In this document: piece by piece, positions 1-64,000 of the stretch | How the letters are laid out: the number at the start of each line of letters is the position of its first letter | Numbering within the stretch: the first letter of the stretch is position 1 | Assembly: GCA_963828125.1 (NCBI GenBank) | Contig: CAWHDP010000002.1 | Location: forward strand, 544,001-608,000 | Direction: 5' to 3' | Length of the DNA stretch: 64,000 nt | Source of the DNA: an uncultured Chlamydiae bacterium | Lineage (GTDB): Bacteria; Chlamydiota; Chlamydiia; Chlamydiales; SM23-39 | The notes under the pieces: model-generated | Told to the model about the DNA's origin: nothing | Databases searched by the model: none | The model's input: only the letters and a program-made list of their open reading frames with translations | Translations under genes and position numbers: made by a program

Positions 1-3109
<3,109 letters not shown>

Positions 3110-3147
3110 GGGCTTCGCTCCTGAAGAATTTGTCAAAATAAAAATAA

Positions 3148-3179
3148 ATCAGAGGGGGGCATAAAAACCCCCGCACTGA
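3148..3179 (-). terminator. Hairpin plus U-rich tract between rplL and rpoB (attenuator-like)
   Basis: Minus strand tcagtgcggggg-tttttatg-cccccctctga, followed by tttattttattttg. Confidence 0.5.
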
Positions 3180-3218
3180 CATCATAGCGTGATTGCACTC
3201 TTTTAGCTGCAACTTTTT

Positions 3219-3605
3219 TTATAGGCCTGTCAATTTGACCTTTCCACCAGCTGTCTGGATCTTCTTCTGAATCTCTTCAGCCTCTGCTTTCGGAGCAGAA
3301 GGTTTCAAATCTTTCGGCGCCCCTTCGACGAGATCTTTGGCTTCTTTCAGACCTAGGCCTGTCACTTCGCGCACCGCTTTAATGACAGAAATCTTTTTAT
3401 CATCGGGTATTGGGCCTTCGAGAGTGACTTTGAAGTCAGTCGAATCGGAAGCAGCGGCGGCAGCTGGAGCCGCTCCGCCTGCGGCAGCGGCGGTTGCAAC
3501 AGCGGCTTTTACGCCCCATTTTGTTTCGAGTTTTTCTTTCAGTTTAGCCATATCGAGCACGGACAACTGGCTCAATTTTTCAACGAGATCGTCTAAATGT
3601 TGCAT
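3219..3605 (-). CDS. rplL: 50S ribosomal protein L7/L12
   Basis: Ala-rich hinge; KISVIKAVREVTGLGLKEAKDLVEGAP. Confidence 0.98.
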   Translation of the reverse strand: MQHLDDLVEKLSQLSVLDMAKLKEKLETKWGVKAAVATAAAAGGAAPAAAAASDSTDFKVTLEGPIPDDKKISVIKAVREVTGLGLKEAKDLVEGAPKDLKPSAPKAEAEEIQKKIQTAGGKVKLTGL

Positions 3606-3626
3606 GGATTCAATTCTCCTAAATCT

Positions 3627-4139
3627 TTAACTTTCACTTTTTTGTTCAATGACGGAGAGCGGCCCGGCAAGCGCTGCTTCCATAACAGAAAGCATGTGCG
3701 ACATCGGCGAGATAAATAGCCCCAGCAGCATCGCTCTCATTTCGTCTATTCCTGGCAGCTTGGAGAGCATTTCTACTTCCGCGCCAGGCATTATTTTTCC
3801 ATCAATATGGCCGCAAATCACTTGAATCAGGTTCCCATTCTCCTCAGAGAATTTGAACACCGCTTTCGCAGAGACCATCGGATCATTCTGAGCGACAAAC
3901 ACGACGCCTACATGGCCTTTCAGCAGGGATTCGTCAAGTTTGACGCCCGACTGTTCGGCCGCCTTGACAAACACCCTCTTCTTGACCACTTCCAATGTGC
4001 TTCCCGCTGCGCCAAGAAGGGTCCTGAATTGCCAAGAGGCATTGGGCGCCAGCTTATCGTAGCTCATCACAATCATCGCACTTGAACCATCGATCTTCTT
4101 CTTTATTTCGTCCAAAAGGAGCGGTTTTTCTTTTCTCAT
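3627..4139 (-). CDS. rplJ: 50S ribosomal protein L10
   Basis: 170 aa between rplA and rpl[16 protein letters not shown]-terminal motif. Confidence 0.95.
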
Positions 4140-4149
4140 GGGAATCTCC

Positions 4150-4848
4150 TTATGCCAATGTGATGGATTGCAGATCGATCTTCAAACCAGGGCCCATCGT
4201 CGTGGAGAGATACATACCCCTGAAAAAGGCGCCCTTTGCGCTAGCAGGCTTCGACCTTGCAATCGCGTTCAACAAAACCGTTAAGTTCTCAACCAAATTC
4301 GCCGTATGGAAAGAGATCTTGCCAACCGCATTGTTGACATTGCCGGTTTTATCGACTTTGAACTCGATCTTACCTGCCTTAACCTCTTTCACCGCTTTGG
4401 CGACCTCATTCGTTACAGTGCCCGCTTTTGGCGTCGGCATGAGTCCTCGGGGGCCCAACACTTTACCGAGTTTTCCGAGTTCGCGCATCATGTCGGGCGT
4501 TGAGATCAACGCGCTGAAATCAGTCCAGCCCCCTTTAATTTTTTCGAGGAGCTCGTCTGCTCCGGCATAATCGGCGCCAGCCTCAAGAGCCTCCTTCGCC
4601 TTATCGCCTTTAGCGATGACGACCAGAACCACTTTCTGCCCTGTTCCGTGCGGCAAGGAGACGGTTCCCCTGACTTGCTGATCCGACTTTTTCGGATCGA
4701 CGCCGATTTTAAGGGCCAAGTTGACCGACTGATCAAACTTGGGCGCTGGGCATTTTTTCAGCAGTTCGACCGCTTCATCGAGTTTATAAGACCTGTTGCG
4801 ATCGAGCAGCTTCTCGACCTCTTGCATTCTCTTGGATCTTTTTACCAT
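4150..4848 (-). CDS. rplA: 50S ribosomal protein L1
   Basis: [37 protein letters not shown]. Confidence 0.98.
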
Positions 4849-4849
4849 A

Positions 4850-5284
4850 TCAAGCCTCCACCTCGACGCCCATCGAGCGGGCGGTCCCTTCCACCATCCT
4901 TCTGGCGCTCTTCATGGGATCTTTGAGATCGACCCGCATATCTTCGCTTTTCGCTTGGGCGATTTTTTCGACCTGCTCTTTGGTCATTTTGCCCACTTTG
5001 TCGCGGTTAGGCACTTTTGAACCCGACTCAATACCCAACTCCTTGAGGATCATTCTAGATACAGGGGGTTTCCGGGTGATGAACGAGAACGACTTATCCG
5101 CAAAGACACTGATCACAACGGGGAGTATGTCGCCCCCCTGATCTTGCGTTTTCGCATTGAATTCCTTACAAAAAGCCATGATATTGATACCGGCAGAACC
5201 GAGGGCTGGGCCGATCGGAGGCGCTGGATTGGCTTTTCCTGCAGGAATTTGCAGTTTAATTGTTTTGAGTAACTTTTTTGCCAT
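4850..5284 (-). CDS. rplK: 50S ribosomal protein L11
   Basis: [21 protein letters not shown]; start reassigned to ATG 5284 (MAKK). Confidence 0.98.
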
Positions 5285-5335
5285 TGATTTTCCTTTTTTG
5301 AGTCCTATCAAAAGGGTTTAACCCCTCTCTCCTCA

Positions 5336-5881
5336 TTATCCCGCGTTCTCAGCGGTAGATTGTTCCACCTGCCAGAACTCGAGATCGTCGACCCGCGTCT
5401 CCCGGCCAAAAATCGAGACCATCACGCTAAGCCGCCCTTTTTCGTGGTTCACTTCGGTCACCGTGCCGACGAAGTTAATAAACACCCCATCGGTGATCTT
5501 GACCCGGTCGCCCACATCGACCTTGTGTTTTTGTACAATGCCTTTTTGTCGATCTTCGAGCTCTTTCATGATATCGCCCACCTCTTTCTCGGTCAAAGGA
5601 GTCGGTTTTTCACCGCCCAAGAAATCGATGACGCCAGGGGTGTCTTTCACATAGGCCCAAGACTCGTCGTGCAAATTCATTTTCACCAGCAAATAGCCTG
5701 GCCACATCCGCTTTTCGCTGATTTTTTGCTGACCCCGTTTCACCTCGGATACATTTTCAGTGGGAATCAAAATTTCGACAATGTCATCCGCCATCCCTTT
5801 TGCTTGAAGAAATTCCTCGATCGCCTTCTTCACCTTTTTCTCGTGACTCGACATCACCTGAACGACATACCATTTATGCAT
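5336..5881 (-). CDS. nusG: Transcription termination/antitermination factor NusG
   Basis: KWYVVQV, PGYLLVKM, KOW motif GDRVKITDG, VSIFGRET. Confidence 0.98.
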   Translation of the reverse strand: MHKWYVVQVMSSHEKKVKKAIEEFLQAKGMADDIVEILIPTENVSEVKRGQQKISEKRMWPGYLLVKMNLHDESWAYVKDTPGVIDFLGGEKPTPLTEKEVGDIMKELEDRQKGIVQKHKVDVGDRVKITDGVFINFVGTVTEVNHEKGRLSVMVSIFGRETRVDDLEFWQVEQSTAENAG

Positions 5882-5887
5882 ACATTT

Positions 5888-6115
5888 TCACCCAAAAATC
5901 ATCCGAATAAAATGGGCAGCGCCATCCATAACGCCCCGAATTCCTAAATCGACCGCGTAGATCGTCAAACCGAAAAAAAATGTGGCCAAAATGACGGCCT
6001 TCGTGCAGAAAAGGAGCTCCTCCTTCGAAGTCCAAGTGACCTTCTTCAGCTCATTTTGCACCTCTCTCAAAAAAGAGACCTTCTTTTTCTCTCCAGCGAT
6101 TGTCGACATACCCAC
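5888..6115 (-). CDS. secE: Preprotein translocase subunit SecE
   Basis: ELKKVTW motif, one TM helix, between tRNA-Trp and nusG. Confidence 0.95.
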   Translation of the reverse strand: MGMSTIAGEKKKVSFLREVQNELKKVTWTSKEELLFCTKAVILATFFFGLTIYAVDLGIRGVMDGAAHFIRMIFG

Positions 6116-6141
6116 CCCCTTTTCTCATTTTTGGCGCGATT

Positions 6142-6214
6142 CGAGTGCGGAGGGATTCGAACCCCCGACCGGCGACTTTGGAGATCGCTGCTCTACCAGC
6201 TGAGCTACACACCC
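6142..6214 (-). tRNA. trnW: tRNA-Trp (CCA)
   Basis: GGGTGTGTAGCTCAGCTGGTAGAGCAGCGATCT-CCA-AAGTCGCCGGTCGGGGGTTCGAATCCCTCCGCACTCG cloverleaf. Confidence 0.96.
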
Positions 6215-6248
6215 ACATGGGGGTTCCTTTCAGGAACCTCCATTCTGA

Positions 6249-7433
6249 TTATTTCAGGATTTTAGAGACCGTTCCGGCGCCGATCGTTCGGCCGCCCTCG
6301 CGAATCGCAAAGCGCATCCCTTCTTCCATAGCAATCGGATGGATCAGATCGGCCTTAAATTCCACATTATCGCCTGGCATCACCATCTCAGTCCCTGCAG
6401 GCAGCTCGACTGTTCCCGTCACATCCGTTGTTCGGAAGTAAAACTGAGGCCGGTACCCGGAGAAGAACGGCTTATGTCGGCCCCCTTCATCTTTCGTGAG
6501 GACGTATACGGCCCCCTTGAATTCGCTGTGCGGAGTGCATGTGCCAGGAGAGACAAGAACCATCCCCCGTTCGACGTCGTTTTTCTCGATGCCTCTCAAA
6601 AGAACGCCTACGTTTTCACCCGCAAAAGCCTCATCAAGGCTCTTTTGGAACATCTCCAGACCCGTCACTACCGTATCGCGCGTTTCGCGGATACCGACGA
6701 TTTGGATTTTATCGTTGACTTTGATCTTACCGCGCTCGATCCGGCCGGTCACCACTGTACCTCTGCCAGAAATAGAGAACACGTCCTCAATCGGCATCAA
6801 GAACGGCTTATCGATTTCGCGCACTGGAGTCGGGATCTTCTCGTCGACCGTATCCATCAACTTGACGATAGCCTGAACATATTGAGGATCCCCTTCGAGA
6901 GCCTTCAAGGCGGAACCGCGGATGATCGGGACATTTTTGTACCCTTTCGCTTCGAGCAATTCAGTCAGTTCCATCTCGACGAGTTCAACAAGTTCTTCGT
7001 CGCCCTTGCCGATCATGTCCATCTTATTAAGAAAGACAACAATCGCAGGAACACCCACTTGGTGAGCCAGCAGGATGTGCTCTTTTGTCTGAGGCATAGG
7101 CCCATCCGTTGCAGCGACGACGAGGATCGCTCCGTCCATCTGAGCCGCGCCTGTGATCATGTTCTTCACATAGTCGGCGTGACCGGGGCAGTCGACGTGC
7201 GCATAGTGGCGCTTATCCGTTTGATATTCAACGTGAGAGGCGTTGATCGTAATTCCACGCGCCTTTTCTTCAGGCGTATTATCGATCGAGCTGTAATCGC
7301 GGTATTTCGCTTGCCCCTTTTCAGCCAAAACCTTCGTAATGGCAGCCGTCAGCGTCGTCTTACCGTGGTCGACGTGCCCGATTGTACCGATGTTAACGTG
7401 CGGTTTCTCTCTTTTGTAGTTTTCTTTGGCCAT
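6249..7433 (-). CDS. tufA: Elongation factor Tu
   Basis: [36 protein letters not shown]. Confidence 0.99.
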
Positions 7434-7474
7434 TTTAAAACATCCTCCGTTCGGCTCTAGAATTCATTTTTTTA

Positions 7475-7546
7475 TGCCCAAGATAGGAATCGAACCTACG
7501 ACCACATGCTTACCATGCATGTGCTCTACCACTGAGCTACCTGGGC
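7475..7546 (-). tRNA. trnT: tRNA-Thr (GGT)
   Basis: GCCCAGGTAGCTCAGTGGTAGAGCACATGCAT-GGT-AAGCATGTGGTCGTAGGTTCGATTCCTATCTTGGGCA, upstream of tuf. Confidence 0.96.
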
Positions 7547-7645
7547 GCTCTTTTTCAGCGCTCTTTGCAACAGGTTTCAAAAGCTTGCAAGCATAAAGCA
7601 CTTGCAGCAATTAAATCAAACCTTTTCCAACCCGCAACTTTAAAT

Positions 7646-7864
7646 TTATTTTTGGCGATACACGATACGCGCCTTAGTCAGGTCATATGGAGACATCTCC
7701 ACAGTCACCGCATCTCCAGCGTACACACGGATATTGCGCATGCGCATCTTCCCACTTAAATGGGCGATGACGTGCATCCCGTTCTCCAGTACTACGCTAA
7801 AGTTCATATTCGGCAAAAGCTCTTCAACCTTGCCTTCCATCTTGATCGTTTCTTCTTTCGACAT
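7646..7864 (-). CDS. infA: Translation initiation factor IF-1
   Basis: [19 protein letters not shown]...SGKMR...[18 protein letters not shown]; start reassigned to ATG 7864. Confidence 0.98.
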
Positions 7865-7959
7865 ACCGCATTTTGGCTTGGAAATGCTTCTTATGAAACT
7901 CGATGCAACCATTAAAGTCAATGACTATTAATCATTTTCCCGATAAAATCGGTCTCGCC

Positions 7960-8376
7960 ATGGCTGATTCATTCGAAAAAAAATGTGATGAAGTGAAAAA
8001 AATTTTCAGTATGCTCAGCGCTGAAGAGCGGTATAAAACGTTGATCGAGATGGGGAGAAAATTACCCCGCTATCCCGATGAACTGAAAACGGCAGACCGG
8101 CTTGTCCGAGGCTGTCAGAGCATTTTATACTTAAGCGCCAAGGCGGCGAGCGGCAAAATGTTTTTTGAAGCGGCTGGGGATGCTCTCATCTCGGTAGGGC
8201 TCGCCGCCCTCTTGATCCATTTGTATTCGGGAGAACCCCCCGAAACAATTCTCACTAAGCCCCCGGCCTGCATCGAAGAGCTCCAAATCGCGGCCAGCCT
8301 CTCCCCTCATCGCTCCAATGGGTTGTCCAATATTCATTTAAAAATGAAACAAGAAGCTTTGAAAGTATTGATTTAA
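7960..8376 (+). CDS. sufE: SufE family Fe-S cluster assembly protein
   Basis: ERYKTLIEMGRKL, VRGCQS (acceptor Cys), LSPHRSNGL. Confidence 0.92.
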   Translation: MADSFEKKCDEVKKIFSMLSAEERYKTLIEMGRKLPRYPDELKTADRLVRGCQSILYLSAKAASGKMFFEAAGDALISVGLAALLIHLYSGEPPETILTKPPACIEELQIAASLSPHRSNGLSNIHLKMKQEALKVLI

Positions 8377-8596
8377 TATTACATTAGCAATCAATAAAGA
8401 ACTTTGGACGGCGTATATTTCCAAACAAACACCGTCACCGGAACTGTGGGAATAGGTAGGCAGCGGTCCCTACTCAAAGAGCCAGATGCTGTTAGCAAGC
8501 GGCAGGAGGAGAGCTGAAAGCCTAGTCTTTCAATTTTTTTAGGTGCTTTCTTTATCCATTTTTGGTATAACCTTGAGCAAACAGCCAGGATTGTCC

Positions 8597-9550
8597 ATGA
8601 GTCTGCAAGTTGGGGGCAGCGTTTCTCTCACACATTTTTTGACCGATCTTCATCAGGGCGGGAGTACCCCCTCCCAAATCTTAAAAAAAAATGTTACCTC
8701 GATCGAGAGAAAGGCATTTGTTTTTAATGCGCTTGAAAAAATTTGTTATGTGGCTTTGCTAGCGATCATGGCGGCCATTTTTGCTGTCTCCTACACTACG
8801 GCTGTCCTGACGCCGGGTCTCACACTCGTCATGGCGGGCATGGCCCTATCGACGCCGCTCATCATGCTGAGTCTTCATCCGATTGTGAAAAGAGCTCAAC
8901 AATGGTCTAGGCTCGCTCACACAGAGCGTCAGGTCTATCTTCAGCTCAAACAAATTGAACGGTGGGACTCTTCTCAGGTCGAGAGTTTCCTGAAAGAACA
9001 ACATGTCGATCTGAAGAGGATCCCCCTCGATCATTTAAGGAGGCTGAATCCTCAGGCCCCCCTTTGCGCGCTGCTTCCTCTCATCGCCCGATTCAACTAC
9101 TATAGCGGGCGGTTTCGCGAAATTGAGGCCGGTGTGCAAAAAGCCCTTCCTGCACAAGAGGCTCACTTCGCTAAACGGGAGACAGAGGAGGGAAAACCGG
9201 CTGATCCTAGAGAGAAACAAAAAATCAGATTTGAATCTTGGCGAACGGCTAGGAACCAATTGGAGCTAAACGGCGCCCCCTCGTTCCTCTATGCCGAGGT
9301 GATGCGGCGGTTGCTACAGACCCCCTCGAATCGAGAACTCGATATTCAACCGGAGGCTTACCAAATCCGGACGGTGGGTCTGTTAGCGCCGATGGAGCCT
9401 GCGGCCAGAGCGTTTCACCGAACGTATTCTATCCCAAATGATGATTACCTCCTGTTTTTTGACGGGAGGCCGTCGCTCTCATTGTCTGATATCGAGCGGA
9501 ATGCAGGCTCCCCTCACAAATTGCAACCGGTTCTATTTCCAGAAAAATAG
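8597..9550 (+). CDS. Hypothetical membrane protein with a bilobed hydrophobic segment (Inc-like)
   Basis: ~45-aa double hydrophobic stretch ICYVALLAIMAAIFAV...LTLVMAGMALSTPLIMLSL; S/T-rich N-terminus. Confidence 0.55.
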   Translation: MSLQVGGSVSLTHFLTDLHQGGSTPSQILKKNVTSIERKAFVFNALEKICYVALLAIMAAIFAVSYTTAVLTPGLTLVMAGMALSTPLIMLSLHPIVKRAQQWSRLAHTERQVYLQLKQIERWDSSQVESFLKEQHVDLKRIPLDHLRRLNPQAPLCALLPLIARFNYYSGRFREIEAGVQKALPAQEAHFAKRETEEGKPADPREKQKIRFESWRTARNQLELNGAPSFLYAEVMRRLLQTPSNRELDIQPEAYQIRTVGLLAPMEPAARAFHRTYSIPNDDYLLFFDGRPSLSLSDIERNAGSPHKLQPVLFPEK

Positions 9551-9552
9551 AC

Positions 9553-10254
9553 TTACTGTGCGCTAGTAAAACAGTGAAACAATACGCTAATGTTATGGGC
9601 CGAATGGATCACCATCGGAGCGATGAGGGTATTCTGTTTCCGCTTCCAAAGGCTAAACACGTAGCCCATAAAGCTAGGTGCGAGGATGTTCTTGAGGTGG
9701 GCGGCGCCAAAAACGAGAGCTTGAATCACATCGATGCAAAAATCGGTCGTCCGTTTTCCAAGCTGGATAAAGGTGTGGCGGTTGAGTAGAAGTCCTATGT
9801 CCTCTAGCCTTTCTATGAAAAAGCCTCTAAATAAGATCTCTTCGGCGACGGGGGCCACGATCGCAGCGAGGGAGATCATCCTCCAAGGGTTGGCCAACAC
9901 GGTTTTTGCAAAGTCAGATGGGGGCATGATGGGGAAAGGGACGCCTAGGCTCCAATAAAAAATGTAGATGATCAGGAATTTTAAGAGGATAAGGGTAGCC
10001 CAAAAGGCGAGCCTTTGTTTATCAAAATCTGTGTTGAACCAGTCATTTTTTTCGGTTCGGAGGTACTTTTCGCTCAGCCAGGTGAGGGCCGAGGTGAAGA
10101 GGGAGATTCCGCAGGCGATCGGCAAGGAAAATCCAAGCTGAAAGACGAAGAGGGCGATCGATGCGAGGGCGACAGCGAGAATTTTTTTATGCTGCGCAGT
10201 GAATGCAAATTGAATACCGGGGATGGGAATTTGATATTGAATTTGTGTGATCAT
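9553..10254 (-). CDS. CPBP (CAAX/Abi) family intramembrane metalloprotease
   Basis: EEILFRG, FGAAH and HSAHN motifs; multiple TM helices. Confidence 0.9.
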   Translation of the reverse strand: MITQIQYQIPIPGIQFAFTAQHKKILAVALASIALFVFQLGFSLPIACGISLFTSALTWLSEKYLRTEKNDWFNTDFDKQRLAFWATLILLKFLIIYIFYWSLGVPFPIMPPSDFAKTVLANPWRMISLAAIVAPVAEEILFRGFFIERLEDIGLLLNRHTFIQLGKRTTDFCIDVIQALVFGAAHLKNILAPSFMGYVFSLWKRKQNTLIAPMVIHSAHNISVLFHCFTSAQ

Positions 10255-10281
10255 GTGGGAAGATTTTAGAGCAGGGCTAAA

Positions 10282-11463
10282 TTAAAATAAACAGACAATC
10301 GCGTCTGGCTCGCCGCCGCTGATTTCAACGGTTCCGTCTTTGAGGACGAGGAGGTCGAATTCGAGCCGGACGCCGAATTCTCCGGGAAGATAGATGCCGG
10401 GTTCAAGCGAAAAGCAGGTAGAGGGCAAAATAGGGCGGGTGTCGTGCATTTCGAGGTTGTCCATGTGGGCGCCGCTGCCGTGGAGTTCAATTTCGATATT
10501 GTGGCCGGTTCTGTGGATAAAATAGATTCCGTACCCGGCTTCGCGGATAACGGAGCGGGCGATCTCGTCCACTTCCCATCCTTCCACCCGTTTTTGAAGG
10601 GCCAATCGTTTCCGGACGAATTCTGCGGCCGTTTTTTGGGCTTTCCGGACGATAGAGAAGATCTCTTGTTGCTTTTGGGTGGGTGTAGCGGCCGCGACGG
10701 CGACGCGGGTGATGTCGCCAAAGATGGCTCGCTCGCCTCTCTCTTTGGCCCAGAGATCGATGAGGATAAAATCCCCTTTCTCGATGGGGCTGGAACTCTC
10801 TTTCTCTGGCGCATAGTGAGGGTCGGCGGTGTGGGCATTGACGGCGACGATCGGCGCGTGGTCTGTGATGAGGTGGCGCTCTTTAAATTCGGCGACGATT
10901 TTTTGCTGCACGTCGTATTCAGAGATCGGGTGGCCTCGCTTCAGATGGTCGCCGATCCAATTCCAAGTCGTTTCGGCGATTTGGTCTAGGGCTTTGGCGG
11001 CCCTTCTTTGAGTCTCGATCTGTTCGTCGCTTAAAACGGCGGTGAAATAAGGTAAAAAATCGGCGGAGCTGACCACTTCGACTCCCAATGAACGGATCAA
11101 ATCGACGGTTCCGGCGTCGACGAGGGAAATGTAGGGGATCGCATTTTTCGGCGAGTATTCCATGGCGGCTTTGTTCACTCTTTGCATGAGTTCGGCGAGC
11201 TCTTTTTCGAGGGATTGCCAAGAGGAGTAGAGTCTCAGTTCGCCAGGGAAGGAGTCGAGGATGTGCGGTTCAATGGCGTGGAGAAGTTTGACGGGTTCTC
11301 CGAAGGCGGGGATCCAATAAAAAAAACGGCGGGTGGTCATTTGCTTGGGGGAAAGGTGGAGGAAATGGCGGGCGAGCTCATTTTTGCCGTGAAAATCGTA
11401 GAGGAGCCAGCCGTCGATCCTTCTGGCCTTTAAATACTTTTGAGCCTCTTCGATCCGCTTCAT
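10282..11463 (-). CDS. M24 family (Xaa-Pro) aminopeptidase
   Basis: DPHY, ILIDLW, GDITR, HRTGH, SLEPGIY and GVRLE metal ligands. Confidence 0.92.
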   Translation of the reverse strand: MKRIEEAQKYLKARRIDGWLLYDFHGKNELARHFLHLSPKQMTTRRFFYWIPAFGEPVKLLHAIEPHILDSFPGELRLYSSWQSLEKELAELMQRVNKAAMEYSPKNAIPYISLVDAGTVDLIRSLGVEVVSSADFLPYFTAVLSDEQIETQRRAAKALDQIAETTWNWIGDHLKRGHPISEYDVQQKIVAEFKERHLITDHAPIVAVNAHTADPHYAPEKESSSPIEKGDFILIDLWAKERGERAIFGDITRVAVAAATPTQKQQEIFSIVRKAQKTAAEFVRKRLALQKRVEGWEVDEIARSVIREAGYGIYFIHRTGHNIEIELHGSGAHMDNLEMHDTRPILPSTCFSLEPGIYLPGEFGVRLEFDLLVLKDGTVEISGGEPDAIVCLF

Positions 11464-13160
11464 CGGTTGACGCTCTGTATCAGGGCGGCGGCGGCGGCGA
11501 CGCGCAAAATGGGGAACGGTTCTCTGAGGACGCCTACGAGAAAACTGTACGATTGGGCATTGCCGATTTTGCCAAGCGCTTCGAGGATGTGGAGTTTTTT
11601 CTCATGGTCGGCTCCTCCGTAGGCTCCTTGTAGATCCCTCAGCACCGATTCGTCTTTGCCGAACATGGCAAGGACAAGACAGGCCTGGAGTCGGACGTTG
11701 GGGTCGGGGTCGTTCAAGAGCTGCTTGACGACTTCGAGAGCCGATTCGTCCCCTTCATGGAGGAGAGTGGCTGCAGCAACGCCGGAGACGCCCCAATTTT
11801 TTCTTTGTAAAAACGATTTTAGGGCAAAAAGCGCTCTAGGGTCTTCGACGAGGGCAAGGAGCGAGACGAGATTGAGGCGGGTCATCTGATCTTGGGCTTC
11901 CGGGTAGTTGGGGATCTGGTCGTTATGGCGGACTTGGCTCGGGGCCAAGATGTCGAAGAGCGGATTCGGGCGCTTGTCGATCATCCACATCCGTTTTTCG
12001 GTCTCGAGGAAGCGGTAGATGAGATCGCAGCAGGCTTGCACTTCGACTCTTTGGCCGAGCAGGCCAAGGGCGATATTGGCCTGCACGTAGGGGTCAAAGC
12101 TCTCTTTCATGGTTTTGACGGCGAGATTCACCCCTCGGCTGCCGACAGCAGCCAAGGCGGCAGAGGCGAGGCGCCGGTTTTCAGGAAGGGAATCAGAGAG
12201 CCATTTTTCCATGTATTTTTCGCCGAGGGGCGAGTGGATGACAAAGGCGGCCCAGCTCGCGGTGATGGCGACAGCTGGATCGGGGTCGCTGAGGGCGCTC
12301 AGGAGATCTTCTTCTTGGCCTTGATAAAAAAGGCCGAACGCATTGAGGGCGGCGATCCGAACGGAAGGGTGGCTATCTTGAATGAGCCGGATGATCTCTT
12401 CTTTCGCCTCGTCCATCTGGAAGTGGGCGGCGATCGAGCAGGCTAAATGGCGCAAGCCGGCTCTGTTGCTGCGGGCGAGGGTTTTGAATTCGGGGAGCGA
12501 GATCTTCTCGTAGATTTCCAAGAGCGAGGCGATCGCGACTTGCCGCTCTTCGATCGTGGTTTTTTCCGATTGGACAAGCCCTTGCAAAAAGGGGGCTTGC
12601 TCTTTCATTTTGAGGAGGCCTGCGGCTTTAATGACTTCGAGCCGGACCATCCAGACTCTCTCTTCTTTCAGCAGCCGGGTGATTTCGTCTTTCAATGGTG
12701 CGTCTCGAAAGGCGGTAGAGAGTTGCACAGCCACTGAGCGGATGATCGCATTGGAATCGCGCATCATCTTGAGCAAAATGGGGACGGCGCGGGTATCGCG
12801 GGTTAAAAAGGCGCCGATGGCGGCGGAGAGCCTGACTCCGTATTGGGTGGAACGGGTCCCTTTCTTCAAGACGCCCCACGCAAGTTCTTCTAAAAGATGT
12901 CGGTCGTAGAGCAAATCGGGTCGCTGTTGCGTCGAACGGTTCCAGAGATCGAGCGCCTGTTCTTCGAGGCCGCCTGCGGCCAACGCTTCGATCAAGGTTT
13001 TCTCTACGGGGAGCGAATCGGGGTAATGGGCCGCCAAGCTTTGAGCCTCAGAGAGGGCCGAGCCGGGGTCATCGATCAATAAATGGGCCTGCACTCTTCG
13101 GATCCCCTCCTCCTCAGACAATGGAGAGGCGAAAAGAGCGACCGCCAAAAGCCACAACAT
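11460..13160 (-). CDS. HEAT-repeat protein with signal peptide
   Basis: Repeated L.D....VR..A..AL units; N-terminal hydrophobic leader. Confidence 0.85.
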   Translation of the reverse strand: MLWLLAVALFASPLSEEEGIRRVQAHLLIDDPGSALSEAQSLAAHYPDSLPVEKTLIEALAAGGLEEQALDLWNRSTQQRPDLLYDRHLLEELAWGVLKKGTRSTQYGVRLSAAIGAFLTRDTRAVPILLKMMRDSNAIIRSVAVQLSTAFRDAPLKDEITRLLKEERVWMVRLEVIKAAGLLKMKEQAPFLQGLVQSEKTTIEERQVAIASLLEIYEKISLPEFKTLARSNRAGLRHLACSIAAHFQMDEAKEEIIRLIQDSHPSVRIAALNAFGLFYQGQEEDLLSALSDPDPAVAITASWAAFVIHSPLGEKYMEKWLSDSLPENRRLASAALAAVGSRGVNLAVKTMKESFDPYVQANIALGLLGQRVEVQACCDLIYRFLETEKRMWMIDKRPNPLFDILAPSQVRHNDQIPNYPEAQDQMTRLNLVSLLALVEDPRALFALKSFLQRKNWGVSGVAAATLLHEGDESALEVVKQLLNDPDPNVRLQACLVLAMFGKDESVLRDLQGAYGGADHEKKLHILEALGKIGNAQSYSFLVGVLREPFPILRVAAAAALIQSVNR

Positions 13161-13193
13161 CGGTTCCCTTTGTTTTTCTTCTCTCTTAACCGA

Positions 13194-13529
13194 TCAGGCC
13201 ATTTTTCCCAAGACCCTCCCCCCGATCAGGTGGAAATGGAGGTGGAAAATCGTCTGGCCCGCGCCCGCGCCGTTGTTGGTCAAGAACCTATAGTTATCTC
13301 CGATCCCCCGTTCTTCAGCGATCTCCTGAGCCACCCGGACGATTTCTCCGAGGAGGGGATAATCGTGTGGCTCCATCGCCTGGAGATTGGAGATCTCCTT
13401 CTTCGGCATGATCAAAATGTGAACTGGCGCCTCTGGATGGATATCTTCAATGGCGAGGATCCGCTCGTTTTCAAACACGATTTTCGCGGGGAGTTTTTTC
13501 TGGATAATCAACCCAAATACCGTACTCAT
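13194..13529 (-). CDS. HIT (histidine triad) nucleotide-binding protein
   Basis: GQTIFHLHFHLIGGR. Confidence 0.95.
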   Translation of the reverse strand: MSTVFGLIIQKKLPAKIVFENERILAIEDIHPEAPVHILIMPKKEISNLQAMEPHDYPLLGEIVRVAQEIAEERGIGDNYRFLTNNGAGAGQTIFHLHFHLIGGRVLGKMA

Positions 13530-14392
13530 GCATGCCTCAATGCGATATGAAGCGCTTTTAGGGCGTCTTCTTTGGTTTCCCAGATCGAGATGAAGCGTCC
13601 TTTATGGCAAAAGATAGCGCCTGGAATACCCGACACTTTTTTCAGATCTGCTTGATGCAATCCGGCCCACGCTTCGGGCAATGGTTTTCGGATCTTCATC
13701 CGTTCGGCAAGGCTCGGGGGAATGCCTCTCAGCTTCCAGTGGCCGCCGGAGGGCATAATGACGAACTGAGCGGGATGGATCTCCCCGCCTAGATCGAAAA
13801 AATTCTCCAGCCACGGCAAGGATTCTTCGAAGAGGAGCGAATCATTTCCCTCGACCATTGCTTTTTTCACAGCTTCGCGGCAGTTCATCGTATATAAATA
13901 TCTCTGTTTCAGTCTGTCCAAATGGCCGATCGCAAAATCGACCGCGGTGAAAAAGGCCTGATCCATCGCCTCGCTGCTCGCATCGTATTCAATCGGCATA
14001 AAATTGGAAATCACCTGGGAAAACGAGGTGACCCCCTGCTCTAATTTAGCGACGCCATTATCGTGAGCGTCGACTCCCATGACGAGCGATTTATTGAAAT
14101 AGTCGTACAAGTGGGGTTCGATGAATCTTTGTTCCTTTAAATAGAGGAGAACCATCCCTGCGCTGCTCATCGTCCCTTGGTATTCGGCCTGGTGGTGATC
14201 AAAGCGCCTCGCGGCAGGGTCGTATTTACCTCCGACATCGCAGACAAAAGCGCAACGGCCCAAGACTTTCATATCGCGCGTCCGGCGGATTTGATTCCGA
14301 TCGATCAGACCGAAGAGGAGCAAGAGCGAGCAAGCCGTCACCTCGTCTGCGTGAAAAGATCCGTCGTGAGTCCCTAAACTGCGCTGTTCCAT
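13526..14392 (-). CDS. MYG1 family exonuclease/metal-dependent hydrolase
   Basis: GTHDGSFHADE, DVGG.YDP...RFDHHQ, FCHKGRFI. Confidence 0.92.
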   Translation of the reverse strand: MEQRSLGTHDGSFHADEVTACSLLLLFGLIDRNQIRRTRDMKVLGRCAFVCDVGGKYDPAARRFDHHQAEYQGTMSSAGMVLLYLKEQRFIEPHLYDYFNKSLVMGVDAHDNGVAKLEQGVTSFSQVISNFMPIEYDASSEAMDQAFFTAVDFAIGHLDRLKQRYLYTMNCREAVKKAMVEGNDSLLFEESLPWLENFFDLGGEIHPAQFVIMPSGGHWKLRGIPPSLAERMKIRKPLPEAWAGLHQADLKKVSGIPGAIFCHKGRFISIWETKEDALKALHIALRHA

Positions 14393-14437
14393 TTTTACCT
14401 CGACCCAGTATACTAGATTCTAAAGCGAGATACAACT

Positions 14438-14899
14438 ATGAAGCTTACAAGCCCTGCTTTCCACGAGGGGGGGATTATTCCTTCCCTTTACACATGTGAG
14501 GGGAAAAATATTTCTCCAACGCTCGATATTTCGGGCGTAGCGCCCCAGGCGAAGAGCCTTGTGCTGATCATGGACGATCCCGATGTGCCGAAGACGCTTC
14601 GCGCCGATGGGATGTACGATCATTGGGTGGTTTTTAACATACCGCCCGGCACCCGGCAAATAAGCGAGCGGGCGGCGCCGCCAGGCATTCAAGGGAAGAA
14701 CACCGGCGGTAAAAACCAATATACCGGTCCCTGTCCTCCCGATCGGGAGCACCGCTATTTTTTCAAACTATATGCGATGGACATTCTTCTCGATTTGCCT
14801 CAGGGAGCTACGAAAAAAGAGGTTGAAAAAGCGATGCACGGGCATATTGTAGGCCAGTGCCAGCTGATGGGCCGGTATGAGAAAGGGAAAGGGTACTGA
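14438..14899 (+). CDS. YbhB/YbcL (PEBP, Raf kinase inhibitor-like) protein
   Basis: DDPD.P, HWVVFNIP, YTGPCPP..HRYFFKLYA. Confidence 0.93.
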   Translation: MKLTSPAFHEGGIIPSLYTCEGKNISPTLDISGVAPQAKSLVLIMDDPDVPKTLRADGMYDHWVVFNIPPGTRQISERAAPPGIQGKNTGGKNQYTGPCPPDREHRYFFKLYAMDILLDLPQGATKKEVEKAMHGHIVGQCQLMGRYEKGKGY

Positions 14900-14902
14900 C
14901 GT

Positions 14903-17050
14903 TTGGAAAGTTATTTAACTCCTCAGCACTACGATCTGGTGACGCCCGACGGGCGGATTACTGAGCTGCGCCGCATGAATGAAAAAAGAGCGATTGCCAC
15001 CGTTCAGATCGAGGAGATCTCTCCCGCTTTTGTCGGTTATGAAATTGAGCCGGAGCTCGTCGTTTTCAACCTGAAGAGCACCCTTGCTCAACTGGGGCTA
15101 AACGGCATAGGGAGCGACTTCTATTTTGAGAGGAGCAAGCATACCGCCCAGCTGAAAGTAGAACTGGTTGGCATTGGATATCTTGGCATAGCGATGTTAG
15201 GTCTGCTTACGGTGGGCGCCTACATCGGCAAGATCTTTGCCGCTGACGAGCGGAGGCGCGTCCGAGACCCTGACTATCTCATGCGGATGTTTGGGAGAGC
15301 GGATCGGAAAGGCCGTCCCCTCCTCTCGTTGGGGGGACTTGAGGGGAGCGGCGCCTTGATCCTTGAAAAGCTCGACGGGAGAACTATCGCCTATATTTCT
15401 CTTCTTGACGGGGTTCTCACCTATGACACCCAAGTGTATGGTTTTCTCCCTACGCTGGCGAGAGCTCTTGAGAAAAACATGCCTCATACCCGCCAGCTCC
15501 TCCACCTCAATCAGCATTGGCAGCCTGGCGTCCCCCGCATCATCAATCCGCAGGAGGTTCTTCTTGTCAGAACCGCCCCCCTTCACATCCGGACCGTATA
15601 TGCGCACGTCGTGAGCCCGCTCCTTCCCCAAGGGATCCGCCACACCACCGCCGATTTTCTTCAACCCGACACGAGCGCCTCTGGGGACATTTATGAGCTT
15701 TATGGCAACAGCAATCAGATAATCGACGACATTCCCCTTGAGTTTTTTACCCTTGAGCCCCACCGCGAGCACGTTTTTTTTGCCGACCGAGACCAACTCA
15801 TTGCCGCCCTGGACGATTCAAGGAGTCTTTTTGAAGCCTTTGCAACCGCCCCTGAGCCAAAGAACCACCTCGCCTCTGTCTTTGTCGTGAAGGGGACCCA
15901 GATGAGGAATTTGCGAGCGAAAGATTGGATTCTGCGCGAGCCCAATAAGCACGAATTTCCGGGGCTATCGCACCCCGCTCGGCAAGCCCAAATCGTTGAA
16001 AAGTATTTAGAGCACCAACCCTCGTTTCCTTTTCTCAAAGCCATTGAAGACGGGCTGATTACCTCGCAAGGGATTCTCCTCGTCCGCCACTTTCCCACCC
16101 CCCTTCTCAAGCGGATGCTTCTCAACGACCTTGTTCAGAGGTGCCTGAAGCGCATTTATTTTAAGATCCCCTCCTGTTCCCACAACGGTTTTTTTTCGCA
16201 TGAAGACAGAGCCATGCTCGTCGATCTTGCGAAATTTGGCATTCCCGTGTTTTGGGTGGACGATCTCTCTGGGAAGATACTCCAATACGTCCTGAAACCC
16301 GAGAAAGAGGCGGGCCTTTTTGTGCCCACTGGCCTGGTCGAAACATTTCGGAAAGCGACTTTTTTTGGCGTATATGGATCGAACCTACAAGAAGGGACCT
16401 TTGAGAAGGAGCTCCGCGCCCTTTTGGAAGGGGTTCTCGCCCTGCGGCAAACGGTGAACCATCCCCTTCTTTCTAAGGACACTCCCCTTGCCCTTCTTAC
16501 GGGAGGCGGCCCTGGCGCGATGGAAGTTGGAAACCGTGTTGCCAAATCTGTTGGGATCCTCTCTTGCGCCAACATTGTTGATTTTCGCTCGAATGACAAA
16601 ACCGTCGTTAACGAGCAGAAGCAGAACCCCTATATTGATGCTAAGATGACCTATCGACTGGATCGGCTTGTTGAGCGGCAAGCTGAGTTTTATCTTGACA
16701 TTGGCATTTTTCTTCCCGGCGGCATTGGGATGGACTTTGAGTATACCCTGGAGGAAGTGCGCCGCAAGACGGGGAGCAGCCCCGCAAATCCGATCCTTCT
16801 CTTTGGAGAGCCCGATTATTGGCGCCGCAAAGTGACCTCGCGATTTCAGCTCAACCGCGAGACAGGGACCACGAAAGGATCTGAGTGGGTGAGCAACTGT
16901 TTTTATTGCATCCAGACAGCCGAGCAGGGGTTATGGGTGCTGCGCCATTTTTTTGAGAATAAGCTGAACATTGGCAAAGAAGGACCCATTTATGACGATG
17001 GATTTTGCATAGTGAAGAAGGCGTCGACGACCTATACACAAAGAACCTGA
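14903..17050 (+). CDS. Large protein with C-terminal LOG-family (Rossmann) domain
   Basis: LLTGGGPGAME.GNR.A, ERQ, LPGGIGMDFE and PILLFG...W in the C-terminal third. Confidence 0.75.
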   Translation: MESYLTPQHYDLVTPDGRITELRRMNEKRAIATVQIEEISPAFVGYEIEPELVVFNLKSTLAQLGLNGIGSDFYFERSKHTAQLKVELVGIGYLGIAMLGLLTVGAYIGKIFAADERRRVRDPDYLMRMFGRADRKGRPLLSLGGLEGSGALILEKLDGRTIAYISLLDGVLTYDTQVYGFLPTLARALEKNMPHTRQLLHLNQHWQPGVPRIINPQEVLLVRTAPLHIRTVYAHVVSPLLPQGIRHTTADFLQPDTSASGDIYELYGNSNQIIDDIPLEFFTLEPHREHVFFADRDQLIAALDDSRSLFEAFATAPEPKNHLASVFVVKGTQMRNLRAKDWILREPNKHEFPGLSHPARQAQIVEKYLEHQPSFPFLKAIEDGLITSQGILLVRHFPTPLLKRMLLNDLVQRCLKRIYFKIPSCSHNGFFSHEDRAMLVDLAKFGIPVFWVDDLSGKILQYVLKPEKEAGLFVPTGLVETFRKATFFGVYGSNLQEGTFEKELRALLEGVLALRQTVNHPLLSKDTPLALLTGGGPGAMEVGNRVAKSVGILSCANIVDFRSNDKTVVNEQKQNPYIDAKMTYRLDRLVERQAEFYLDIGIFLPGGIGMDFEYTLEEVRRKTGSSPANPILLFGEPDYWRRKVTSRFQLNRETGTTKGSEWVSNCFYCIQTAEQGLWVLRHFFENKLNIGKEGPIYDDGFCIVKKASTTYTQRT

Positions 17051-17195
17051 AGAATCGGGAGTTTGGCAAGGAGGCTCCTGAGAATGCTTGTCGGGAACGA
17101 GCGACCCTTGCCGGTAGGCAAGGCGCGAGGGAAGACAGGAACTTTGAGGTAAAGCCGAGTGTATTCTGTCAAACTAATCCTGTAGACGCCCTCGA

Positions 17196-17231
17196 GTCCG
17201 CATGTCTCACACAGACACGAGAAATGCGGGC
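17196..17231. terminator. Hairpin between convergent genes
   Basis: gtccgcatgtctc-N10-gagaaatgcgggc imperfect inverted repeat. Confidence 0.45.
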
Positions 17232-18460
17232 TAGAATCCGTAATTGATGTTGTATTCGAAGTAGTGAGTGCGTTTTTTTGCGAATTGTCCCTCTAGGGAA
17301 TAGCCGTGGTGATAGCCGATATAGGCTCGGAATTTACGACCGATCCCCTGGAGCTTGCTAAATTCGTAGCCCGCCCGGTAGGTTCCATCGAAATTGTAGT
17401 CCAGCTGTTCTAAATTTCTCCAGAGTAGGGCGATGAAACACGTTCCATAGAGCCGCTGTTTTAGGAATTTACTCCCCAAGAAACGGGCCTCTGTTCCGTA
17501 TTCGATATAAATCGGCTTCCATTTAAATGTTGGGTCGCTATGGACATAGACCCCTGGGCCGACATACAATCTGATCGCCTCGCTAGCCTGATAGGATGCG
17601 AAGAAATCGACCGCTTCGATGCTTGGATTCAGCCGCTTCACCGTTGGGTGATCGATCATATATTCATCTCCCAAGTGGCCCGAGATATGGTAACCTCTGA
17701 GCCGAAAGGACCAAGGGCCCACTGCGTAGCTAATTGGGATGCCCACGTAGAAGTCTGTGTTGATCAATTCCGCTGAACCGTGCGCGTAATTTGGGTGAGG
17801 ATCCATATTGAAGACCGACCAGATTCCCGCCTCAATTCCGACTTGTAAATCGCCCCCCCAGAAGAGTTCCAGCCATCGGTAAATTGGGAAGTCATCGCCC
17901 AGGGAGACGCCGATACATTTATTGCCGCAGACCCGATCACCGCTGCGCCAACCGATGCTATAAGTGGCGGCTCTAGGATCAGCGATAAGAGGCAAGAACA
18001 ATTCAGTCATTTGAGGGAACCAGATCCCGCTGATTTTAGGGCGTTCCACATATTTTTCTCGGAGCTGTTCATCGGACGGCGGAACCCCGTCGAGTACATG
18101 TACCTCGATGACGCCGGGCACATCTTTGACGAAGGAGACGATACTGTTGGAGAGGAGTTTATTATTGGGCATATTAGCGAGCCACACCTTGTGATTTTTG
18201 ACCAAAACGATCACCCGGTATTCGGCGTAGTGCATATCGACGAGGGCCTGGATATAGCCCTCGAAGTAAGGATCGGAAGCTCCTTGAATTTCTTCAGGGA
18301 TGCTATCTTTTCTCGACAAGACGGCGGCGACGTTGGCCGCCGTCTCATCTCCCGCCGACAGAAAGACACTCCAAGACAAGAAAAGAGCCAAGGCCTTCGA
18401 TTGAATCGTTCGCATAGATACAAGATCCTGTTGAGGGAGTTGCAACACTCCATTGGGCAT
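17231..18460 (-). CDS. DUF1207-like exported/outer-membrane protein
   Basis: Signal peptide, LF.PLIADPR, LINTDFYVG, H.S.HLGDE, aromatic C-terminus (YGF). Confidence 0.75.
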   Translation of the reverse strand: MPNGVLQLPQQDLVSMRTIQSKALALFLSWSVFLSAGDETAANVAAVLSRKDSIPEEIQGASDPYFEGYIQALVDMHYAEYRVIVLVKNHKVWLANMPNNKLLSNSIVSFVKDVPGVIEVHVLDGVPPSDEQLREKYVERPKISGIWFPQMTELFLPLIADPRAATYSIGWRSGDRVCGNKCIGVSLGDDFPIYRWLELFWGGDLQVGIEAGIWSVFNMDPHPNYAHGSAELINTDFYVGIPISYAVGPWSFRLRGYHISGHLGDEYMIDHPTVKRLNPSIEAVDFFASYQASEAIRLYVGPGVYVHSDPTFKWKPIYIEYGTEARFLGSKFLKQRLYGTCFIALLWRNLEQLDYNFDGTYRAGYEFSKLQGIGRKFRAYIGYHHGYSLEGQFAKKRTHYFEYNINYGF

Positions 18461-18542
18461 AAATTCGCGCCGCGCAGCGAGTTTTGCAAGGCCCTCTGTT
18501 GATTTCTATATACACACTGAGCGTTTATCGACCAAGAAAAAC

Positions 18543-19871
18543 TCAAGAAGTCGCCTTGACAAAGCGGCTTTGGAGCATTTTGATGCCGCTATAAAAGCAG
18601 AGGGAGCCCCCTATGATGAGTGTTTGTAGAGGACCCAGGGCGACGGTGAGCCACCCTCCGAAAGGAGGTGCGACTGCCCCTCGGAGACCCGCCATGACCA
18701 TGTTGACTCCGGTGAAGCGGGAACTCTCATCCTTCCCTGCGAAAATGGGTCCCGACATATTCCAGACCAGATGGCTTCCTCCCTGCCCGATTCCGTAGCA
18801 AAAGTAGGCTATATATAACCAAGCCACGCTCCACACCGAGAAGCTCAGCAATAGAGTAAAAAGCCCGATCATCAAGAAGACCAAACTCGCCATTTTAAAG
18901 ACGCTCACTTTTTGGATCCAGCGGGACCACAGCGGAGATGACAGAGCAAAGCCAAGTCCCTTAGCGATGGAGACAGCCGCGGCCATCTCCAGATAGGAGA
19001 CGCCTAGGACGTCGACTGCAAATAGGGGGATCGCCGGTTGAATCAGCATCAAGCCGAAACCGCTGACCATGAAGCCCCATTGAAATTTTGAGAAATCGGC
19101 CCTTTCTTTCATTAACCGATAGCTATCCCTCCAGGGCCTGAGCAGAAGCTCCTTCACCGAGAGCCGCTCTGGAGGGCTATTTTCGCCTTCCACCACGATG
19201 CGGGACTGCACTGCGAGAGAGAGGAGCCCTACGACCGCCGCTCCAAAGAACAGTATTTTCCATGATCCCGGATCTTTATCGAGCAGCCCTCCGCAAGCGA
19301 GCGCTAAGCCCACGCCCTCCACGTAGCCCATGGCCGAACTGAGGGAGAAGATCCGATGCCGCTTTTCTTCGGTTAAATTGCGCTTGATGATTTCGAGCCA
19401 GGCCGGAATCCCCGCTCTATAGAAAAACATATAGTTGACAGCAGCTCCGATGAGAAACCAGACCGAATCGACCCAAGGACAGAGGAGGAATGGAGCCCGC
19501 ATGAGGAAGCCCGCCCAAAGGACGTTGGACTTGAGTTTTTGGGTCCGGCCCTTTAACCCGGCACTCCAATAAAATGAGAGGATGGTAATGATTGGCTTCA
19601 AGGAGGTCAGAAGGGCGATTTGGAACGGGGAAGCGCCGAGATCCTTGTAAAGGATGAAGACGAGGAAAGAATAGAGGGTAAAAAGGGGCTCCGTGAGGAG
19701 GTTGGTCCAAATGAGAACCCAACTGATCGTCATGGGCGATTGGGGCATACGACCGTCGGTTCCCAGAGCTTTAACACAGTCCAAATTCCAAGGTTTTGGC
19801 CGGTTACTGTATCCTTGGCGTTGTTTAGATGGATCACTCATGCGAGGAGTATGATAACGGGTGCGAACCAT
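18543..19871 (-). CDS. MFS transporter
   Basis: ~12 hydrophobic segments with MFS-like loop motifs; start position uncertain. Confidence 0.82.
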   Translation of the reverse strand: MVRTRYHTPRMSDPSKQRQGYSNRPKPWNLDCVKALGTDGRMPQSPMTISWVLIWTNLLTEPLFTLYSFLVFILYKDLGASPFQIALLTSLKPIITILSFYWSAGLKGRTQKLKSNVLWAGFLMRAPFLLCPWVDSVWFLIGAAVNYMFFYRAGIPAWLEIIKRNLTEEKRHRIFSLSSAMGYVEGVGLALACGGLLDKDPGSWKILFFGAAVVGLLSLAVQSRIVVEGENSPPERLSVKELLLRPWRDSYRLMKERADFSKFQWGFMVSGFGLMLIQPAIPLFAVDVLGVSYLEMAAAVSIAKGLGFALSSPLWSRWIQKVSVFKMASLVFLMIGLFTLLLSFSVWSVAWLYIAYFCYGIGQGGSHLVWNMSGPIFAGKDESSRFTGVNMVMAGLRGAVAPPFGGWLTVALGPLQTLIIGGSLCFYSGIKMLQSRFVKATS

Positions 19872-19979
19872 TCTCTGCTATGTATTAAAAAATTGACAAC
19901 AAAATCCTAGAAGTGATCAGTTTCTGATTGCCAAAAGAGGAAAGATTACGTTAAACTTTTATTCTACCATGCCACGCGT

Positions 19980-20053
<74 letters not shown>

Positions 20054-20128
20054 AACTTTTAAAGGCGTGATTTACAAAGCTTTATGTGTCCTATCAGAGT
20101 GTACCCAAACAGCGATTGTCGCTGGCGC

Positions 20129-20145
20129 GACACACTCCAGACACA
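20129..20145 (+). repeat. Putative integrase arm-type sites GACACA x2 (11-bp period)
   Basis: gacaca-ctcca-gacaca; same motif at 35564-35580 and 42950-42966. Confidence 0.65.
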
Positions 20146-20240
20146 GTAAGGCCCTATCACCCACAGCACTCCACAACAAAAGCCTTTCGGCGATTGCCAT
20201 CGTTGCTCACTTTTTAACCCTTAAAAGTGAAGATTAAAAC

Positions 20241-21314
20241 ATGGCAAGCATCAAAAAACGCAAGACCTCAAAAGGAATCAGCTACCAAGCTCAAATCCGA
20301 AACAACGACGGACACCCTCCCCAATCCAAGAACTTCCCAACCATGCAAGAAGCTAAAGATTGGGTAAGGGACGAAGAAGCCCGCCGCCGCCAAGAAACCT
20401 ACTTCCCCGAACAAGCCAAAAAGAAACGCACGCTCACTGAACTCATTGATCTTTATATCGAAGAAATCCTCCCCTCCAAGCCAAAAAATGCAAAAGACAC
20501 AAAACGCCATCTCGCCTGGTGGAAAGGTGAAATCGGCAAGTATGCCCTCAATCTCATTTCCTATGATCTGATTGATAAATGCCGAAAGAACCTGATCCAA
20601 GGAACCACCACTAAAGGCACTCAGCGCAATCCTGCCACGGTCAACCGATATATGGCTGCTCTCTCTGTCGTCTTTACCTATGGATTCAAGCAACGAGGCT
20701 GGCTTAAAGAAAATCCTCTCCTCCGCTTTAGCAAACTTAGAGAATCAAGAGGACGTGATCGTATCCCCACTCCTGAGGAATGCGACCGACTCTTTGCCGC
20801 CTGTAAACAAAGTCGCAACAAACATCTATACAACATTGTCATCCTGGCCCTGACTACAGGGGCGCGACTAGGTGAAATCTTGGGGCTGACATGGGACTGT
20901 GTTGATTTACAGCACAATTGCCTTCATCTTAAAGAGACAAAAAATAGCCGTCCTCGCTCCGTTCCCCTCACTGATTCAATGGCGCAGTTTTTTCAACAGC
21001 TTCAATTTACTAGATTGCCTAATCAACAGTTCGTATTTCCAGGGCGAAAACCTTTTCAAAAAACTTCCATTCGAAAAGCATGGGATGGGGCCCGTAATCG
21101 TGCAGGAATCACCAACCTGCGCTTTCATGATTCTCGTCACTTCTTTTCCACAGTCGCAGCTCAAGTCGCCATGAATACAACCCAGTTAGCCGTTGCGACT
21201 GGGCATAAATCCATGCAAATGTTGCTCCGCTATACGCACCAGGACGCAAACCATACACGCACTCTCACCGAAAGCGTTCACAACAAACTGCTTCAAACAG
21301 GAACTAAATCATGA
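20241..21314 (+). CDS. int: Tyrosine recombinase/integrase (intact)
   Basis: TGARLGE (R), TKN (K), FHDSRH (HxxR), GH, RYTH (Y); directly after the tRNA. Confidence 0.95.
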   Translation: MASIKKRKTSKGISYQAQIRNNDGHPPQSKNFPTMQEAKDWVRDEEARRRQETYFPEQAKKKRTLTELIDLYIEEILPSKPKNAKDTKRHLAWWKGEIGKYALNLISYDLIDKCRKNLIQGTTTKGTQRNPATVNRYMAALSVVFTYGFKQRGWLKENPLLRFSKLRESRGRDRIPTPEECDRLFAACKQSRNKHLYNIVILALTTGARLGEILGLTWDCVDLQHNCLHLKETKNSRPRSVPLTDSMAQFFQQLQFTRLPNQQFVFPGRKPFQKTSIRKAWDGARNRAGITNLRFHDSRHFFSTVAAQVAMNTTQLAVATGHKSMQMLLRYTHQDANHTRTLTESVHNKLLQTGTKS

Positions 21315-22435
21315 ATGGAAATGAACAGCTCGCCAGACAAATGCGTCAAATAGTCACTGATATCGATGAATATTTCAATCTAAAGGGACTGGAGAATCAA
21401 AAGAAAAATCCCCATCAAATCGAAGATCAAACGTTAGAATCAGTTCTTGCATGCCCCTTAAAAAATGAGATTCCTAATTCCCTCTGTTTGCGATCATCAG
21501 ATACGGAACTTTTACTTTGGCCAGGACTTAGACTTCATGATCAAGAAGAACAAAAAAAAGTAAACATTCTATCCATTAACTTAAAAAACCCTTCCTTCAT
21601 TTTTTTCCACAACCCTTTTTTTGATCCGCGTCTCGGAGAAACGATCGCTCAGTCATATGAAAGATTTTTGGCCTTCCGAAGATCTAGAAAACATCGCAAG
21701 TATTCAGAATTAATCGGGAAATGGGGACAAAAGCTGGAAGGAGTGATTTTCAAAAAGAGTCGCTTCATTCCACTTGAACATCTTCTCCTAATTAGAAATT
21801 GGGAACGAATGCTTTTCAATCCCATAGAACGCAACTCAAAAAAAATGCCTATCAAGGGCAGATGGAAAGAAGGAGAAGCCATCGACATTTTAACCGCCGC
21901 TCGGTTGATTCTTTACTTCGCTAAGGAATTCATTCAAAAGCCACATAAGCTGAAAAGCGCGAAAATCGCGTGTCTCCTTTGGCTCTTAATCAGGTTAACA
22001 ATCATTGACGGCGAGAGTTTTTTTTCCCTAGACTACCTCACCTCTCTTAAAGTAAGCGATCTGCATTTGGAATCCGAAATCATCACTATCGAAGGTTCTT
22101 CATTTCCAATATCCAATGGACTCAGTTCTCTTCTCTCTATTCTGATCTCCCTCTCTCCCAACCTTTTGTTTGAGGGCATCCTGGTTGATTCCTTAGACAA
22201 TCTCTTCAAAACCATTTCTCCATCTATTTGTCGCCAAGAAAAACCTATACTCCCAAGCGCATTCCTCTCCTTTCCTCACCTTTGGATCGGTCATAGAATT
22301 CCTCAACCACTACTGCACTCCAAAAGACAGGGATTTGTACTATCGCAACAACTTCACTACGAATGTTTACTCAAGTCTTTGGGGCTACCGACTCAGTGCT
22401 TTTATCAGAGCTTTCTAGATCAAAAAAAGCCATAA
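21311..22435 (+). CDS. Hypothetical protein; C-terminal half resembles a degenerate tyrosine-recombinase fold
   Basis: ATGA overlap with int; LTSLKVSDLHL..EIITI...FPIS..L..LL...LLF pattern without catalytic residues. Confidence 0.5.
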   Translation: MNGNEQLARQMRQIVTDIDEYFNLKGLENQKKNPHQIEDQTLESVLACPLKNEIPNSLCLRSSDTELLLWPGLRLHDQEEQKKVNILSINLKNPSFIFFHNPFFDPRLGETIAQSYERFLAFRRSRKHRKYSELIGKWGQKLEGVIFKKSRFIPLEHLLLIRNWERMLFNPIERNSKKMPIKGRWKEGEAIDILTAARLILYFAKEFIQKPHKLKSAKIACLLWLLIRLTIIDGESFFSLDYLTSLKVSDLHLESEIITIEGSSFPISNGLSSLLSILISLSPNLLFEGILVDSLDNLFKTISPSICRQEKPILPSAFLSFPHLWIGHRIPQPLLHSKRQGFVLSQQLHYECLLKSLGLPTQCFYQSFLDQKKP

Positions 22436-22589
22436 CAAGCTCTCATTAAGATAGATGTATAAAAATCTCCGATCATCTCTTTTCCTGTTCATGGGTTGCT
22501 GTGACTTGTGACCTTCAATCAACTAGAATTGTGGGAAATTGACGATGATTATCGTCTTAAGTTTAAGCCAATAAAAAGGAGATTTATTT

Positions 22590-22817
22590 ATGAACCAACA
22601 TTTCCCGATAGAAAACAAAATTTCACCAGAACTACCGCAATATTGCACAGTACACCAGATCGTCAGTGATCGGTCCTTCTGTTTTACCGAATCGATGCTT
22701 CGATACTATATCCTTCATGCGCATAAAAATGGATTCAAAAAAGTAGTCAGACGTATTGGCCGAAAAGTGGTTTTGCGGCGAGATTTACTCATATCCTGGC
22801 TAGAAGAGCATTCGGCT
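22590..22817 (+). CDS. Excisionase/AlpA-like DNA-binding protein, interrupted by IS21 four codons before its stop
   Basis: FTESMLRYYI...VRRIGRKVVL....LISWL; native end KRGL* lies at 25206-25220; AGGAG RBS. Confidence 0.7.
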
Positions 22818-23005
22818 TGTCAAGCGACACCAGAAAGTGACCCACCGGCGACATTGAAAAGTGACCCACCCCCAATCTTTTCTTTAATGACTACGGCTGC
22901 CTAACGACAGCCATATTGGTGCTTTAGCGGTAGTCAGAGGATATGCAAAGCTCTGAGTTGGTGCTGAGGCACAATACTTCTCTTCCACCGAAGGAGAGAG
23001 GAGGC

Positions 23006-23027
23006 CCCCTCCCCCATGGGGGAGGGG
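23006..23027. terminator. Perfect 22-bp palindrome downstream of istB
   Basis: cccctcccccatgggggagggg. Confidence 0.6.
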
Positions 23028-23042
23028 CGAAAACTAAATTTT

Positions 23043-23834
23043 TTACTTCCCTTCTAGAGTCTCCGATTGAAGGACTGTTGTTTTAACCAATCCAGATTTT
23101 CGTTTTTCTTTCAGCCGATAACTTTCTCCGCGAATAGTGACTACATGGCTGTGATGCAAGAGGCGATCTAAAATTGCTGTTGCAACTACAGTATCGCCAA
23201 AAACTTCCCCCCATTCGCTGACTGAACGATTACTCGTAATTAAGGTACTTCCTTTCTCGTATCGTCGGGAGATCAACTGAAAAAATAAATGAGCCGCTTT
23301 CGGATCAAAGGGAAGATATCCAAGTTCATCGATAATCAGCAATTTGGGTTTCGAATACCAAACAATCTTGTCTTCAAGACGACCTTCTTGGTGAGCCCGA
23401 GCGAGCTGGGTCAAAAGAGTGGTCGCCGGAGTAAAAAGAACTGTGTATCCTAACCGAATGGCTTCATTGCCAAGCGCAACAGCTAAATGAGTTTTCCCAA
23501 CTCCAGGAGGGCCTAATAACAGAAGAGCATCTCCATTGGCAATCCAACGACAAGTTCCAAGTTCGCGTATTTGACCGGCATCCAATGATGGCTGCGCACT
23601 AAAATCAAACTGTTCAAGAGTTCTTGCATAGGGGAATTTAGCCATCGAGAATCCACGGCGATTACGGGTGTGTTCTCTCTGCTGCATTTCTTGTTCGCAA
23701 AAAAAAGCTAGAGCTTCTCGTAAATTCATTTTCTTACGAGATGCTTCATCGAGAAGGTTGTCGAGTTTGTCTCGGATAGTTGAGAGTTTCAATCGGTGGA
23801 GTGTAGCTACAAGATTTTCATGATTGATGGTCAT
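23043..23834 (-). CDS. istB: IS21 helper ATPase IstB
   Basis: GPPGVGKTHLA, LLIIDELGY, AILDRLLHH, GESYR; TAATG overlap with istA. Confidence 0.96.
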   Translation of the reverse strand: MTINHENLVATLHRLKLSTIRDKLDNLLDEASRKKMNLREALAFFCEQEMQQREHTRNRRGFSMAKFPYARTLEQFDFSAQPSLDAGQIRELGTCRWIANGDALLLLGPPGVGKTHLAVALGNEAIRLGYTVLFTPATTLLTQLARAHQEGRLEDKIVWYSKPKLLIIDELGYLPFDPKAAHLFFQLISRRYEKGSTLITSNRSVSEWGEVFGDTVVATAILDRLLHHSHVVTIRGESYRLKEKRKSGLVKTTVLQSETLEGK

Positions 23835-25135
23835 TACCAACCTCCTCCGGTAATAGCTTCATACTCGGTAAGAGGACGAAGCAGCTCGGCAGGTTTGATT
23901 GGAGCATTTGGAACTTCCATTTTCATGCACCAATTAGCCCCTACGATTCCCTTTAAATGATGAGGATTGATGGAGCGTTGCCTCTCTCCTATGCAGACAG
24001 GGTGACGGGCTATTTCGTCAGCATCATAGAGGATTTTGACTTCAGTTTCGGTTAATTGTACTGTGACCTCTTTTTTAATGAAGTGCCATGGCACACTGTA
24101 AAAATTTGTATCCACCTCCACACAAGCATCCGTATGGACCGATCTTTGCATCTCTCTTCCCAAATAGAAAGGTGGCTTCCCATTTAGCGGTTGAAGAACA
24201 GCTTTTTCTTCTTTCTCAAAGCGATCGATTGGTTTTTCTCCAGTAGTCCCATGGATTCTGAGGTCTGAAATATCTCTCATCCACCAAACGATATGTTCGC
24301 CAAGAGCCTCCCAGCTTGAGAACTCCCTTCCGGCAATTCCATTATACTTAAAATATTTGACCGTGTTTTCGTCCTTCCCCTTCGTTCTTGCTCTATAAGG
24401 GGCGCATGCTTTGGGCTTGAATTTCCAATAGTTAGCAAACGCATGTAGGCGTTCATTGAACACCACTTCTCGTGTCTGCGGGTTGTGACTGATAACAAGT
24501 GGCTTTGGATTGTCCATTAAGACTTCTGATGGGATCCCTCCAAAATGGTTAAAGGCTCCTTCAAGCCCCTCAAACCAGGCCGATTGTCGTTCATGGATAA
24601 AGGCCTGTATATATTGGCGGCGTGAAAAACCAAGAACTGCCGCGAAAAAATAGATCTTCTTCGGCTCTCCTGCAATCTTGATAGTAATCGATCCAAAGTC
24701 AATTTGCATCTGCTTGCCCGGCGGCGTCTCAAACCGAATCGTCGCCTTTGCTGAAGCAAAGGCCCTTTGTCTAAATAGTTTAACTGCTCTTTCGACAGTG
24801 CGTAGATCAGCTTGCAGATTGTGTTGACGAACCAACTCTTGGCGGATAACCTCTGCATTACCTTTATGGAGGTTAAACATTTCTTCGAGCCAGACATCTA
24901 ATGCTTCCAGCCTCTTAATTCTTTTGGGAATATTATACGGGCGCCATTTCCCTTGTCGCCGGTAGTGTTTAACGGTATTGGCACTAATTCCAAGCTCTTT
25001 GGCAATCCGTCTTTTACCCCACCCTTCTGATGACAAATATAAAATTTTCTCTACGACATTAGGTGGTTCCATTCTCTCTTTACTGTCTCCTGTTACAACA
25101 GCAGAGATTTTATTGGGTTCCATGCTTACTCTCAC
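23834..25135 (-). CDS. istA: IS21 DDE transposase IstA
   Basis: HTH, RFETPPGKQMQIDFG, MDNPK, RARTKGKDE. Confidence 0.96.
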   Translation of the reverse strand: MRVSMEPNKISAVVTGDSKERMEPPNVVEKILYLSSEGWGKRRIAKELGISANTVKHYRRQGKWRPYNIPKRIKRLEALDVWLEEMFNLHKGNAEVIRQELVRQHNLQADLRTVERAVKLFRQRAFASAKATIRFETPPGKQMQIDFGSITIKIAGEPKKIYFFAAVLGFSRRQYIQAFIHERQSAWFEGLEGAFNHFGGIPSEVLMDNPKPLVISHNPQTREVVFNERLHAFANYWKFKPKACAPYRARTKGKDENTVKYFKYNGIAGREFSSWEALGEHIVWWMRDISDLRIHGTTGEKPIDRFEKEEKAVLQPLNGKPPFYLGREMQRSVHTDACVEVDTNFYSVPWHFIKKEVTVQLTETEVKILYDADEIARHPVCIGERQRSINPHHLKGIVGANWCMKMEVPNAPIKPAELLRPLTEYEAITGGGW

Positions 25136-25219
25136 TTCAAATAGGGGGGTGGGTCACTTTTCAATGTCGAAAGGGGGTCATTTTACACTGTCGCCTGACA
25201 CGGCTAAAAGAGGTCTGTA

Positions 25220-25528
25220 ATGATACAATATAGAATCCATGGAACCACTGCCGAAAATCTTAAAGAAAAAATAACCTCTTTTGATTTCTATTCTAGAGAA
25301 TTGGAGGGCATTCACCTTAAGTTAAAACCCAGATGGACAGAGGCAGGAGTGTGTCCATTTCACCAAGATAACAAAAAAGGATCATTTTATGTGAACCTTC
25401 AGAATGGGGCCTATAGATGTTTTTCATGCGGAGCTAAAGGAGGAGACATCATTCGATTCGTCCAGGAGAGATATCAGGTTGATTTCAAAGACGCTATGCA
25501 AAAATTAAGAAATGACTGGGGATTGTAA
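25220..25528 (+). CDS. Stand-alone CHC2 zinc finger (primase zinc-binding domain)
   Basis: CPFH.D..GSF.V.....YRCFSCGAKGGD.I.F. Confidence 0.9.
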   Translation: MIQYRIHGTTAENLKEKITSFDFYSRELEGIHLKLKPRWTEAGVCPFHQDNKKGSFYVNLQNGAYRCFSCGAKGGDIIRFVQERYQVDFKDAMQKLRNDWGL

Positions 25529-25529
25529 G

Positions 25530-25730
25530 ATGAATGAGCCTCTTGGAAAGATCCTAAGAGCAAAAAGAACGGAATCTGAGCTTTCTCAGGAAAAATTGGC
25601 AGATTTGGCTGGATTGCATTTCACTTATGTGAGTTCGGTTGAGCGAGGCGAGCGAAATATCTCTCTGGAAAATATAGGACGACTAGCAAAGGCGCTGAAT
25701 TGTCGTATCAAGGACTTATTTGTCGAGTAA
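25530..25730 (+). CDS. XRE-family HTH regulator (C-protein-like)
   Basis: SQEKLADLAGLHFTYVSSVERGERNISL. Confidence 0.9.
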   Translation: MNEPLGKILRAKRTESELSQEKLADLAGLHFTYVSSVERGERNISLENIGRLAKALNCRIKDLFVE

Positions 25731-26068
25731 GTAAAAACTTAATTCATACAATTAAAAAGAAAAATTAAGTCAATTTCTAGCGACCAAAGATTATTAAAAA
25801 TAGGGATTTTAAAAGTTTTTCAACAAAAGCCCCCAACTTCCTTTGTCTTCCTGATTTTGTTAATGGAATCCCTATCTCTCTTGAAATACGAGCTTTAAAG
25901 GCTGAAATTCCCAGGAATCGTCTCCACGAAAAGCCGCCGCGATTCATCTACTTTTACCTTGTATAAATACAAACAATTTAATTTAAAAATACACCTCTTA
26001 TTTTAGCTTTATTTAGCAACTTCATTCAAGTATAATTCGATCGAATTAATAAATTAAAAGGAGTAGTT

Positions 26069-28546
26069 TTGTCTACTATTGAGATTGGGATTGATTTAGG
26101 AACTACTAATTCTTCCGTAGCCGTCATTCAACAAAGCGATGTGTATATTCTTAAAAATGCATTAGGAGAAGAGAGCACGCCTTCTGTTGTTTATGCTGAT
26201 AGGAACGGAAATATTGTAGTCGGATCGAAAGCAAAACGAGTAATGAATAATTCAAAAGAAAACCTGCAGAATAGCAAGGCTGAAATTAAACGCCTTATGG
26301 GGACTGCAGAAACCATTTCATTTCCAAATCTCAATAAGAAAATGCTGCCTGAAGAAATTTCCGCAGAAATCCTCAAGACTCTTAAAAGCGATGTCCAAAG
26401 AAAGTATCCCGAGATATCACTGAATGCTGCTGTGATTACTGTGCCTGCTTATTTTTCTACTGTGCAGTCCGAGGCAACGAAGCGAGCAGGAAGCTTGGCC
26501 GGTTTTAAGCAAATCGTGCTTCTCCAAGAGCCTATTGCTGCTGCAATTGCTTATGGATTTCTCAATCAAAAAAATGAAAATTGGCTGGTATACGACCTCG
26601 GAGGAGGCACTTTTGATGTTGCCCTCGTTGCCTCACGGGACGGATTTCTTACGGTTCTAGCCCATGCGGGAGATAATTTTTTAGGAGGCAAAGACTTTGA
26701 TGCCGCCATCATCCAGAATTTGATCATTCCTTCTCTTTCTGCTAAGGCCATAGTTCTCGATCCAATAACCCATTCCCAAGTCTTTAGCTATTTGAAAGAG
26801 CTCGCAGAGTCTGCAAAAATCGAGCTTACTGTCAGCGATAAAACAACCATCGACATCGATATCCAAGTAAATCAACTGCAGGTCCAACATTCCCTCGAGA
26901 TATCAAAAGAAGATCTCCTGGAGAGCTGCAGGCACCTGCTCAACAAAACAGTCGATCTCTGTAAGAAAACAATCAGCGATGCGAAAGTCGATCCTGCAAC
27001 AGTTCAAAAGATCGTCCTTGTCGGCGGTCCGACTCAGATGCCTATCCTGCAAGCCTTTTTGAAGGAGACGCTGCACATCAAAGTGGATGGATGTCTGGAC
27101 CCTATCACTGTTGTTGCAAAAGGCGCTGCTATGTTCGGCAATCAAACAAGGATCACTGAACAGAAAGAGAGTGTCAGCACATCAATCGCCGCCTGTGAGC
27201 TAGAAGTGAATTACAATCCAGTTACATCAGATGATGATCAAACAGTCACTGGGAAGGTCTTGCGCTACGCCGAAGCCGTGCAGCCCTATTCAGTGCAATT
27301 TGTGAGTTCTGATGACTCCTTTGCTTCTGAAGAGATTTTAATAAAAAACGGCAAGTTCATACTGACGCTTCCTACAGGGAAAAAGGGCACGCAGTACTGG
27401 ATCTATATTAAAGACAGCAGTGAAAAGTTGATTGCATCCGCGCCAGAAAGCATCCACATCAATCGAGGCGTTTCCATTATGGGAGCCCCTCTCCCCTATT
27501 CAATCGGAGTGTCTGTGATCACGCTGTCCTCTAACAAAGGTTATGCGGAAGCGACAGAGACGATGGAATTTTTCTTCTCTAAAAACAGCATTCTTCCTCT
27601 CAAGGAGAGAAAACGCTTTCATACCGTAGCCGACCTTAAAGCCGGATCATCCGAGAATGGCCTTCCTATTTGCATCTATGAAGGGGAATCTCTGATTACA
27701 AATCGGAACACCTTGGTGTGCCATCTGGCGATTATGGGCAAAGCGATAGCTAAAGACCTGAAGAGAGGCTCTCCTGTCGATATTACAATCGAGATCAATG
27801 AGTCCAGAGAACTCACGGTGATGGCTTATCTCCCTGATTCCGATATTACCCTTAATGCAAGAGAAACTCTCTACTTCGATGCAGCAAAAATCGACGAAGT
27901 AAAAAAGGACTTTACAGAGCAGGTGTCAAGGTCTGAATCCGTAATCGATTCCGAAGAGCCCTCGAATGAAGCGAACGTCATCAAAAATATGATTAAAGAT
28001 ATCCAATCCACCATCGACCATTCGGGAGCTGACTCAGATCAGCAGAGAAAGGCTGAAAAGCAAGTGAAGGATCTAATGATGGCATTGGACCAAATGGAAG
28101 CAAAAACAAAATATAACGGGAATGTCTCTTCATTCTGGAAAGAGTGCCAGGAGCTTTCTGATTATCTGGAAGATTGCAACCCGCCGGAAAAACGAGCGGA
28201 ATATGAAGCTGCCTATAATACCCTGCGCAAAGAGGGCCTCTCTGCCATCGCCAAGCAGGATGCAGTATGGATCGGGCATATTGTCCAGAAGTTGAACCAG
28301 CTGCATTTCAAATGCCAATTCTCTGACACCCGCTTCCTTGCTCCCTGGATTCAGGAACTGATAAAGCTGGCTGAGGAAAAAGCGCATGCCCATCCATCTC
28401 TGTCCGGCCTGATCAGCAGAGCCCAGGACGCTCTGGCTAAATCCGATGTGAAGGAAATGCAGGAAGTCATCCACGCTCTTTATCCATTTACAGGAGAAGA
28501 GGGAAAGCCTCAGGTCAAGTTTGTAAAGTCGGGAATTATGCTATGA
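26069..28546 (+). CDS. Specialised Hsp70 family protein (not housekeeping DnaK)
   Basis: [44 protein letters not shown]; 825 aa; TTG start with AAGGAG RBS. Confidence 0.92.
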
Positions 28547-30408
28547 CCGCCCAACTGCCGCAAATACTGATCAGGAATTCATTCAATATCCTCGGCCTTT
28601 CTTCCTCATCAGCATTGAAAGAAATAAGAAAAAAATCCCAGCAGCTGCTTCAGTTCGCAAAAATTGAAGAAGTTCAAGAGTTCGATACGGACATCGGCCA
28701 TGTAAGGGAATTCCGGAATGAAGGCGAAATCCGCCAGGCGCTGGAAAGAGTTTCCAGCATCCAAGAACGCTTGCAGGAGATTTTCTTCTGGTTCGACGAC
28801 CACAGCATAGAAAGCCGGAAAGCCGTCGCCCTGATATCCAAGGAAGACTACAGAGGTGCTCTTGAGATTTTCGATAAAGCAGACAAGGCAAATGCCGATT
28901 GGCTTGGATGTAAAAATTTAGCCCTGACGTTGATGTTTCACGCTTTTGCCACCTCCAGCCTCGACAGCTTCTGTCGTTCATTGAATTTTTGGAAGCTCAT
29001 TGCGGAATCAGATGATTTTTGGAAATTCTATGAAAAGCACTATCTTTTGCATGACGAATTGGGAACTTCATCCTCTTTATTCCAGGAGTTCAGAAGCTCT
29101 ATCTGCGAAATTCTTTCAGCGAAAGCAGTTTCTTTCTACCACCAAACAAAGAATCCAGAAGCTATAGGCGCCTGCTATTCCTCATTTGGACGAATTGGAA
29201 AAATCATAGACGTTGAGATCCTTCAACCGATCATTTTGAAGGTAAAAAAAGAAATAGAAGAACTAGAGAATATAGACACCAAATTAGAGCTGGATACAGC
29301 TTCGATCAGGAGAGTCCTTAAAAAAATTCACAAATTCTTCTCTGATCTGGATAAATTTGAACTTTCTGAATACAGCCCTCTGACTCTTCTTAAAAACGAT
29401 ACTGCGGAGAAACTGAGGTCCATATCGGTCGATATCTACAATCAAAATGCCGATTCCGAAATTGCGCGCCTCTTCCTCGAACAAGGCTCCAAGCTTGCAG
29501 TGTCGGAAGCAATTGCGGACAAAATCAAGGCCGACAAAAGACAGCTCCAGGAAAACGAAACATGGCAGTCGGTTTCCGGCAAGTTTGAAAAGGTTAAAAC
29601 CTTGATCGCGGATCAGAGCCTAGAAGAGGCTAAAAGCGCCTATCTGAGCCTAGATAATGAGCTGGCTGGACAATCCGATGAATCTTCAGTAGGAAGCCGC
29701 ACCCAGCTGCTGATCAACTATTGCTCGCTGCTGATGGAGAAGGGGCATGAGCTCTTTGGAAAAAAGAAATTTGGCATTGGAATGCTTGCAATTTCCGGCC
29801 TCTTGAATAGGAAAAGCCACAAAAACGCAATTCTTGCCTTCGAGCATGCTTCAGAAATACTGAAAGACCGGATGCATCTGTTTGATTTTATCGACCCTGC
29901 TGCAAATAGAGCCTCGCTTTCAAAAAACATGGACACCATATCCGGCAATCTAACGAAGTGCGAATTAGCATCCTTGTTCGATCATCATCAGTCTTATCTG
30001 CAGACAGTAGAAGAGATAGCGCATGAGCAACGCAATGAAAACACTCAGATTGCAATAAAACTTCTGGGAGCAGCGGTCTGCTTTAGTATTTTATATCGGA
30101 GATTCTATGGCGTCACACAGAGAAAAATGTGGAAATGGATAGGATGGGGAGCGGCGATCGCATTCTATTTTTTTGTGATCATGGGTAACGACAAACCTGA
30201 GCCAAAAACGTCTTACAAAAGCAGTAGCTATCAATCCAAGCCTTCTTATTCCGCTTCATCCCCATCTTTGAGTTACGAGGAAAAAGAGATCATTGAATAT
30301 CTGCAGATAAATGAACCTGAAATCTTAAAAAACATTAGAAAAGAGGGCTACTCTGATAAACAGATAGCCCGGTATCTAATAGAACACGCTGACGACGAGG
30401 AAGAATGA
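28543..30408 (+). CDS. Helical protein with J-domain-like N-terminus and C-terminal TM segment
   Basis: NSFNILGL...ALKEIRKK (J helix I/II, no HPD); TM WIGWGAAIAFYFFVIM; ATGA overlaps on both sides. Confidence 0.6.
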   Translation: MTAQLPQILIRNSFNILGLSSSSALKEIRKKSQQLLQFAKIEEVQEFDTDIGHVREFRNEGEIRQALERVSSIQERLQEIFFWFDDHSIESRKAVALISKEDYRGALEIFDKADKANADWLGCKNLALTLMFHAFATSSLDSFCRSLNFWKLIAESDDFWKFYEKHYLLHDELGTSSSLFQEFRSSICEILSAKAVSFYHQTKNPEAIGACYSSFGRIGKIIDVEILQPIILKVKKEIEELENIDTKLELDTASIRRVLKKIHKFFSDLDKFELSEYSPLTLLKNDTAEKLRSISVDIYNQNADSEIARLFLEQGSKLAVSEAIADKIKADKRQLQENETWQSVSGKFEKVKTLIADQSLEEAKSAYLSLDNELAGQSDESSVGSRTQLLINYCSLLMEKGHELFGKKKFGIGMLAISGLLNRKSHKNAILAFEHASEILKDRMHLFDFIDPAANRASLSKNMDTISGNLTKCELASLFDHHQSYLQTVEEIAHEQRNENTQIAIKLLGAAVCFSILYRRFYGVTQRKMWKWIGWGAAIAFYFFVIMGNDKPEPKTSYKSSSYQSKPSYSASSPSLSYEEKEIIEYLQINEPEILKNIRKEGYSDKQIARYLIEHADDEEE

Positions 30409-31478
30409 TAAATTTTGACAAACCCTCATTTCCTCCCGGATGGATTCTCCCAGGGGGAGCCAAGATCCTCAAAAGAGTCGACAAACAGCAGTTTGTCGAG
30501 GTATTCAGCCTTGATTCCGGCGAATACCTGTATTTATTTCATGAAGAAGAAATTGTAAAAAGACTGAAAAATCGTGACATTTCTCATGAGATATTATTTG
30601 CGAGCGGAATGCAGGTTGCCGGTAAGAGATATCCCGATCATAAAGATGGGGACATACCCGAGAGGTTGAAAAATCTGATTCAAAGAAAAGGTTTGGATGC
30701 CATTGCTGGAATGTCAACGCTTAAAAATACACTGATCAGAGACGTGATTCAGCCATTTCTGAACTGGGAAGCATATGAAAAATACGGAGTCACTCCTTCC
30801 AACGGCATTCTTTTTTTCGGACCGCCGGGTTGCGGCAAGACATTCATAGCAAAGAAGCTGGCAGAGGCTATGAGAGCCGAACTTATTGAGATGAGCGAAG
30901 GAACCGTAGGCAGTCCCTACATTCACGCAACATCAAATAACATCGTGCAAGCCTTCAGAAAGGCTGAGCAAATAGCTCCATGCGTTCTTTTTGTAGATGA
31001 AATCTCGGGATTAATGCCTAGAAGAGACAGCTTGTCCTCTTCCGAACAATATCGGGAAGCCGAGATCAGCGAATTTTTAATGCACATGGAAGGCAGCGTA
31101 AAGAAGAAGGTCTTGGTTATCGGAGCAACTAATTTTCCAGAAAGAATCGATCCGGCGATTCTACGTTCTGGACGAATGGATAAAAGGATCTTCATTCCAC
31201 CTCCGGATATAGAAGCGCGATGCGAGCTTTTCCACCTGCTGTTAGAAGAAAGACCGATTAGCAACGACATCGATTTTGATACACTTGCGAAGATCACTGA
31301 AGGGTTAATTTCCTCTGATCTGAAGTTAATTGCCAATAACGCCGCCTTGAAGGCATTGCAGGAAAACGCCTTAATATCTATGGCATTATTGGTAGAAGAG
31401 ACTTCCCGATTTAAACCCTCGTTAAGCCAAGCTGATTTGGATCGATATCTCGCATTCGAAGCCTATCGCAGAGATTGA
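30405..31478 (+). CDS. Classical-clade AAA+ ATPase (CDC48/FtsH-like module)
   Basis: GPPGCGKT, LFVDE, IGATNFPERIDPAILRSGRMD (SRH with arginine fingers). Confidence 0.93.
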   Translation: MINFDKPSFPPGWILPGGAKILKRVDKQQFVEVFSLDSGEYLYLFHEEEIVKRLKNRDISHEILFASGMQVAGKRYPDHKDGDIPERLKNLIQRKGLDAIAGMSTLKNTLIRDVIQPFLNWEAYEKYGVTPSNGILFFGPPGCGKTFIAKKLAEAMRAELIEMSEGTVGSPYIHATSNNIVQAFRKAEQIAPCVLFVDEISGLMPRRDSLSSSEQYREAEISEFLMHMEGSVKKKVLVIGATNFPERIDPAILRSGRMDKRIFIPPPDIEARCELFHLLLEERPISNDIDFDTLAKITEGLISSDLKLIANNAALKALQENALISMALLVEETSRFKPSLSQADLDRYLAFEAYRRD

Positions 31479-31556
31479 AGCATGGACCAGCAAGGCATAA
31501 CGCCCTCTACATAAGACGTTTTTCAGATCTGTCCAGAAATTCTCAGTCCGCTGGAT

Positions 31557-31613
31557 TTTTAACTTAGAAATAAAACCCACTTGACTATATTGGGCGTTTA
31601 TTCTAAGTTAAAA
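31557..31613 (+). promoter_or_regulatory. Inverted-repeat operator/promoter of the abiE operon
   Basis: ttttaacttagaaataaaaccca / tgggcgtttattctaagttaaaa inverted repeat flanking TTGACT, 2 bp before the ATG. Confidence 0.7.
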
Positions 31614-31615
31614 GA

Positions 31616-32212
31616 ATGAGACCCAAAACTTGCTTTCTTGCCCTTAGCCCCCTTCTCAAAAATTCCTCGTTTACATCGAAGGAAGCTCGAGCCCTTGGAG
31701 TATCCTCGGAAGTTCTTGCCCATTACGTCAAAACAGGAAAACTGAAAAGAATCAGCCGAGGTCTCTATCGAAAAGCTGGCCATGAAGAACTTTCCCCCAC
31801 TCAATGGAATGACCTAGTAGAGGCCATTTCCATTATCCCTGGTGGAGTCGTCTGCCTCATATCAGCGCTAGCTCTTTACGATCTGACAGAAGAACTACCT
31901 CGCCAGCATTGGATTGGCATTCGGCACGGGACTTCATCTAGAAGCACCCGCCAGATTAAAATCGTCCGTTTCCGCAATCTGGAACTAGGCAAAACCGAGA
32001 TCGACCTTGAGGGAGCAATCATTCCCATTTTCGACCGGGAGCGAACAATTGTAGATGCCTTTCGGCTCCTAAGCCGTGAGATTGCGATCAAAGCTCTAAA
32101 AGCAGCCCTTGCCAAAGGAGGAAAAAATCGTCTCGACCTCGTAAAGCTGGAAGCGTATGCTAAGAAGCTCCGATTTAATCTTGCCCCTTATTTGCTGAGT
32201 GTAACCACATGA
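31616..32212 (+). CDS. abiEi: Type IV TA antitoxin, AbiEi family
   Basis: N-terminal wHTH (G.LKRISRGLY), CLISALALYDLT, ERTIVD. Confidence 0.88.
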   Translation: MRPKTCFLALSPLLKNSSFTSKEARALGVSSEVLAHYVKTGKLKRISRGLYRKAGHEELSPTQWNDLVEAISIIPGGVVCLISALALYDLTEELPRQHWIGIRHGTSSRSTRQIKIVRFRNLELGKTEIDLEGAIIPIFDRERTIVDAFRLLSREIAIKALKAALAKGGKNRLDLVKLEAYAKKLRFNLAPYLLSVTT

Positions 32213-33057
32213 TCAATGAACAAGCCCTGAAAGCTCGACTCCAGACGATTGCCAAAGAAAAAGGCATGCCATTCAATTCATGCTTGAAACAGCTACTTCT
32301 GGAAAGGTTTCTTGCTAGACTAGGTCGTTCTGCCTATGCCGACAAACTAATCTTCAAAGGGGGCTTTTTGCTCGCCTACATGATGCGGATAGGTAGGGAA
32401 ACGGTAGATCTTGACTTTCTCCTTACTCGAATGAAGGCTGAGAAGGCCTCCATTGAAGAGATCTGCAAAGAGATCGCCGCGGTCTCTCTTGAAGATGGAT
32501 TTACTTTTTCTTTTGCAGGTGTTGAGCTACTCTCTCAGCCTCATATGGATTATCCGGGATATCGAATTACGCTTAATACCTCTTTCGCAAAAATGAAGGA
32601 CAAAATTCACATCGATGTGGGAGTAGGCGACATTGTTGAACCACAGCATCGAGAGATCAAACTTTTCCAATATCGCGGGAAGCCCTTCTTTGAAGATGCG
32701 GTTTCTCTCTTGGTTTATCCAGTCGAGACGATTTTCGCAGAAAAATTAGAAACAGTTCTCTCCAAAGGCTCAAAAAACAGTCGAATGAAAGACTATCACG
32801 ATCTTTTTCTCTTAGTTCATAGCAAGGGATTGATCGAGTCAAAAAAACTCAAAGAGGCTGTGACAAAAACATTCAAGAACAGAGGAACAACCCTCTCAGC
32901 TATTCAATTCGATTCTACCGGACTAAAATCGCTTCAACAACTCTGGGCGGCTCATCTGGATGGACTTGGCGATATCGCAAAAGATCTAGCTCTACCCAAG
33001 AGCATCGAGACCGTAATCGAAGAAATCAACCGTGGGCAGGAATTGCTTTTAGGGTAA
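32209..33057 (+). CDS. abiEii: Type IV TA toxin, AbiEii nucleotidyltransferase
   Basis: LIFKGG, R.TVDLD, E..FAEKL, SRMKDYHD. Confidence 0.92.
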   Translation: MINEQALKARLQTIAKEKGMPFNSCLKQLLLERFLARLGRSAYADKLIFKGGFLLAYMMRIGRETVDLDFLLTRMKAEKASIEEICKEIAAVSLEDGFTFSFAGVELLSQPHMDYPGYRITLNTSFAKMKDKIHIDVGVGDIVEPQHREIKLFQYRGKPFFEDAVSLLVYPVETIFAEKLETVLSKGSKNSRMKDYHDLFLLVHSKGLIESKKLKEAVTKTFKNRGTTLSAIQFDSTGLKSLQQLWAAHLDGLGDIAKDLALPKSIETVIEEINRGQELLLG

Positions 33058-33060
33058 TCA

Positions 33061-33411
33061 TCAATGCCGATCCGCAGAACAAACCCGATTTTTCGAATGC
33101 GCTTTTATCCATTCAAAGAAAGCTTGCTCATTGATCACAACCCGCTTTCCAACTTTGATAAACACCTTGTCGAGTCCCCTTTTATGTCGATTTTTGGCCA
33201 AATGCCTCAAAGCTCCGAGTGTTGGCCAGTCATGGGGCCATTTGATTAGGGGTATAAATCGATTTTGCTGAACTTTCACCTCTTTAGGCAGCCTTGACCC
33301 TACTAAGACGCTTTCTTTCGATTGTAGGACAAGCCATGAGTCCAAAATATGAGTCATTTCTCTGATTTTTCCGCATAAGGCCCGAAGCGCTTGAATTGTG
33401 TCTGCATCCAT
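33061..33411 (-). CDS. Second excisionase-like DNA-binding protein
   Basis: LGALRHL......GL..VFIKVGKRVVI....FFEWI aligns with the 22590 protein; GGAGG RBS before ATG 33411. Confidence 0.65.
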   Translation of the reverse strand: MDADTIQALRALCGKIREMTHILDSWLVLQSKESVLVGSRLPKEVKVQQNRFIPLIKWPHDWPTLGALRHLAKNRHKRGLDKVFIKVGKRVVINEQAFFEWIKAHSKNRVCSADRH

Positions 33412-33607
33412 AAAACCTCCTCGCTTTTTTGGCAAATAATTCAGACATAATGGAGATATCTAAAAAGCATTCACTTTGCAAGATTCGATAGAGATGTGCT
33501 TGGCTCCGTCCTAGTCAAACAGCGCGCGATAGTCAGTTTAAACGCCGTTCTATCGACACGGAAGAGAGAAATCGGTACAATTCTCTTTTTTCTCAACCCC
33601 CAAAGCA

Positions 33608-34567
33608 TTGAACATGAAAACATTTATTGATGAAGCCGGAATCTTTACCGATCCTCAACAGTCGAATGCCCATAAAGTCTCAGCAGTCGGGGCCTTGGTC
33701 ATTCCTGATTGTTCTTATGCTGGCGTTTGCGACCTGCTTACCCAACTCAAAGATCAGTGGGGAGTCAAAGGCGAGGTGAAAGGAAGTAAGCTAACAGAAA
33801 ATCAAGTGCGATCGTTAGTGGAGGGACTGGAAAAGCACAATGTCCTATTCGATGCCGTAATCGTCGATAGCAAGTTTTGCACTCCAACTACGATTGCAAA
33901 CCATAAAGCCCACTTTGCTGCTAAGGTTCTGGCTAATATTTCCCCTTACCACCATCCCAATGTCGTAAAACAAATCCAGACTCTAAGCAAAACGATTGCA
34001 GAAATATCCGACCAACTCTACCTCCAAAGCTTAGCCATGACCTCCCTCGTTCACAGATCACACCAACTCTCAACCCTTTTCTATGTACAACGGACCCCAA
34101 GCGAATTATCTCAATTTCAATGGGTAGTAGACGCGAAGCAAAAAACCCTGACAAAATCGGAACAATGGTGGAAGGATATGCTCAACCCGTGCCTCCAAGG
34201 AATGAGCATGATGAACCCCATGATCATGCTCAAAGGCGCCGACTACAGCCACTACTACCAGTTTAGCGATGATACTCGCCCTACCTTCGGAAGTATCAAT
34301 AAGATTCTCAACGACTTCTCATTTCGAGATTCGGCCTCAGAGGAGGGTTTGCAGCTAGTGGATATTTTAACAACGTCTCTCCGCCGTGCATTAAATCAGA
34401 AATTTCAAATAGAAGGATGGCGCGGAATCGGTCGATTGATGATCCATATGAGAGGTTATAATCTGCTGTCTGTCATCCTCGAGGGAACTATCCCCACGCA
34501 GCAAAGCGTACCCTACCACCATGTGGCTGAGACTTTAAATAAAGAAGCACAGTCGATGATCATCTAG
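33608..34567 (+). CDS. DUF3800-like (RNase H-fold) protein
   Basis: FIDEAG N-terminus, E.KG, DS...GLQLVDIL. Confidence 0.75.
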   Translation: MNMKTFIDEAGIFTDPQQSNAHKVSAVGALVIPDCSYAGVCDLLTQLKDQWGVKGEVKGSKLTENQVRSLVEGLEKHNVLFDAVIVDSKFCTPTTIANHKAHFAAKVLANISPYHHPNVVKQIQTLSKTIAEISDQLYLQSLAMTSLVHRSHQLSTLFYVQRTPSELSQFQWVVDAKQKTLTKSEQWWKDMLNPCLQGMSMMNPMIMLKGADYSHYYQFSDDTRPTFGSINKILNDFSFRDSASEEGLQLVDILTTSLRRALNQKFQIEGWRGIGRLMIHMRGYNLLSVILEGTIPTQQSVPYHHVAETLNKEAQSMII

Positions 34568-34682
34568 CCTCTATTTTGAACATGGCTGGCTAGCAGTCGG
34601 AGTTGAAAGGATGGAAGGCGAAAAGCCCGCGAGAGTTGAATCCCGCGAGCATTTATTGAGTTTCAGACGTATTTAGCCAAAA

Positions 34683-35306
34683 CTACATGTATTGTCTAAA
34701 ATCATTCTTACCAGAAATAGGATTGTAAGTAAGAAAATGTTTCAAGGTTGCAGGCACTTCATCGAAAAGCAAGTCTACTTTTTGGTTCTCTATCGCCACG
34801 CGATATCTTCTTAAATACTCTTTAAAATGAACAATGAAAGCAGACAAGTACTGAACAAATTGAAGTCGGGTTGAAAGATCAAATTCAATTAGAGGTCGCT
34901 TAGCTAAAACTTCTGACTCGTAAGGCATAATCCCCTCTACAGGTTTTCCTTGCCATACAATCACCTCTTCTAACGTTGAGAGAAGAAAAAGTCTGAAGTT
35001 CTTTGATTTTTCATCGGCTTCCCAACTCAGATACCAACAAGTATTAGAACAGTATCCTAAATAAGCAGGATCTTGTTCAAACTTTCTGTTCAAATGCCTT
35101 TCCTCTAATGGGTTGATTACCGAAGATTTATCTTCTCGGAGAGGATAGGTAAATGGGAAGTTAGCTTTTATTTCGCCAAGTCTTTTTTCGAGATTACGAA
35201 TCTCGTTTGAAGTGTTGTCTAATGCCTGGAACAAACCTTGTGCTTCATTCGCAAGATCATCAAGCTGAAAATTAGTTGATTGTTTAGATTTAGATAATTC
35301 CGTCAT
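34683..35306 (-). CDS. Hypothetical protein with N-terminal coiled coil
   Basis: 207-aa ORF with GAGGA RBS. Confidence 0.6.
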   Translation of the reverse strand: MTELSKSKQSTNFQLDDLANEAQGLFQALDNTSNEIRNLEKRLGEIKANFPFTYPLREDKSSVINPLEERHLNRKFEQDPAYLGYCSNTCWYLSWEADEKSKNFRLFLLSTLEEVIVWQGKPVEGIMPYESEVLAKRPLIEFDLSTRLQFVQYLSAFIVHFKEYLRRYRVAIENQKVDLLFDEVPATLKHFLTYNPISGKNDFRQYM

Positions 35307-35530
35307 AAGTCCTCTGACAATAAAATTTTAAAAGTTTGCTAAAATTCGAAGAACTCAATCTTCTAAATTGTCTCAGTCAAGAGTTAAGAGCCCAGTCAAG
35401 GGACGTTGGCTAGAATTTTGAAATCTAGATTTTCAACAGGAATAAGCAAATCACTGCGCATCCGAAGAAAACATAGCCATTTTATCTAGTGGGTGATTTT
35501 TAGCAACATGCATTTCTTGGAATGCCACCA

Positions 35531-35708
35531 ACTAGAGATATCCGAAAAACAACCCTTTTGTCAGACACAATCGCGACACAGTTCGGCTCTATTTTGGTTA
35601 TGTCTGGCCAGCAGTCGACAGTTGAAAGGAAGGCGGTGGATGGGTTATTCTACTGCTGTGAGCAGCGAATGAGTGCTGCGGTTGGTGGTAAGTGCTGCGG
35701 ACTCATAA
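35531..35708 (+). repeat. Copy of an element right end with truncated att
   Basis: 35564-35708 aligns with 42950-43094 (gatgggttattctactgctgtgagcagcgaatgagtgctgcggttg identical); att stops after GGACTCATAA; 25-mer 35531-35555 recurs at 41766-41790. Confidence 0.85.
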
Positions 35709-36332
35709 GGAGAGAGTGGGTGCTCCTAAGGTTTGAAGAGTTGATTCCTCTTTGTCTTTTTCAGAAGATTTTTTCTCACAAATCACAAGACAACTATGTA
35801 ACAATTCCGCACCTAATTTTTTCATCCTTTCATCAATGCTCGGATATAACTTTTTAAGTAAAGGAACCACAAGTTTTTTCACCTTCATTCGCAAAACATA
35901 CCGTGTTTTACCTTCTAATCGAATCATTTCTACTTCACAGATATATCTAGTTGCATTCGGCCAGACGTGGTACTCAAATACAATTTTCGATTCCTTGTCA
36001 AAACAGGACAAAAACCCCTTAAACCCATATCCCTTTCGTATTCTTATTCTAACTGCACTACCTAACTTCAACGGCTGTTCAAAATCAACCCACTTGATCT
36101 TATTTCTATAGTTGAAATTCATAAATTTGTCAGGATCTGTCAAAAAAGACCAAACAACAGATGGATTTACGCAAGAATCTTCAAACACTTCTACGCATTG
36201 ATAAAACCTCTTATTCCATTGCCTTTCATTTTTTGATCTGCAAACAATCCAAAAAACAAGAGATTGAATAGAAATAATCAAAATAAACAACGGGATAAAA
36301 CCAACATAAGTAAACAGTTCAAAATAATTCAC
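35703..36332 (-). CDS. Membrane-anchored SRPBCC/START-like protein
   Basis: N-terminal TM, P..VW.FLTD, L.LGS; its stop codon lies inside the truncated att. Confidence 0.55.
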   Translation of the reverse strand: MNYFELFTYVGFIPLFILIISIQSLVFWIVCRSKNERQWNKRFYQCVEVFEDSCVNPSVVWSFLTDPDKFMNFNYRNKIKWVDFEQPLKLGSAVRIRIRKGYGFKGFLSCFDKESKIVFEYHVWPNATRYICEVEMIRLEGKTRYVLRMKVKKLVVPLLKKLYPSIDERMKKLGAELLHSCLVICEKKSSEKDKEESTLQTLGAPTLSL

Positions 36333-36349
36333 AGAACCTCAGATTCAAT

Positions 36350-37246
36350 TTAATTTTCCACATTTTCTACATTTGCCTGTAAAACAATCCCATTTTTACT
36401 ATAGATTTTCCATGGTTCAATTTTAGAATGGGTAAAAATTTCGAAAATATATCCATCTTCAAATTCCAATCTCACATCCATTCCAGAAGAATCAATACTC
36501 ACATTTTTTAAACTTTTTCCAATAAGATTAGATATTATGTTTCTAAGATCCTTTCCTCGTTCTTCCTTAAATCCAAAATAATAGTCCAATCTTCCTAGAT
36601 AATACTCGTTATTTTTAGTAAGTCTCCACGCGGCCGTTCCTAGATCGACAAGAAAATCATTTGATAGGATCAGTTTCGAAACCTTGTCTTTCTTATAAGA
36701 AATTTCATCTACTTTTTCCCCAAGGATCGGAAGATTCACTTGCGTGAACCGATCATTAATATTTATTTGTTTAGATAAAGATTGTAGAGATTTTATCGAT
36801 TCCTTCGTCGAGCAATCGATAACCATTTCAGAATCATTAGGAAGGAAGATAAGCCATTGGTTTTCAACAGAATAATTAAAAAACGTATTTATCTTATATC
36901 CATCCTCAAAATTCAATTCTATATCTAAGAATTGCGAAATAAAAAGCAAAGATTGAAACCGCTTTCCCAGCAATTTATCAAGAAATGATTGAATGCTAAT
37001 CTCAGGATTCTCATCAGATCCAGTAATATATCCATTGTGATGAGTAATTCTCCATGACGTCCAACTTAACCAAATACTCCATTCCTTCTGAGCGCTTTTT
37101 TTTCCATTAGGAAAGACATATTCCTTTTTCTTACCAAATTCAAAAAAAATATTAGAGCCAATCGAGTTAAATGTTCGATCCATCACCTGGTTAACAAGAC
37201 TCGTATTAATTAAATCGTAACAATGCAAAAACTGTTTATGATCCAC
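36350..37246 (-). CDS. Putative immunity protein with two tandem homologous domains
   Basis: Overlaps the RHS stop; WR.T...Y..G...L.GK...D..L.FEDGY....F occurs twice; very AT-rich. Confidence 0.7.
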   Translation of the reverse strand: MDHKQFLHCYDLINTSLVNQVMDRTFNSIGSNIFFEFGKKKEYVFPNGKKSAQKEWSIWLSWTSWRITHHNGYITGSDENPEISIQSFLDKLLGKRFQSLLFISQFLDIELNFEDGYKINTFFNYSVENQWLIFLPNDSEMVIDCSTKESIKSLQSLSKQININDRFTQVNLPILGEKVDEISYKKDKVSKLILSNDFLVDLGTAAWRLTKNNEYYLGRLDYYFGFKEERGKDLRNIISNLIGKSLKNVSIDSSGMDVRLEFEDGYIFEIFTHSKIEPWKIYSKNGIVLQANVENVEN

Positions 37247-40200
37247 CTAGCAACCAATATCCTTCTTCTACCATTTCATGATAACCATAACCTTGTCCTG
37301 TGACATGATCGTGAAACTTTCTCTCTTCTCTAGGATTTAATTTTCTTCCCAACTGTCTTTCAATCGCTTTTTTTGCATCTTCAGCCTGTTTATTTTGATC
37401 TGTATTTGATGTTGGCGTACCTGGATCATTTTTTGATATAGTATATGACCCACCTGTGCTGCGAGAGTCAAATGAAATATCTTGAGCATGATAAGTAGTT
37501 GTCGCAATCCCAAGACCCATTAACGCAGCGCCGGTGCTTGTTGTTAGTCCCAGGCCAAATGTAAATCCTCCAATGGTAACTACTTCAAGTGCGAAACCAC
37601 CAGCCATGATAGTTCCCCCTAAAACGATTTGGCCTAAGCCAAGAAGATATCCACCAACGCTTTCTCCATTAGGATCTTGATAAAGAAAAGGATTATTAAA
37701 AACATACTGATATAGATTAGAGTGATCCTCAGGACCAATCGGATCAGGAGTCAGCCAACGTCTCAAAGAGGGGTCATAATAGCGCTTACCAAAGTAGATA
37801 AGTCCTGTTTTAGGATCGTACCTCTTTCCTGCGTACGCATAGGGAATCTCCCCAGAAAGGCCAAATCCGAAAGCATCGCAATCATTTTGCTTGAAGATCT
37901 TCGTCTCTTTCCAATCAACGAGGAAGCGGGTGATCCCTTGAACATCTATGATCGGAGCATAAGGCGTTTGGTTAATCTCAATGGCTACAGGAGTAGCCAA
38001 TCCAGGAATTTTAAGCTCTTTAGGTTCTCCATTTTCAAACGCCCCTATTTCTTCATCGCCAATGTAAAGAAAAGCGGTCTGCCCTCTTTGAAGCCTTCTC
38101 CCTAGGGCATCGTATACGGATATTTCCCCTCCCGATTCAACGAGTTGATCAAATTCATCATAGACGAATCCGGGCCTGACGAGGTTTCCATTTAGGTCAT
38201 AGCTAAGCCCTTCGATTTGATTAAGAGCATCAACAGTCATCGACTGACCATTTAGCTCTTGGAGGTTGTAACGAACATCATAAACAGCCGTAAATCGTCC
38301 AGACTCGAACGTCATTTGCGACTGAGGATCATAGGTGTAACTGTAATCCCCCCGTCTAATTAGATTCCCGGATGGATTGTAGTCAGCGGTTTCTGCGTAA
38401 TATGGGGTATTGTGACTGACTTTTCTTCCCATTCGATCGTACTTGTAGTTTGTTTGGAAGAATCCTGTACTTAAGCGGGGATTGCCTCTTAAATCATGCT
38501 GATCGTAGGTATGGGAATACGCTTCAGTGCCATCGTTTGAAACCCTAGTGACTTTTTTCAGAAAAGGGCCCTCGTAATAATACGCGATTCGAGTCCGATC
38601 AGGCAATCTCCGCTCGAGAGGGCGATCCCAATCATCGTAATCACTTTCAATCCAAAGACCATTAGACCATTCTTCTCGCTTGATATTCCCAAAGGCGTCG
38701 AGCTTTCTAGAAAACCCTGTTCCCCCAATAATCCGATCCAACTCATCATATCGGAATTCCCGAGTTCCTACTTTTTCAAGACGCCACCCTGTATCATATT
38801 CGTGAAACAATACTGTCCCGTCGGGCTTTTGCTTGGTCAAAAGCCGATCGCCTGGTGTGTAGGTCCAATTCGTAGTTCGAGTACCAGCCTCTTTAATCGA
38901 CTGCCTTTTGCCGTTTAGCGTGTAACCAAAGGTAAGATGATCCTGTTTCTTTAAACGAAACAACTTATCGTACTCAAATTTCTCTACTACTTGGCCTGCC
39001 ACTTCCTTTTTCAATAGCCGCTGCTCTGGATTGTACGTCTCTACCGTCTCAAGGCCCATCGGGTCGGTAATCTTTTTTAAAAGAACTTGAGATCCTTTTT
39101 CATAGCGAATTTCGGTTTTATGACCTTCTGGATCAATCTTCTGAATTAAACGATTATGCACGTCAAAGTTAAGTGTAGTGAGCCCTCCTTGCTCTATAGT
39201 AGCGATATTACCGCCCCCATCGTAGGTCCAGAAAAAAGTAAGAACTCCATCTACCGATTTCTTACGTATCCTTCCTAAAGCGTCATTCGTATATTCAGTT
39301 CGACGCCCTCCTCTTTCTTCCCAGGCTAAAAAGCCGAGAGCATCGTAGCCAAAGCGACTAATCCGATTTTGACGCTTCTCTTCAATTTTTCTGCCCACGA
39401 GGTCATATTGGTACTCGGTGACAAAACCTGCGGCATCGATCGTCTCATAGAGATTGTAGCTGTCATTGTGGAAAATAGTAGTGGATTTGCCCACAGTTTT
39501 TTCTTTTGTACGACCGAGAGCATCGTAAAAGTAAGTTGTCACTAGCCCATCTGCATCTGTGTGAGATTTAAGCAGACCATTGGGGAAATAATCAAAAACC
39601 TCTTCTCCCCCACAGGGATGAATGATTTTGGCAACGTCGCCGTAACTGTTATAAGTTTTTAGAGTTTTGACCTTATACGGATCGATCCTCTCTTTTTCTC
39701 TTCCAAAGGCATCATAGACGATTTCTGTAATCGCAGATGGCTCTTCAATTCGGTCTGGCTTCCCATGAACAGGGTCATAATGGTACGTTACTTTATAGCC
39801 CAGATAGTCAATCTTCTCGATTAGCTCATCGGATACGTTGTAGTCAAATCGGGTCTCGTGATCACCCTCGTTGAGCACTTTAAGGCGACCTTTAGCATCG
39901 AATGTGCGTCTAATAACAAGTCCGTTTGAAAAAGGCTCTTCATAAAAGCACCGCCCCCTCGTGTCATATTTGTACGCGGCCACTTCTCCAACGGGGTTTG
40001 TTTCATCTAGCAGCTCCCCTTTTTCGTTATATGTTCGTTCAATGGTATAAGCGATTTTTCCGTCTGAACCATACCGTTCTTCTCTATTTGTATTCCCCCA
40101 CGCATCGTATCCATAACGGATCTTGTGGATAGGCTCGCCATTCCAATCTGTTTTTTCTTCCCATTCGACTCGATGCAAGTAGGGTCCAGTTTGGTAAAGG

Positions 40201-41729
40201 GTATAGATCGTTCTTAGCTTCCCCTCTTCCTCCTTTTGAATAAGATTATTAGCATCATCATAAGAATAAATGGTCTTTCGGAGCTGTTTGCCTGATTCCA
40301 AAGTCGTTTTAGAGATGACTAGCCGGGTATCGCCTAAATAGGTAAATGCGTACTGCAAACCATTATCATATTCTTCATGAATGACACGATTTTTATCGAA
40401 TTTACGCTTTATGCAAAAGACCCCGAAATCTCCTTCTGTTTTTTCCACAGTGGCATTTCCAGTAGCATCGCACTCGAATCGTTTTGCAATAAGAAGATTT
40501 CCCTCGCCGTCCAAAGTTTCTATGCTTTTGATGTGCTGCTTGTGGTCATATTCAAACGTTTTCTTGTTGACTAACTTGGCTCCAAACCAATTCTCAATCG
40601 CTTCTAGCAAAAAGAGTTTGTTGAAGCGATATACCGTTTGCACACCATCGGGATGAGTGACGGTCGTAGAACCGCTTTTTTCCCCTGCAATAGCTGGGTC
40701 ATAGGAAAAAGAAAATGAGCCTGAGGGATTCGAAAAAGTTTGAATACGAGAAGACACATTTTTGTTTTGAAAATAGGTACATGAGACAGGATAGTCTTTT
40801 GCATCATAGGAATTGAGAAGGGTCCTTTCGTTGTATCCAACTGTATTTGTGTAGACAGGATTTGAGCCCCTAGTCATTACTGGAAATCGAAAACTGGCCT
40901 TTTCCTTATAGCCATCTTTTTTGTACTCGCCTTTAATCTCTCGGGTCTCATAGACAAGATCCACTTCTCTTCCATCTGAAGCTAGATAATGATTGCCGCT
41001 GACTCTCGTTATTGAAGCATAAACAAATTGCCCGGTTGAGTCAGAAGATGTAATTTTGAAAAGTCCCTGATCGTTGTATTCATATCGAATCACTTTTCCA
41101 TTTGAGAGCAGCTCTCTTTCAAGCCGATAGACTCCTGGGTAACATTTGAAATATTGGCGTTGAATCCCATCAGGCCAAACAACTTTGACCAAATCCCCGT
41201 CTATCGAAAGCTCAATATTGCGAATATCGGCTGAACTAGTTGGATTCTCGCCTCTTAGGTTGCTGCACCCATAGGAATTGGTTTTTAAAATACCCTTGTT
41301 CCCTTGAATCTGAAATTCTAAAACGAACCCCTGTTGATCGCGCACTTGAAAGTAGGAGGAATTTCGGTTGTAGCCAGCCCAGAGATGAGGATTGACCACC
41401 CATCCCTTCGTTTCAAGCTGATGAAGGGCTTTCCCCAACATGAGCTGATCTAACTTATCTTTGTCTTCATAACGCCCCAGAATCTGAGGAGGCACGTAGG
41501 TTCTTTTCAAAAGAAGATCTTGAGCTCCTTTCACCAGCAGATCTATTTCGCTGATAGAAATCTGACCAGACGAAGCAGAAACATATCCATCGATTAAAAG
41601 ATCAGAAGCCAGAGAAAAAATTTCCTCAGACGAAGAAGGTATAACTTCATCAAAGGAGCCCGCAAAAAGACGAACTCCAAAACCTAAAATGAAAAACCAG
41701 CGCATAAAAATCCCTAAAAAAGAAGCCAT
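37236..41729 (-). CDS. RHS/YD-repeat polymorphic toxin, 1497 aa
   Basis: Signal peptide, YD repeats, core LIYFGKRYYDP...WLTPDP...NLYQYVFNNP...DPNG, short variable C-terminus. Confidence 0.93.
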   Translation of the reverse strand: MASFLGIFMRWFFILGFGVRLFAGSFDEVIPSSSEEIFSLASDLLIDGYVSASSGQISISEIDLLVKGAQDLLLKRTYVPPQILGRYEDKDKLDQLMLGKALHQLETKGWVVNPHLWAGYNRNSSYFQVRDQQGFVLEFQIQGNKGILKTNSYGCSNLRGENPTSSADIRNIELSIDGDLVKVVWPDGIQRQYFKCYPGVYRLERELLSNGKVIRYEYNDQGLFKITSSDSTGQFVYASITRVSGNHYLASDGREVDLVYETREIKGEYKKDGYKEKASFRFPVMTRGSNPVYTNTVGYNERTLLNSYDAKDYPVSCTYFQNKNVSSRIQTFSNPSGSFSFSYDPAIAGEKSGSTTVTHPDGVQTVYRFNKLFLLEAIENWFGAKLVNKKTFEYDHKQHIKSIETLDGEGNLLIAKRFECDATGNATVEKTEGDFGVFCIKRKFDKNRVIHEEYDNGLQYAFTYLGDTRLVISKTTLESGKQLRKTIYSYDDANNLIQKEEEGKLRTIYTLYQTGPYLHRVEWEEKTDWNGEPIHKIRYGYDAWGNTNREERYGSDGKIAYTIERTYNEKGELLDETNPVGEVAAYKYDTRGRCFYEEPFSNGLVIRRTFDAKGRLKVLNEGDHETRFDYNVSDELIEKIDYLGYKVTYHYDPVHGKPDRIEEPSAITEIVYDAFGREKERIDPYKVKTLKTYNSYGDVAKIIHPCGGEEVFDYFPNGLLKSHTDADGLVTTYFYDALGRTKEKTVGKSTTIFHNDSYNLYETIDAAGFVTEYQYDLVGRKIEEKRQNRISRFGYDALGFLAWEERGGRRTEYTNDALGRIRKKSVDGVLTFFWTYDGGGNIATIEQGGLTTLNFDVHNRLIQKIDPEGHKTEIRYEKGSQVLLKKITDPMGLETVETYNPEQRLLKKEVAGQVVEKFEYDKLFRLKKQDHLTFGYTLNGKRQSIKEAGTRTTNWTYTPGDRLLTKQKPDGTVLFHEYDTGWRLEKVGTREFRYDELDRIIGGTGFSRKLDAFGNIKREEWSNGLWIESDYDDWDRPLERRLPDRTRIAYYYEGPFLKKVTRVSNDGTEAYSHTYDQHDLRGNPRLSTGFFQTNYKYDRMGRKVSHNTPYYAETADYNPSGNLIRRGDYSYTYDPQSQMTFESGRFTAVYDVRYNLQELNGQSMTVDALNQIEGLSYDLNGNLVRPGFVYDEFDQLVESGGEISVYDALGRRLQRGQTAFLYIGDEEIGAFENGEPKELKIPGLATPVAIEINQTPYAPIIDVQGITRFLVDWKETKIFKQNDCDAFGFGLSGEIPYAYAGKRYDPKTGLIYFGKRYYDPSLRRWLTPDPIGPEDHSNLYQYVFNNPFLYQDPNGESVGGYLLGLGQIVLGGTIMAGGFALEVVTIGGFTFGLGLTTSTGAALMGLGIATTTYHAQDISFDSRSTGGSYTISKNDPGTPTSNTDQNKQAEDAKKAIERQLGRKLNPREERKFHDHVTGQGYGYHEMVEEGYWLLGGS

Positions 41730-41802
41730 CCTAAGATAGTCAAGAAATTGTGTAAAGAGCGACCCACTAGAGATATCCGAAAAAGAACCCGAAGTTAGGC
41801 TT

Positions 41803-42861
41803 TTATTTTTGCAAAACGGCTTCCTGCGCTACGAGTTTCTGTTCGCAGAAGTTGAAAACTGAGATATTACCATATTTACTGCAAGATAAAGAGTTCGAAT
41901 TAGGCGTCTCTTCGCTATTAGAAAATTCGGAAACTTTCTTTAGCAGAACAGTTATAGTGTTATGGCATATGATGTTTGCATCACTGCTCACTTGAATTTC
42001 TGATTGAATTTTTACAATAGGCTCAAAAAAATGCCATTCCGCTGGCATTAGCATTTGCTCTACCGCCAAACATTTACAAGAAATCGTCTCGTCTGCTGGC
42101 TGTATGTTTACTTGTATTTTCCCATCTCTTATCCGTTTCTCTGCTGAGACTTTAAGTACAGATCCATAAACATTGACCAAAGTGAAGCCTTCTCTTAAAT
42201 CTTGACCATGAGCTTTATAAAACGCATGTTCATCAAGAGGCTTGGTCTTTTTTAAAAACTCAGACCACATCTTTGAATCTTCTGCCGAAGAAGAGTGTTG
42301 ATTAGGAGGATAAATAAGCGCCGCACATAATACTTGACCGCCTTCATTAAGTCCTATCCAGGCTACATTGACTTCATCGTCATCCATCGTTGCATCCATG
42401 CTCATTACCGGATGGAGACCCCATTTCCACTTATTGATAACCCAATTCTTTATTCCTTGAGAGGCAAGATCAGAATCTGAGCCTTCATCCGAAAAACTAT
42501 TTTCATCGATTTGAGACACACTTAGGCTGACATCCACACGAATGACAGCTGATTTCAGATGAGATATTCCTTTTTCAAAGTAGGCTTCTAAGACATCTTT
42601 ATCTCCCCAATATACTTTACTCCAATCTTGAGGATGACGAAGTGCAACGAAATGAGCCGGCAGGCAAGGTTCAACCGCAGGCAATATCATGTAACCAGGC
42701 AAAAGCTTTTGGATCCTTAAATCTTCCCAAACTATGTCTCTTTCTACCACATTAGATACAACACCTGGATCATTAGAAATCGAAGTGTGAGAACAACTAG
42801 ATACAAGGGTCATTAGAAAAATGATCAATAGAATTCGCTTACACATTCCCTTATCGCTCAT
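41803..42861 (-). CDS. Hypothetical lipoprotein
   Basis: KRILLIIFLMTLVSSC lipobox. Confidence 0.65.
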   Translation of the reverse strand: MSDKGMCKRILLIIFLMTLVSSCSHTSISNDPGVVSNVVERDIVWEDLRIQKLLPGYMILPAVEPCLPAHFVALRHPQDWSKVYWGDKDVLEAYFEKGISHLKSAVIRVDVSLSVSQIDENSFSDEGSDSDLASQGIKNWVINKWKWGLHPVMSMDATMDDDEVNVAWIGLNEGGQVLCAALIYPPNQHSSSAEDSKMWSEFLKKTKPLDEHAFYKAHGQDLREGFTLVNVYGSVLKVSAEKRIRDGKIQVNIQPADETISCKCLAVEQMLMPAEWHFFEPIVKIQSEIQVSSDANIICHNTITVLLKKVSEFSNSEETPNSNSLSCSKYGNISVFNFCEQKLVAQEAVLQK

Positions 42862-43083
42862 ATGATCCCCTGCCTATTGCTATTACAAGGACACGATGTT
42901 ATGAGGAGAAACTTTTTAAATCCAGAGGGAATCAAACCCTGATTTTCAAAACACACTTGAGACACAGTTCGACCCTATTCTGCTTAACTCTGGACAGCAG
43001 CCAGTAGTTGAGCGAAAGGGAACTGATGGGTTATTCTACTGCTGTGAGCAGCGAATGAGTGCTGCGGTTGATGGTAAGTACGA

Positions 43084-43129
43084 CGGACTCATAACCCGTC
43101 GGTCCCTGGTTCAAGTCCAGGTTGCCCCA
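43084..43129 (+). repeat. att site: exact copy of the tRNA 3' 46 bp
   Basis: cggactcataacccgtcggtccctggttcaagtccaggttgcccca = 20008-20053. Confidence 0.95.
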
Positions 43130-43296
43130 CATTTCTTCCCGAGTTTATCACACTAAAAATGAGCTGGTTATGCAATAACACCAAAATCAGCTCAAAGTGC
43201 GATTTCTCTCCGTGGACCATTTGTGGACCACTCGCCTACAACAATTGGCGATAAGCCTAGCAGCTAACCTTTGAAAATTAAAACCAAAGGTAGCTC

Positions 43297-43963
43297 GTGA
43301 AAGGCATCGACAAACGCACCCACAAAGACGGGACGGTTTCTTACCGCGCCCGCGTTCGCATCAAAGGTCATCCAGTCCTCATCCAATCTTTCTCTTCCAA
43401 AACACTCGCCATGAAATGGAAGCGCGATACTGAATCGGCTGTTGAACGAGGCACTTTCTCTTATGAGAAACCAGGGACCAGACATACCCTCTCCGAACTG
43501 ATCGATCGCTATATCGAAAAAGTTTTACCTACCAAACCGAAGAACGCCCGCAAAAATCTCTAAACCGAGAATTTCGAATGAGCGCACCCGCTTCCTAAGC
43601 GATGAAGAACGAACAAGGCTCATTAAAGTATGCCAAGAGAGCGAATCAAAAGGACTCTACCCTGTTGTTATACTAGCTCTTTCGACAGGAATGAGGCGCG
43701 GCGAAATTCTCAATCTCAGATGGAGCGATGTCGATTTAGACCGAGGGGCGATTCTTTTGCAGACCACCAAAAATGGAGAACGCCGTTTTATCCCTCTTGT
43801 TGGGATTGCGCTAGATCTGCTCAAATCCCGACATATCAAGCAGTCTGCAAATTCTCTTGTATTCCCTGCGCCACATTGTCCATCAAAGCCAATCGATCTT
43901 CGTTCTGCGTGGGAAACTGCGCTCGAAAAAGCAAACATTTCCAACTTTCGATTCGATTCCTAA
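43297..43963 (+). pseudogene. Integrase pseudogene
   Basis: N-terminal fragment ends PKNARKNL*. Another frame continues KPRISNERTRFL...STGMRRGE...TKNG...NFRF and breaks just before HxxR. The core-binding domain is deleted. Confidence 0.88.
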
Positions 43964-44652
43964 CTATGCCGGTTTCATGGAAAGGCACTATTGCCCAATA
44001 CGTGGGCAGACTTCATCGCCTTCACGCAGATAAAAAGGAAGTCCAAGTGTATGATTATGCAGATCTTGGGGTGCCTATTCTCGAAAAGATGTTCAACCGA
44101 AGATGCCAAGGATATGAAGCTGTTGGTTACAAGATCCTTCTCCCCGCCAGCGCCATTCCTGGATGGCCTGCAGAAGTGCCTCTTCCCGTCGATCCTGCGT
44201 GGAAAGCAGATTATGCAGGCAGCGTGAAAAGACTGGTACGCGATGGAATCGATCTTCCTTTAGCTCACCTCTTTATCCAAGTTGCGACTATTTTGCCTCA
44301 TGAAGCAGAAGGAATAGATCGAGCCCGAAGTGCTAGCGAAAGATTTTTATTTCAGAGGTTGGACACACTTCCTCAAACTAAAGGGTTGTTCCGCCTAAAT
44401 GTGGAACTGGATATTCCTTTTGATGGTTGGGGTCGAATGGAGGTTGATCTCGTATGTAGTACACTAAAACTCGCCATTGAAATCGATGGAAGCCAACACC
44501 TCAGCTCTGTTGAAGCTTATCGCAGAGACCGACGAAAAGATACTTTGCTCCAAGAAAACGGCTACAAAGTACTTCGATTTCTGGCTGAAGATGTAGGTAA
44601 ATGCCTTGATGATGTCCTGGACACAATCTTACGCGTTTTAAGCTCACATTAA
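43957..44652 (+). pseudogene. 3' remnant of an SF2 helicase with a C-terminal DUF559/Vsr-like endonuclease
   Basis: Helicase motif VI QYVGRLHR, VYDYAD; EVDL...LAIEIDG.QH...DRRKD.LL...GY.VLRF; no native start. Confidence 0.8.
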
Positions 44653-44741
44653 CAGCATATGGCCAAACCAGATCTTCATTTACAATAGATCAAAATAAGA
44701 ACTTCCCTTATCATTTTTTCTTCAATAACAGGGGCCTGTAT

Positions 44742-45890
44742 ATGAGCGAGTACCAGTACTACGAGTTTCAAGCCGTGGATCGGCCACTGAATGATAAAGA
44801 AATGAACGAACTCCGTTCTTTCTCCACACGTGCCGAGATTACACCTCATAGCTTTATTAATGATTACTCCTGGGGAAGCTTTAAAGGAGATGAAGATCGT
44901 TGGATAGAAAAATATTTCGATGGGTTCCTCTATTACGCCAATTGGGGCACTCACATCTTAAAATTGCGTCTCCCCTCCATTCTTTTAGACTTACAAACTA
45001 CACAGAATTACTGCAATGGCGACCATTTTTCAGTTCGTCTTAGCGGAGATAAAGTTATACTGGATTTTCTCTCCGAAAGCGAAGATGGCGGTGACTGGGA
45101 AGAAGATCTACGTCTTACATCCTTTTTAAGCCTACGCACGGACTTAAGCCGTGGTGACTTGCGCTGCTTGTACTTAGGCTGGCTATCGGGATTGCAAAGC
45201 GATGAATATGATGAAGAAGAGATTGAACCACCCGTACCCCCAGGCTTGCAAAATTTAAGCCCTGCTCTCGCAAATCTTGCCGACTTCCTACGAATCGATC
45301 CTGATCTAATTGATGCGGCTGCTATCAATAGCCCAACATTTGAAGATATCACCCCGAGCGTTGCAGATTTGCGCACTTGGATTACAACGCTTCCAATAAA
45401 CGAGAGAGACGATCTCCTGGCCAATATTTTAGCAGGCAGCATGCAGGGTAATCAAACCGCAGCGCTTCAGCAAGTGAGTCGTTTTACCAAAATATGGCAG
45501 ACGTTACAAGGGGACAAAAAAGCGAAGATTAAATCACGCACAGTGGGAGAGCTGCTCAAGAAGGCGGATCTCGTAAGGAAAAATAGAGAACGCCTTCAAG
45601 CTGAGAAAAAAGCCGCGGAATTAGCAGAGAAGCAAAGGTTGCAAAAAATAGCTCGAGAGAAAAGGTTAAATGAAATCATGGGCCAAGAACTCATCCTATG
45701 GGCACAGATAGAATCTTTAGCCTCTTGAAAGAAAGCCAAAAGTTACGACAAAGCCGTCGAACTGCTAACCGATCTACGTGATTTAGCTGCTCGTACAAAA
45801 GCTTCTGACTTTCACCTAAGGCTTAAGAACTTGAGAGTGAAACATTCTCCAAAATCGTCGTTTATTGAGCGCTTGCGAATTTTTTCATAA
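44742..45890 (+). pseudogene. Conserved hypothetical gene (MSEYQYYEF family) with an in-frame premature stop
   Basis: TGA at 45726-45728; the same frame continues KKAKSYDKAVELLTDLRDL...IERL to TAA 45890. Confidence 0.7.
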
Positions 45891-45914
45891 ACAATTTGGG
45901 ATTTTCAGAAAAAA

Positions 45915-47293
45915 ATGGAAGAGGGATTTTTATTAGAAGAGTTGCTCGCTAAGTCAGAAGGCAAAACCCTTGAATTCAAGGAGAACGCCTCTGCCCTTCC
46001 CAAAATCGTTCAAACAATCATACGCCTTTGCCAATACTGCTGGTGGCACTTTAGTCATTGGCATTCAAGATAAGACAAAGAATATCGTCGGACTGGCAAA
46101 TATCCTGCAAGACGAAGAAAGGATTGCCAACGCTGTCGCTGATTCAGTTGCCCCTATTTTGCTTCCGAACCTCCAATTTCTTTCTTGGAGAGGCAAAGAT
46201 TTGCTGATTGTCACCATACCTCACAGCTTAGGGCCTTTTTATCTCAAAGACAAAGGCGAAACTGCAGGAGTTTATGTGCGCCTAGGATCTACGAACCGTA
46301 TCGCAGATGCAGCAATGATCGCTGAAATCAAACGCTTGAAAGACCATACCTCCTTTGACCAGCTACCGGAAATGCGAGCATCGTTAGACGATTTAGATTT
46401 GGATTTTATAAAACATTTATTTGCAAAAATCGAAAAAACTTTTACAAAAGCTCAAGCAAAATCCTTGGAACTCGTCGCAGACTATAGAGAAATACCCCAT
46501 CCCACGAAAGGCGGCATGCTGCTGTTCGGAAAACGGCGAGAAGAACTATTTCCTGATCCGCTCATTCGGTTGATCCGATTTGATGGAATAACCAAGTCAA
46601 GTGCCATTGACCATGCGGATATCAAAAGTCCCCTTCCGACAGCTATTGACGAGACTTGGGCATTCATTCGTAGAAACACTTTTATGAAAGCGGTGATCCG
46701 CTCTATTCGTAGAGAGGATATCCCAGAATATCCCACAGAAGCCGTTCGAGAAGCGGTAATCAATGCAATCCTTCATGCCGATTATTCGACCATGCGCTCT
46801 TGTATCCAAATTGCTATTTTCGATGACAGAATGGAAATCACTAATCCAGGTCCTCTACCCCTTGGATTAAGTTTAGAGACAGCAATGTCTGGAGTCTCAC
46901 AGCTACGCAATCGAGTCCTCGGTAGGGTATTTAGAGAGCTACGCTTAATCGAACAATGGGGATCAGGGCTTTCTCGCATGCATAAGATTTGCTTAGAGCA
47001 GGGACATCCTCCTCCGAAATTCGAAGAACTTGATCTATTCTTCAGAGTGACTCTCTATCCCAAAGCAGGAACACAATCGGCTATTCCCCCCCCCCTGGTA
47101 CACGCCTCTTTTTGAATATCTCCAAAAAGAAGGCAAGGTCTCCGTCCAAGAAGCTGAAAAATTATGGAAGGTCTCACGTAAAACAGCCAACCAACGACTC
47201 AAACAACTCTGTAAAGAAGGGGTACTCACCGAGATGTCCCAAGGTCCGTTTGATCCTCATAAAGTTTTTATTTCAACAAAGAGGCACTCTTGA
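45915..47293 (+). pseudogene. AlbA_2 (Schlafen-like) + HATPase_c_4 + wHTH protein with two frameshifts
   Basis: EGKTLEFKE from ATG 45915; +1 shift near 46023 into AFANTAGG, REAVINAILHADY, EQWGSG; C10 run at 47086-47095 shifts off the wHTH. Confidence 0.82.
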
Positions 47294-47370
47294 AGCAACC
47301 CTGGAGTCTTGACCTCCAAGGTTCTCCAGGGTTCCTGAAAAGAAGGATACCAACAATCGCAAACTCTTAA

Positions 47371-47712
47371 TTACAATGCATCTAATAGACCACAGATCAG
47401 AAGCATAGCAACAAATACATACACGGGCAATCCAGCAAAGATAAGCGCTTTGTTTACTTGACGACGAAAATACCTCGACCACAGCAGATAAATGCTTGCA
47501 GGGATAGACAAAGGAACGCAAGACATAACGACTACAATAACGCCTATTGTAAGAGGGGTTTCTGTAGGGCGCTCAAAAGCAAGCATGGAACACACAAAGG
47601 CCATGCCTAAAAGAAAAGGAAACGCAAGCACATAGATAGTGGTACACATGCCTAACCCCCATTTGAGCATTTTAGGTTGCAGAGTTGATGCCTTTGATTG
47701 AGGGTTGGACAT
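47371..47712 (-). CDS. Three-TM membrane protein, putative immunity
   Basis: ATG 1 bp after the stop of the 47714 gene; three hydrophobic helices. Confidence 0.65.
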   Translation of the reverse strand: MSNPQSKASTLQPKMLKWGLGMCTTIYVLAFPFLLGMAFVCSMLAFERPTETPLTIGVIVVVMSCVPLSIPASIYLLWSRYFRRQVNKALIFAGLPVYVFVAMLLICGLLDAL

Positions 47713-47713
47713 G

Positions 47714-49171
47714 TTACCTACGATATTTTTGAATAATCTGCAGAACCGTATTCTGATAACAGTCGCTAGCAAATTCGTGTTTCCAGCGACTACCTGGGTC
47801 TGGGTCCAATATGGTCAGGTTGTTGATTTTGGAAAACATATCCTGATAATGCCGAGTTTTAGCTTCTGCAAACTTTTTTATCACCTCAGCATCAATCGAG
47901 TCTAATTCCAAAATTGCATCTTCAAAAGCCCACTCGCGGATCATTTGATCATCAGTTAATCCTGCTTTATGAGCATTATAGCGCTTAAGAGCAAGCGTTT
48001 GTAAATTAGGTGATCCCATCAAACATACATAGTCGGCCACGCTCGCATAATTGTGAGAATCGAAGTGACTCTTACCAGAGGCAATAAAAGACCCTCCGCC
48101 AAAAGTGAAAATCCTCAAGGCCGCTCTTTCAGTGAATTCAAGAAACTCAAGCGCATGTTCCAGAATAATTCCACCTTGGCTATGCGCAAAAAGAATCACG
48201 GGGGCATTTTCTTCTTTTTGTAGCACCAAAAGGTATCGCAAAAATTTGACAGCTCGCTCAATCACTGGCAGTTCGAGAGAAGCTTTTAACAATATGCAAT
48301 GTCCGAAATCCACAGACCCTTTAAATTCTTTCGTATCATTCTGCATTGCTAGGACGCGTTCTCCTCCGGCCATGAAGGAAATCTGATTCGCTGCTTTCAA
48401 AGCGTCCTGTTTACTGTTGTCAATGCCGTTTATAAAGGCCCAAATACACTGCCCTTCTTTTGCAGTGCCAACGATTCGCATAAATGAAACAATATCTTGG
48501 GGCTGTGGAGCAGTTGCAAACGGAAGCCGGATATGCTGAATCAAATGATCGGGGCGTGAACGCAGATGGGTATGGCCATTATGTTCGTGAACTACGATGG
48601 CATCTAAGCGATTTTGCTCAACCCATTGAATGGCCTCCTCTTTGGAAAGGATGACATTACCTCCAATCAAGTAGGTGTCTTGACTCCCACCACTTTCGAT
48701 CTTTCCCAGTATTTTAGGCATGAAATGAAATTTTTCATCGCCTTGGGAACGGTAGTTGCACAGCTTCTCGATCCCAAAAAGCAACTGACTAAATTGTTGT
48801 TTGCTGAGAGCCTTGACCTTCATTTTAATGGGAATATCGGTCAGCTTAGATAACCGCCCCGCAAAATCATCTGGGTTATTCGGTTGGTAGTGTTTGGCGA
48901 TAGCTTTGAGTGATCCATTAAAATATTTCTTAGAATGAAGCCAATTGGATAGCGCTGCACGCCCATTTTCTGGGCTGGCAAAAATTGCATAACGGCCAAA
49001 ATGACCTATAGAACCTTGCTTAGAGAAAAACCGACTGGCGCTATGAACTAATCCGGGATTATTCAAACGCCAAGCTAGGCTGCCACCAGTCGCGGCATAT
49101 TTATTTCCTGCCGAGTCCAGGTAAAAAACAATATTGCCATCTTGACAGTAAGCCGCTTTATACATGGCCAA
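47714..49171 (-). CDS. Multidomain putative effector: lysozyme-like + DUF3892-like + alpha/beta hydrolase
   Basis: GGSLAWRLNNPG...YAIF.SPE.GRAAL; SKEEAI..V...HLRSRPD; FINGI.N...AHSQGG...TFGG...D.V...HEF. Confidence 0.72.
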   Translation of the reverse strand: MAMYKAAYCQDGNIVFYLDSAGNKYAATGGSLAWRLNNPGLVHSASRFFSKQGSIGHFGRYAIFASPENGRAALSNWLHSKKYFNGSLKAIAKHYQPNNPDDFAGRLSKLTDIPIKMKVKALSKQQFSQLLFGIEKLCNYRSQGDEKFHFMPKILGKIESGGSQDTYLIGGNVILSKEEAIQWVEQNRLDAIVVHEHNGHTHLRSRPDHLIQHIRLPFATAPQPQDIVSFMRIVGTAKEGQCIWAFINGIDNSKQDALKAANQISFMAGGERVLAMQNDTKEFKGSVDFGHCILLKASLELPVIERAVKFLRYLLVLQKEENAPVILFAHSQGGIILEHALEFLEFTERAALRIFTFGGGSFIASGKSHFDSHNYASVADYVCLMGSPNLQTLALKRYNAHKAGLTDDQMIREWAFEDAILELDSIDAEVIKKFAEAKTRHYQDMFSKINNLTILDPDPGSRWKHEFASDCYQNTVLQIIQKYRR

Positions 49172-49227
49172 AGATCATATCAAAAAGAGGGGCTCAAAAC
49201 CATCCGAATCGATCTACTCTTTAAATT

Positions 49228-49405
49228 CCGTGGACCATTTGTGGACCACTGGCATACAAAAAAGTGCGATAAGTGACAGTAGATCGCAGTAGCTGGAAAG
49301 GGGCGCTTTCCGCTATGATTTTGGGCAGTTAGCTGCTAAATGGCAGGAGCGGTGCTGCGGACTCATAACCCGTCGGGCCTTAGGTATCAAGTCCAGGTTG
49401 CCCCA
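49228..49405 (+). repeat. Element right end with degenerate att (49357-49405)
   Basis: ~180 bp aligns with 60879-61054; the att copy carries substitutions and insertions. Confidence 0.9.
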
Positions 49406-49570
49406 CATTTCATAACCAGCACAAATCCATACACATCGGATAGATTCGACTTGATCCAACCATACCGATCAAGTTAAGATTATGTCCTTCGGTGCAATGG
49501 CGGTGCAACGAGCCACAACTTTATTCGGCAGCGCCATCCAACCCAAACCCGAAAACACAAGGTTGGAACT

Positions 49571-50152
49571 ATGGCATCTATCTATAAACGCAAAGACGGT
49601 AAAGGCGGGCGCGCTGTCGTCCGCATCACAGGCTACCCCACTGTCTGCGATCATTTCGAACGAAAAAAACAAGCAGAAGATTGGGCCGTCGAAATAGAAA
49701 GGCAGATCAAACTCGGTCAATATAAATTCGATCAACACAACCATCTTCATACTTTCGGCGAGTTAACCGAACGCTACTTAAATGATGGAGCTATCGAACA
49801 TCATCGCTCAGCCAAAGATACTCGCCGTCATCTCGTTTACTGGAGGTCTCATTTCTCTGCTTTCGCTCTTATCCATCTTACCCCTGAGCTGATCGGCAAA
49901 GAACGACTTCACCTACTCAAAACTCCTACACATCGAGGAACAAAGAGGACACCGGCTACTGTCAATCGCTATATAGCCTCGCTCTCTCTACTCTTTAGCT
50001 ACGCGGTCAAGCAACTTCACTGGATTAGCAAAAACCCCTGCACAAGTCTAATCAAACTCAAAGAAAATCCTGGAAGAGATCGAGTGTTAACTAACGATGA
50101 AATCGAACGCCTTCTCCAAGCGTGCCGCAAGAGTCGATCCATCTACCTCTGA
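49571..50152 (+). pseudogene. Truncated integrase (catalytic domain lost)
   Basis: Colinear with the 61221 integrase up to CRKSRS.YL, then stops. Confidence 0.9.
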
Positions 50153-50318
50153 GAAATGGATGGACTATCGGCTACCATACCAGACATGCCTGCAAACCAC
50201 AATAAAAAGGGGAACAATAAACTATAGATAATTGTCGCATTTTGAGCGTATCCTTTCATTTTCTTTTGATCTTCAGTTTGTAACACAATTTTTGACATTC
50301 TTTTTCCCTACAAAATTT

Positions 50319-50840
50319 TTATTCAGAAGAAATTGTTCGCGAAGCTTGCTCGTAAGTCTCCTCATAAATCGCTTGGCGAGGATTTGCACGAGTGTAATAC
50401 TCGAGGTCTCCATTTATACATTCAATACAATAAATTTTTTCTAGAGGAAGCTCAGATCTGTCTGGATTGTAAACGAAAATTCTTATTTCAACATTTTTAG
50501 CAGTAAAAGGATACTCATGAAGATAAGGCCTAACTTCTTTATTATTATTGATTGCTGACAGATATTCATTGATAGCATAAATAGTAAGTTCCCTGGCTGT
50601 TTTAAGGTTTACCTCTTGATAATAATTAAAACTCATTGCCATCATCTGTATGTCATCCATCATTTGTCCCCCTGTTCCTATAAGATACAGGTTCTTTTGC
50701 GCTTTCAATTCTTTTGCAGTTTTTTCCGTAATTTCATGGGCTAGTTTTACATAACGAGGAGACTGATAGCCAAAAGATGAACACCCAAAAAGAAAAGAAA
50801 ACATAAATAGGATTACCCCAACGTTAAAAAATAACTTCAC
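50319..50840 (-). CDS. Lipoprotein, putative immunity (orphan copy)
   Basis: LFGC lipobox; ~25 of 173 residues differ from 51798..52319; GTGA overlap with the upstream orphan CT. Confidence 0.82.
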   Translation of the reverse strand: MKLFFNVGVILFMFSFLFGCSSFGYQSPRYVKLAHEITEKTAKELKAQKNLYLIGTGGQMMDDIQMMAMSFNYYQEVNLKTARELTIYAINEYLSAINNNKEVRPYLHEYPFTAKNVEIRIFVYNPDRSELPLEKIYCIECINGDLEYYTRANPRQAIYEETYEQASRTISSE

Positions 50841-51647
50841 TTTTTACCTCCATAATTTTTGATATAACTGTTAATATGGCGTTCTATTGGATCTTTAAAA
50901 GTAGGACTTAAAAACTCATGATCCCAAAAATTGGCATTGGGATGCGGTTCTAGCACTTGCAACTGATTTCCATATTTTATCTTCCCTATGACGTCGAGAC
51001 GAGTAACAATATCCCGTCTACTCATGTAGTTATAAGACCTAAAGCATAGTTCTTCTGGAATAATGGCAGCGGGGGCGAGAGCTAGGCTAATGATTCTTTG
51101 CTGGACTGATTTTGGCGAGGTCAAAAGAGCATTGTAGACCTGAAGGGCGCCTCCACTGTGGCTAATCTGTAGAAATTTTTCATCAGGTCCATGTGTGGCA
51201 ATAAAGTGATTCCATTGATTTTTTAATAATTGAACGGGTGGAGTATGCATTCTCATATGTCCTAGTCCGCATTCTAGGACATCGATCACTGTTGATACCC
51301 ACTGAATACTATCCCAGTTGGTTGCATTATAAATCCCATAAACTTTGGCTCCCCCTGCATATTGGCTCAATTGTTGTGCACTTGCTATAGATTTAGTTTG
51401 TTGATTGTTAATCCCATTGATGAATCCTATTCCACCACAAGGTAAATCAAAAGAACCTACCTGGAAAGAGCCTGAACGCACTTGAAATTCTTCTTCAGGA
51501 TCGTAGAGAGAATGGGTGATTAAAGTTTGCTCTCCTGATTTTGTATAGCGAGTCTGGAGTCTTCTACCCAAAGCATCGTAAGAGGCTTCCCAGAGATAAG
51601 AAGGGTCGGTCACTTTGGTCAATTTGCCCCATGGATCCCAAGACAAT
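50837..51647 (-). pseudogene. Orphan RHS C-terminal hydrolase cassette
   Basis: Short YD fragment fused in frame to the HSGG domain; RHS core and DPxG site deleted. Confidence 0.8.
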
Positions 51648-51797
51648 CGGCTACCATACCAGACATGCCTGCAAACCACAATAAAAAGGGGAACAATAAA
51701 CTATAGATAATTGTCGCATTTTGAGCGTATCCTTTCATTTTCTTTTGATCTTCAGTTTGTAACACAATTTTTGACATTCTTTTTCCCTACAAAATTT

Positions 51798-52319
51798 TTA
51801 TTCAGAAGAAATTGTTCGCGAAGCTTGCTCGTAAGTCTCCTCATAAATCGCTTGGCGAGGATTTGCACGAGTGTAATACTTAAGCGTGCCATTAAGAGAA
51901 GTAATACAATCTATTTTTTCTGGTGGAAGCTCAGACCTGTCTGGATTGTAAATGAAAATTCTTATTTCAATGTTTTTGGCATTAAATGGATATTCATGAA
52001 GATAAAGTCTTATTTCTTTATTACTATTGATTGCTGATAGATATTCATTGATGACATGGACAATAAGCTCTCGACCTGTTTTGAGATCAACCTCTTGATA
52101 ATAATCAAAGCTCATAGCCAACATCTGTATGTCATCCATCATTTGTCCTCCTGTTCCTGCAAGGTACAAATTCTTTTGAGCTTTTAATTCCTTTGCAGTT
52201 TTTTCCGTAATTTCATGAGCTAGTTTTACATAACGGGGAGACTGATAGCCAAAAGAAGAACACCCAAAAAGAAAAGAGAACATAAATAGGATCACTCCAA
52301 TGCTAAAAAATAATCTCAT
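51798..52319 (-). CDS. Lipoprotein, putative immunity of the 2825-aa RHS toxin
   Basis: LFGC lipobox; ATGA overlap with the toxin stop. Confidence 0.85.
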   Translation of the reverse strand: MRLFFSIGVILFMFSFLFGCSSFGYQSPRYVKLAHEITEKTAKELKAQKNLYLAGTGGQMMDDIQMLAMSFDYYQEVDLKTGRELIVHVINEYLSAINSNKEIRLYLHEYPFNAKNIEIRIFIYNPDRSELPPEKIDCITSLNGTLKYYTRANPRQAIYEETYEQASRTISSE

Positions 52320-55300
52320 TTCTTACCTCCATAGTTTTCAATATAATCGTTAATATGACGCCTTATCTTCGGTGCAAAAGTCGGACTTAAAAACTCATGA
52401 TCCCAAAAATTGGCGTTAGGATGAGGTTCTAGCACTTGCAACTGATTTCCATATTTTATCTTCCCTATGACGTCGAGACGAGTAACAATATCCCGCCTAC
52501 TCATGTAGTTATAAGACCTAAAGCATAGTTCTTCTGGAATAATGGCAGCGGGGGCAAGAGCTAGGCTAATGATTCTTTGCTGGACTGATTTTGGCGAGGT
52601 CAAAAGAGCATTGTAGACCTGAAGGGCGCCTCCACTGTGGCTAATCTGTAGAAATTTTTCATCAGGTCCATGTGTGGCAATAAAGTGATTCCATTGATTT
52701 TTTAATAATTGAACGGGTGGAGTATGCATTCTCATATGTCCTAGTCCGCATTCTAGGACATCGATCACTATTGATACCCACTGAATACTATCCCAGTTGG
52801 TTGCATTATAAATCCCATAAACTTTGGCTCCCCCTGCATATTGGCTCAATTGTTGTGCACTTGCTATAGATTTAGTTTGTTGATTGTTAATCCCATTGAT
52901 GAATCCTATTCCACCACAAGGTAAATCAAAAGAACCTACCTGGAAAGAGCCTGAACGCATCAGATCGTGATTTGCAAGATAGGCGGGAATAGCGTTAAAG
53001 CCTTGAATGGCTTGATTTAATCCGTTGAAAGGCTGCAAAGCACCGATCACAAGAGGTTTGATTGATTGATACACAGGAGACGCAAATCGACCATCTGGAT
53101 CAAAGTAATTAACTGGATCCCCATTAGCATAAGCATATAGATCTAGGCACATCGGGTAAGACACCGGATCTTGGCTTAAGAATTGACCGCTTCTAGAATC
53201 ATAGTATCTATCCCCCATCCAGATGAAACCTGTTGGGTCTTGGGCCTTACTATGCCAATTCAAAGACTGGGCATAAGAAATCAGATCTGAAGAAACAGAA
53301 GGATTTATTTCAAGAGGCCCATAGAAGGAAGGGGGCGTTTCGCTATAGAGAATCCCTTGGTGAGAAACAACTCCTGTCAGCTGCCTCAATGCATTGTGCA
53401 TTAGGGTAACGGATGCTCCTGTTTCATCACTGATCGCATCGCAAGCATCCGGCCCATAAATTTTCCAAAAGGTTTTCCCTTCGATTTGTACCCCGATCTC
53501 TTGAAATTCTTCTTCAGGATCGTAGAGAGAATGGGTGATTAAAGTTTGCTCTCCTGATTTTGTATAGCGAGTCTGGAGTCTTCTACCCAAAGCATCGTAA
53601 GAGGCTTCCCAGAGATAAGAAGGGTCGGTCACTTTGGTCAATTTGCCCCATGGATCCCAAGACAATTGTTTTTGACCATGAGTAATCACCTCTCCTATTG
53701 CATTGTAACCTGTTGAAAGAGACGTCTTTTCAAACACCGAAGCAAGAATTCTACCGAAATCATCTAATCCGTTTTGCGGCACATACCAACCTGGGGCGGC
53801 TGTTCGAACGCCGGCGCCTGCAGACCCAAAATCAAAATCGTATTTTTCCGACCCTGTCGATATTAAATGCCCTCTTTCATTGTAAGAAAAACTCTGATCT
53901 CTTCCTGGAGCAGTATAGGTATAGATTTTTCCTGAAGGGTACCAATTGAGCTGCTCCTGATAAAAGCCTTCAGGTAGACTGGTTACAACAGTCTCTGGTA
54001 ACCCTGAGGAATTATAATCGATCGTAGTAGAACTCAGTCGGCTATTTTTGCTCTTCAGAGTTCCGCTGAGTTCATACGAATAGGATACTCCTACAGCTTG
54101 AGTTGAAACCTGAATGAGCTGATTGTTCTGATAGAAGAAATCACGAACATGGTTTCCAATCTGCAAAGAACGACTATTAGCCGTCCATTTCTGCTTTGTC
54201 TCTTGGATCAGATTGGAATTCAAATAGACTGACTCAAGAGCTAAATTACCATCTGCATCATACGAGCGCTCTACTAGAGAATTTTCGTTTTGCGACCCAT
54301 ATACCCAGCTAGATAGCCAGGAAGAGGCTACATCTGTAGTCTGACTTGCTGCCCTTAGAAATCCCCTGGGCTCATAAGTATAAGTACGCTTGCCGCCTTC
54401 AACGCTATCTTGGAAGACCCTTCCATAGTCATCATAAAGATAAGTATGAGTCCGTTGCATAGGATCTCTAGCTTCTCTGAGGTAGCCATTTTCATAAGAG
54501 AAGGTCCAGCGTTCAGAGGAACCTCTTGAAGAGATAAGCTCCTCTGATTTCTTTCTATGCATTGAATCATACGAAGCTTTCCAGACATTGCCGTTAGGTA
54601 GGTGGTATTCGGCTAAGTTAGAGTCTAAATCATAGACAAATTCAAGAACGGTTCCATCGGGTAAATATTTTTGGGTCAAGCGGCCTAATCCATCGAATTC
54701 TTGGCGGGTGATTCTTCCATCTCCGTCGATTGAAATAATGCGATTTCCACAAGCGTCATATTCGTACTTAGCTGTGATTTCGCCTTTTTCAATCTTAATT
54801 GGCAACCCAAGAGCATTTCTCCAAGTGACTGTTCTTTCATCTCCTTCAATGACTTCTTCCTTGTCATGCTCAAGGTCAACCTGGAGTTCTGAGACAGAAA
54901 TAAGAGTCCCTCTAGAGTCGCTGGTCTCTGATTTAATAGCTCTTGCCCCAGCATATTGAGTGGTGGTGGTCTCGCCGCTTGGAAGAGTGCAAACGACAAG
55001 GTTATCCTGATACTTCCAGCTTGTGTGCTTGCCGCTAGGACTTATCTCGGTCTTAGGCCGATTAAGACTGTCATAGGTTTTTTCTGAGGTATAACCTGCA
55101 GCATCCGTAAATTTGATGAGATTTCCTCTCGGATCAAATCCGCTGATTTCAGAATTTTTCGTCGCTAGATGAGTTCTTATCACTCGATGATGGGGGTCGT
55201 CGTATGTGATTTCCCAAGAAATTCCCTTCTTTGTTTCTAAGACCGGACGCCCTAAAACATCATAAACTGTCGTATTCTTCGTTCCATCTGGATAAATCTC

Positions 55301-58300
55301 CTCTTTGAGAAGGCCATTGGTTGTGTAATGACGTGTTGTTTGACCTCCAGATGGCGATGTGAGAGTTTCAAGGAGCCCCCCTGCTTCGTAAGAAAAAAGA
55401 GCTGTATGTCCCTCTTTAGTTTCCGATTTTACTCGGCCAAGGGGATCGTAGTCTCTATAAGTTACATATCCTCTAGGATCTGTTTCTTCGATGAGATATC
55501 CACAAGAATTGTATTCGTAAAGGGTATAGGCAATCGAACGGCTGGGGGTAAGAGATTGTCTCTTTGCTTTGGCGAGGCCTGAGGCGTGGTAATCAAAGTA
55601 GACGATATTCTCAGAATTCTCTGTCTGCTTCCATGTAGGAGCGCTATTCAGATCGTATCCGATATATGATGCAGCAATCAGCTCCCCCGAAGGTGAAAAT
55701 ACCTTTGATTCGATTTGATTCCCCATAAGATCGTAGTCATTCTCTTGGGTTCCGTCGATGGCTCTGATTTCTATGCATTGCCCTTGATGATTGTAGGTAT
55801 AAGTGGTGACAACATCTGGATCATCCGTTCCCGTCATTTGGATTTTTTCTTTTGGGAAACCTCGATCGTTATAATGCCAGACAGTGATCGCCCCAGAACG
55901 GTCTTCTTTTTCCAGTTGTCCCAAGGAGTTGTAATCGAAATCAACGTAGGAAGTCAGGGTGTTTTCGCTGTATTTCTCGATTCTTTTTGGTAAATAAGGA
56001 AATGTAGTGTCATAGGAAGTGAGCGTTTTTTGCCCATAGACTTCTTCTTTAATGCAGAGATTTCTCTCATTGTAGGCAAGTTTCTTGGTAGCTTTTGATT
56101 CCCCTCTTCCTGTGAGATCCTCACCTTCAATCGTGATGAATTCAGGATTCCCACGATCGTCGTAAAGGTAAGAGGTTATGAGTCCTCGTTTATCCGTTAT
56201 GGACTGTAGGCTTCGGATAGCTCCGCCCTTTTGATTCCATTCCACAACTCGCTCAGTTTCTGGATCAAACCACGACTCTTTGTCTATAAACCAAGCTTGA
56301 AGCGTGATAAAACCAAGAGGATCGGTGATTTTGTAGATCTGTTTATCATGGATTTGATATGTGGTTTTATTTCCTTCGGCATCTGCGACAATCGTTTTCC
56401 CATCGACATATTCAAATGTAGCTGTCGTGATCATTTGTTGGTTATAACCCATGGGAGATCTTTGCTCTTTGACTTGTCCCTTATCGGTATAGACGTTTTC
56501 TAGGACTTTCCCATGAGGCTTTGTTTCTCGAATGATCCGATGGTTCCGATCGTATGTGTAGCTAATCTCAGCCGTATTGGGGAGCGTGACTTTAACAAGA
56601 TCTCCTTGAGAATCATAATCGTAAGAAATACGCCGACCGTCTTTTGCATAGATTTCAGAGATATTGCCTTCATGATTGTAATGGACCCCGCAGAAATCTC
56701 CATTGGAACTTTCGATACGGGATAAGCGATCATTTTTATAGGAGAAAGAGAGGGTATGCCCTCTAGCATCTGACCATTGTTGAAGAAGTCCCTCTTTGTA
56801 GGATCTTTTTGATCCATCCGCTCCATATAAGACATCATTTTCGATGTAGGAATGGAAAGGGCTAGCAGAGCTGCCTATTCCCTGCTGATTAAAATTGGAG
56901 AGCTCTGGATTTTCTTCGGGGAAGACTTCCCATCGATCGGTCTGCCGATTGTAGCTGTAAACGATCACCGTTCCGTCTAATTCAGCAGCAAAGCGTTTAC
57001 CGTCTTGGTCTACAAGAAACGGATTTAAGCTGAGCTTCCATCCGCAACCGAGATCACCAATGAGTGGGTTTTGGCTATTATAGTTACGGCGAATGGTTAG
57101 AGGGAAAGGTCCTGGAAGAACCAGATCGATTTCATCGATATAGAACGCTCCTGATACAATATCAATGGGGTCTGCTACAAAGTTCCAGCTATCTCTAAAA
57201 CCTGCTCTTACATCAGAAATCCAATCTCTCTTTCCTGGTATAGATTTTTCAATGGTTGGAACAGGATGAGCTGGAAGGTTCGAGAAATTAGTCTGCGCAG
57301 GAACTTGGAGTGCATAGCCATTCGTATAGCTACTAGATGTAGGGACAAGATCCCAATTTCTAATCGCCCAGGGAGAAAGATAGTAGTTGGGAAGTGGGGT
57401 CCCCAGACCTCCATTGGTTACGATGTCGTTAATAGAAATCAGGGCATACCATGCATGAGGGCTTATGATGATAGTCCCCATTTCCTTACGCATTCCATCT
57501 AAGCTAGTTACCAATCCAGGAGTCATATAAGCATAGGTCCAACTGCTACATGGTTGATTCGGATCCATAAGAGTTTGCAGCATGTTCCATTGCCACGGCG
57601 ATACAGTCTTTAAATCAGAAAGATTGAAGTCTTTTAAATTAGAAAAATACTGGCTTTGAGCGGACTTAGGGTTTTTATTGGCAGCTTCAAAACTAGCTGG
57701 AGTAAGAGTCAAAAACCCCGCTCCTTCTAATCCTTGCTTTTGTTGCTCAAGATGAGCTAACTGCAGTAGTTTCACCGTAGAAACAGCATAGTCGTCTTTA
57801 AAAATTTCTCGTAAAATCTGATGTTCATTCGAAGAACCGTCAATTAGAGAGAGCGCTTCAAAACCAGTCCTCGCTGTATGCAGCTCCTGATGCCAGGCTG
57901 AAGGAGTTGATAACTCCGAAGGACCCGCATGAAAGCGGAACATATCGACTTGAGGAAGTACTAGGTCTTCCTCTCCTCTAAAAGGGCCTTTTGAAAGGTC
58001 AGGAGAGAGCTTAGCAAGTCCAAAAGCAAATGGGGAGGTAGGATTGACCTTATGCAAGGCAGCAAGAATATTGGTTGATCTACTGCATTTCTCGAAATAT
58101 GAGGCTCCAACAAAGGCCAAAAGAGATAAAAGTTTCTTTTTCTCATCTTTTTGAACTTTAAATTGCTCAAAATATTGGGAGGTCACTTTGGGACTATCCC
58201 CACCGAAATGTGAACAAAGTGCTGCACTAGTCCCTTTCTCTATCCAGAACGTTTGTTTTTGGGCAAGACTCTGATTCCCAAGAAGAAATTCTACTTGAAT

Positions 58301-60793
58301 AGAGATATCAATAACCCGATCTGAGGAATCCAGCTGAACTGCAGATAAATCTTTTCCTGCCAATTGAGCGAAAAGAGTCTGATTGTTCCCATTGGTATCA
58401 AAACGAATAAAAGATGCTCCCGAATTGAAAAAAGGTACCGGGAATGTACGAGAGATTAATTTTTTAGGATTTTGACGAGAATTTATATCTATTTTCATCC
58501 AAGCATATATTTGGGGAATCGCATCTAATGAGTTATAAATTTGAGGTTGAGATTGGATGCTGGGATGGGGAAAATCGCCCCAACAGGAGTATTGTTTTTT
58601 TAGTTGGATTCGATGAACCCCAACATCGCTTAAGTGTAACCCCTGTTTTCTTAAATTCTCTTCCACAAAACGGACAAAAAGCACCCCGGCCGTGTCGTCT
58701 CCGTCAGGTCCAATATGCTTGAAGATTTCTTGGTCTCCTTTCAGGTACTGTAAGATCCATTGATCGGCGCCCGCATATTTTTCTGGTAAAAAGCTGTAAA
58801 GGTCATGTCCTTCATGGACTTGGATATCCTTCATCCAAGGAAAAAGAGAGATCCATTCCCTACCGTCAAAAAATAAGACCCATGGATATTTAAGCAGAGC
58901 TTCCTGTTTGTCTTCCGGCAGTTTGGTTAAAAGCATTCGCTCTACAAAATCCTTAGGAAGTGAGCAAGAGTCTCCTAAAGCATAGACTGCTTTGAAACCC
59001 GCTTTGCGTAAAAGGTAAACGAGTAGCTGACATTGCTCCCAAGCAGATCCTTGTTTTTCAAGAAATGTTGTACAAGGATTTCTATAAACACTTACTGGAT
59101 GAATGACACCATTTTCTTGATGGAAAAATGCATCGACGAGAGCAATTTCATTTTGGACAAAGCTAGCCAACGCTAGAGGGTCTTTTCTCAGCTCTTCAAC
59201 GAGCTGATCCAATACAGGATAAACCATCGATTCTAACGAAGTGATGAGCCGTTGCTCCCCTTCTTTCAGCGTTACATCTATAGAGGGTAGTGAAGTAGAA
59301 TTTATAGGTTTATTGGGTTGAGCCGAAGCTGGTTTTCTCAAAGTTTCAAGCTGCCATGGTGGAGGAGCTGAAAATTGACACACATAGTGTGCCGAGTCTT
59401 CCCCTAAGGAAATCACAAATTGGTAACGCAAGTCCGTACTTTTTTGTGAAACAATCAAAGAAAATTTGTTGTGTGGATCAGCAGCAAAACTTAGACGCAG
59501 GTCTAAACCGAAGTCCGACTTCAGTTTTGTATCCGGAATGAAAACCATTCCATTCTTTAGATAGTCTTCCCAACTATCGGTATTTTTAAAAGGAAGAGCG
59601 ATTTTTTCTGTATGGACTTCCTGTCCATTTTCAAGAACTTTGATGGTGAGCTCGGGCTCGGACGTGTGGCTTTGGATCAAAAATCGATAAAACTGATCTG
59701 TATAAAGAGAAAAATCCCCTTCCTTTTTCCCTGTTTGCCCATCTAGTGGAACTATTCTAGGAAGAGGCTCATTTTTAACCGTTTCAGGCAAATAAAGATC
59801 AGGGTTTAAAAGGAAATCACTTTTAAAAAATAACTCTCTCCTCTCTTTTTCCCGAGCCTCGAATTCCTCTTTAGAAAAAACTGGTTTTACATCTGTTAAT
59901 CGGTTGTCATCAGCTTCTTTCTCAAAAGCAGCAACAAATTCCTCTAATTGCGCTTGTTCCTGTTTGAGAGCAGAAGCTTCCTCGCTGGTATTTCCATCAA
60001 GTAATTGTTCTAATAGGAAAAGGGCGTGTTTTTGTAAGTCATAGCAGCTTCGCTTTAATCCTTTTTCTGTCAAAAGCCTGCAGTCTGATTTGATTTCTGC
60101 TATTTTCTCTTTGCAGACTGCTCTATTATTCGCCGCGGCAGACGGCCACTCAACTGCTTCGTTTTTGTATTTCTCAGCTAGTTCTTGATAATTTGCTGCC
60201 TGACGCCTTAAGGCTGCCTTGTCTTCTTCTTGAGGATAAGGATTGATAAGAGATAGAGCTTGATTTGTAAGAGAAAAAGCTTCTTCATAGAGTTTTGCTA
60301 TTTCATTGAGAACCGAAACAACCTCATCGGCATTATTGAATCCCCTTTCACAACTTCTACCTTTATTTCCTGCTACTGCAGCTTTTTCCAGGCTTGTATT
60401 ATAAAGAGCTGTGGCAGAAATATTCGCCTCAACCCTGCCGATGTCGATCTGCAGTTGATTAATCTCTGCATTTAACCCCCGTTTTTCTTTCTCACATCGA
60501 CTTTTTAAATCCACTCTCCACTGTTTTTTGCGATCATCTTTTTTCTTACTGGCGATATCATTTAGAATGGCATCGCAGTGCCCCACGGCTCTTTGGCAAC
60601 ATGCGAGCGATTCCTTAAGGAGCTGAAGTCCTTCTTGAGTATACGGCTTTTTCTGAAATTGCTGGATTAGTTCAGTGTGTCGATTCCATTCGGGAAGAAT
60701 TTTGTGAAAGATGTTCGCACATTCTTCTTGGTTAAGAGCATACATCAAGGTGGGAAGGAGAAAGACAATGAGAAAAAAACGCTGCCATTTCAT
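52316..60793 (-). CDS. Giant RHS toxin: signal peptide, coiled coil, transglutaminase-like, DUF6531-like, YD repeats, RHS core, alpha/beta-hydrolase CT
   Basis: TFLEKQGSAWEQCQLLVYLLRKAG; ADPID.VSG...LTIRRNYNS...LG.GW; RYYD...QFLSQDP...YAYANGDPVNYFDPDG; FINGINN...ISHSGG. Confidence 0.92.
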   Translation of the reverse strand: MKWQRFFLIVFLLPTLMYALNQEECANIFHKILPEWNRHTELIQQFQKKPYTQEGLQLLKESLACCQRAVGHCDAILNDIASKKKDDRKKQWRVDLKSRCEKEKRGLNAEINQLQIDIGRVEANISATALYNTSLEKAAVAGNKGRSCERGFNNADEVVSVLNEIAKLYEEAFSLTNQALSLINPYPQEEDKAALRRQAANYQELAEKYKNEAVEWPSAAANNRAVCKEKIAEIKSDCRLLTEKGLKRSCYDLQKHALFLLEQLLDGNTSEEASALKQEQAQLEEFVAAFEKEADDNRLTDVKPVFSKEEFEAREKERRELFFKSDFLLNPDLYLPETVKNEPLPRIVPLDGQTGKKEGDFSLYTDQFYRFLIQSHTSEPELTIKVLENGQEVHTEKIALPFKNTDSWEDYLKNGMVFIPDTKLKSDFGLDLRLSFAADPHNKFSLIVSQKSTDLRYQFVISLGEDSAHYVCQFSAPPPWQLETLRKPASAQPNKPINSTSLPSIDVTLKEGEQRLITSLESMVYPVLDQLVEELRKDPLALASFVQNEIALVDAFFHQENGVIHPVSVYRNPCTTFLEKQGSAWEQCQLLVYLLRKAGFKAVYALGDSCSLPKDFVERMLLTKLPEDKQEALLKYPWVLFFDGREWISLFPWMKDIQVHEGHDLYSFLPEKYAGADQWILQYLKGDQEIFKHIGPDGDDTAGVLFVRFVEENLRKQGLHLSDVGVHRIQLKKQYSCWGDFPHPSIQSQPQIYNSLDAIPQIYAWMKIDINSRQNPKKLISRTFPVPFFNSGASFIRFDTNGNNQTLFAQLAGKDLSAVQLDSSDRVIDISIQVEFLLGNQSLAQKQTFWIEKGTSAALCSHFGGDSPKVTSQYFEQFKVQKDEKKKLLSLLAFVGASYFEKCSRSTNILAALHKVNPTSPFAFGLAKLSPDLSKGPFRGEEDLVLPQVDMFRFHAGPSELSTPSAWHQELHTARTGFEALSLIDGSSNEHQILREIFKDDYAVSTVKLLQLAHLEQQKQGLEGAGFLTLTPASFEAANKNPKSAQSQYFSNLKDFNLSDLKTVSPWQWNMLQTLMDPNQPCSSWTYAYMTPGLVTSLDGMRKEMGTIIISPHAWYALISINDIVTNGGLGTPLPNYYLSPWAIRNWDLVPTSSSYTNGYALQVPAQTNFSNLPAHPVPTIEKSIPGKRDWISDVRAGFRDSWNFVADPIDIVSGAFYIDEIDLVLPGPFPLTIRRNYNSQNPLIGDLGCGWKLSLNPFLVDQDGKRFAAELDGTVIVYSYNRQTDRWEVFPEENPELSNFNQQGIGSSASPFHSYIENDVLYGADGSKRSYKEGLLQQWSDARGHTLSFSYKNDRLSRIESSNGDFCGVHYNHEGNISEIYAKDGRRISYDYDSQGDLVKVTLPNTAEISYTYDRNHRIIRETKPHGKVLENVYTDKGQVKEQRSPMGYNQQMITTATFEYVDGKTIVADAEGNKTTYQIHDKQIYKITDPLGFITLQAWFIDKESWFDPETERVVEWNQKGGAIRSLQSITDKRGLITSYLYDDRGNPEFITIEGEDLTGRGESKATKKLAYNERNLCIKEEVYGQKTLTSYDTTFPYLPKRIEKYSENTLTSYVDFDYNSLGQLEKEDRSGAITVWHYNDRGFPKEKIQMTGTDDPDVVTTYTYNHQGQCIEIRAIDGTQENDYDLMGNQIESKVFSPSGELIAASYIGYDLNSAPTWKQTENSENIVYFDYHASGLAKAKRQSLTPSRSIAYTLYEYNSCGYLIEETDPRGYVTYRDYDPLGRVKSETKEGHTALFSYEAGGLLETLTSPSGGQTTRHYTTNGLLKEEIYPDGTKNTTVYDVLGRPVLETKKGISWEITYDDPHHRVIRTHLATKNSEISGFDPRGNLIKFTDAAGYTSEKTYDSLNRPKTEISPSGKHTSWKYQDNLVVCTLPSGETTTTQYAGARAIKSETSDSRGTLISVSELQVDLEHDKEEVIEGDERTVTWRNALGLPIKIEKGEITAKYEYDACGNRIISIDGDGRITRQEFDGLGRLTQKYLPDGTVLEFVYDLDSNLAEYHLPNGNVWKASYDSMHRKKSEELISSRGSSERWTFSYENGYLREARDPMQRTHTYLYDDYGRVFQDSVEGGKRTYTYEPRGFLRAASQTTDVASSWLSSWVYGSQNENSLVERSYDADGNLALESVYLNSNLIQETKQKWTANSRSLQIGNHVRDFFYQNNQLIQVSTQAVGVSYSYELSGTLKSKNSRLSSTTIDYNSSGLPETVVTSLPEGFYQEQLNWYPSGKIYTYTAPGRDQSFSYNERGHLISTGSEKYDFDFGSAGAGVRTAAPGWYVPQNGLDDFGRILASVFEKTSLSTGYNAIGEVITHGQKQLSWDPWGKLTKVTDPSYLWEASYDALGRRLQTRYTKSGEQTLITHSLYDPEEEFQEIGVQIEGKTFWKIYGPDACDAISDETGASVTLMHNALRQLTGVVSHQGILYSETPPSFYGPLEINPSVSSDLISYAQSLNWHSKAQDPTGFIWMGDRYYDSRSGQFLSQDPVSYPMCLDLYAYANGDPVNYFDPDGRFASPVYQSIKPLVIGALQPFNGLNQAIQGFNAIPAYLANHDLMRSGSFQVGSFDLPCGGIGFINGINNQQTKSIASAQQLSQYAGGAKVYGIYNATNWDSIQWVSIVIDVLECGLGHMRMHTPPVQLLKNQWNHFIATHGPDEKFLQISHSGGALQVYNALLTSPKSVQQRIISLALAPAAIIPEELCFRSYNYMSRRDIVTRLDVIGKIKYGNQLQVLEPHPNANFWDHEFLSPTFAPKIRRHINDYIENYGGKK

Positions 60794-61007
60794 AAGTGAT
60801 CATTGCATATAAGAAAAAAAAAGATCTTATCCAAAATCCCTTTTCCCTCAGAAGAGAAAACTTGCTTTGATACAATTTCCGTGGACCATTTGTGGACCAC
60901 TGGCATGCAAAAAAGTGCGATAAATGACGACAGTTCACAGTAGCTTGAAAGGCTAGCTTTCCGCTATGATTCCGGGGAGTTAGCTGCTGGGAAGTGGCGA
61001 AGGTGCT

Positions 61008-61054
61008 GCGGACTCATAACCCGTTGGTCCCTGGTTCAAGTCCAGGTTGCCCCA
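61008..61054 (+). repeat. att site: tRNA 3' half, 1 mismatch
   Basis: gcggactcataacccgttggtccctggttcaagtccaggttgcccca. Confidence 0.95.
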
Positions 61055-61220
61055 TATTTTCAACCAACGCAATTCCAGGAACTTAAGCGCGTACCTCTTG
61101 CCCTAAAAATATCTTTTAGGCTACGTTCCAGCGCTTACGGTGCAAAAACGGTGCAGCGAAAAGCAACTCTATTCGCCACTGCAATCCAGCCACCTAAACA
61201 CATAACCATAAGGTGGAACC

Positions 61221-62294
61221 ATGGCAGTATACAAAAGAAAAGACGGTAAAAGCTGGCGCGCAGTCGTCCGGATGAAGGGCTACCCTACAGTCTGCGATCA
61301 CTTCGATCGAAAGCCGGAAGCTGAAGACTGGGTACGCGACACCCGCAACAAGATCAAACTCGGCCAGTACAAATTTGACCAACATAAAAAGCACCACACC
61401 TTCAACAGCCTCCTAGAGCAATACATTGCAAACGGCGCTCTCGAACACCACCGTTCCGCCGATGATACACGCCACCACCTCTCCTACTGGCAATCTCGCT
61501 TCGGCTCTTACGATCTCGTCCACATCACCCACGAATTCATCGCCAAAGAAAGGCTCCTCCTTTCAAACACTCCCTCGGCGTCTGGGAAAAAACGCACGAA
61601 CTCCACAGTCAATCGATACACCGCCTCCCTATCCGCCATCTTCACCTACGCTACCCGCCAACTCCATTGGATCAGCGAAAGCCCCTGCATCCATCTTCAA
61701 AAACTCAAAGAAAACCCTGGACGCGACCGCATCCTCTCCGAAGCTGAAATTGAACGCCTCCTCGATGCCTGCCGCAAAAGCCGCAGCACCTATCTCTACT
61801 GCATCATCATCCTCTCTCTCACAACCGGCGCCCGCCAGGGTGAAATCCTCAATCTCGAATGGAAAGATTTAGACTTCAATAATCGCCTCGCCTATCTGAA
61901 GCAAACTAAAAATGGCCGTCCCCGCAGCATCTCCCTCGCCGATCCCGTCATTGATGAGCTCAAGCGCCTCTACGAACTCCGCCATCCCCTCAAGCCTCTC
62001 GTGTTTGCCAGTAAAACCGCCTTTGGCCGCATCGACATCAAGAAAGCCTGGCAAACAGTCCTGCGTATTGCTGGAATCACCAATTGCCGGGCACACGACA
62101 TGCGCCACACCTTCGCAACGTTCGCCGCTGCGCAAGGCGCCTCCAACCTCGAACTCGCCACCGCAATGGGCCACCGCACGCTGCAAATGCTCCAAAGGTA
62201 TACACATTTGGATGTACAAGTGACGAAGAGGTTCAGCAAAAATATCTCTGAGAAAATTCTCTGGACGGAGCCAACTCTCACTGATCTTCTTTAA
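61221..62294 (+). CDS. int: Tyrosine recombinase/integrase (intact)
   Basis: TGARQGE, TKNG, AHDMRH, GH, RYTH. Confidence 0.95.
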   Translation: MAVYKRKDGKSWRAVVRMKGYPTVCDHFDRKPEAEDWVRDTRNKIKLGQYKFDQHKKHHTFNSLLEQYIANGALEHHRSADDTRHHLSYWQSRFGSYDLVHITHEFIAKERLLLSNTPSASGKKRTNSTVNRYTASLSAIFTYATRQLHWISESPCIHLQKLKENPGRDRILSEAEIERLLDACRKSRSTYLYCIIILSLTTGARQGEILNLEWKDLDFNNRLAYLKQTKNGRPRSISLADPVIDELKRLYELRHPLKPLVFASKTAFGRIDIKKAWQTVLRIAGITNCRAHDMRHTFATFAAAQGASNLELATAMGHRTLQMLQRYTHLDVQVTKRFSKNISEKILWTEPTLTDLL

Positions 62295-62447
62295 AACCAT
62301 TGACGGGCAGCACCTATGAAATTTTTCTCTTTCAGAATACACGCAACTATCTAGGAATAAATTGCTTGTATTTTTAACACATAAGATTATGTAATTCAGG
62401 CACCCACTTGATGTTTTTGGGTACTTGTGTTACATCCGGACAAGCCC

Positions 62448-62990
62448 TTAACTTCCATTACTTGTTTCATTTACAATTTTTAAGGCGTCATCATATGATT
62501 CTGTAATGGTTGATTTGTATTTAAATGTATCATTTTGATCTGTTGTTTTATAAATCAACTTCCCTTTTCTTGCACTGGCTACACCAATATTCGGATCATA
62601 TACATCCATACCCCATTTATTTCTTACAAAAAGCCGTATTCCAATTTCCTGAGACGTGAATGGATATACTTTGAGATAAGGCCGAAGTTCTTCATTACTA
62701 TTCACAACTGAAAGAAATTCCTCTACACAACTTACTAATATGCTTCTCAATTGATCTTTGGTCAATGGACCCTGAATATCAAAAGCTAAAAACATCTCTC
62801 TGACACAATCATAAAAAGATCCTCCTTCACCAATCGGAGTCATTTGGAATTCTTTTGAAAGTTTTTTGGCTACTTCATTGCGAATTTCATCTGCAAGTAT
62901 TACATACTTTGGAGAAACATGCTGATTGTTTGCAGAATTGTTGCATGAGCAAAAAAAAGAAATTAAAATAAACGCAAAAAACCTCATCAT
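62448..62990 (-). CDS. Lipoprotein, putative immunity; same family as 50319 and 51798
   Basis: FFCSC lipobox; SPKYV.LA.EI...AK.L...G.GG...F...RPYL..YPFT...I.IR.FV. Confidence 0.82.
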   Translation of the reverse strand: MMRFFAFILISFFCSCNNSANNQHVSPKYVILADEIRNEVAKKLSKEFQMTPIGEGGSFYDCVREMFLAFDIQGPLTKDQLRSILVSCVEEFLSVVNSNEELRPYLKVYPFTSQEIGIRLFVRNKWGMDVYDPNIGVASARKGKLIYKTTDQNDTFKYKSTITESYDDALKIVNETSNGS

Positions 62991-62997
62991 TTTCCAC

Positions 62998-63999
62998 CTA
63001 TTTATTAAAATAGTCATCAATTTCACCTTTTAGGGGCTCTCTGTATATCTTTCTGCTAAAGAAATGATCAATAAAAGGGACATATGAATGAGACGGCAAA
63101 TCAGTTATCGATCCATATTCGCGTTCTGAACCCAATCTATCGATTCTGGGTACAAAATCTCTCCATCTAGATTTCGCCCTATAATGAGCAGCTCTCTCAC
63201 AAGTTTGTCTGTAAACATATGTTGCAGGCGCAATCGCTACCACCACAATTCTACTTCTTCTCTCCTGCGGATAACCCAGAAGACTATTTCGTATGTGAAT
63301 AACCCCCTGACTATGACCGATCATCAGAAATCTTGCATCAGGAGAACTATTGTCAAAAAAGTTATCCCACATTTTATGTAATTGTAGCACAGGCTCTGTC
63401 GCTATGCAGCTTAGACCCATGTAGCACTCCAAAAGATCGACTATGTATCCATGAGTAGCATTATGAACATAATGCACATTATAATCTCCCGCTAATTGTG
63501 AAATATATTCTGCACTCTCTCTTGCATCTTCTCGACTGTTCCAAACTCCATTAATAAACCCAATTCCAAAATCGGCATTTTCCCCTCTTTGAAGATCGAA
63601 TACATTCGATTGGGTATGCCATGGATTGATTTCTCCCCAAATTTTTTCAAAAACAAGATCATATCCAATTTTTGGTAAACTTGAGATTACACTACTGCCA
63701 ATATCTCCCCCCCTTTTGCAATTGCGATGCCGCTCACAATAACAATGACTTTCCACCTCACCGTAGAAATACTCACGAAGAGGATCACCTGACGAGCCTT
63801 CTGCCGCAAGACCAAATGCATCAAAGGAGGTGAGCGGATTATTATGAAGAAAAGCGTAAAGGTTAGGGCCATCTAACGAACCTAAAGGGTCTGGGCTGAT
63901 CCACCTGCGGGCATCTGGATCGTAATATCGGAAGCCGAAATAGATCAATCCTGTCTCTTCATCCGTTCTTTTCTCCTTATACCTCCAGGGATTGCCTAT
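62998..63999 (-). CDS. RHS toxin, 3' part (core + alpha/beta-hydrolase CT)
   Basis: Frame open to the window end: NPWRY..KR.DEETGLIYFGFRYYDP...WISPDP...NLYAF..NNP..FDAFG; FINGVWN, GHSQG. Confidence 0.92.
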   Translation of the reverse strand: MGNPWRYKEKRTDEETGLIYFGFRYYDPDARRWISPDPLGSLDGPNLYAFLHNNPLTSFDAFGLAAEGSSGDPLREYFYGEVESHCYCERHRNCKRGGDIGSSVISSLPKIGYDLVFEKIWGEINPWHTQSNVFDLQRGENADFGIGFINGVWNSREDARESAEYISQLAGDYNVHYVHNATHGYIVDLLECYMGLSCIATEPVLQLHKMWDNFFDNSSPDARFLMIGHSQGVIHIRNSLLGYPQERRSRIVVVAIAPATYVYRQTCERAAHYRAKSRWRDFVPRIDRLGSEREYGSITDLPSHSYVPFIDHFFSRKIYREPLKGEIDDYFNK

Positions 64000-64000
64000 C

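Follow-up and report, generated by a model that had tools for sequence, protein, structure and literature searches.

Specialised Hsp70s encoded with a J protein of their own are represented by HscA-HscB and E. coli HscC-DjlB/DjlC, and HscA reads a single motif of its client IscU. In eukaryotes, extraction by Cdc48/p97 at the ER works with Hsp70 and membrane J proteins. HscC is a protein of 550-580 aa without GrpE contacts and without the latch, a set of salt bridges in the nucleotide cleft, and HPD is regarded as essential to J-domain action in all systems tested (PMC8215388). Bacterial DnaK derivatives have been termed largely unexplored (PMC13580251), and Hsp70 homologs have been recruited to defence loci as domains of CoCoNuT systems (PMC11090510) and as EACC1-DnaK fusions (PMC12642450). 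Conflict systems centred on a GAP1-N2 GTPase include HSP70, GrpE and DnaJ/TPR-fused FNIII proteins (PMC7159879).

Here we describe an operon encoding an Hsp70, a J-like helical protein (gene 2) and an AAA+ ATPase in the window, i.e. the whole 64,000-nucleotide stretch of an uncultured Chlamydiae bacterium that was analysed (Table 1). It shares with DnaK-DnaJ-GrpE and ClpB the intact Hsp70 ATPase residues, a J-like partner, an AAA+ unfoldase and, in most relatives, a GrpE-like factor. However, HPD and the Hsp70 residues contacting it are replaced, the Hsp70 has 825 aa with a 100-residue insert, the AAA is a single Cdc48-like ring, and the operon is mobile and patchy and coexists with an ordinary DnaK in 27 of the 28 genomes searched. 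Like HscA-HscB and HscC-DjlB/DjlC it encodes a specialised Hsp70 with its own J protein, and membrane anchoring is a further likeness to HscC; unlike HscC, the Hsp70 is ~830 aa long and is accompanied in most cases by a cognate GrpE-like gene and in every case by an AAA partner, and the J domain lacks HPD. By functional analogy only, the operon may resemble extraction at the ER in its Cdc48-like motor, Hsp70, membrane-anchored J-type adaptor and recognition tag on membrane proteins, although it has one AAA ring, no ubiquitin system and no proteasome link. The combination of Hsp70, GrpE and a J/TPR protein in a predicted conflict operon recalls the GAP1-N2 systems, but the present operon has neither GTPase nor FNIII protein, carries a Cdc48-like AAA instead and occurs in other taxa (PMC7159879). 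In contrast to the Hsp70 studied here, those of the CoCoNuT and EACC1-DnaK systems have decayed or lost the lid and are linked to nucleases or proteases, and none is reported with a J-like adaptor and a Cdc48-like ATPase (PMC11090510, PMC12642450).

Table 1. Features of the operon and of the element that carries it (window coordinates)
Feature	Position	Strand	Description
Left attachment repeat	19996..20058	+	Within tRNA-Met; copy of tRNA 3' end; context
Tyrosine integrase of carrying element	20241..21314	+	Pfam Phage_integrase E 7e-30; context
Hsp70 gene	26069..28546	+	TTG start, 825 aa, AAAGGAG at 26057-26063
Hsp70 architecture			ATPase domain 1-358, ~100-residue insert, substrate-binding domain, extended helical C-terminal part, SGI motif
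Hsp70 insert	27161..27472	+	~100 residues between ATPase and substrate-binding domains; gap in host DnaK alignment; limits approximate
Hsp70 C-terminal motif	28529..28543	+	S/A-G-I/V-T/M/S; candidate docking peptide; G822 invariant
Gene 2 (J-like/helical protein)	28543..30408	+	621 aa
Gene 2 make-up			J-like domain without HPD; TPR-like helical repeats; a single predicted membrane segment; a short domain outside
J-like domain	28561..28797	+	Residues 7-85; most conserved part of gene 2
Predicted membrane segment	30136..30186	+	Residues 532-548; mean hydropathy 1.71; basic residues before
Three-helix domain	30268..30387	+	Residues 576-615; predicted outside; AlphaFold2 model and conservation
AAA+ ATPase gene	30405..31478	+	357 aa; single-ring Cdc48-like; Walker A/B, sensor 1 and two arginine fingers intact
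AbiEi/AbiEii pair	31616..33057	+	PADLOC E 5e-86, 2e-74; operon neighbour, not conserved part
Right attachment repeat, carrying element	43072..43134	+	Copy of tRNA 3' end; context

As judged from sequence, the trio is a real, specialised Hsp70 system of putative function, and the literature searched, supplements apart (those of PMC7159879 could include the operon), holds no description of it. An earlier note on this DNA had proposed a dedicated chaperone/unfoldase module and could assign it to no named system, and this is upheld by synteny, by reciprocal changes in the J-like domain and the Hsp70, and by the lack of any match above PADLOC or NCBIfam cut-offs or of any paper. New here are an HPD loss matched on the Hsp70, a tag on membrane proteins of the operons, and a sister operon with a kinase-fused AAA. 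Our best overall explanation, advanced tentatively and at a little under even confidence, is that the conserved mobile operon specifies its own chaperone-unfoldase machine, located at the inner membrane face, and is a candidate for envelope defence. The machine would act on a target signalled via membrane receptors, most likely defending against foreign envelope complexes.

The three genes are coupled by ATGA overlaps at both junctions (28546/28543 and 30408/30405), and they lie in an integrative element, both as the earlier note had stated. The tRNA-Met (19979-20054), the integrase and the repeats of the tRNA 3' end, a third of which is found at 60997-61059, assign the operon to a 23-kb element, the first of a tandem array, which has tRNA-Met as its integration site in a Chlamydiota-like genome. 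The GC content drops past 20 kb of the window from ~0.52 to 0.38-0.47. The AbiE and DUF3800-like neighbours named earlier are also there, the DUF3800 gene following the AbiE pair. Of the AT-rich promoter region proposed upstream of the Hsp70 gene, the AT-rich stretch stands and contains TATAAT at 26031-26036, but beyond this the promoter is unsupported: a promoter/terminator scan ran at chance level (6 sites vs 8.2 expected) with none at that TATAAT. Similarly, the claimed absence of grpE and canonical dnaJ is true of the 23-kb element but is not a trait of the system, for 54 of 71 genome loci of relatives contain a GrpE-like gene; the host's own hrcA-grpE-dnaK and dnaJ are elsewhere in its genome.

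The synteny is highly conserved. In genome loci collected with a fixed-spacing DNA pattern, a biased sample (66 of 119 distant homologs were recovered at protein level, and the window's own gene 2 is not matched), an Hsp70 gene stood directly upstream of gene 2 in 77 of 79 scorable cases and an AAA gene downstream in 62 of 65, and metagenome loci gave 71/74 for Hsp70, 42/44 for AAA and 46/51 for the GrpE-like gene. All six other full-length chlamydial loci have the trio. Carriers include Patescibacteria, Chlamydiota, DPANN and others, many of them small-celled bacteria and archaea, with the host labels of some short MAG contigs possibly reflecting mis-binned Patescibacteria. That the genes are a chance grouping or decaying cargo without joint function is hardly tenable and largely refuted by these counts: several loci are indeed frameshifted or fragmentary, and a full copy is present in just 7 of 400 genomes from the phylum, yet order and coupling hold down to ~20% gene 2 identity across two domains of life, and dN/dS against one close relative is ~0.10 for gene 2 and 0.08 for the Hsp70 part (the AAA gene, with saturated dS, is left out), which indicates that the trio is not there by chance. 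The mobile context is clear, with mobile-element markers at 10 of 20 loci vs 0 of 20, counted with profiles built from the same test loci. The first step of our reading, which is observed, is that mobile DNA carries the trio as a unit in bacteria as well as in archaea. In viral contigs, gene 2 was not found by protein search and one locus was found by pattern; a distant homolog of gene 2, used as query, had no match in phage or plasmid records. Among viral sequences, the Hsp70 matches listed were swamped by ordinary Hsp70s, and the family-specific pattern found none.

The remaining steps concern mechanism, and the joint reading of an orthogonal pair, membrane holding and extraction is probable. 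The first partner is a member of the Hsp70 superfamily (Pfam HSP70 E 9e-84) that keeps the catalytic D8/E171/T199 equivalents in 68 of 68 relatives; K74, the K70 equivalent, is invariant. The motif at its C-terminus ends 67 of the 67 full-length relatives among those listed. Measured against a canonical DnaK of ~640 aa with a VLLLD linker immediately after the ATPase domain, it has the insert and an altered linker and scores 283 bits (NCBIfam cut-offs 648 and 823). For HscA it reaches 256 bits vs a cut-off of 709, with no isc genes among recurrent neighbours. It is set apart from HscC/DjlB/DjlC by the published HscC features, having 825 aa and a latch (K55/R56/E264/E267, as defined after PMC8215388) kept in 12/12 members of this chlamydial clade, vs 0/56 in others. 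The family tree was made with FastTree and rooted with one DnaK, HscA/HscC and sister sequences being left out.

In DnaK, R167 and Q378 bind D35 of HPD (PMC8215388). The R167 equivalent is replaced in all 68 Hsp70s (V 59, I 5, A 4), and none keeps Q at the Q378 equivalent (F 50, Y 18). The start of gene 2 had been described as J-domain-like helices lacking HPD, and we find the same: the best non-self matches of its N-terminal profile in the host genome are two HPD-bearing J proteins (E 0.001 and 0.01), its model has the J-domain helix order (ESM Atlas 'putative J domain' 0.93), and the HPD position reads K-I-E here and K-I-D/E/G across the family, where just 2 of 116 sequences contain the letters HPD at any point within the first 90 residues. 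The homology must be remote, since Pfam DnaJ matches none of 61 family members. Because the usual contact residues are changed on both sides, gene 2 and the Hsp70 would form a pair of their own, separate from the host DnaK/DnaJ; such a pair would lend itself to orthogonal chaperone use and would directly test how Hsp70 is triggered by J domains. Prediction of the complex, proposed in the earlier note, weakly suggests binding: Hsp70 with gene 2 residues 1-175 scored 0.50 (best of three controls 0.00), with at least 75% of contacts agreeing between runs and partner pLDDT of at least 74, where the mark is reached by 116/157 solved and 2/215 mismatched pairs, just 18 of the 157 solved pairs and both mismatches passing it at 0.60 or less, and a J/Hsp70 pair may pass through likeness to solved complexes. 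As the GrpE-like gene is lost in this chlamydial clade, its Hsp70 might conceivably borrow host GrpE, although its GrpE-signature loop is ~3 residues shorter, which speaks against such use.

Gene 2 (a family of 295 representatives) has no match in Pfam, PADLOC or NCBIfam, and fold searches gave weak TPR-type or generic helical-repeat matches only (best Z 9.5, rmsd 12). Its AlphaFold2 model is all helical (pLDDT 91.9), in keeping with the long helical body described before. The membrane anchor placed at its end is present as a hydrophobic segment but is not terminal: another 73 residues follow, among them a conserved three-helix domain, so it is not a tail anchor. The hydrophobicity of the segment is no more than moderate (15 out of 26 close homologs have 1.6 or above), K/R are more frequent before than after it in 24 of 26, and the three-helix domain averages 60% identity vs 43% in the linker (25 close homologs). 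Among relatives, C-terminal modules vary on a fixed scaffold. Gene 2 would tether the Hsp70 to the membrane, with specificity coming from this variable module or from separate tag-docking membrane proteins.

Membrane proteins inside related operons have a common N-terminal peptide tag, present in 43/48 vs 2/858 ORFs elsewhere. With the pattern fixed, a second set gave 35/37 vs 3/322 elsewhere, and 25/25 when proteins identical to the first set were removed. Three families are represented among the tagged proteins (single-pass, Yip1 and RDD). This chlamydial genome lacks the tag, which therefore says nothing direct about this copy; residues 442-450 of gene 2 resemble it, probably by chance. Where gene 2 combines a membrane segment with an outside domain (19 loci, which represent two clades and not 19 independent events), no locus contains a tagged protein, vs 34 of 51 loci in the three other common classes. 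In the chlamydial form, the built-in outside domain may substitute for tagged proteins. A dedicated biogenesis or quality-control machine for the operon's own membrane passengers, inserting, assembling or removing surface proteins with no conflict role, would also explain a tag on three unrelated families, which would then be a client peptide as the IscU motif is for HscA, and the frequent membrane neighbours DUF6804 (23 loci), S49 peptidase (7) and prepilin peptidase (5). The proposal that HscC/DjlB/DjlC are membrane-protein chaperones (PMC8215388) fits this alternative, as do the lack of an effector and of raw defence enrichment. We nevertheless consider it somewhat unlikely, given that this clade has no tagged passenger and yet keeps the machine under purifying selection, that a patchy distribution in a mobile context does not look like housekeeping, and that archaeal copies look soluble. 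In the latter, the GrpE-like protein shows no predicted membrane segment (0/5) and tagged partners are missing, so membrane work is not universal.

In the machine that we favour, the Hsp70 would grip the target, and the Cdc48-like hexamer would thread it and then extract or dismantle it, in the manner of Cdc48 at the ER of eukaryotes. Gene 3 had been recognised as a classical-clade AAA+ ATPase, rightly, since its nearest relatives by sequence and fold are Cdc48/p97/VAT and its motifs are intact. Whereas full Cdc48/p97/VAT proteins have a double-psi N domain and two AAA rings, it has one AAA domain (TIGR01243 173 bits vs cut-off 803), a Y-I-H pore loop and a 92-residue N-domain. The strand and helix order of this domain fits a kinase N-lobe, with the catalytic lobe absent; it has no PDB sequence match, its best ESM Atlas value is 0.76, and a homolog search gave its own family only. 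A signalling or abortive-infection switch, in which Hsp70 and gene 2 restrain or prime the AAA and the released AAA (a kinase in the sister, an unfoldase here) or gene 2 arrests the cell, draws on this likeness: in the sister family the AAA carries a fused Ser/Thr kinase (Pfam E 7e-35), with which the N-domain aligns in register (17 of 2000 shuffles score as well). However, hhalign profile comparison of the two is not significant, and the catalytic lobe is missing. The weak likeness to IetA of the anti-phage system IetAS, itself a classical-clade AAA+ ATPase (PADLOC E 6e-32), lies far under the cut-off (103 vs 510 bits), with no adjacent subtilase or other protease partner and with Hsp70 and J-like genes instead. 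We regard a switch as very unlikely. Quite improbable, too, is a mobile general stress module, either a DnaK-ClpB-like Hsp70/AAA bichaperone disaggregase or a Ter-linked envelope/metal stress unit: all chaperone parts are there with intact ATPase motifs, TerB follows the sister operon and a vWA-PP2C-kinase triad precedes one chlamydial locus, but there is no generalist substrate-binding J protein, the J interface is altered, the receptor-like modules vary, small heat-shock and protease genes are not among recurrent neighbours, and the AAA is Cdc48-like, not Clp-like.

As for the defence or conflict role suggested in the earlier note, we find it nearly as credible as not. Enrichment near defence genes is weak: raw PADLOC matches in the flanks show none (28/298 vs 10/158, p 0.29), whereas specific defence genes, classed post hoc after the results were known, occur at 6/20 loci vs 0/20, and the mobile markers given above are likewise enriched. 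No nuclease, pore or other effector domain was found in the system, and no target is evident, so the phage-triggered membrane effector offered in that note as an example is hypothetical. If protective against phage or toxins, the operon would represent defence via protein extraction, not nucleic-acid cutting or cell killing. Conceivably, though this fuller picture is unlikely, it is a ubiquitin-free prokaryotic counterpart of ER-type extraction acting as an immune machine, with tag-docked interchangeable receptors, capture by an HPD-less J/Hsp70, a Cdc48-like ring of kinase-AAA ancestry pulling the target from the membrane, and horizontal spread through Patescibacteria, DPANN archaea, chlamydiae and further microbes that depend on hosts. 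In any case, the family is a large, operon-defined group of DnaK derivatives whose partners can be named; it offers a candidate recognition peptide, and its sister operon has carriers in culture, Haliscomenobacter among them. AbiE genes lie near three of the six other full-length chlamydial loci, and BREX and McrBC genes adjoin the sister operon.

The earlier note's three open reading frames proved correct in their coordinates and at both ATGA overlaps, and their linkage is widely kept. Gene 2 matched 10 of 400 scored genomes of the phylum (full length in 7, the window's genome included) and none of 7 further genomes from the window's genus (0/7), and the order Hsp70, gene 2, AAA recurs at 6/6 other full-length phylum loci. 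A word search gave 54 gene 2 homologs and HMMER a family of 295 cluster representatives sharing about 340 N-terminal residues. A DNA pattern derived from the gene 2 N-terminus found 81 stretches in a species collection, all 80 of those listed being true homologs; where flanks sufficed, Hsp70 lies immediately 5' of gene 2 in 77/79 loci, and an AAA gene at most 2.2 kb 3' in 62/65. Among the metagenome matches listed plus one viral contig, a set partly overlapping the first, gene 2 was confirmed in 118/121 loci, Hsp70 in 71/74, AAA in 42/44 and a GrpE-like gene in 46/51. Given this linkage we regard chance assembly as highly improbable. The missing grpE holds for the window's genome, in which no GrpE-like operon gene was found, and for its 12-member Hsp70 clade, but not for the family, since such a gene lies upstream in 54/71 species-collection loci; the Pfam GrpE cut-off was passed by 2 of 6 of these proteins tested, with a weak match in 3 more. 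Two loci (L233, L246) have a rearranged order resembling the plasmid sister operons: gene 2, AAA or another gene, GrpE-like, Hsp70.

Named homologs indicate Chlamydiota as the host of the window. By record title the hosts of the family are predominantly Patescibacteria, with Chlamydiota, Babeliaceae, Woesearchaeota and other DPANN, Nitrosopumilaceae, Omnitrophota, Bdellovibrionales, Alphaproteobacteria and Coriobacteriia, although labels of short contigs may reflect mis-binning. In the Hsp70 tree the window's copy falls inside the 12-member clade of chlamydial-type loci (support 0.999); the archaeal copies, six in number, cluster together in a single branch among bacterial ones. Archaeal systems (L022, L037, L039, L040, L043) appear from sequence to be soluble: their GrpE-like protein has no membrane segment, gene 2 ends in a beta-rich domain and tagged passengers are absent.

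Hsp70 retains invariant catalytic residues, and compared with the host DnaK carries an insert of about 100 residues ahead of the substrate-binding domain, an altered linker and a longer helical tail; a C-terminal S/A-G-I/V motif is present in all 67 relatives listed. The available text of PMC8215388 gives DnaK R167 and Q378 as binding partners of D35 of the J-domain HPD motif. Those positions are V/I/A and F/Y in 68/68 family members. The nucleotide-cleft latch described in the same text (K55-E267 with R56-E264) is kept in 12/12 of the window's clade versus 0/56 others, which suggests that an exchange factor is required, whereas a GrpE-signature loop about 3 residues shorter in 10 measured clade members (55/69 rows measurable) argues against use of the host GrpE. 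These latch and loop differences are a single evolutionary event.

The J-domain-like start lacking HPD was confirmed: the first 85 residues of gene 2 are a remote J domain with K-I-D/E at the HPD position. TPR-like repeats with a conserved K/R-N pair follow, and a confident, all-helical structure model bears out the long helical body; fold searches with it returned generic repeat matches only. The membrane anchor is predicted at 532-548 but is not terminal, being followed by a Ser-rich linker (modelled at low confidence) and a conserved three-helix domain. Relatives differ at the C-terminus, which can be a membrane segment alone, a membrane segment with an outside domain, CFI-box-CTERM or a beta-rich domain that is soluble. 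When Hsp70 was modelled in complex with residues 1-175 the score was 0.50, against 0.00 for the highest of 3 controls; this is a score range that held 18/157 solved pairs and both false passes among 215; with at least 75% of contacts common to runs and partner pLDDT at least 74, the model weakly suggests that the two may bind.

In the AAA ATPase every motor motif is intact. Its nearest solved relatives by sequence and fold are VAT, Cdc48 and p97, two-ring proteins counting doubly in the sequence comparison, and among NCBIfam models CDC48 scores highest, under its cut-off. The conserved terminal motif is possibly a docking tail. Searching plasmids yielded four long Hsp70s. A Haliscomenobacter plasmid encodes a gene 2 homolog (HH probability 95.8), a GrpE-like gene, Hsp70, a kinase-AAA fusion (AAA part 39% identical to the window's) and TerB, adjoining BREX and McrBC genes; Pseudomonas and Aminobacter plasmids carry the gene 2 homolog, GrpE-like gene and Hsp70. 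These sister operons of cultured bacteria are tractable for experiments. Strands in the window's AAA N-domain follow the order seen in a kinase N-lobe, and the domain can be aligned in register with the Haliscomenobacter kinase (17/2000 shuffles equally good); profile comparison of the two was not significant. It is a probable kinase N-lobe remnant.

In many relatives the interval from gene 2 to AAA encodes one membrane protein or two: single-pass (36 loci), Yip1 (7) or RDD (4). They share an N-terminal peptide, approximately [KH]-L-x-[FILV]-D-L-x-F-L-D and shorter in Yip1. The pattern, composed after inspecting the first set, matched 43/48 passenger ORFs there versus 2/858 others; unaltered, it matched 35/37 in a second set versus 3/322 others among matches listed. 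Twelve of those 37 are identical to first-set proteins, and the remaining 25/25 match. All five outside matches lie directly 3' of gene 2 on contigs ending before AAA. Within one family the tag is inherited; because three unrelated families carry it, it is a candidate docking or recognition signal. The window's genome has no match to the pattern. Tagged proteins are absent from all 19 loci in which gene 2 combines a membrane segment with an outside domain, and occur at 34/51 loci of the other common classes; in Saccharibacteria the gene 2 outside domain resembles the passenger's. We infer that receptors come in two forms, separate and tagged or as part of gene 2 itself, and place the window's operon with the latter.

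We tentatively favour a private Hsp70/Cdc48-like machine, coupled to receptors, that would pull out or dismantle a membrane-located target and most probably serves in conflict. The data establish gene linkage, residue changes, tag and mobility; component binding, topology, target and role are inferred. The passengers also fit a biogenesis machine serving the operon's own membrane proteins, which we hold to be somewhat less likely. In its way of working the operon most resembles DnaK-DnaJ-GrpE-ClpB, and HscC-DjlC as well, but it does not qualify as either. A general stress bichaperone is unlikely. The host's hrcA-grpE-dnaK and dnaJ lie elsewhere in the genome. IetAS was rejected as its identity, as were, from the portions available, the GAP1-N2 system (PMC7159879), CoCoNuT (PMC11090510) and the EACC1-DnaK fusion (PMC12642450). 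DnaK derivatives of this sort are described as largely unexplored in a 2026 review, whose accessible part mentions neither Patescibacteria nor chlamydiae (PMC13580251). No description of the operon was found in main texts open without subscription, supplements aside. The operon belongs among specialised Hsp70 systems, as an apparently undescribed form.

The integrative setting reported earlier was borne out by a low-GC stretch beginning at tRNA-Met, with copies of the tRNA 3' end downstream that define a tandem array; the operon sits in the first element (about 23 kb), followed by AbiEi/AbiEii and DUF3800, the neighbours that the earlier note had named. Genes for serine recombinase, terminase or ParB-methylase, detected with profiles made from the test loci themselves, occur at 10/20 test versus 0/20 control loci, which clearly marks the operon as mobile cargo. 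For defence genes the enrichment is weak. At 1e-15, PADLOC matched 28/298 flank proteins (at least 200 aa, cluster representatives, minus core and recurrent clusters) versus 10/158 from 20 regions about 50-100 kb off on the same contigs (p 0.29); specific classes (restriction, Abi, Cas, PDC-S type), chosen after results were known, occur at 6/20 versus 0/20 matched loci. On inspection every control match resembles a generic ATPase, helicase, primase, RT or DprA-type protein. A defence system is suggested, with a real chance of a new kind; an abortive switch is quite unlikely. XRE genes lie near 10/80 related loci, and the window's is possibly a regulator. The triad at one chlamydial locus, L015, is presumably of TerY-P type.

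Coordinates of features in the window and in related or control loci
Feature	Record	Position	Remark
tRNA-Met	window	19979-20054	start of low-GC stretch; integrase beside
tRNA 3'-end copies	window	43072-43134; 60997-61059	attachment repeats
Tandem array	window	19979-61059	three attachment repeats; several integrases, intact or broken
IS21-type element (IstA/IstB)	window	23043-25135	inserted 5' of operon
Stand-alone CHC2 zinc-finger ORF, XRE-type HTH gene	window	25220-25730	immediately 5' of operon
AAA C-terminus	window	31446-31475	F-x-x-(L/M/Y)-(E/H/R)-R-x, conserved in relatives
Rhs-repeat proteins (1497 aa; 2825 aa)	window	37236-41729; 52316-60793	putative immunity genes adjoin
Schlafen AlbA_2 + HATPase_c_4 protein	window	45970-47115	second element
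Duplicated C-terminal module, immunity-like gene	window	50319-52319	as in polymorphic toxin loci
Plasmid sister operons	L121; L122; L123	6354-13879; 7510-12490; 7088-12526	hosts are cultured bacteria; kinase-AAA and TerB in one operon
Tagged passengers, cysteine-rich repeat outside domains	L026; L071; L075	5954-6817;; 	weak TNF-receptor-like Pfam matches
Reverse transcriptase genes	L077; L101	15201-16271; 8457-9563	one test and one control locus
vWA-PP2C-kinase triad	L015 (also L086)	385-3828	divergent from operon
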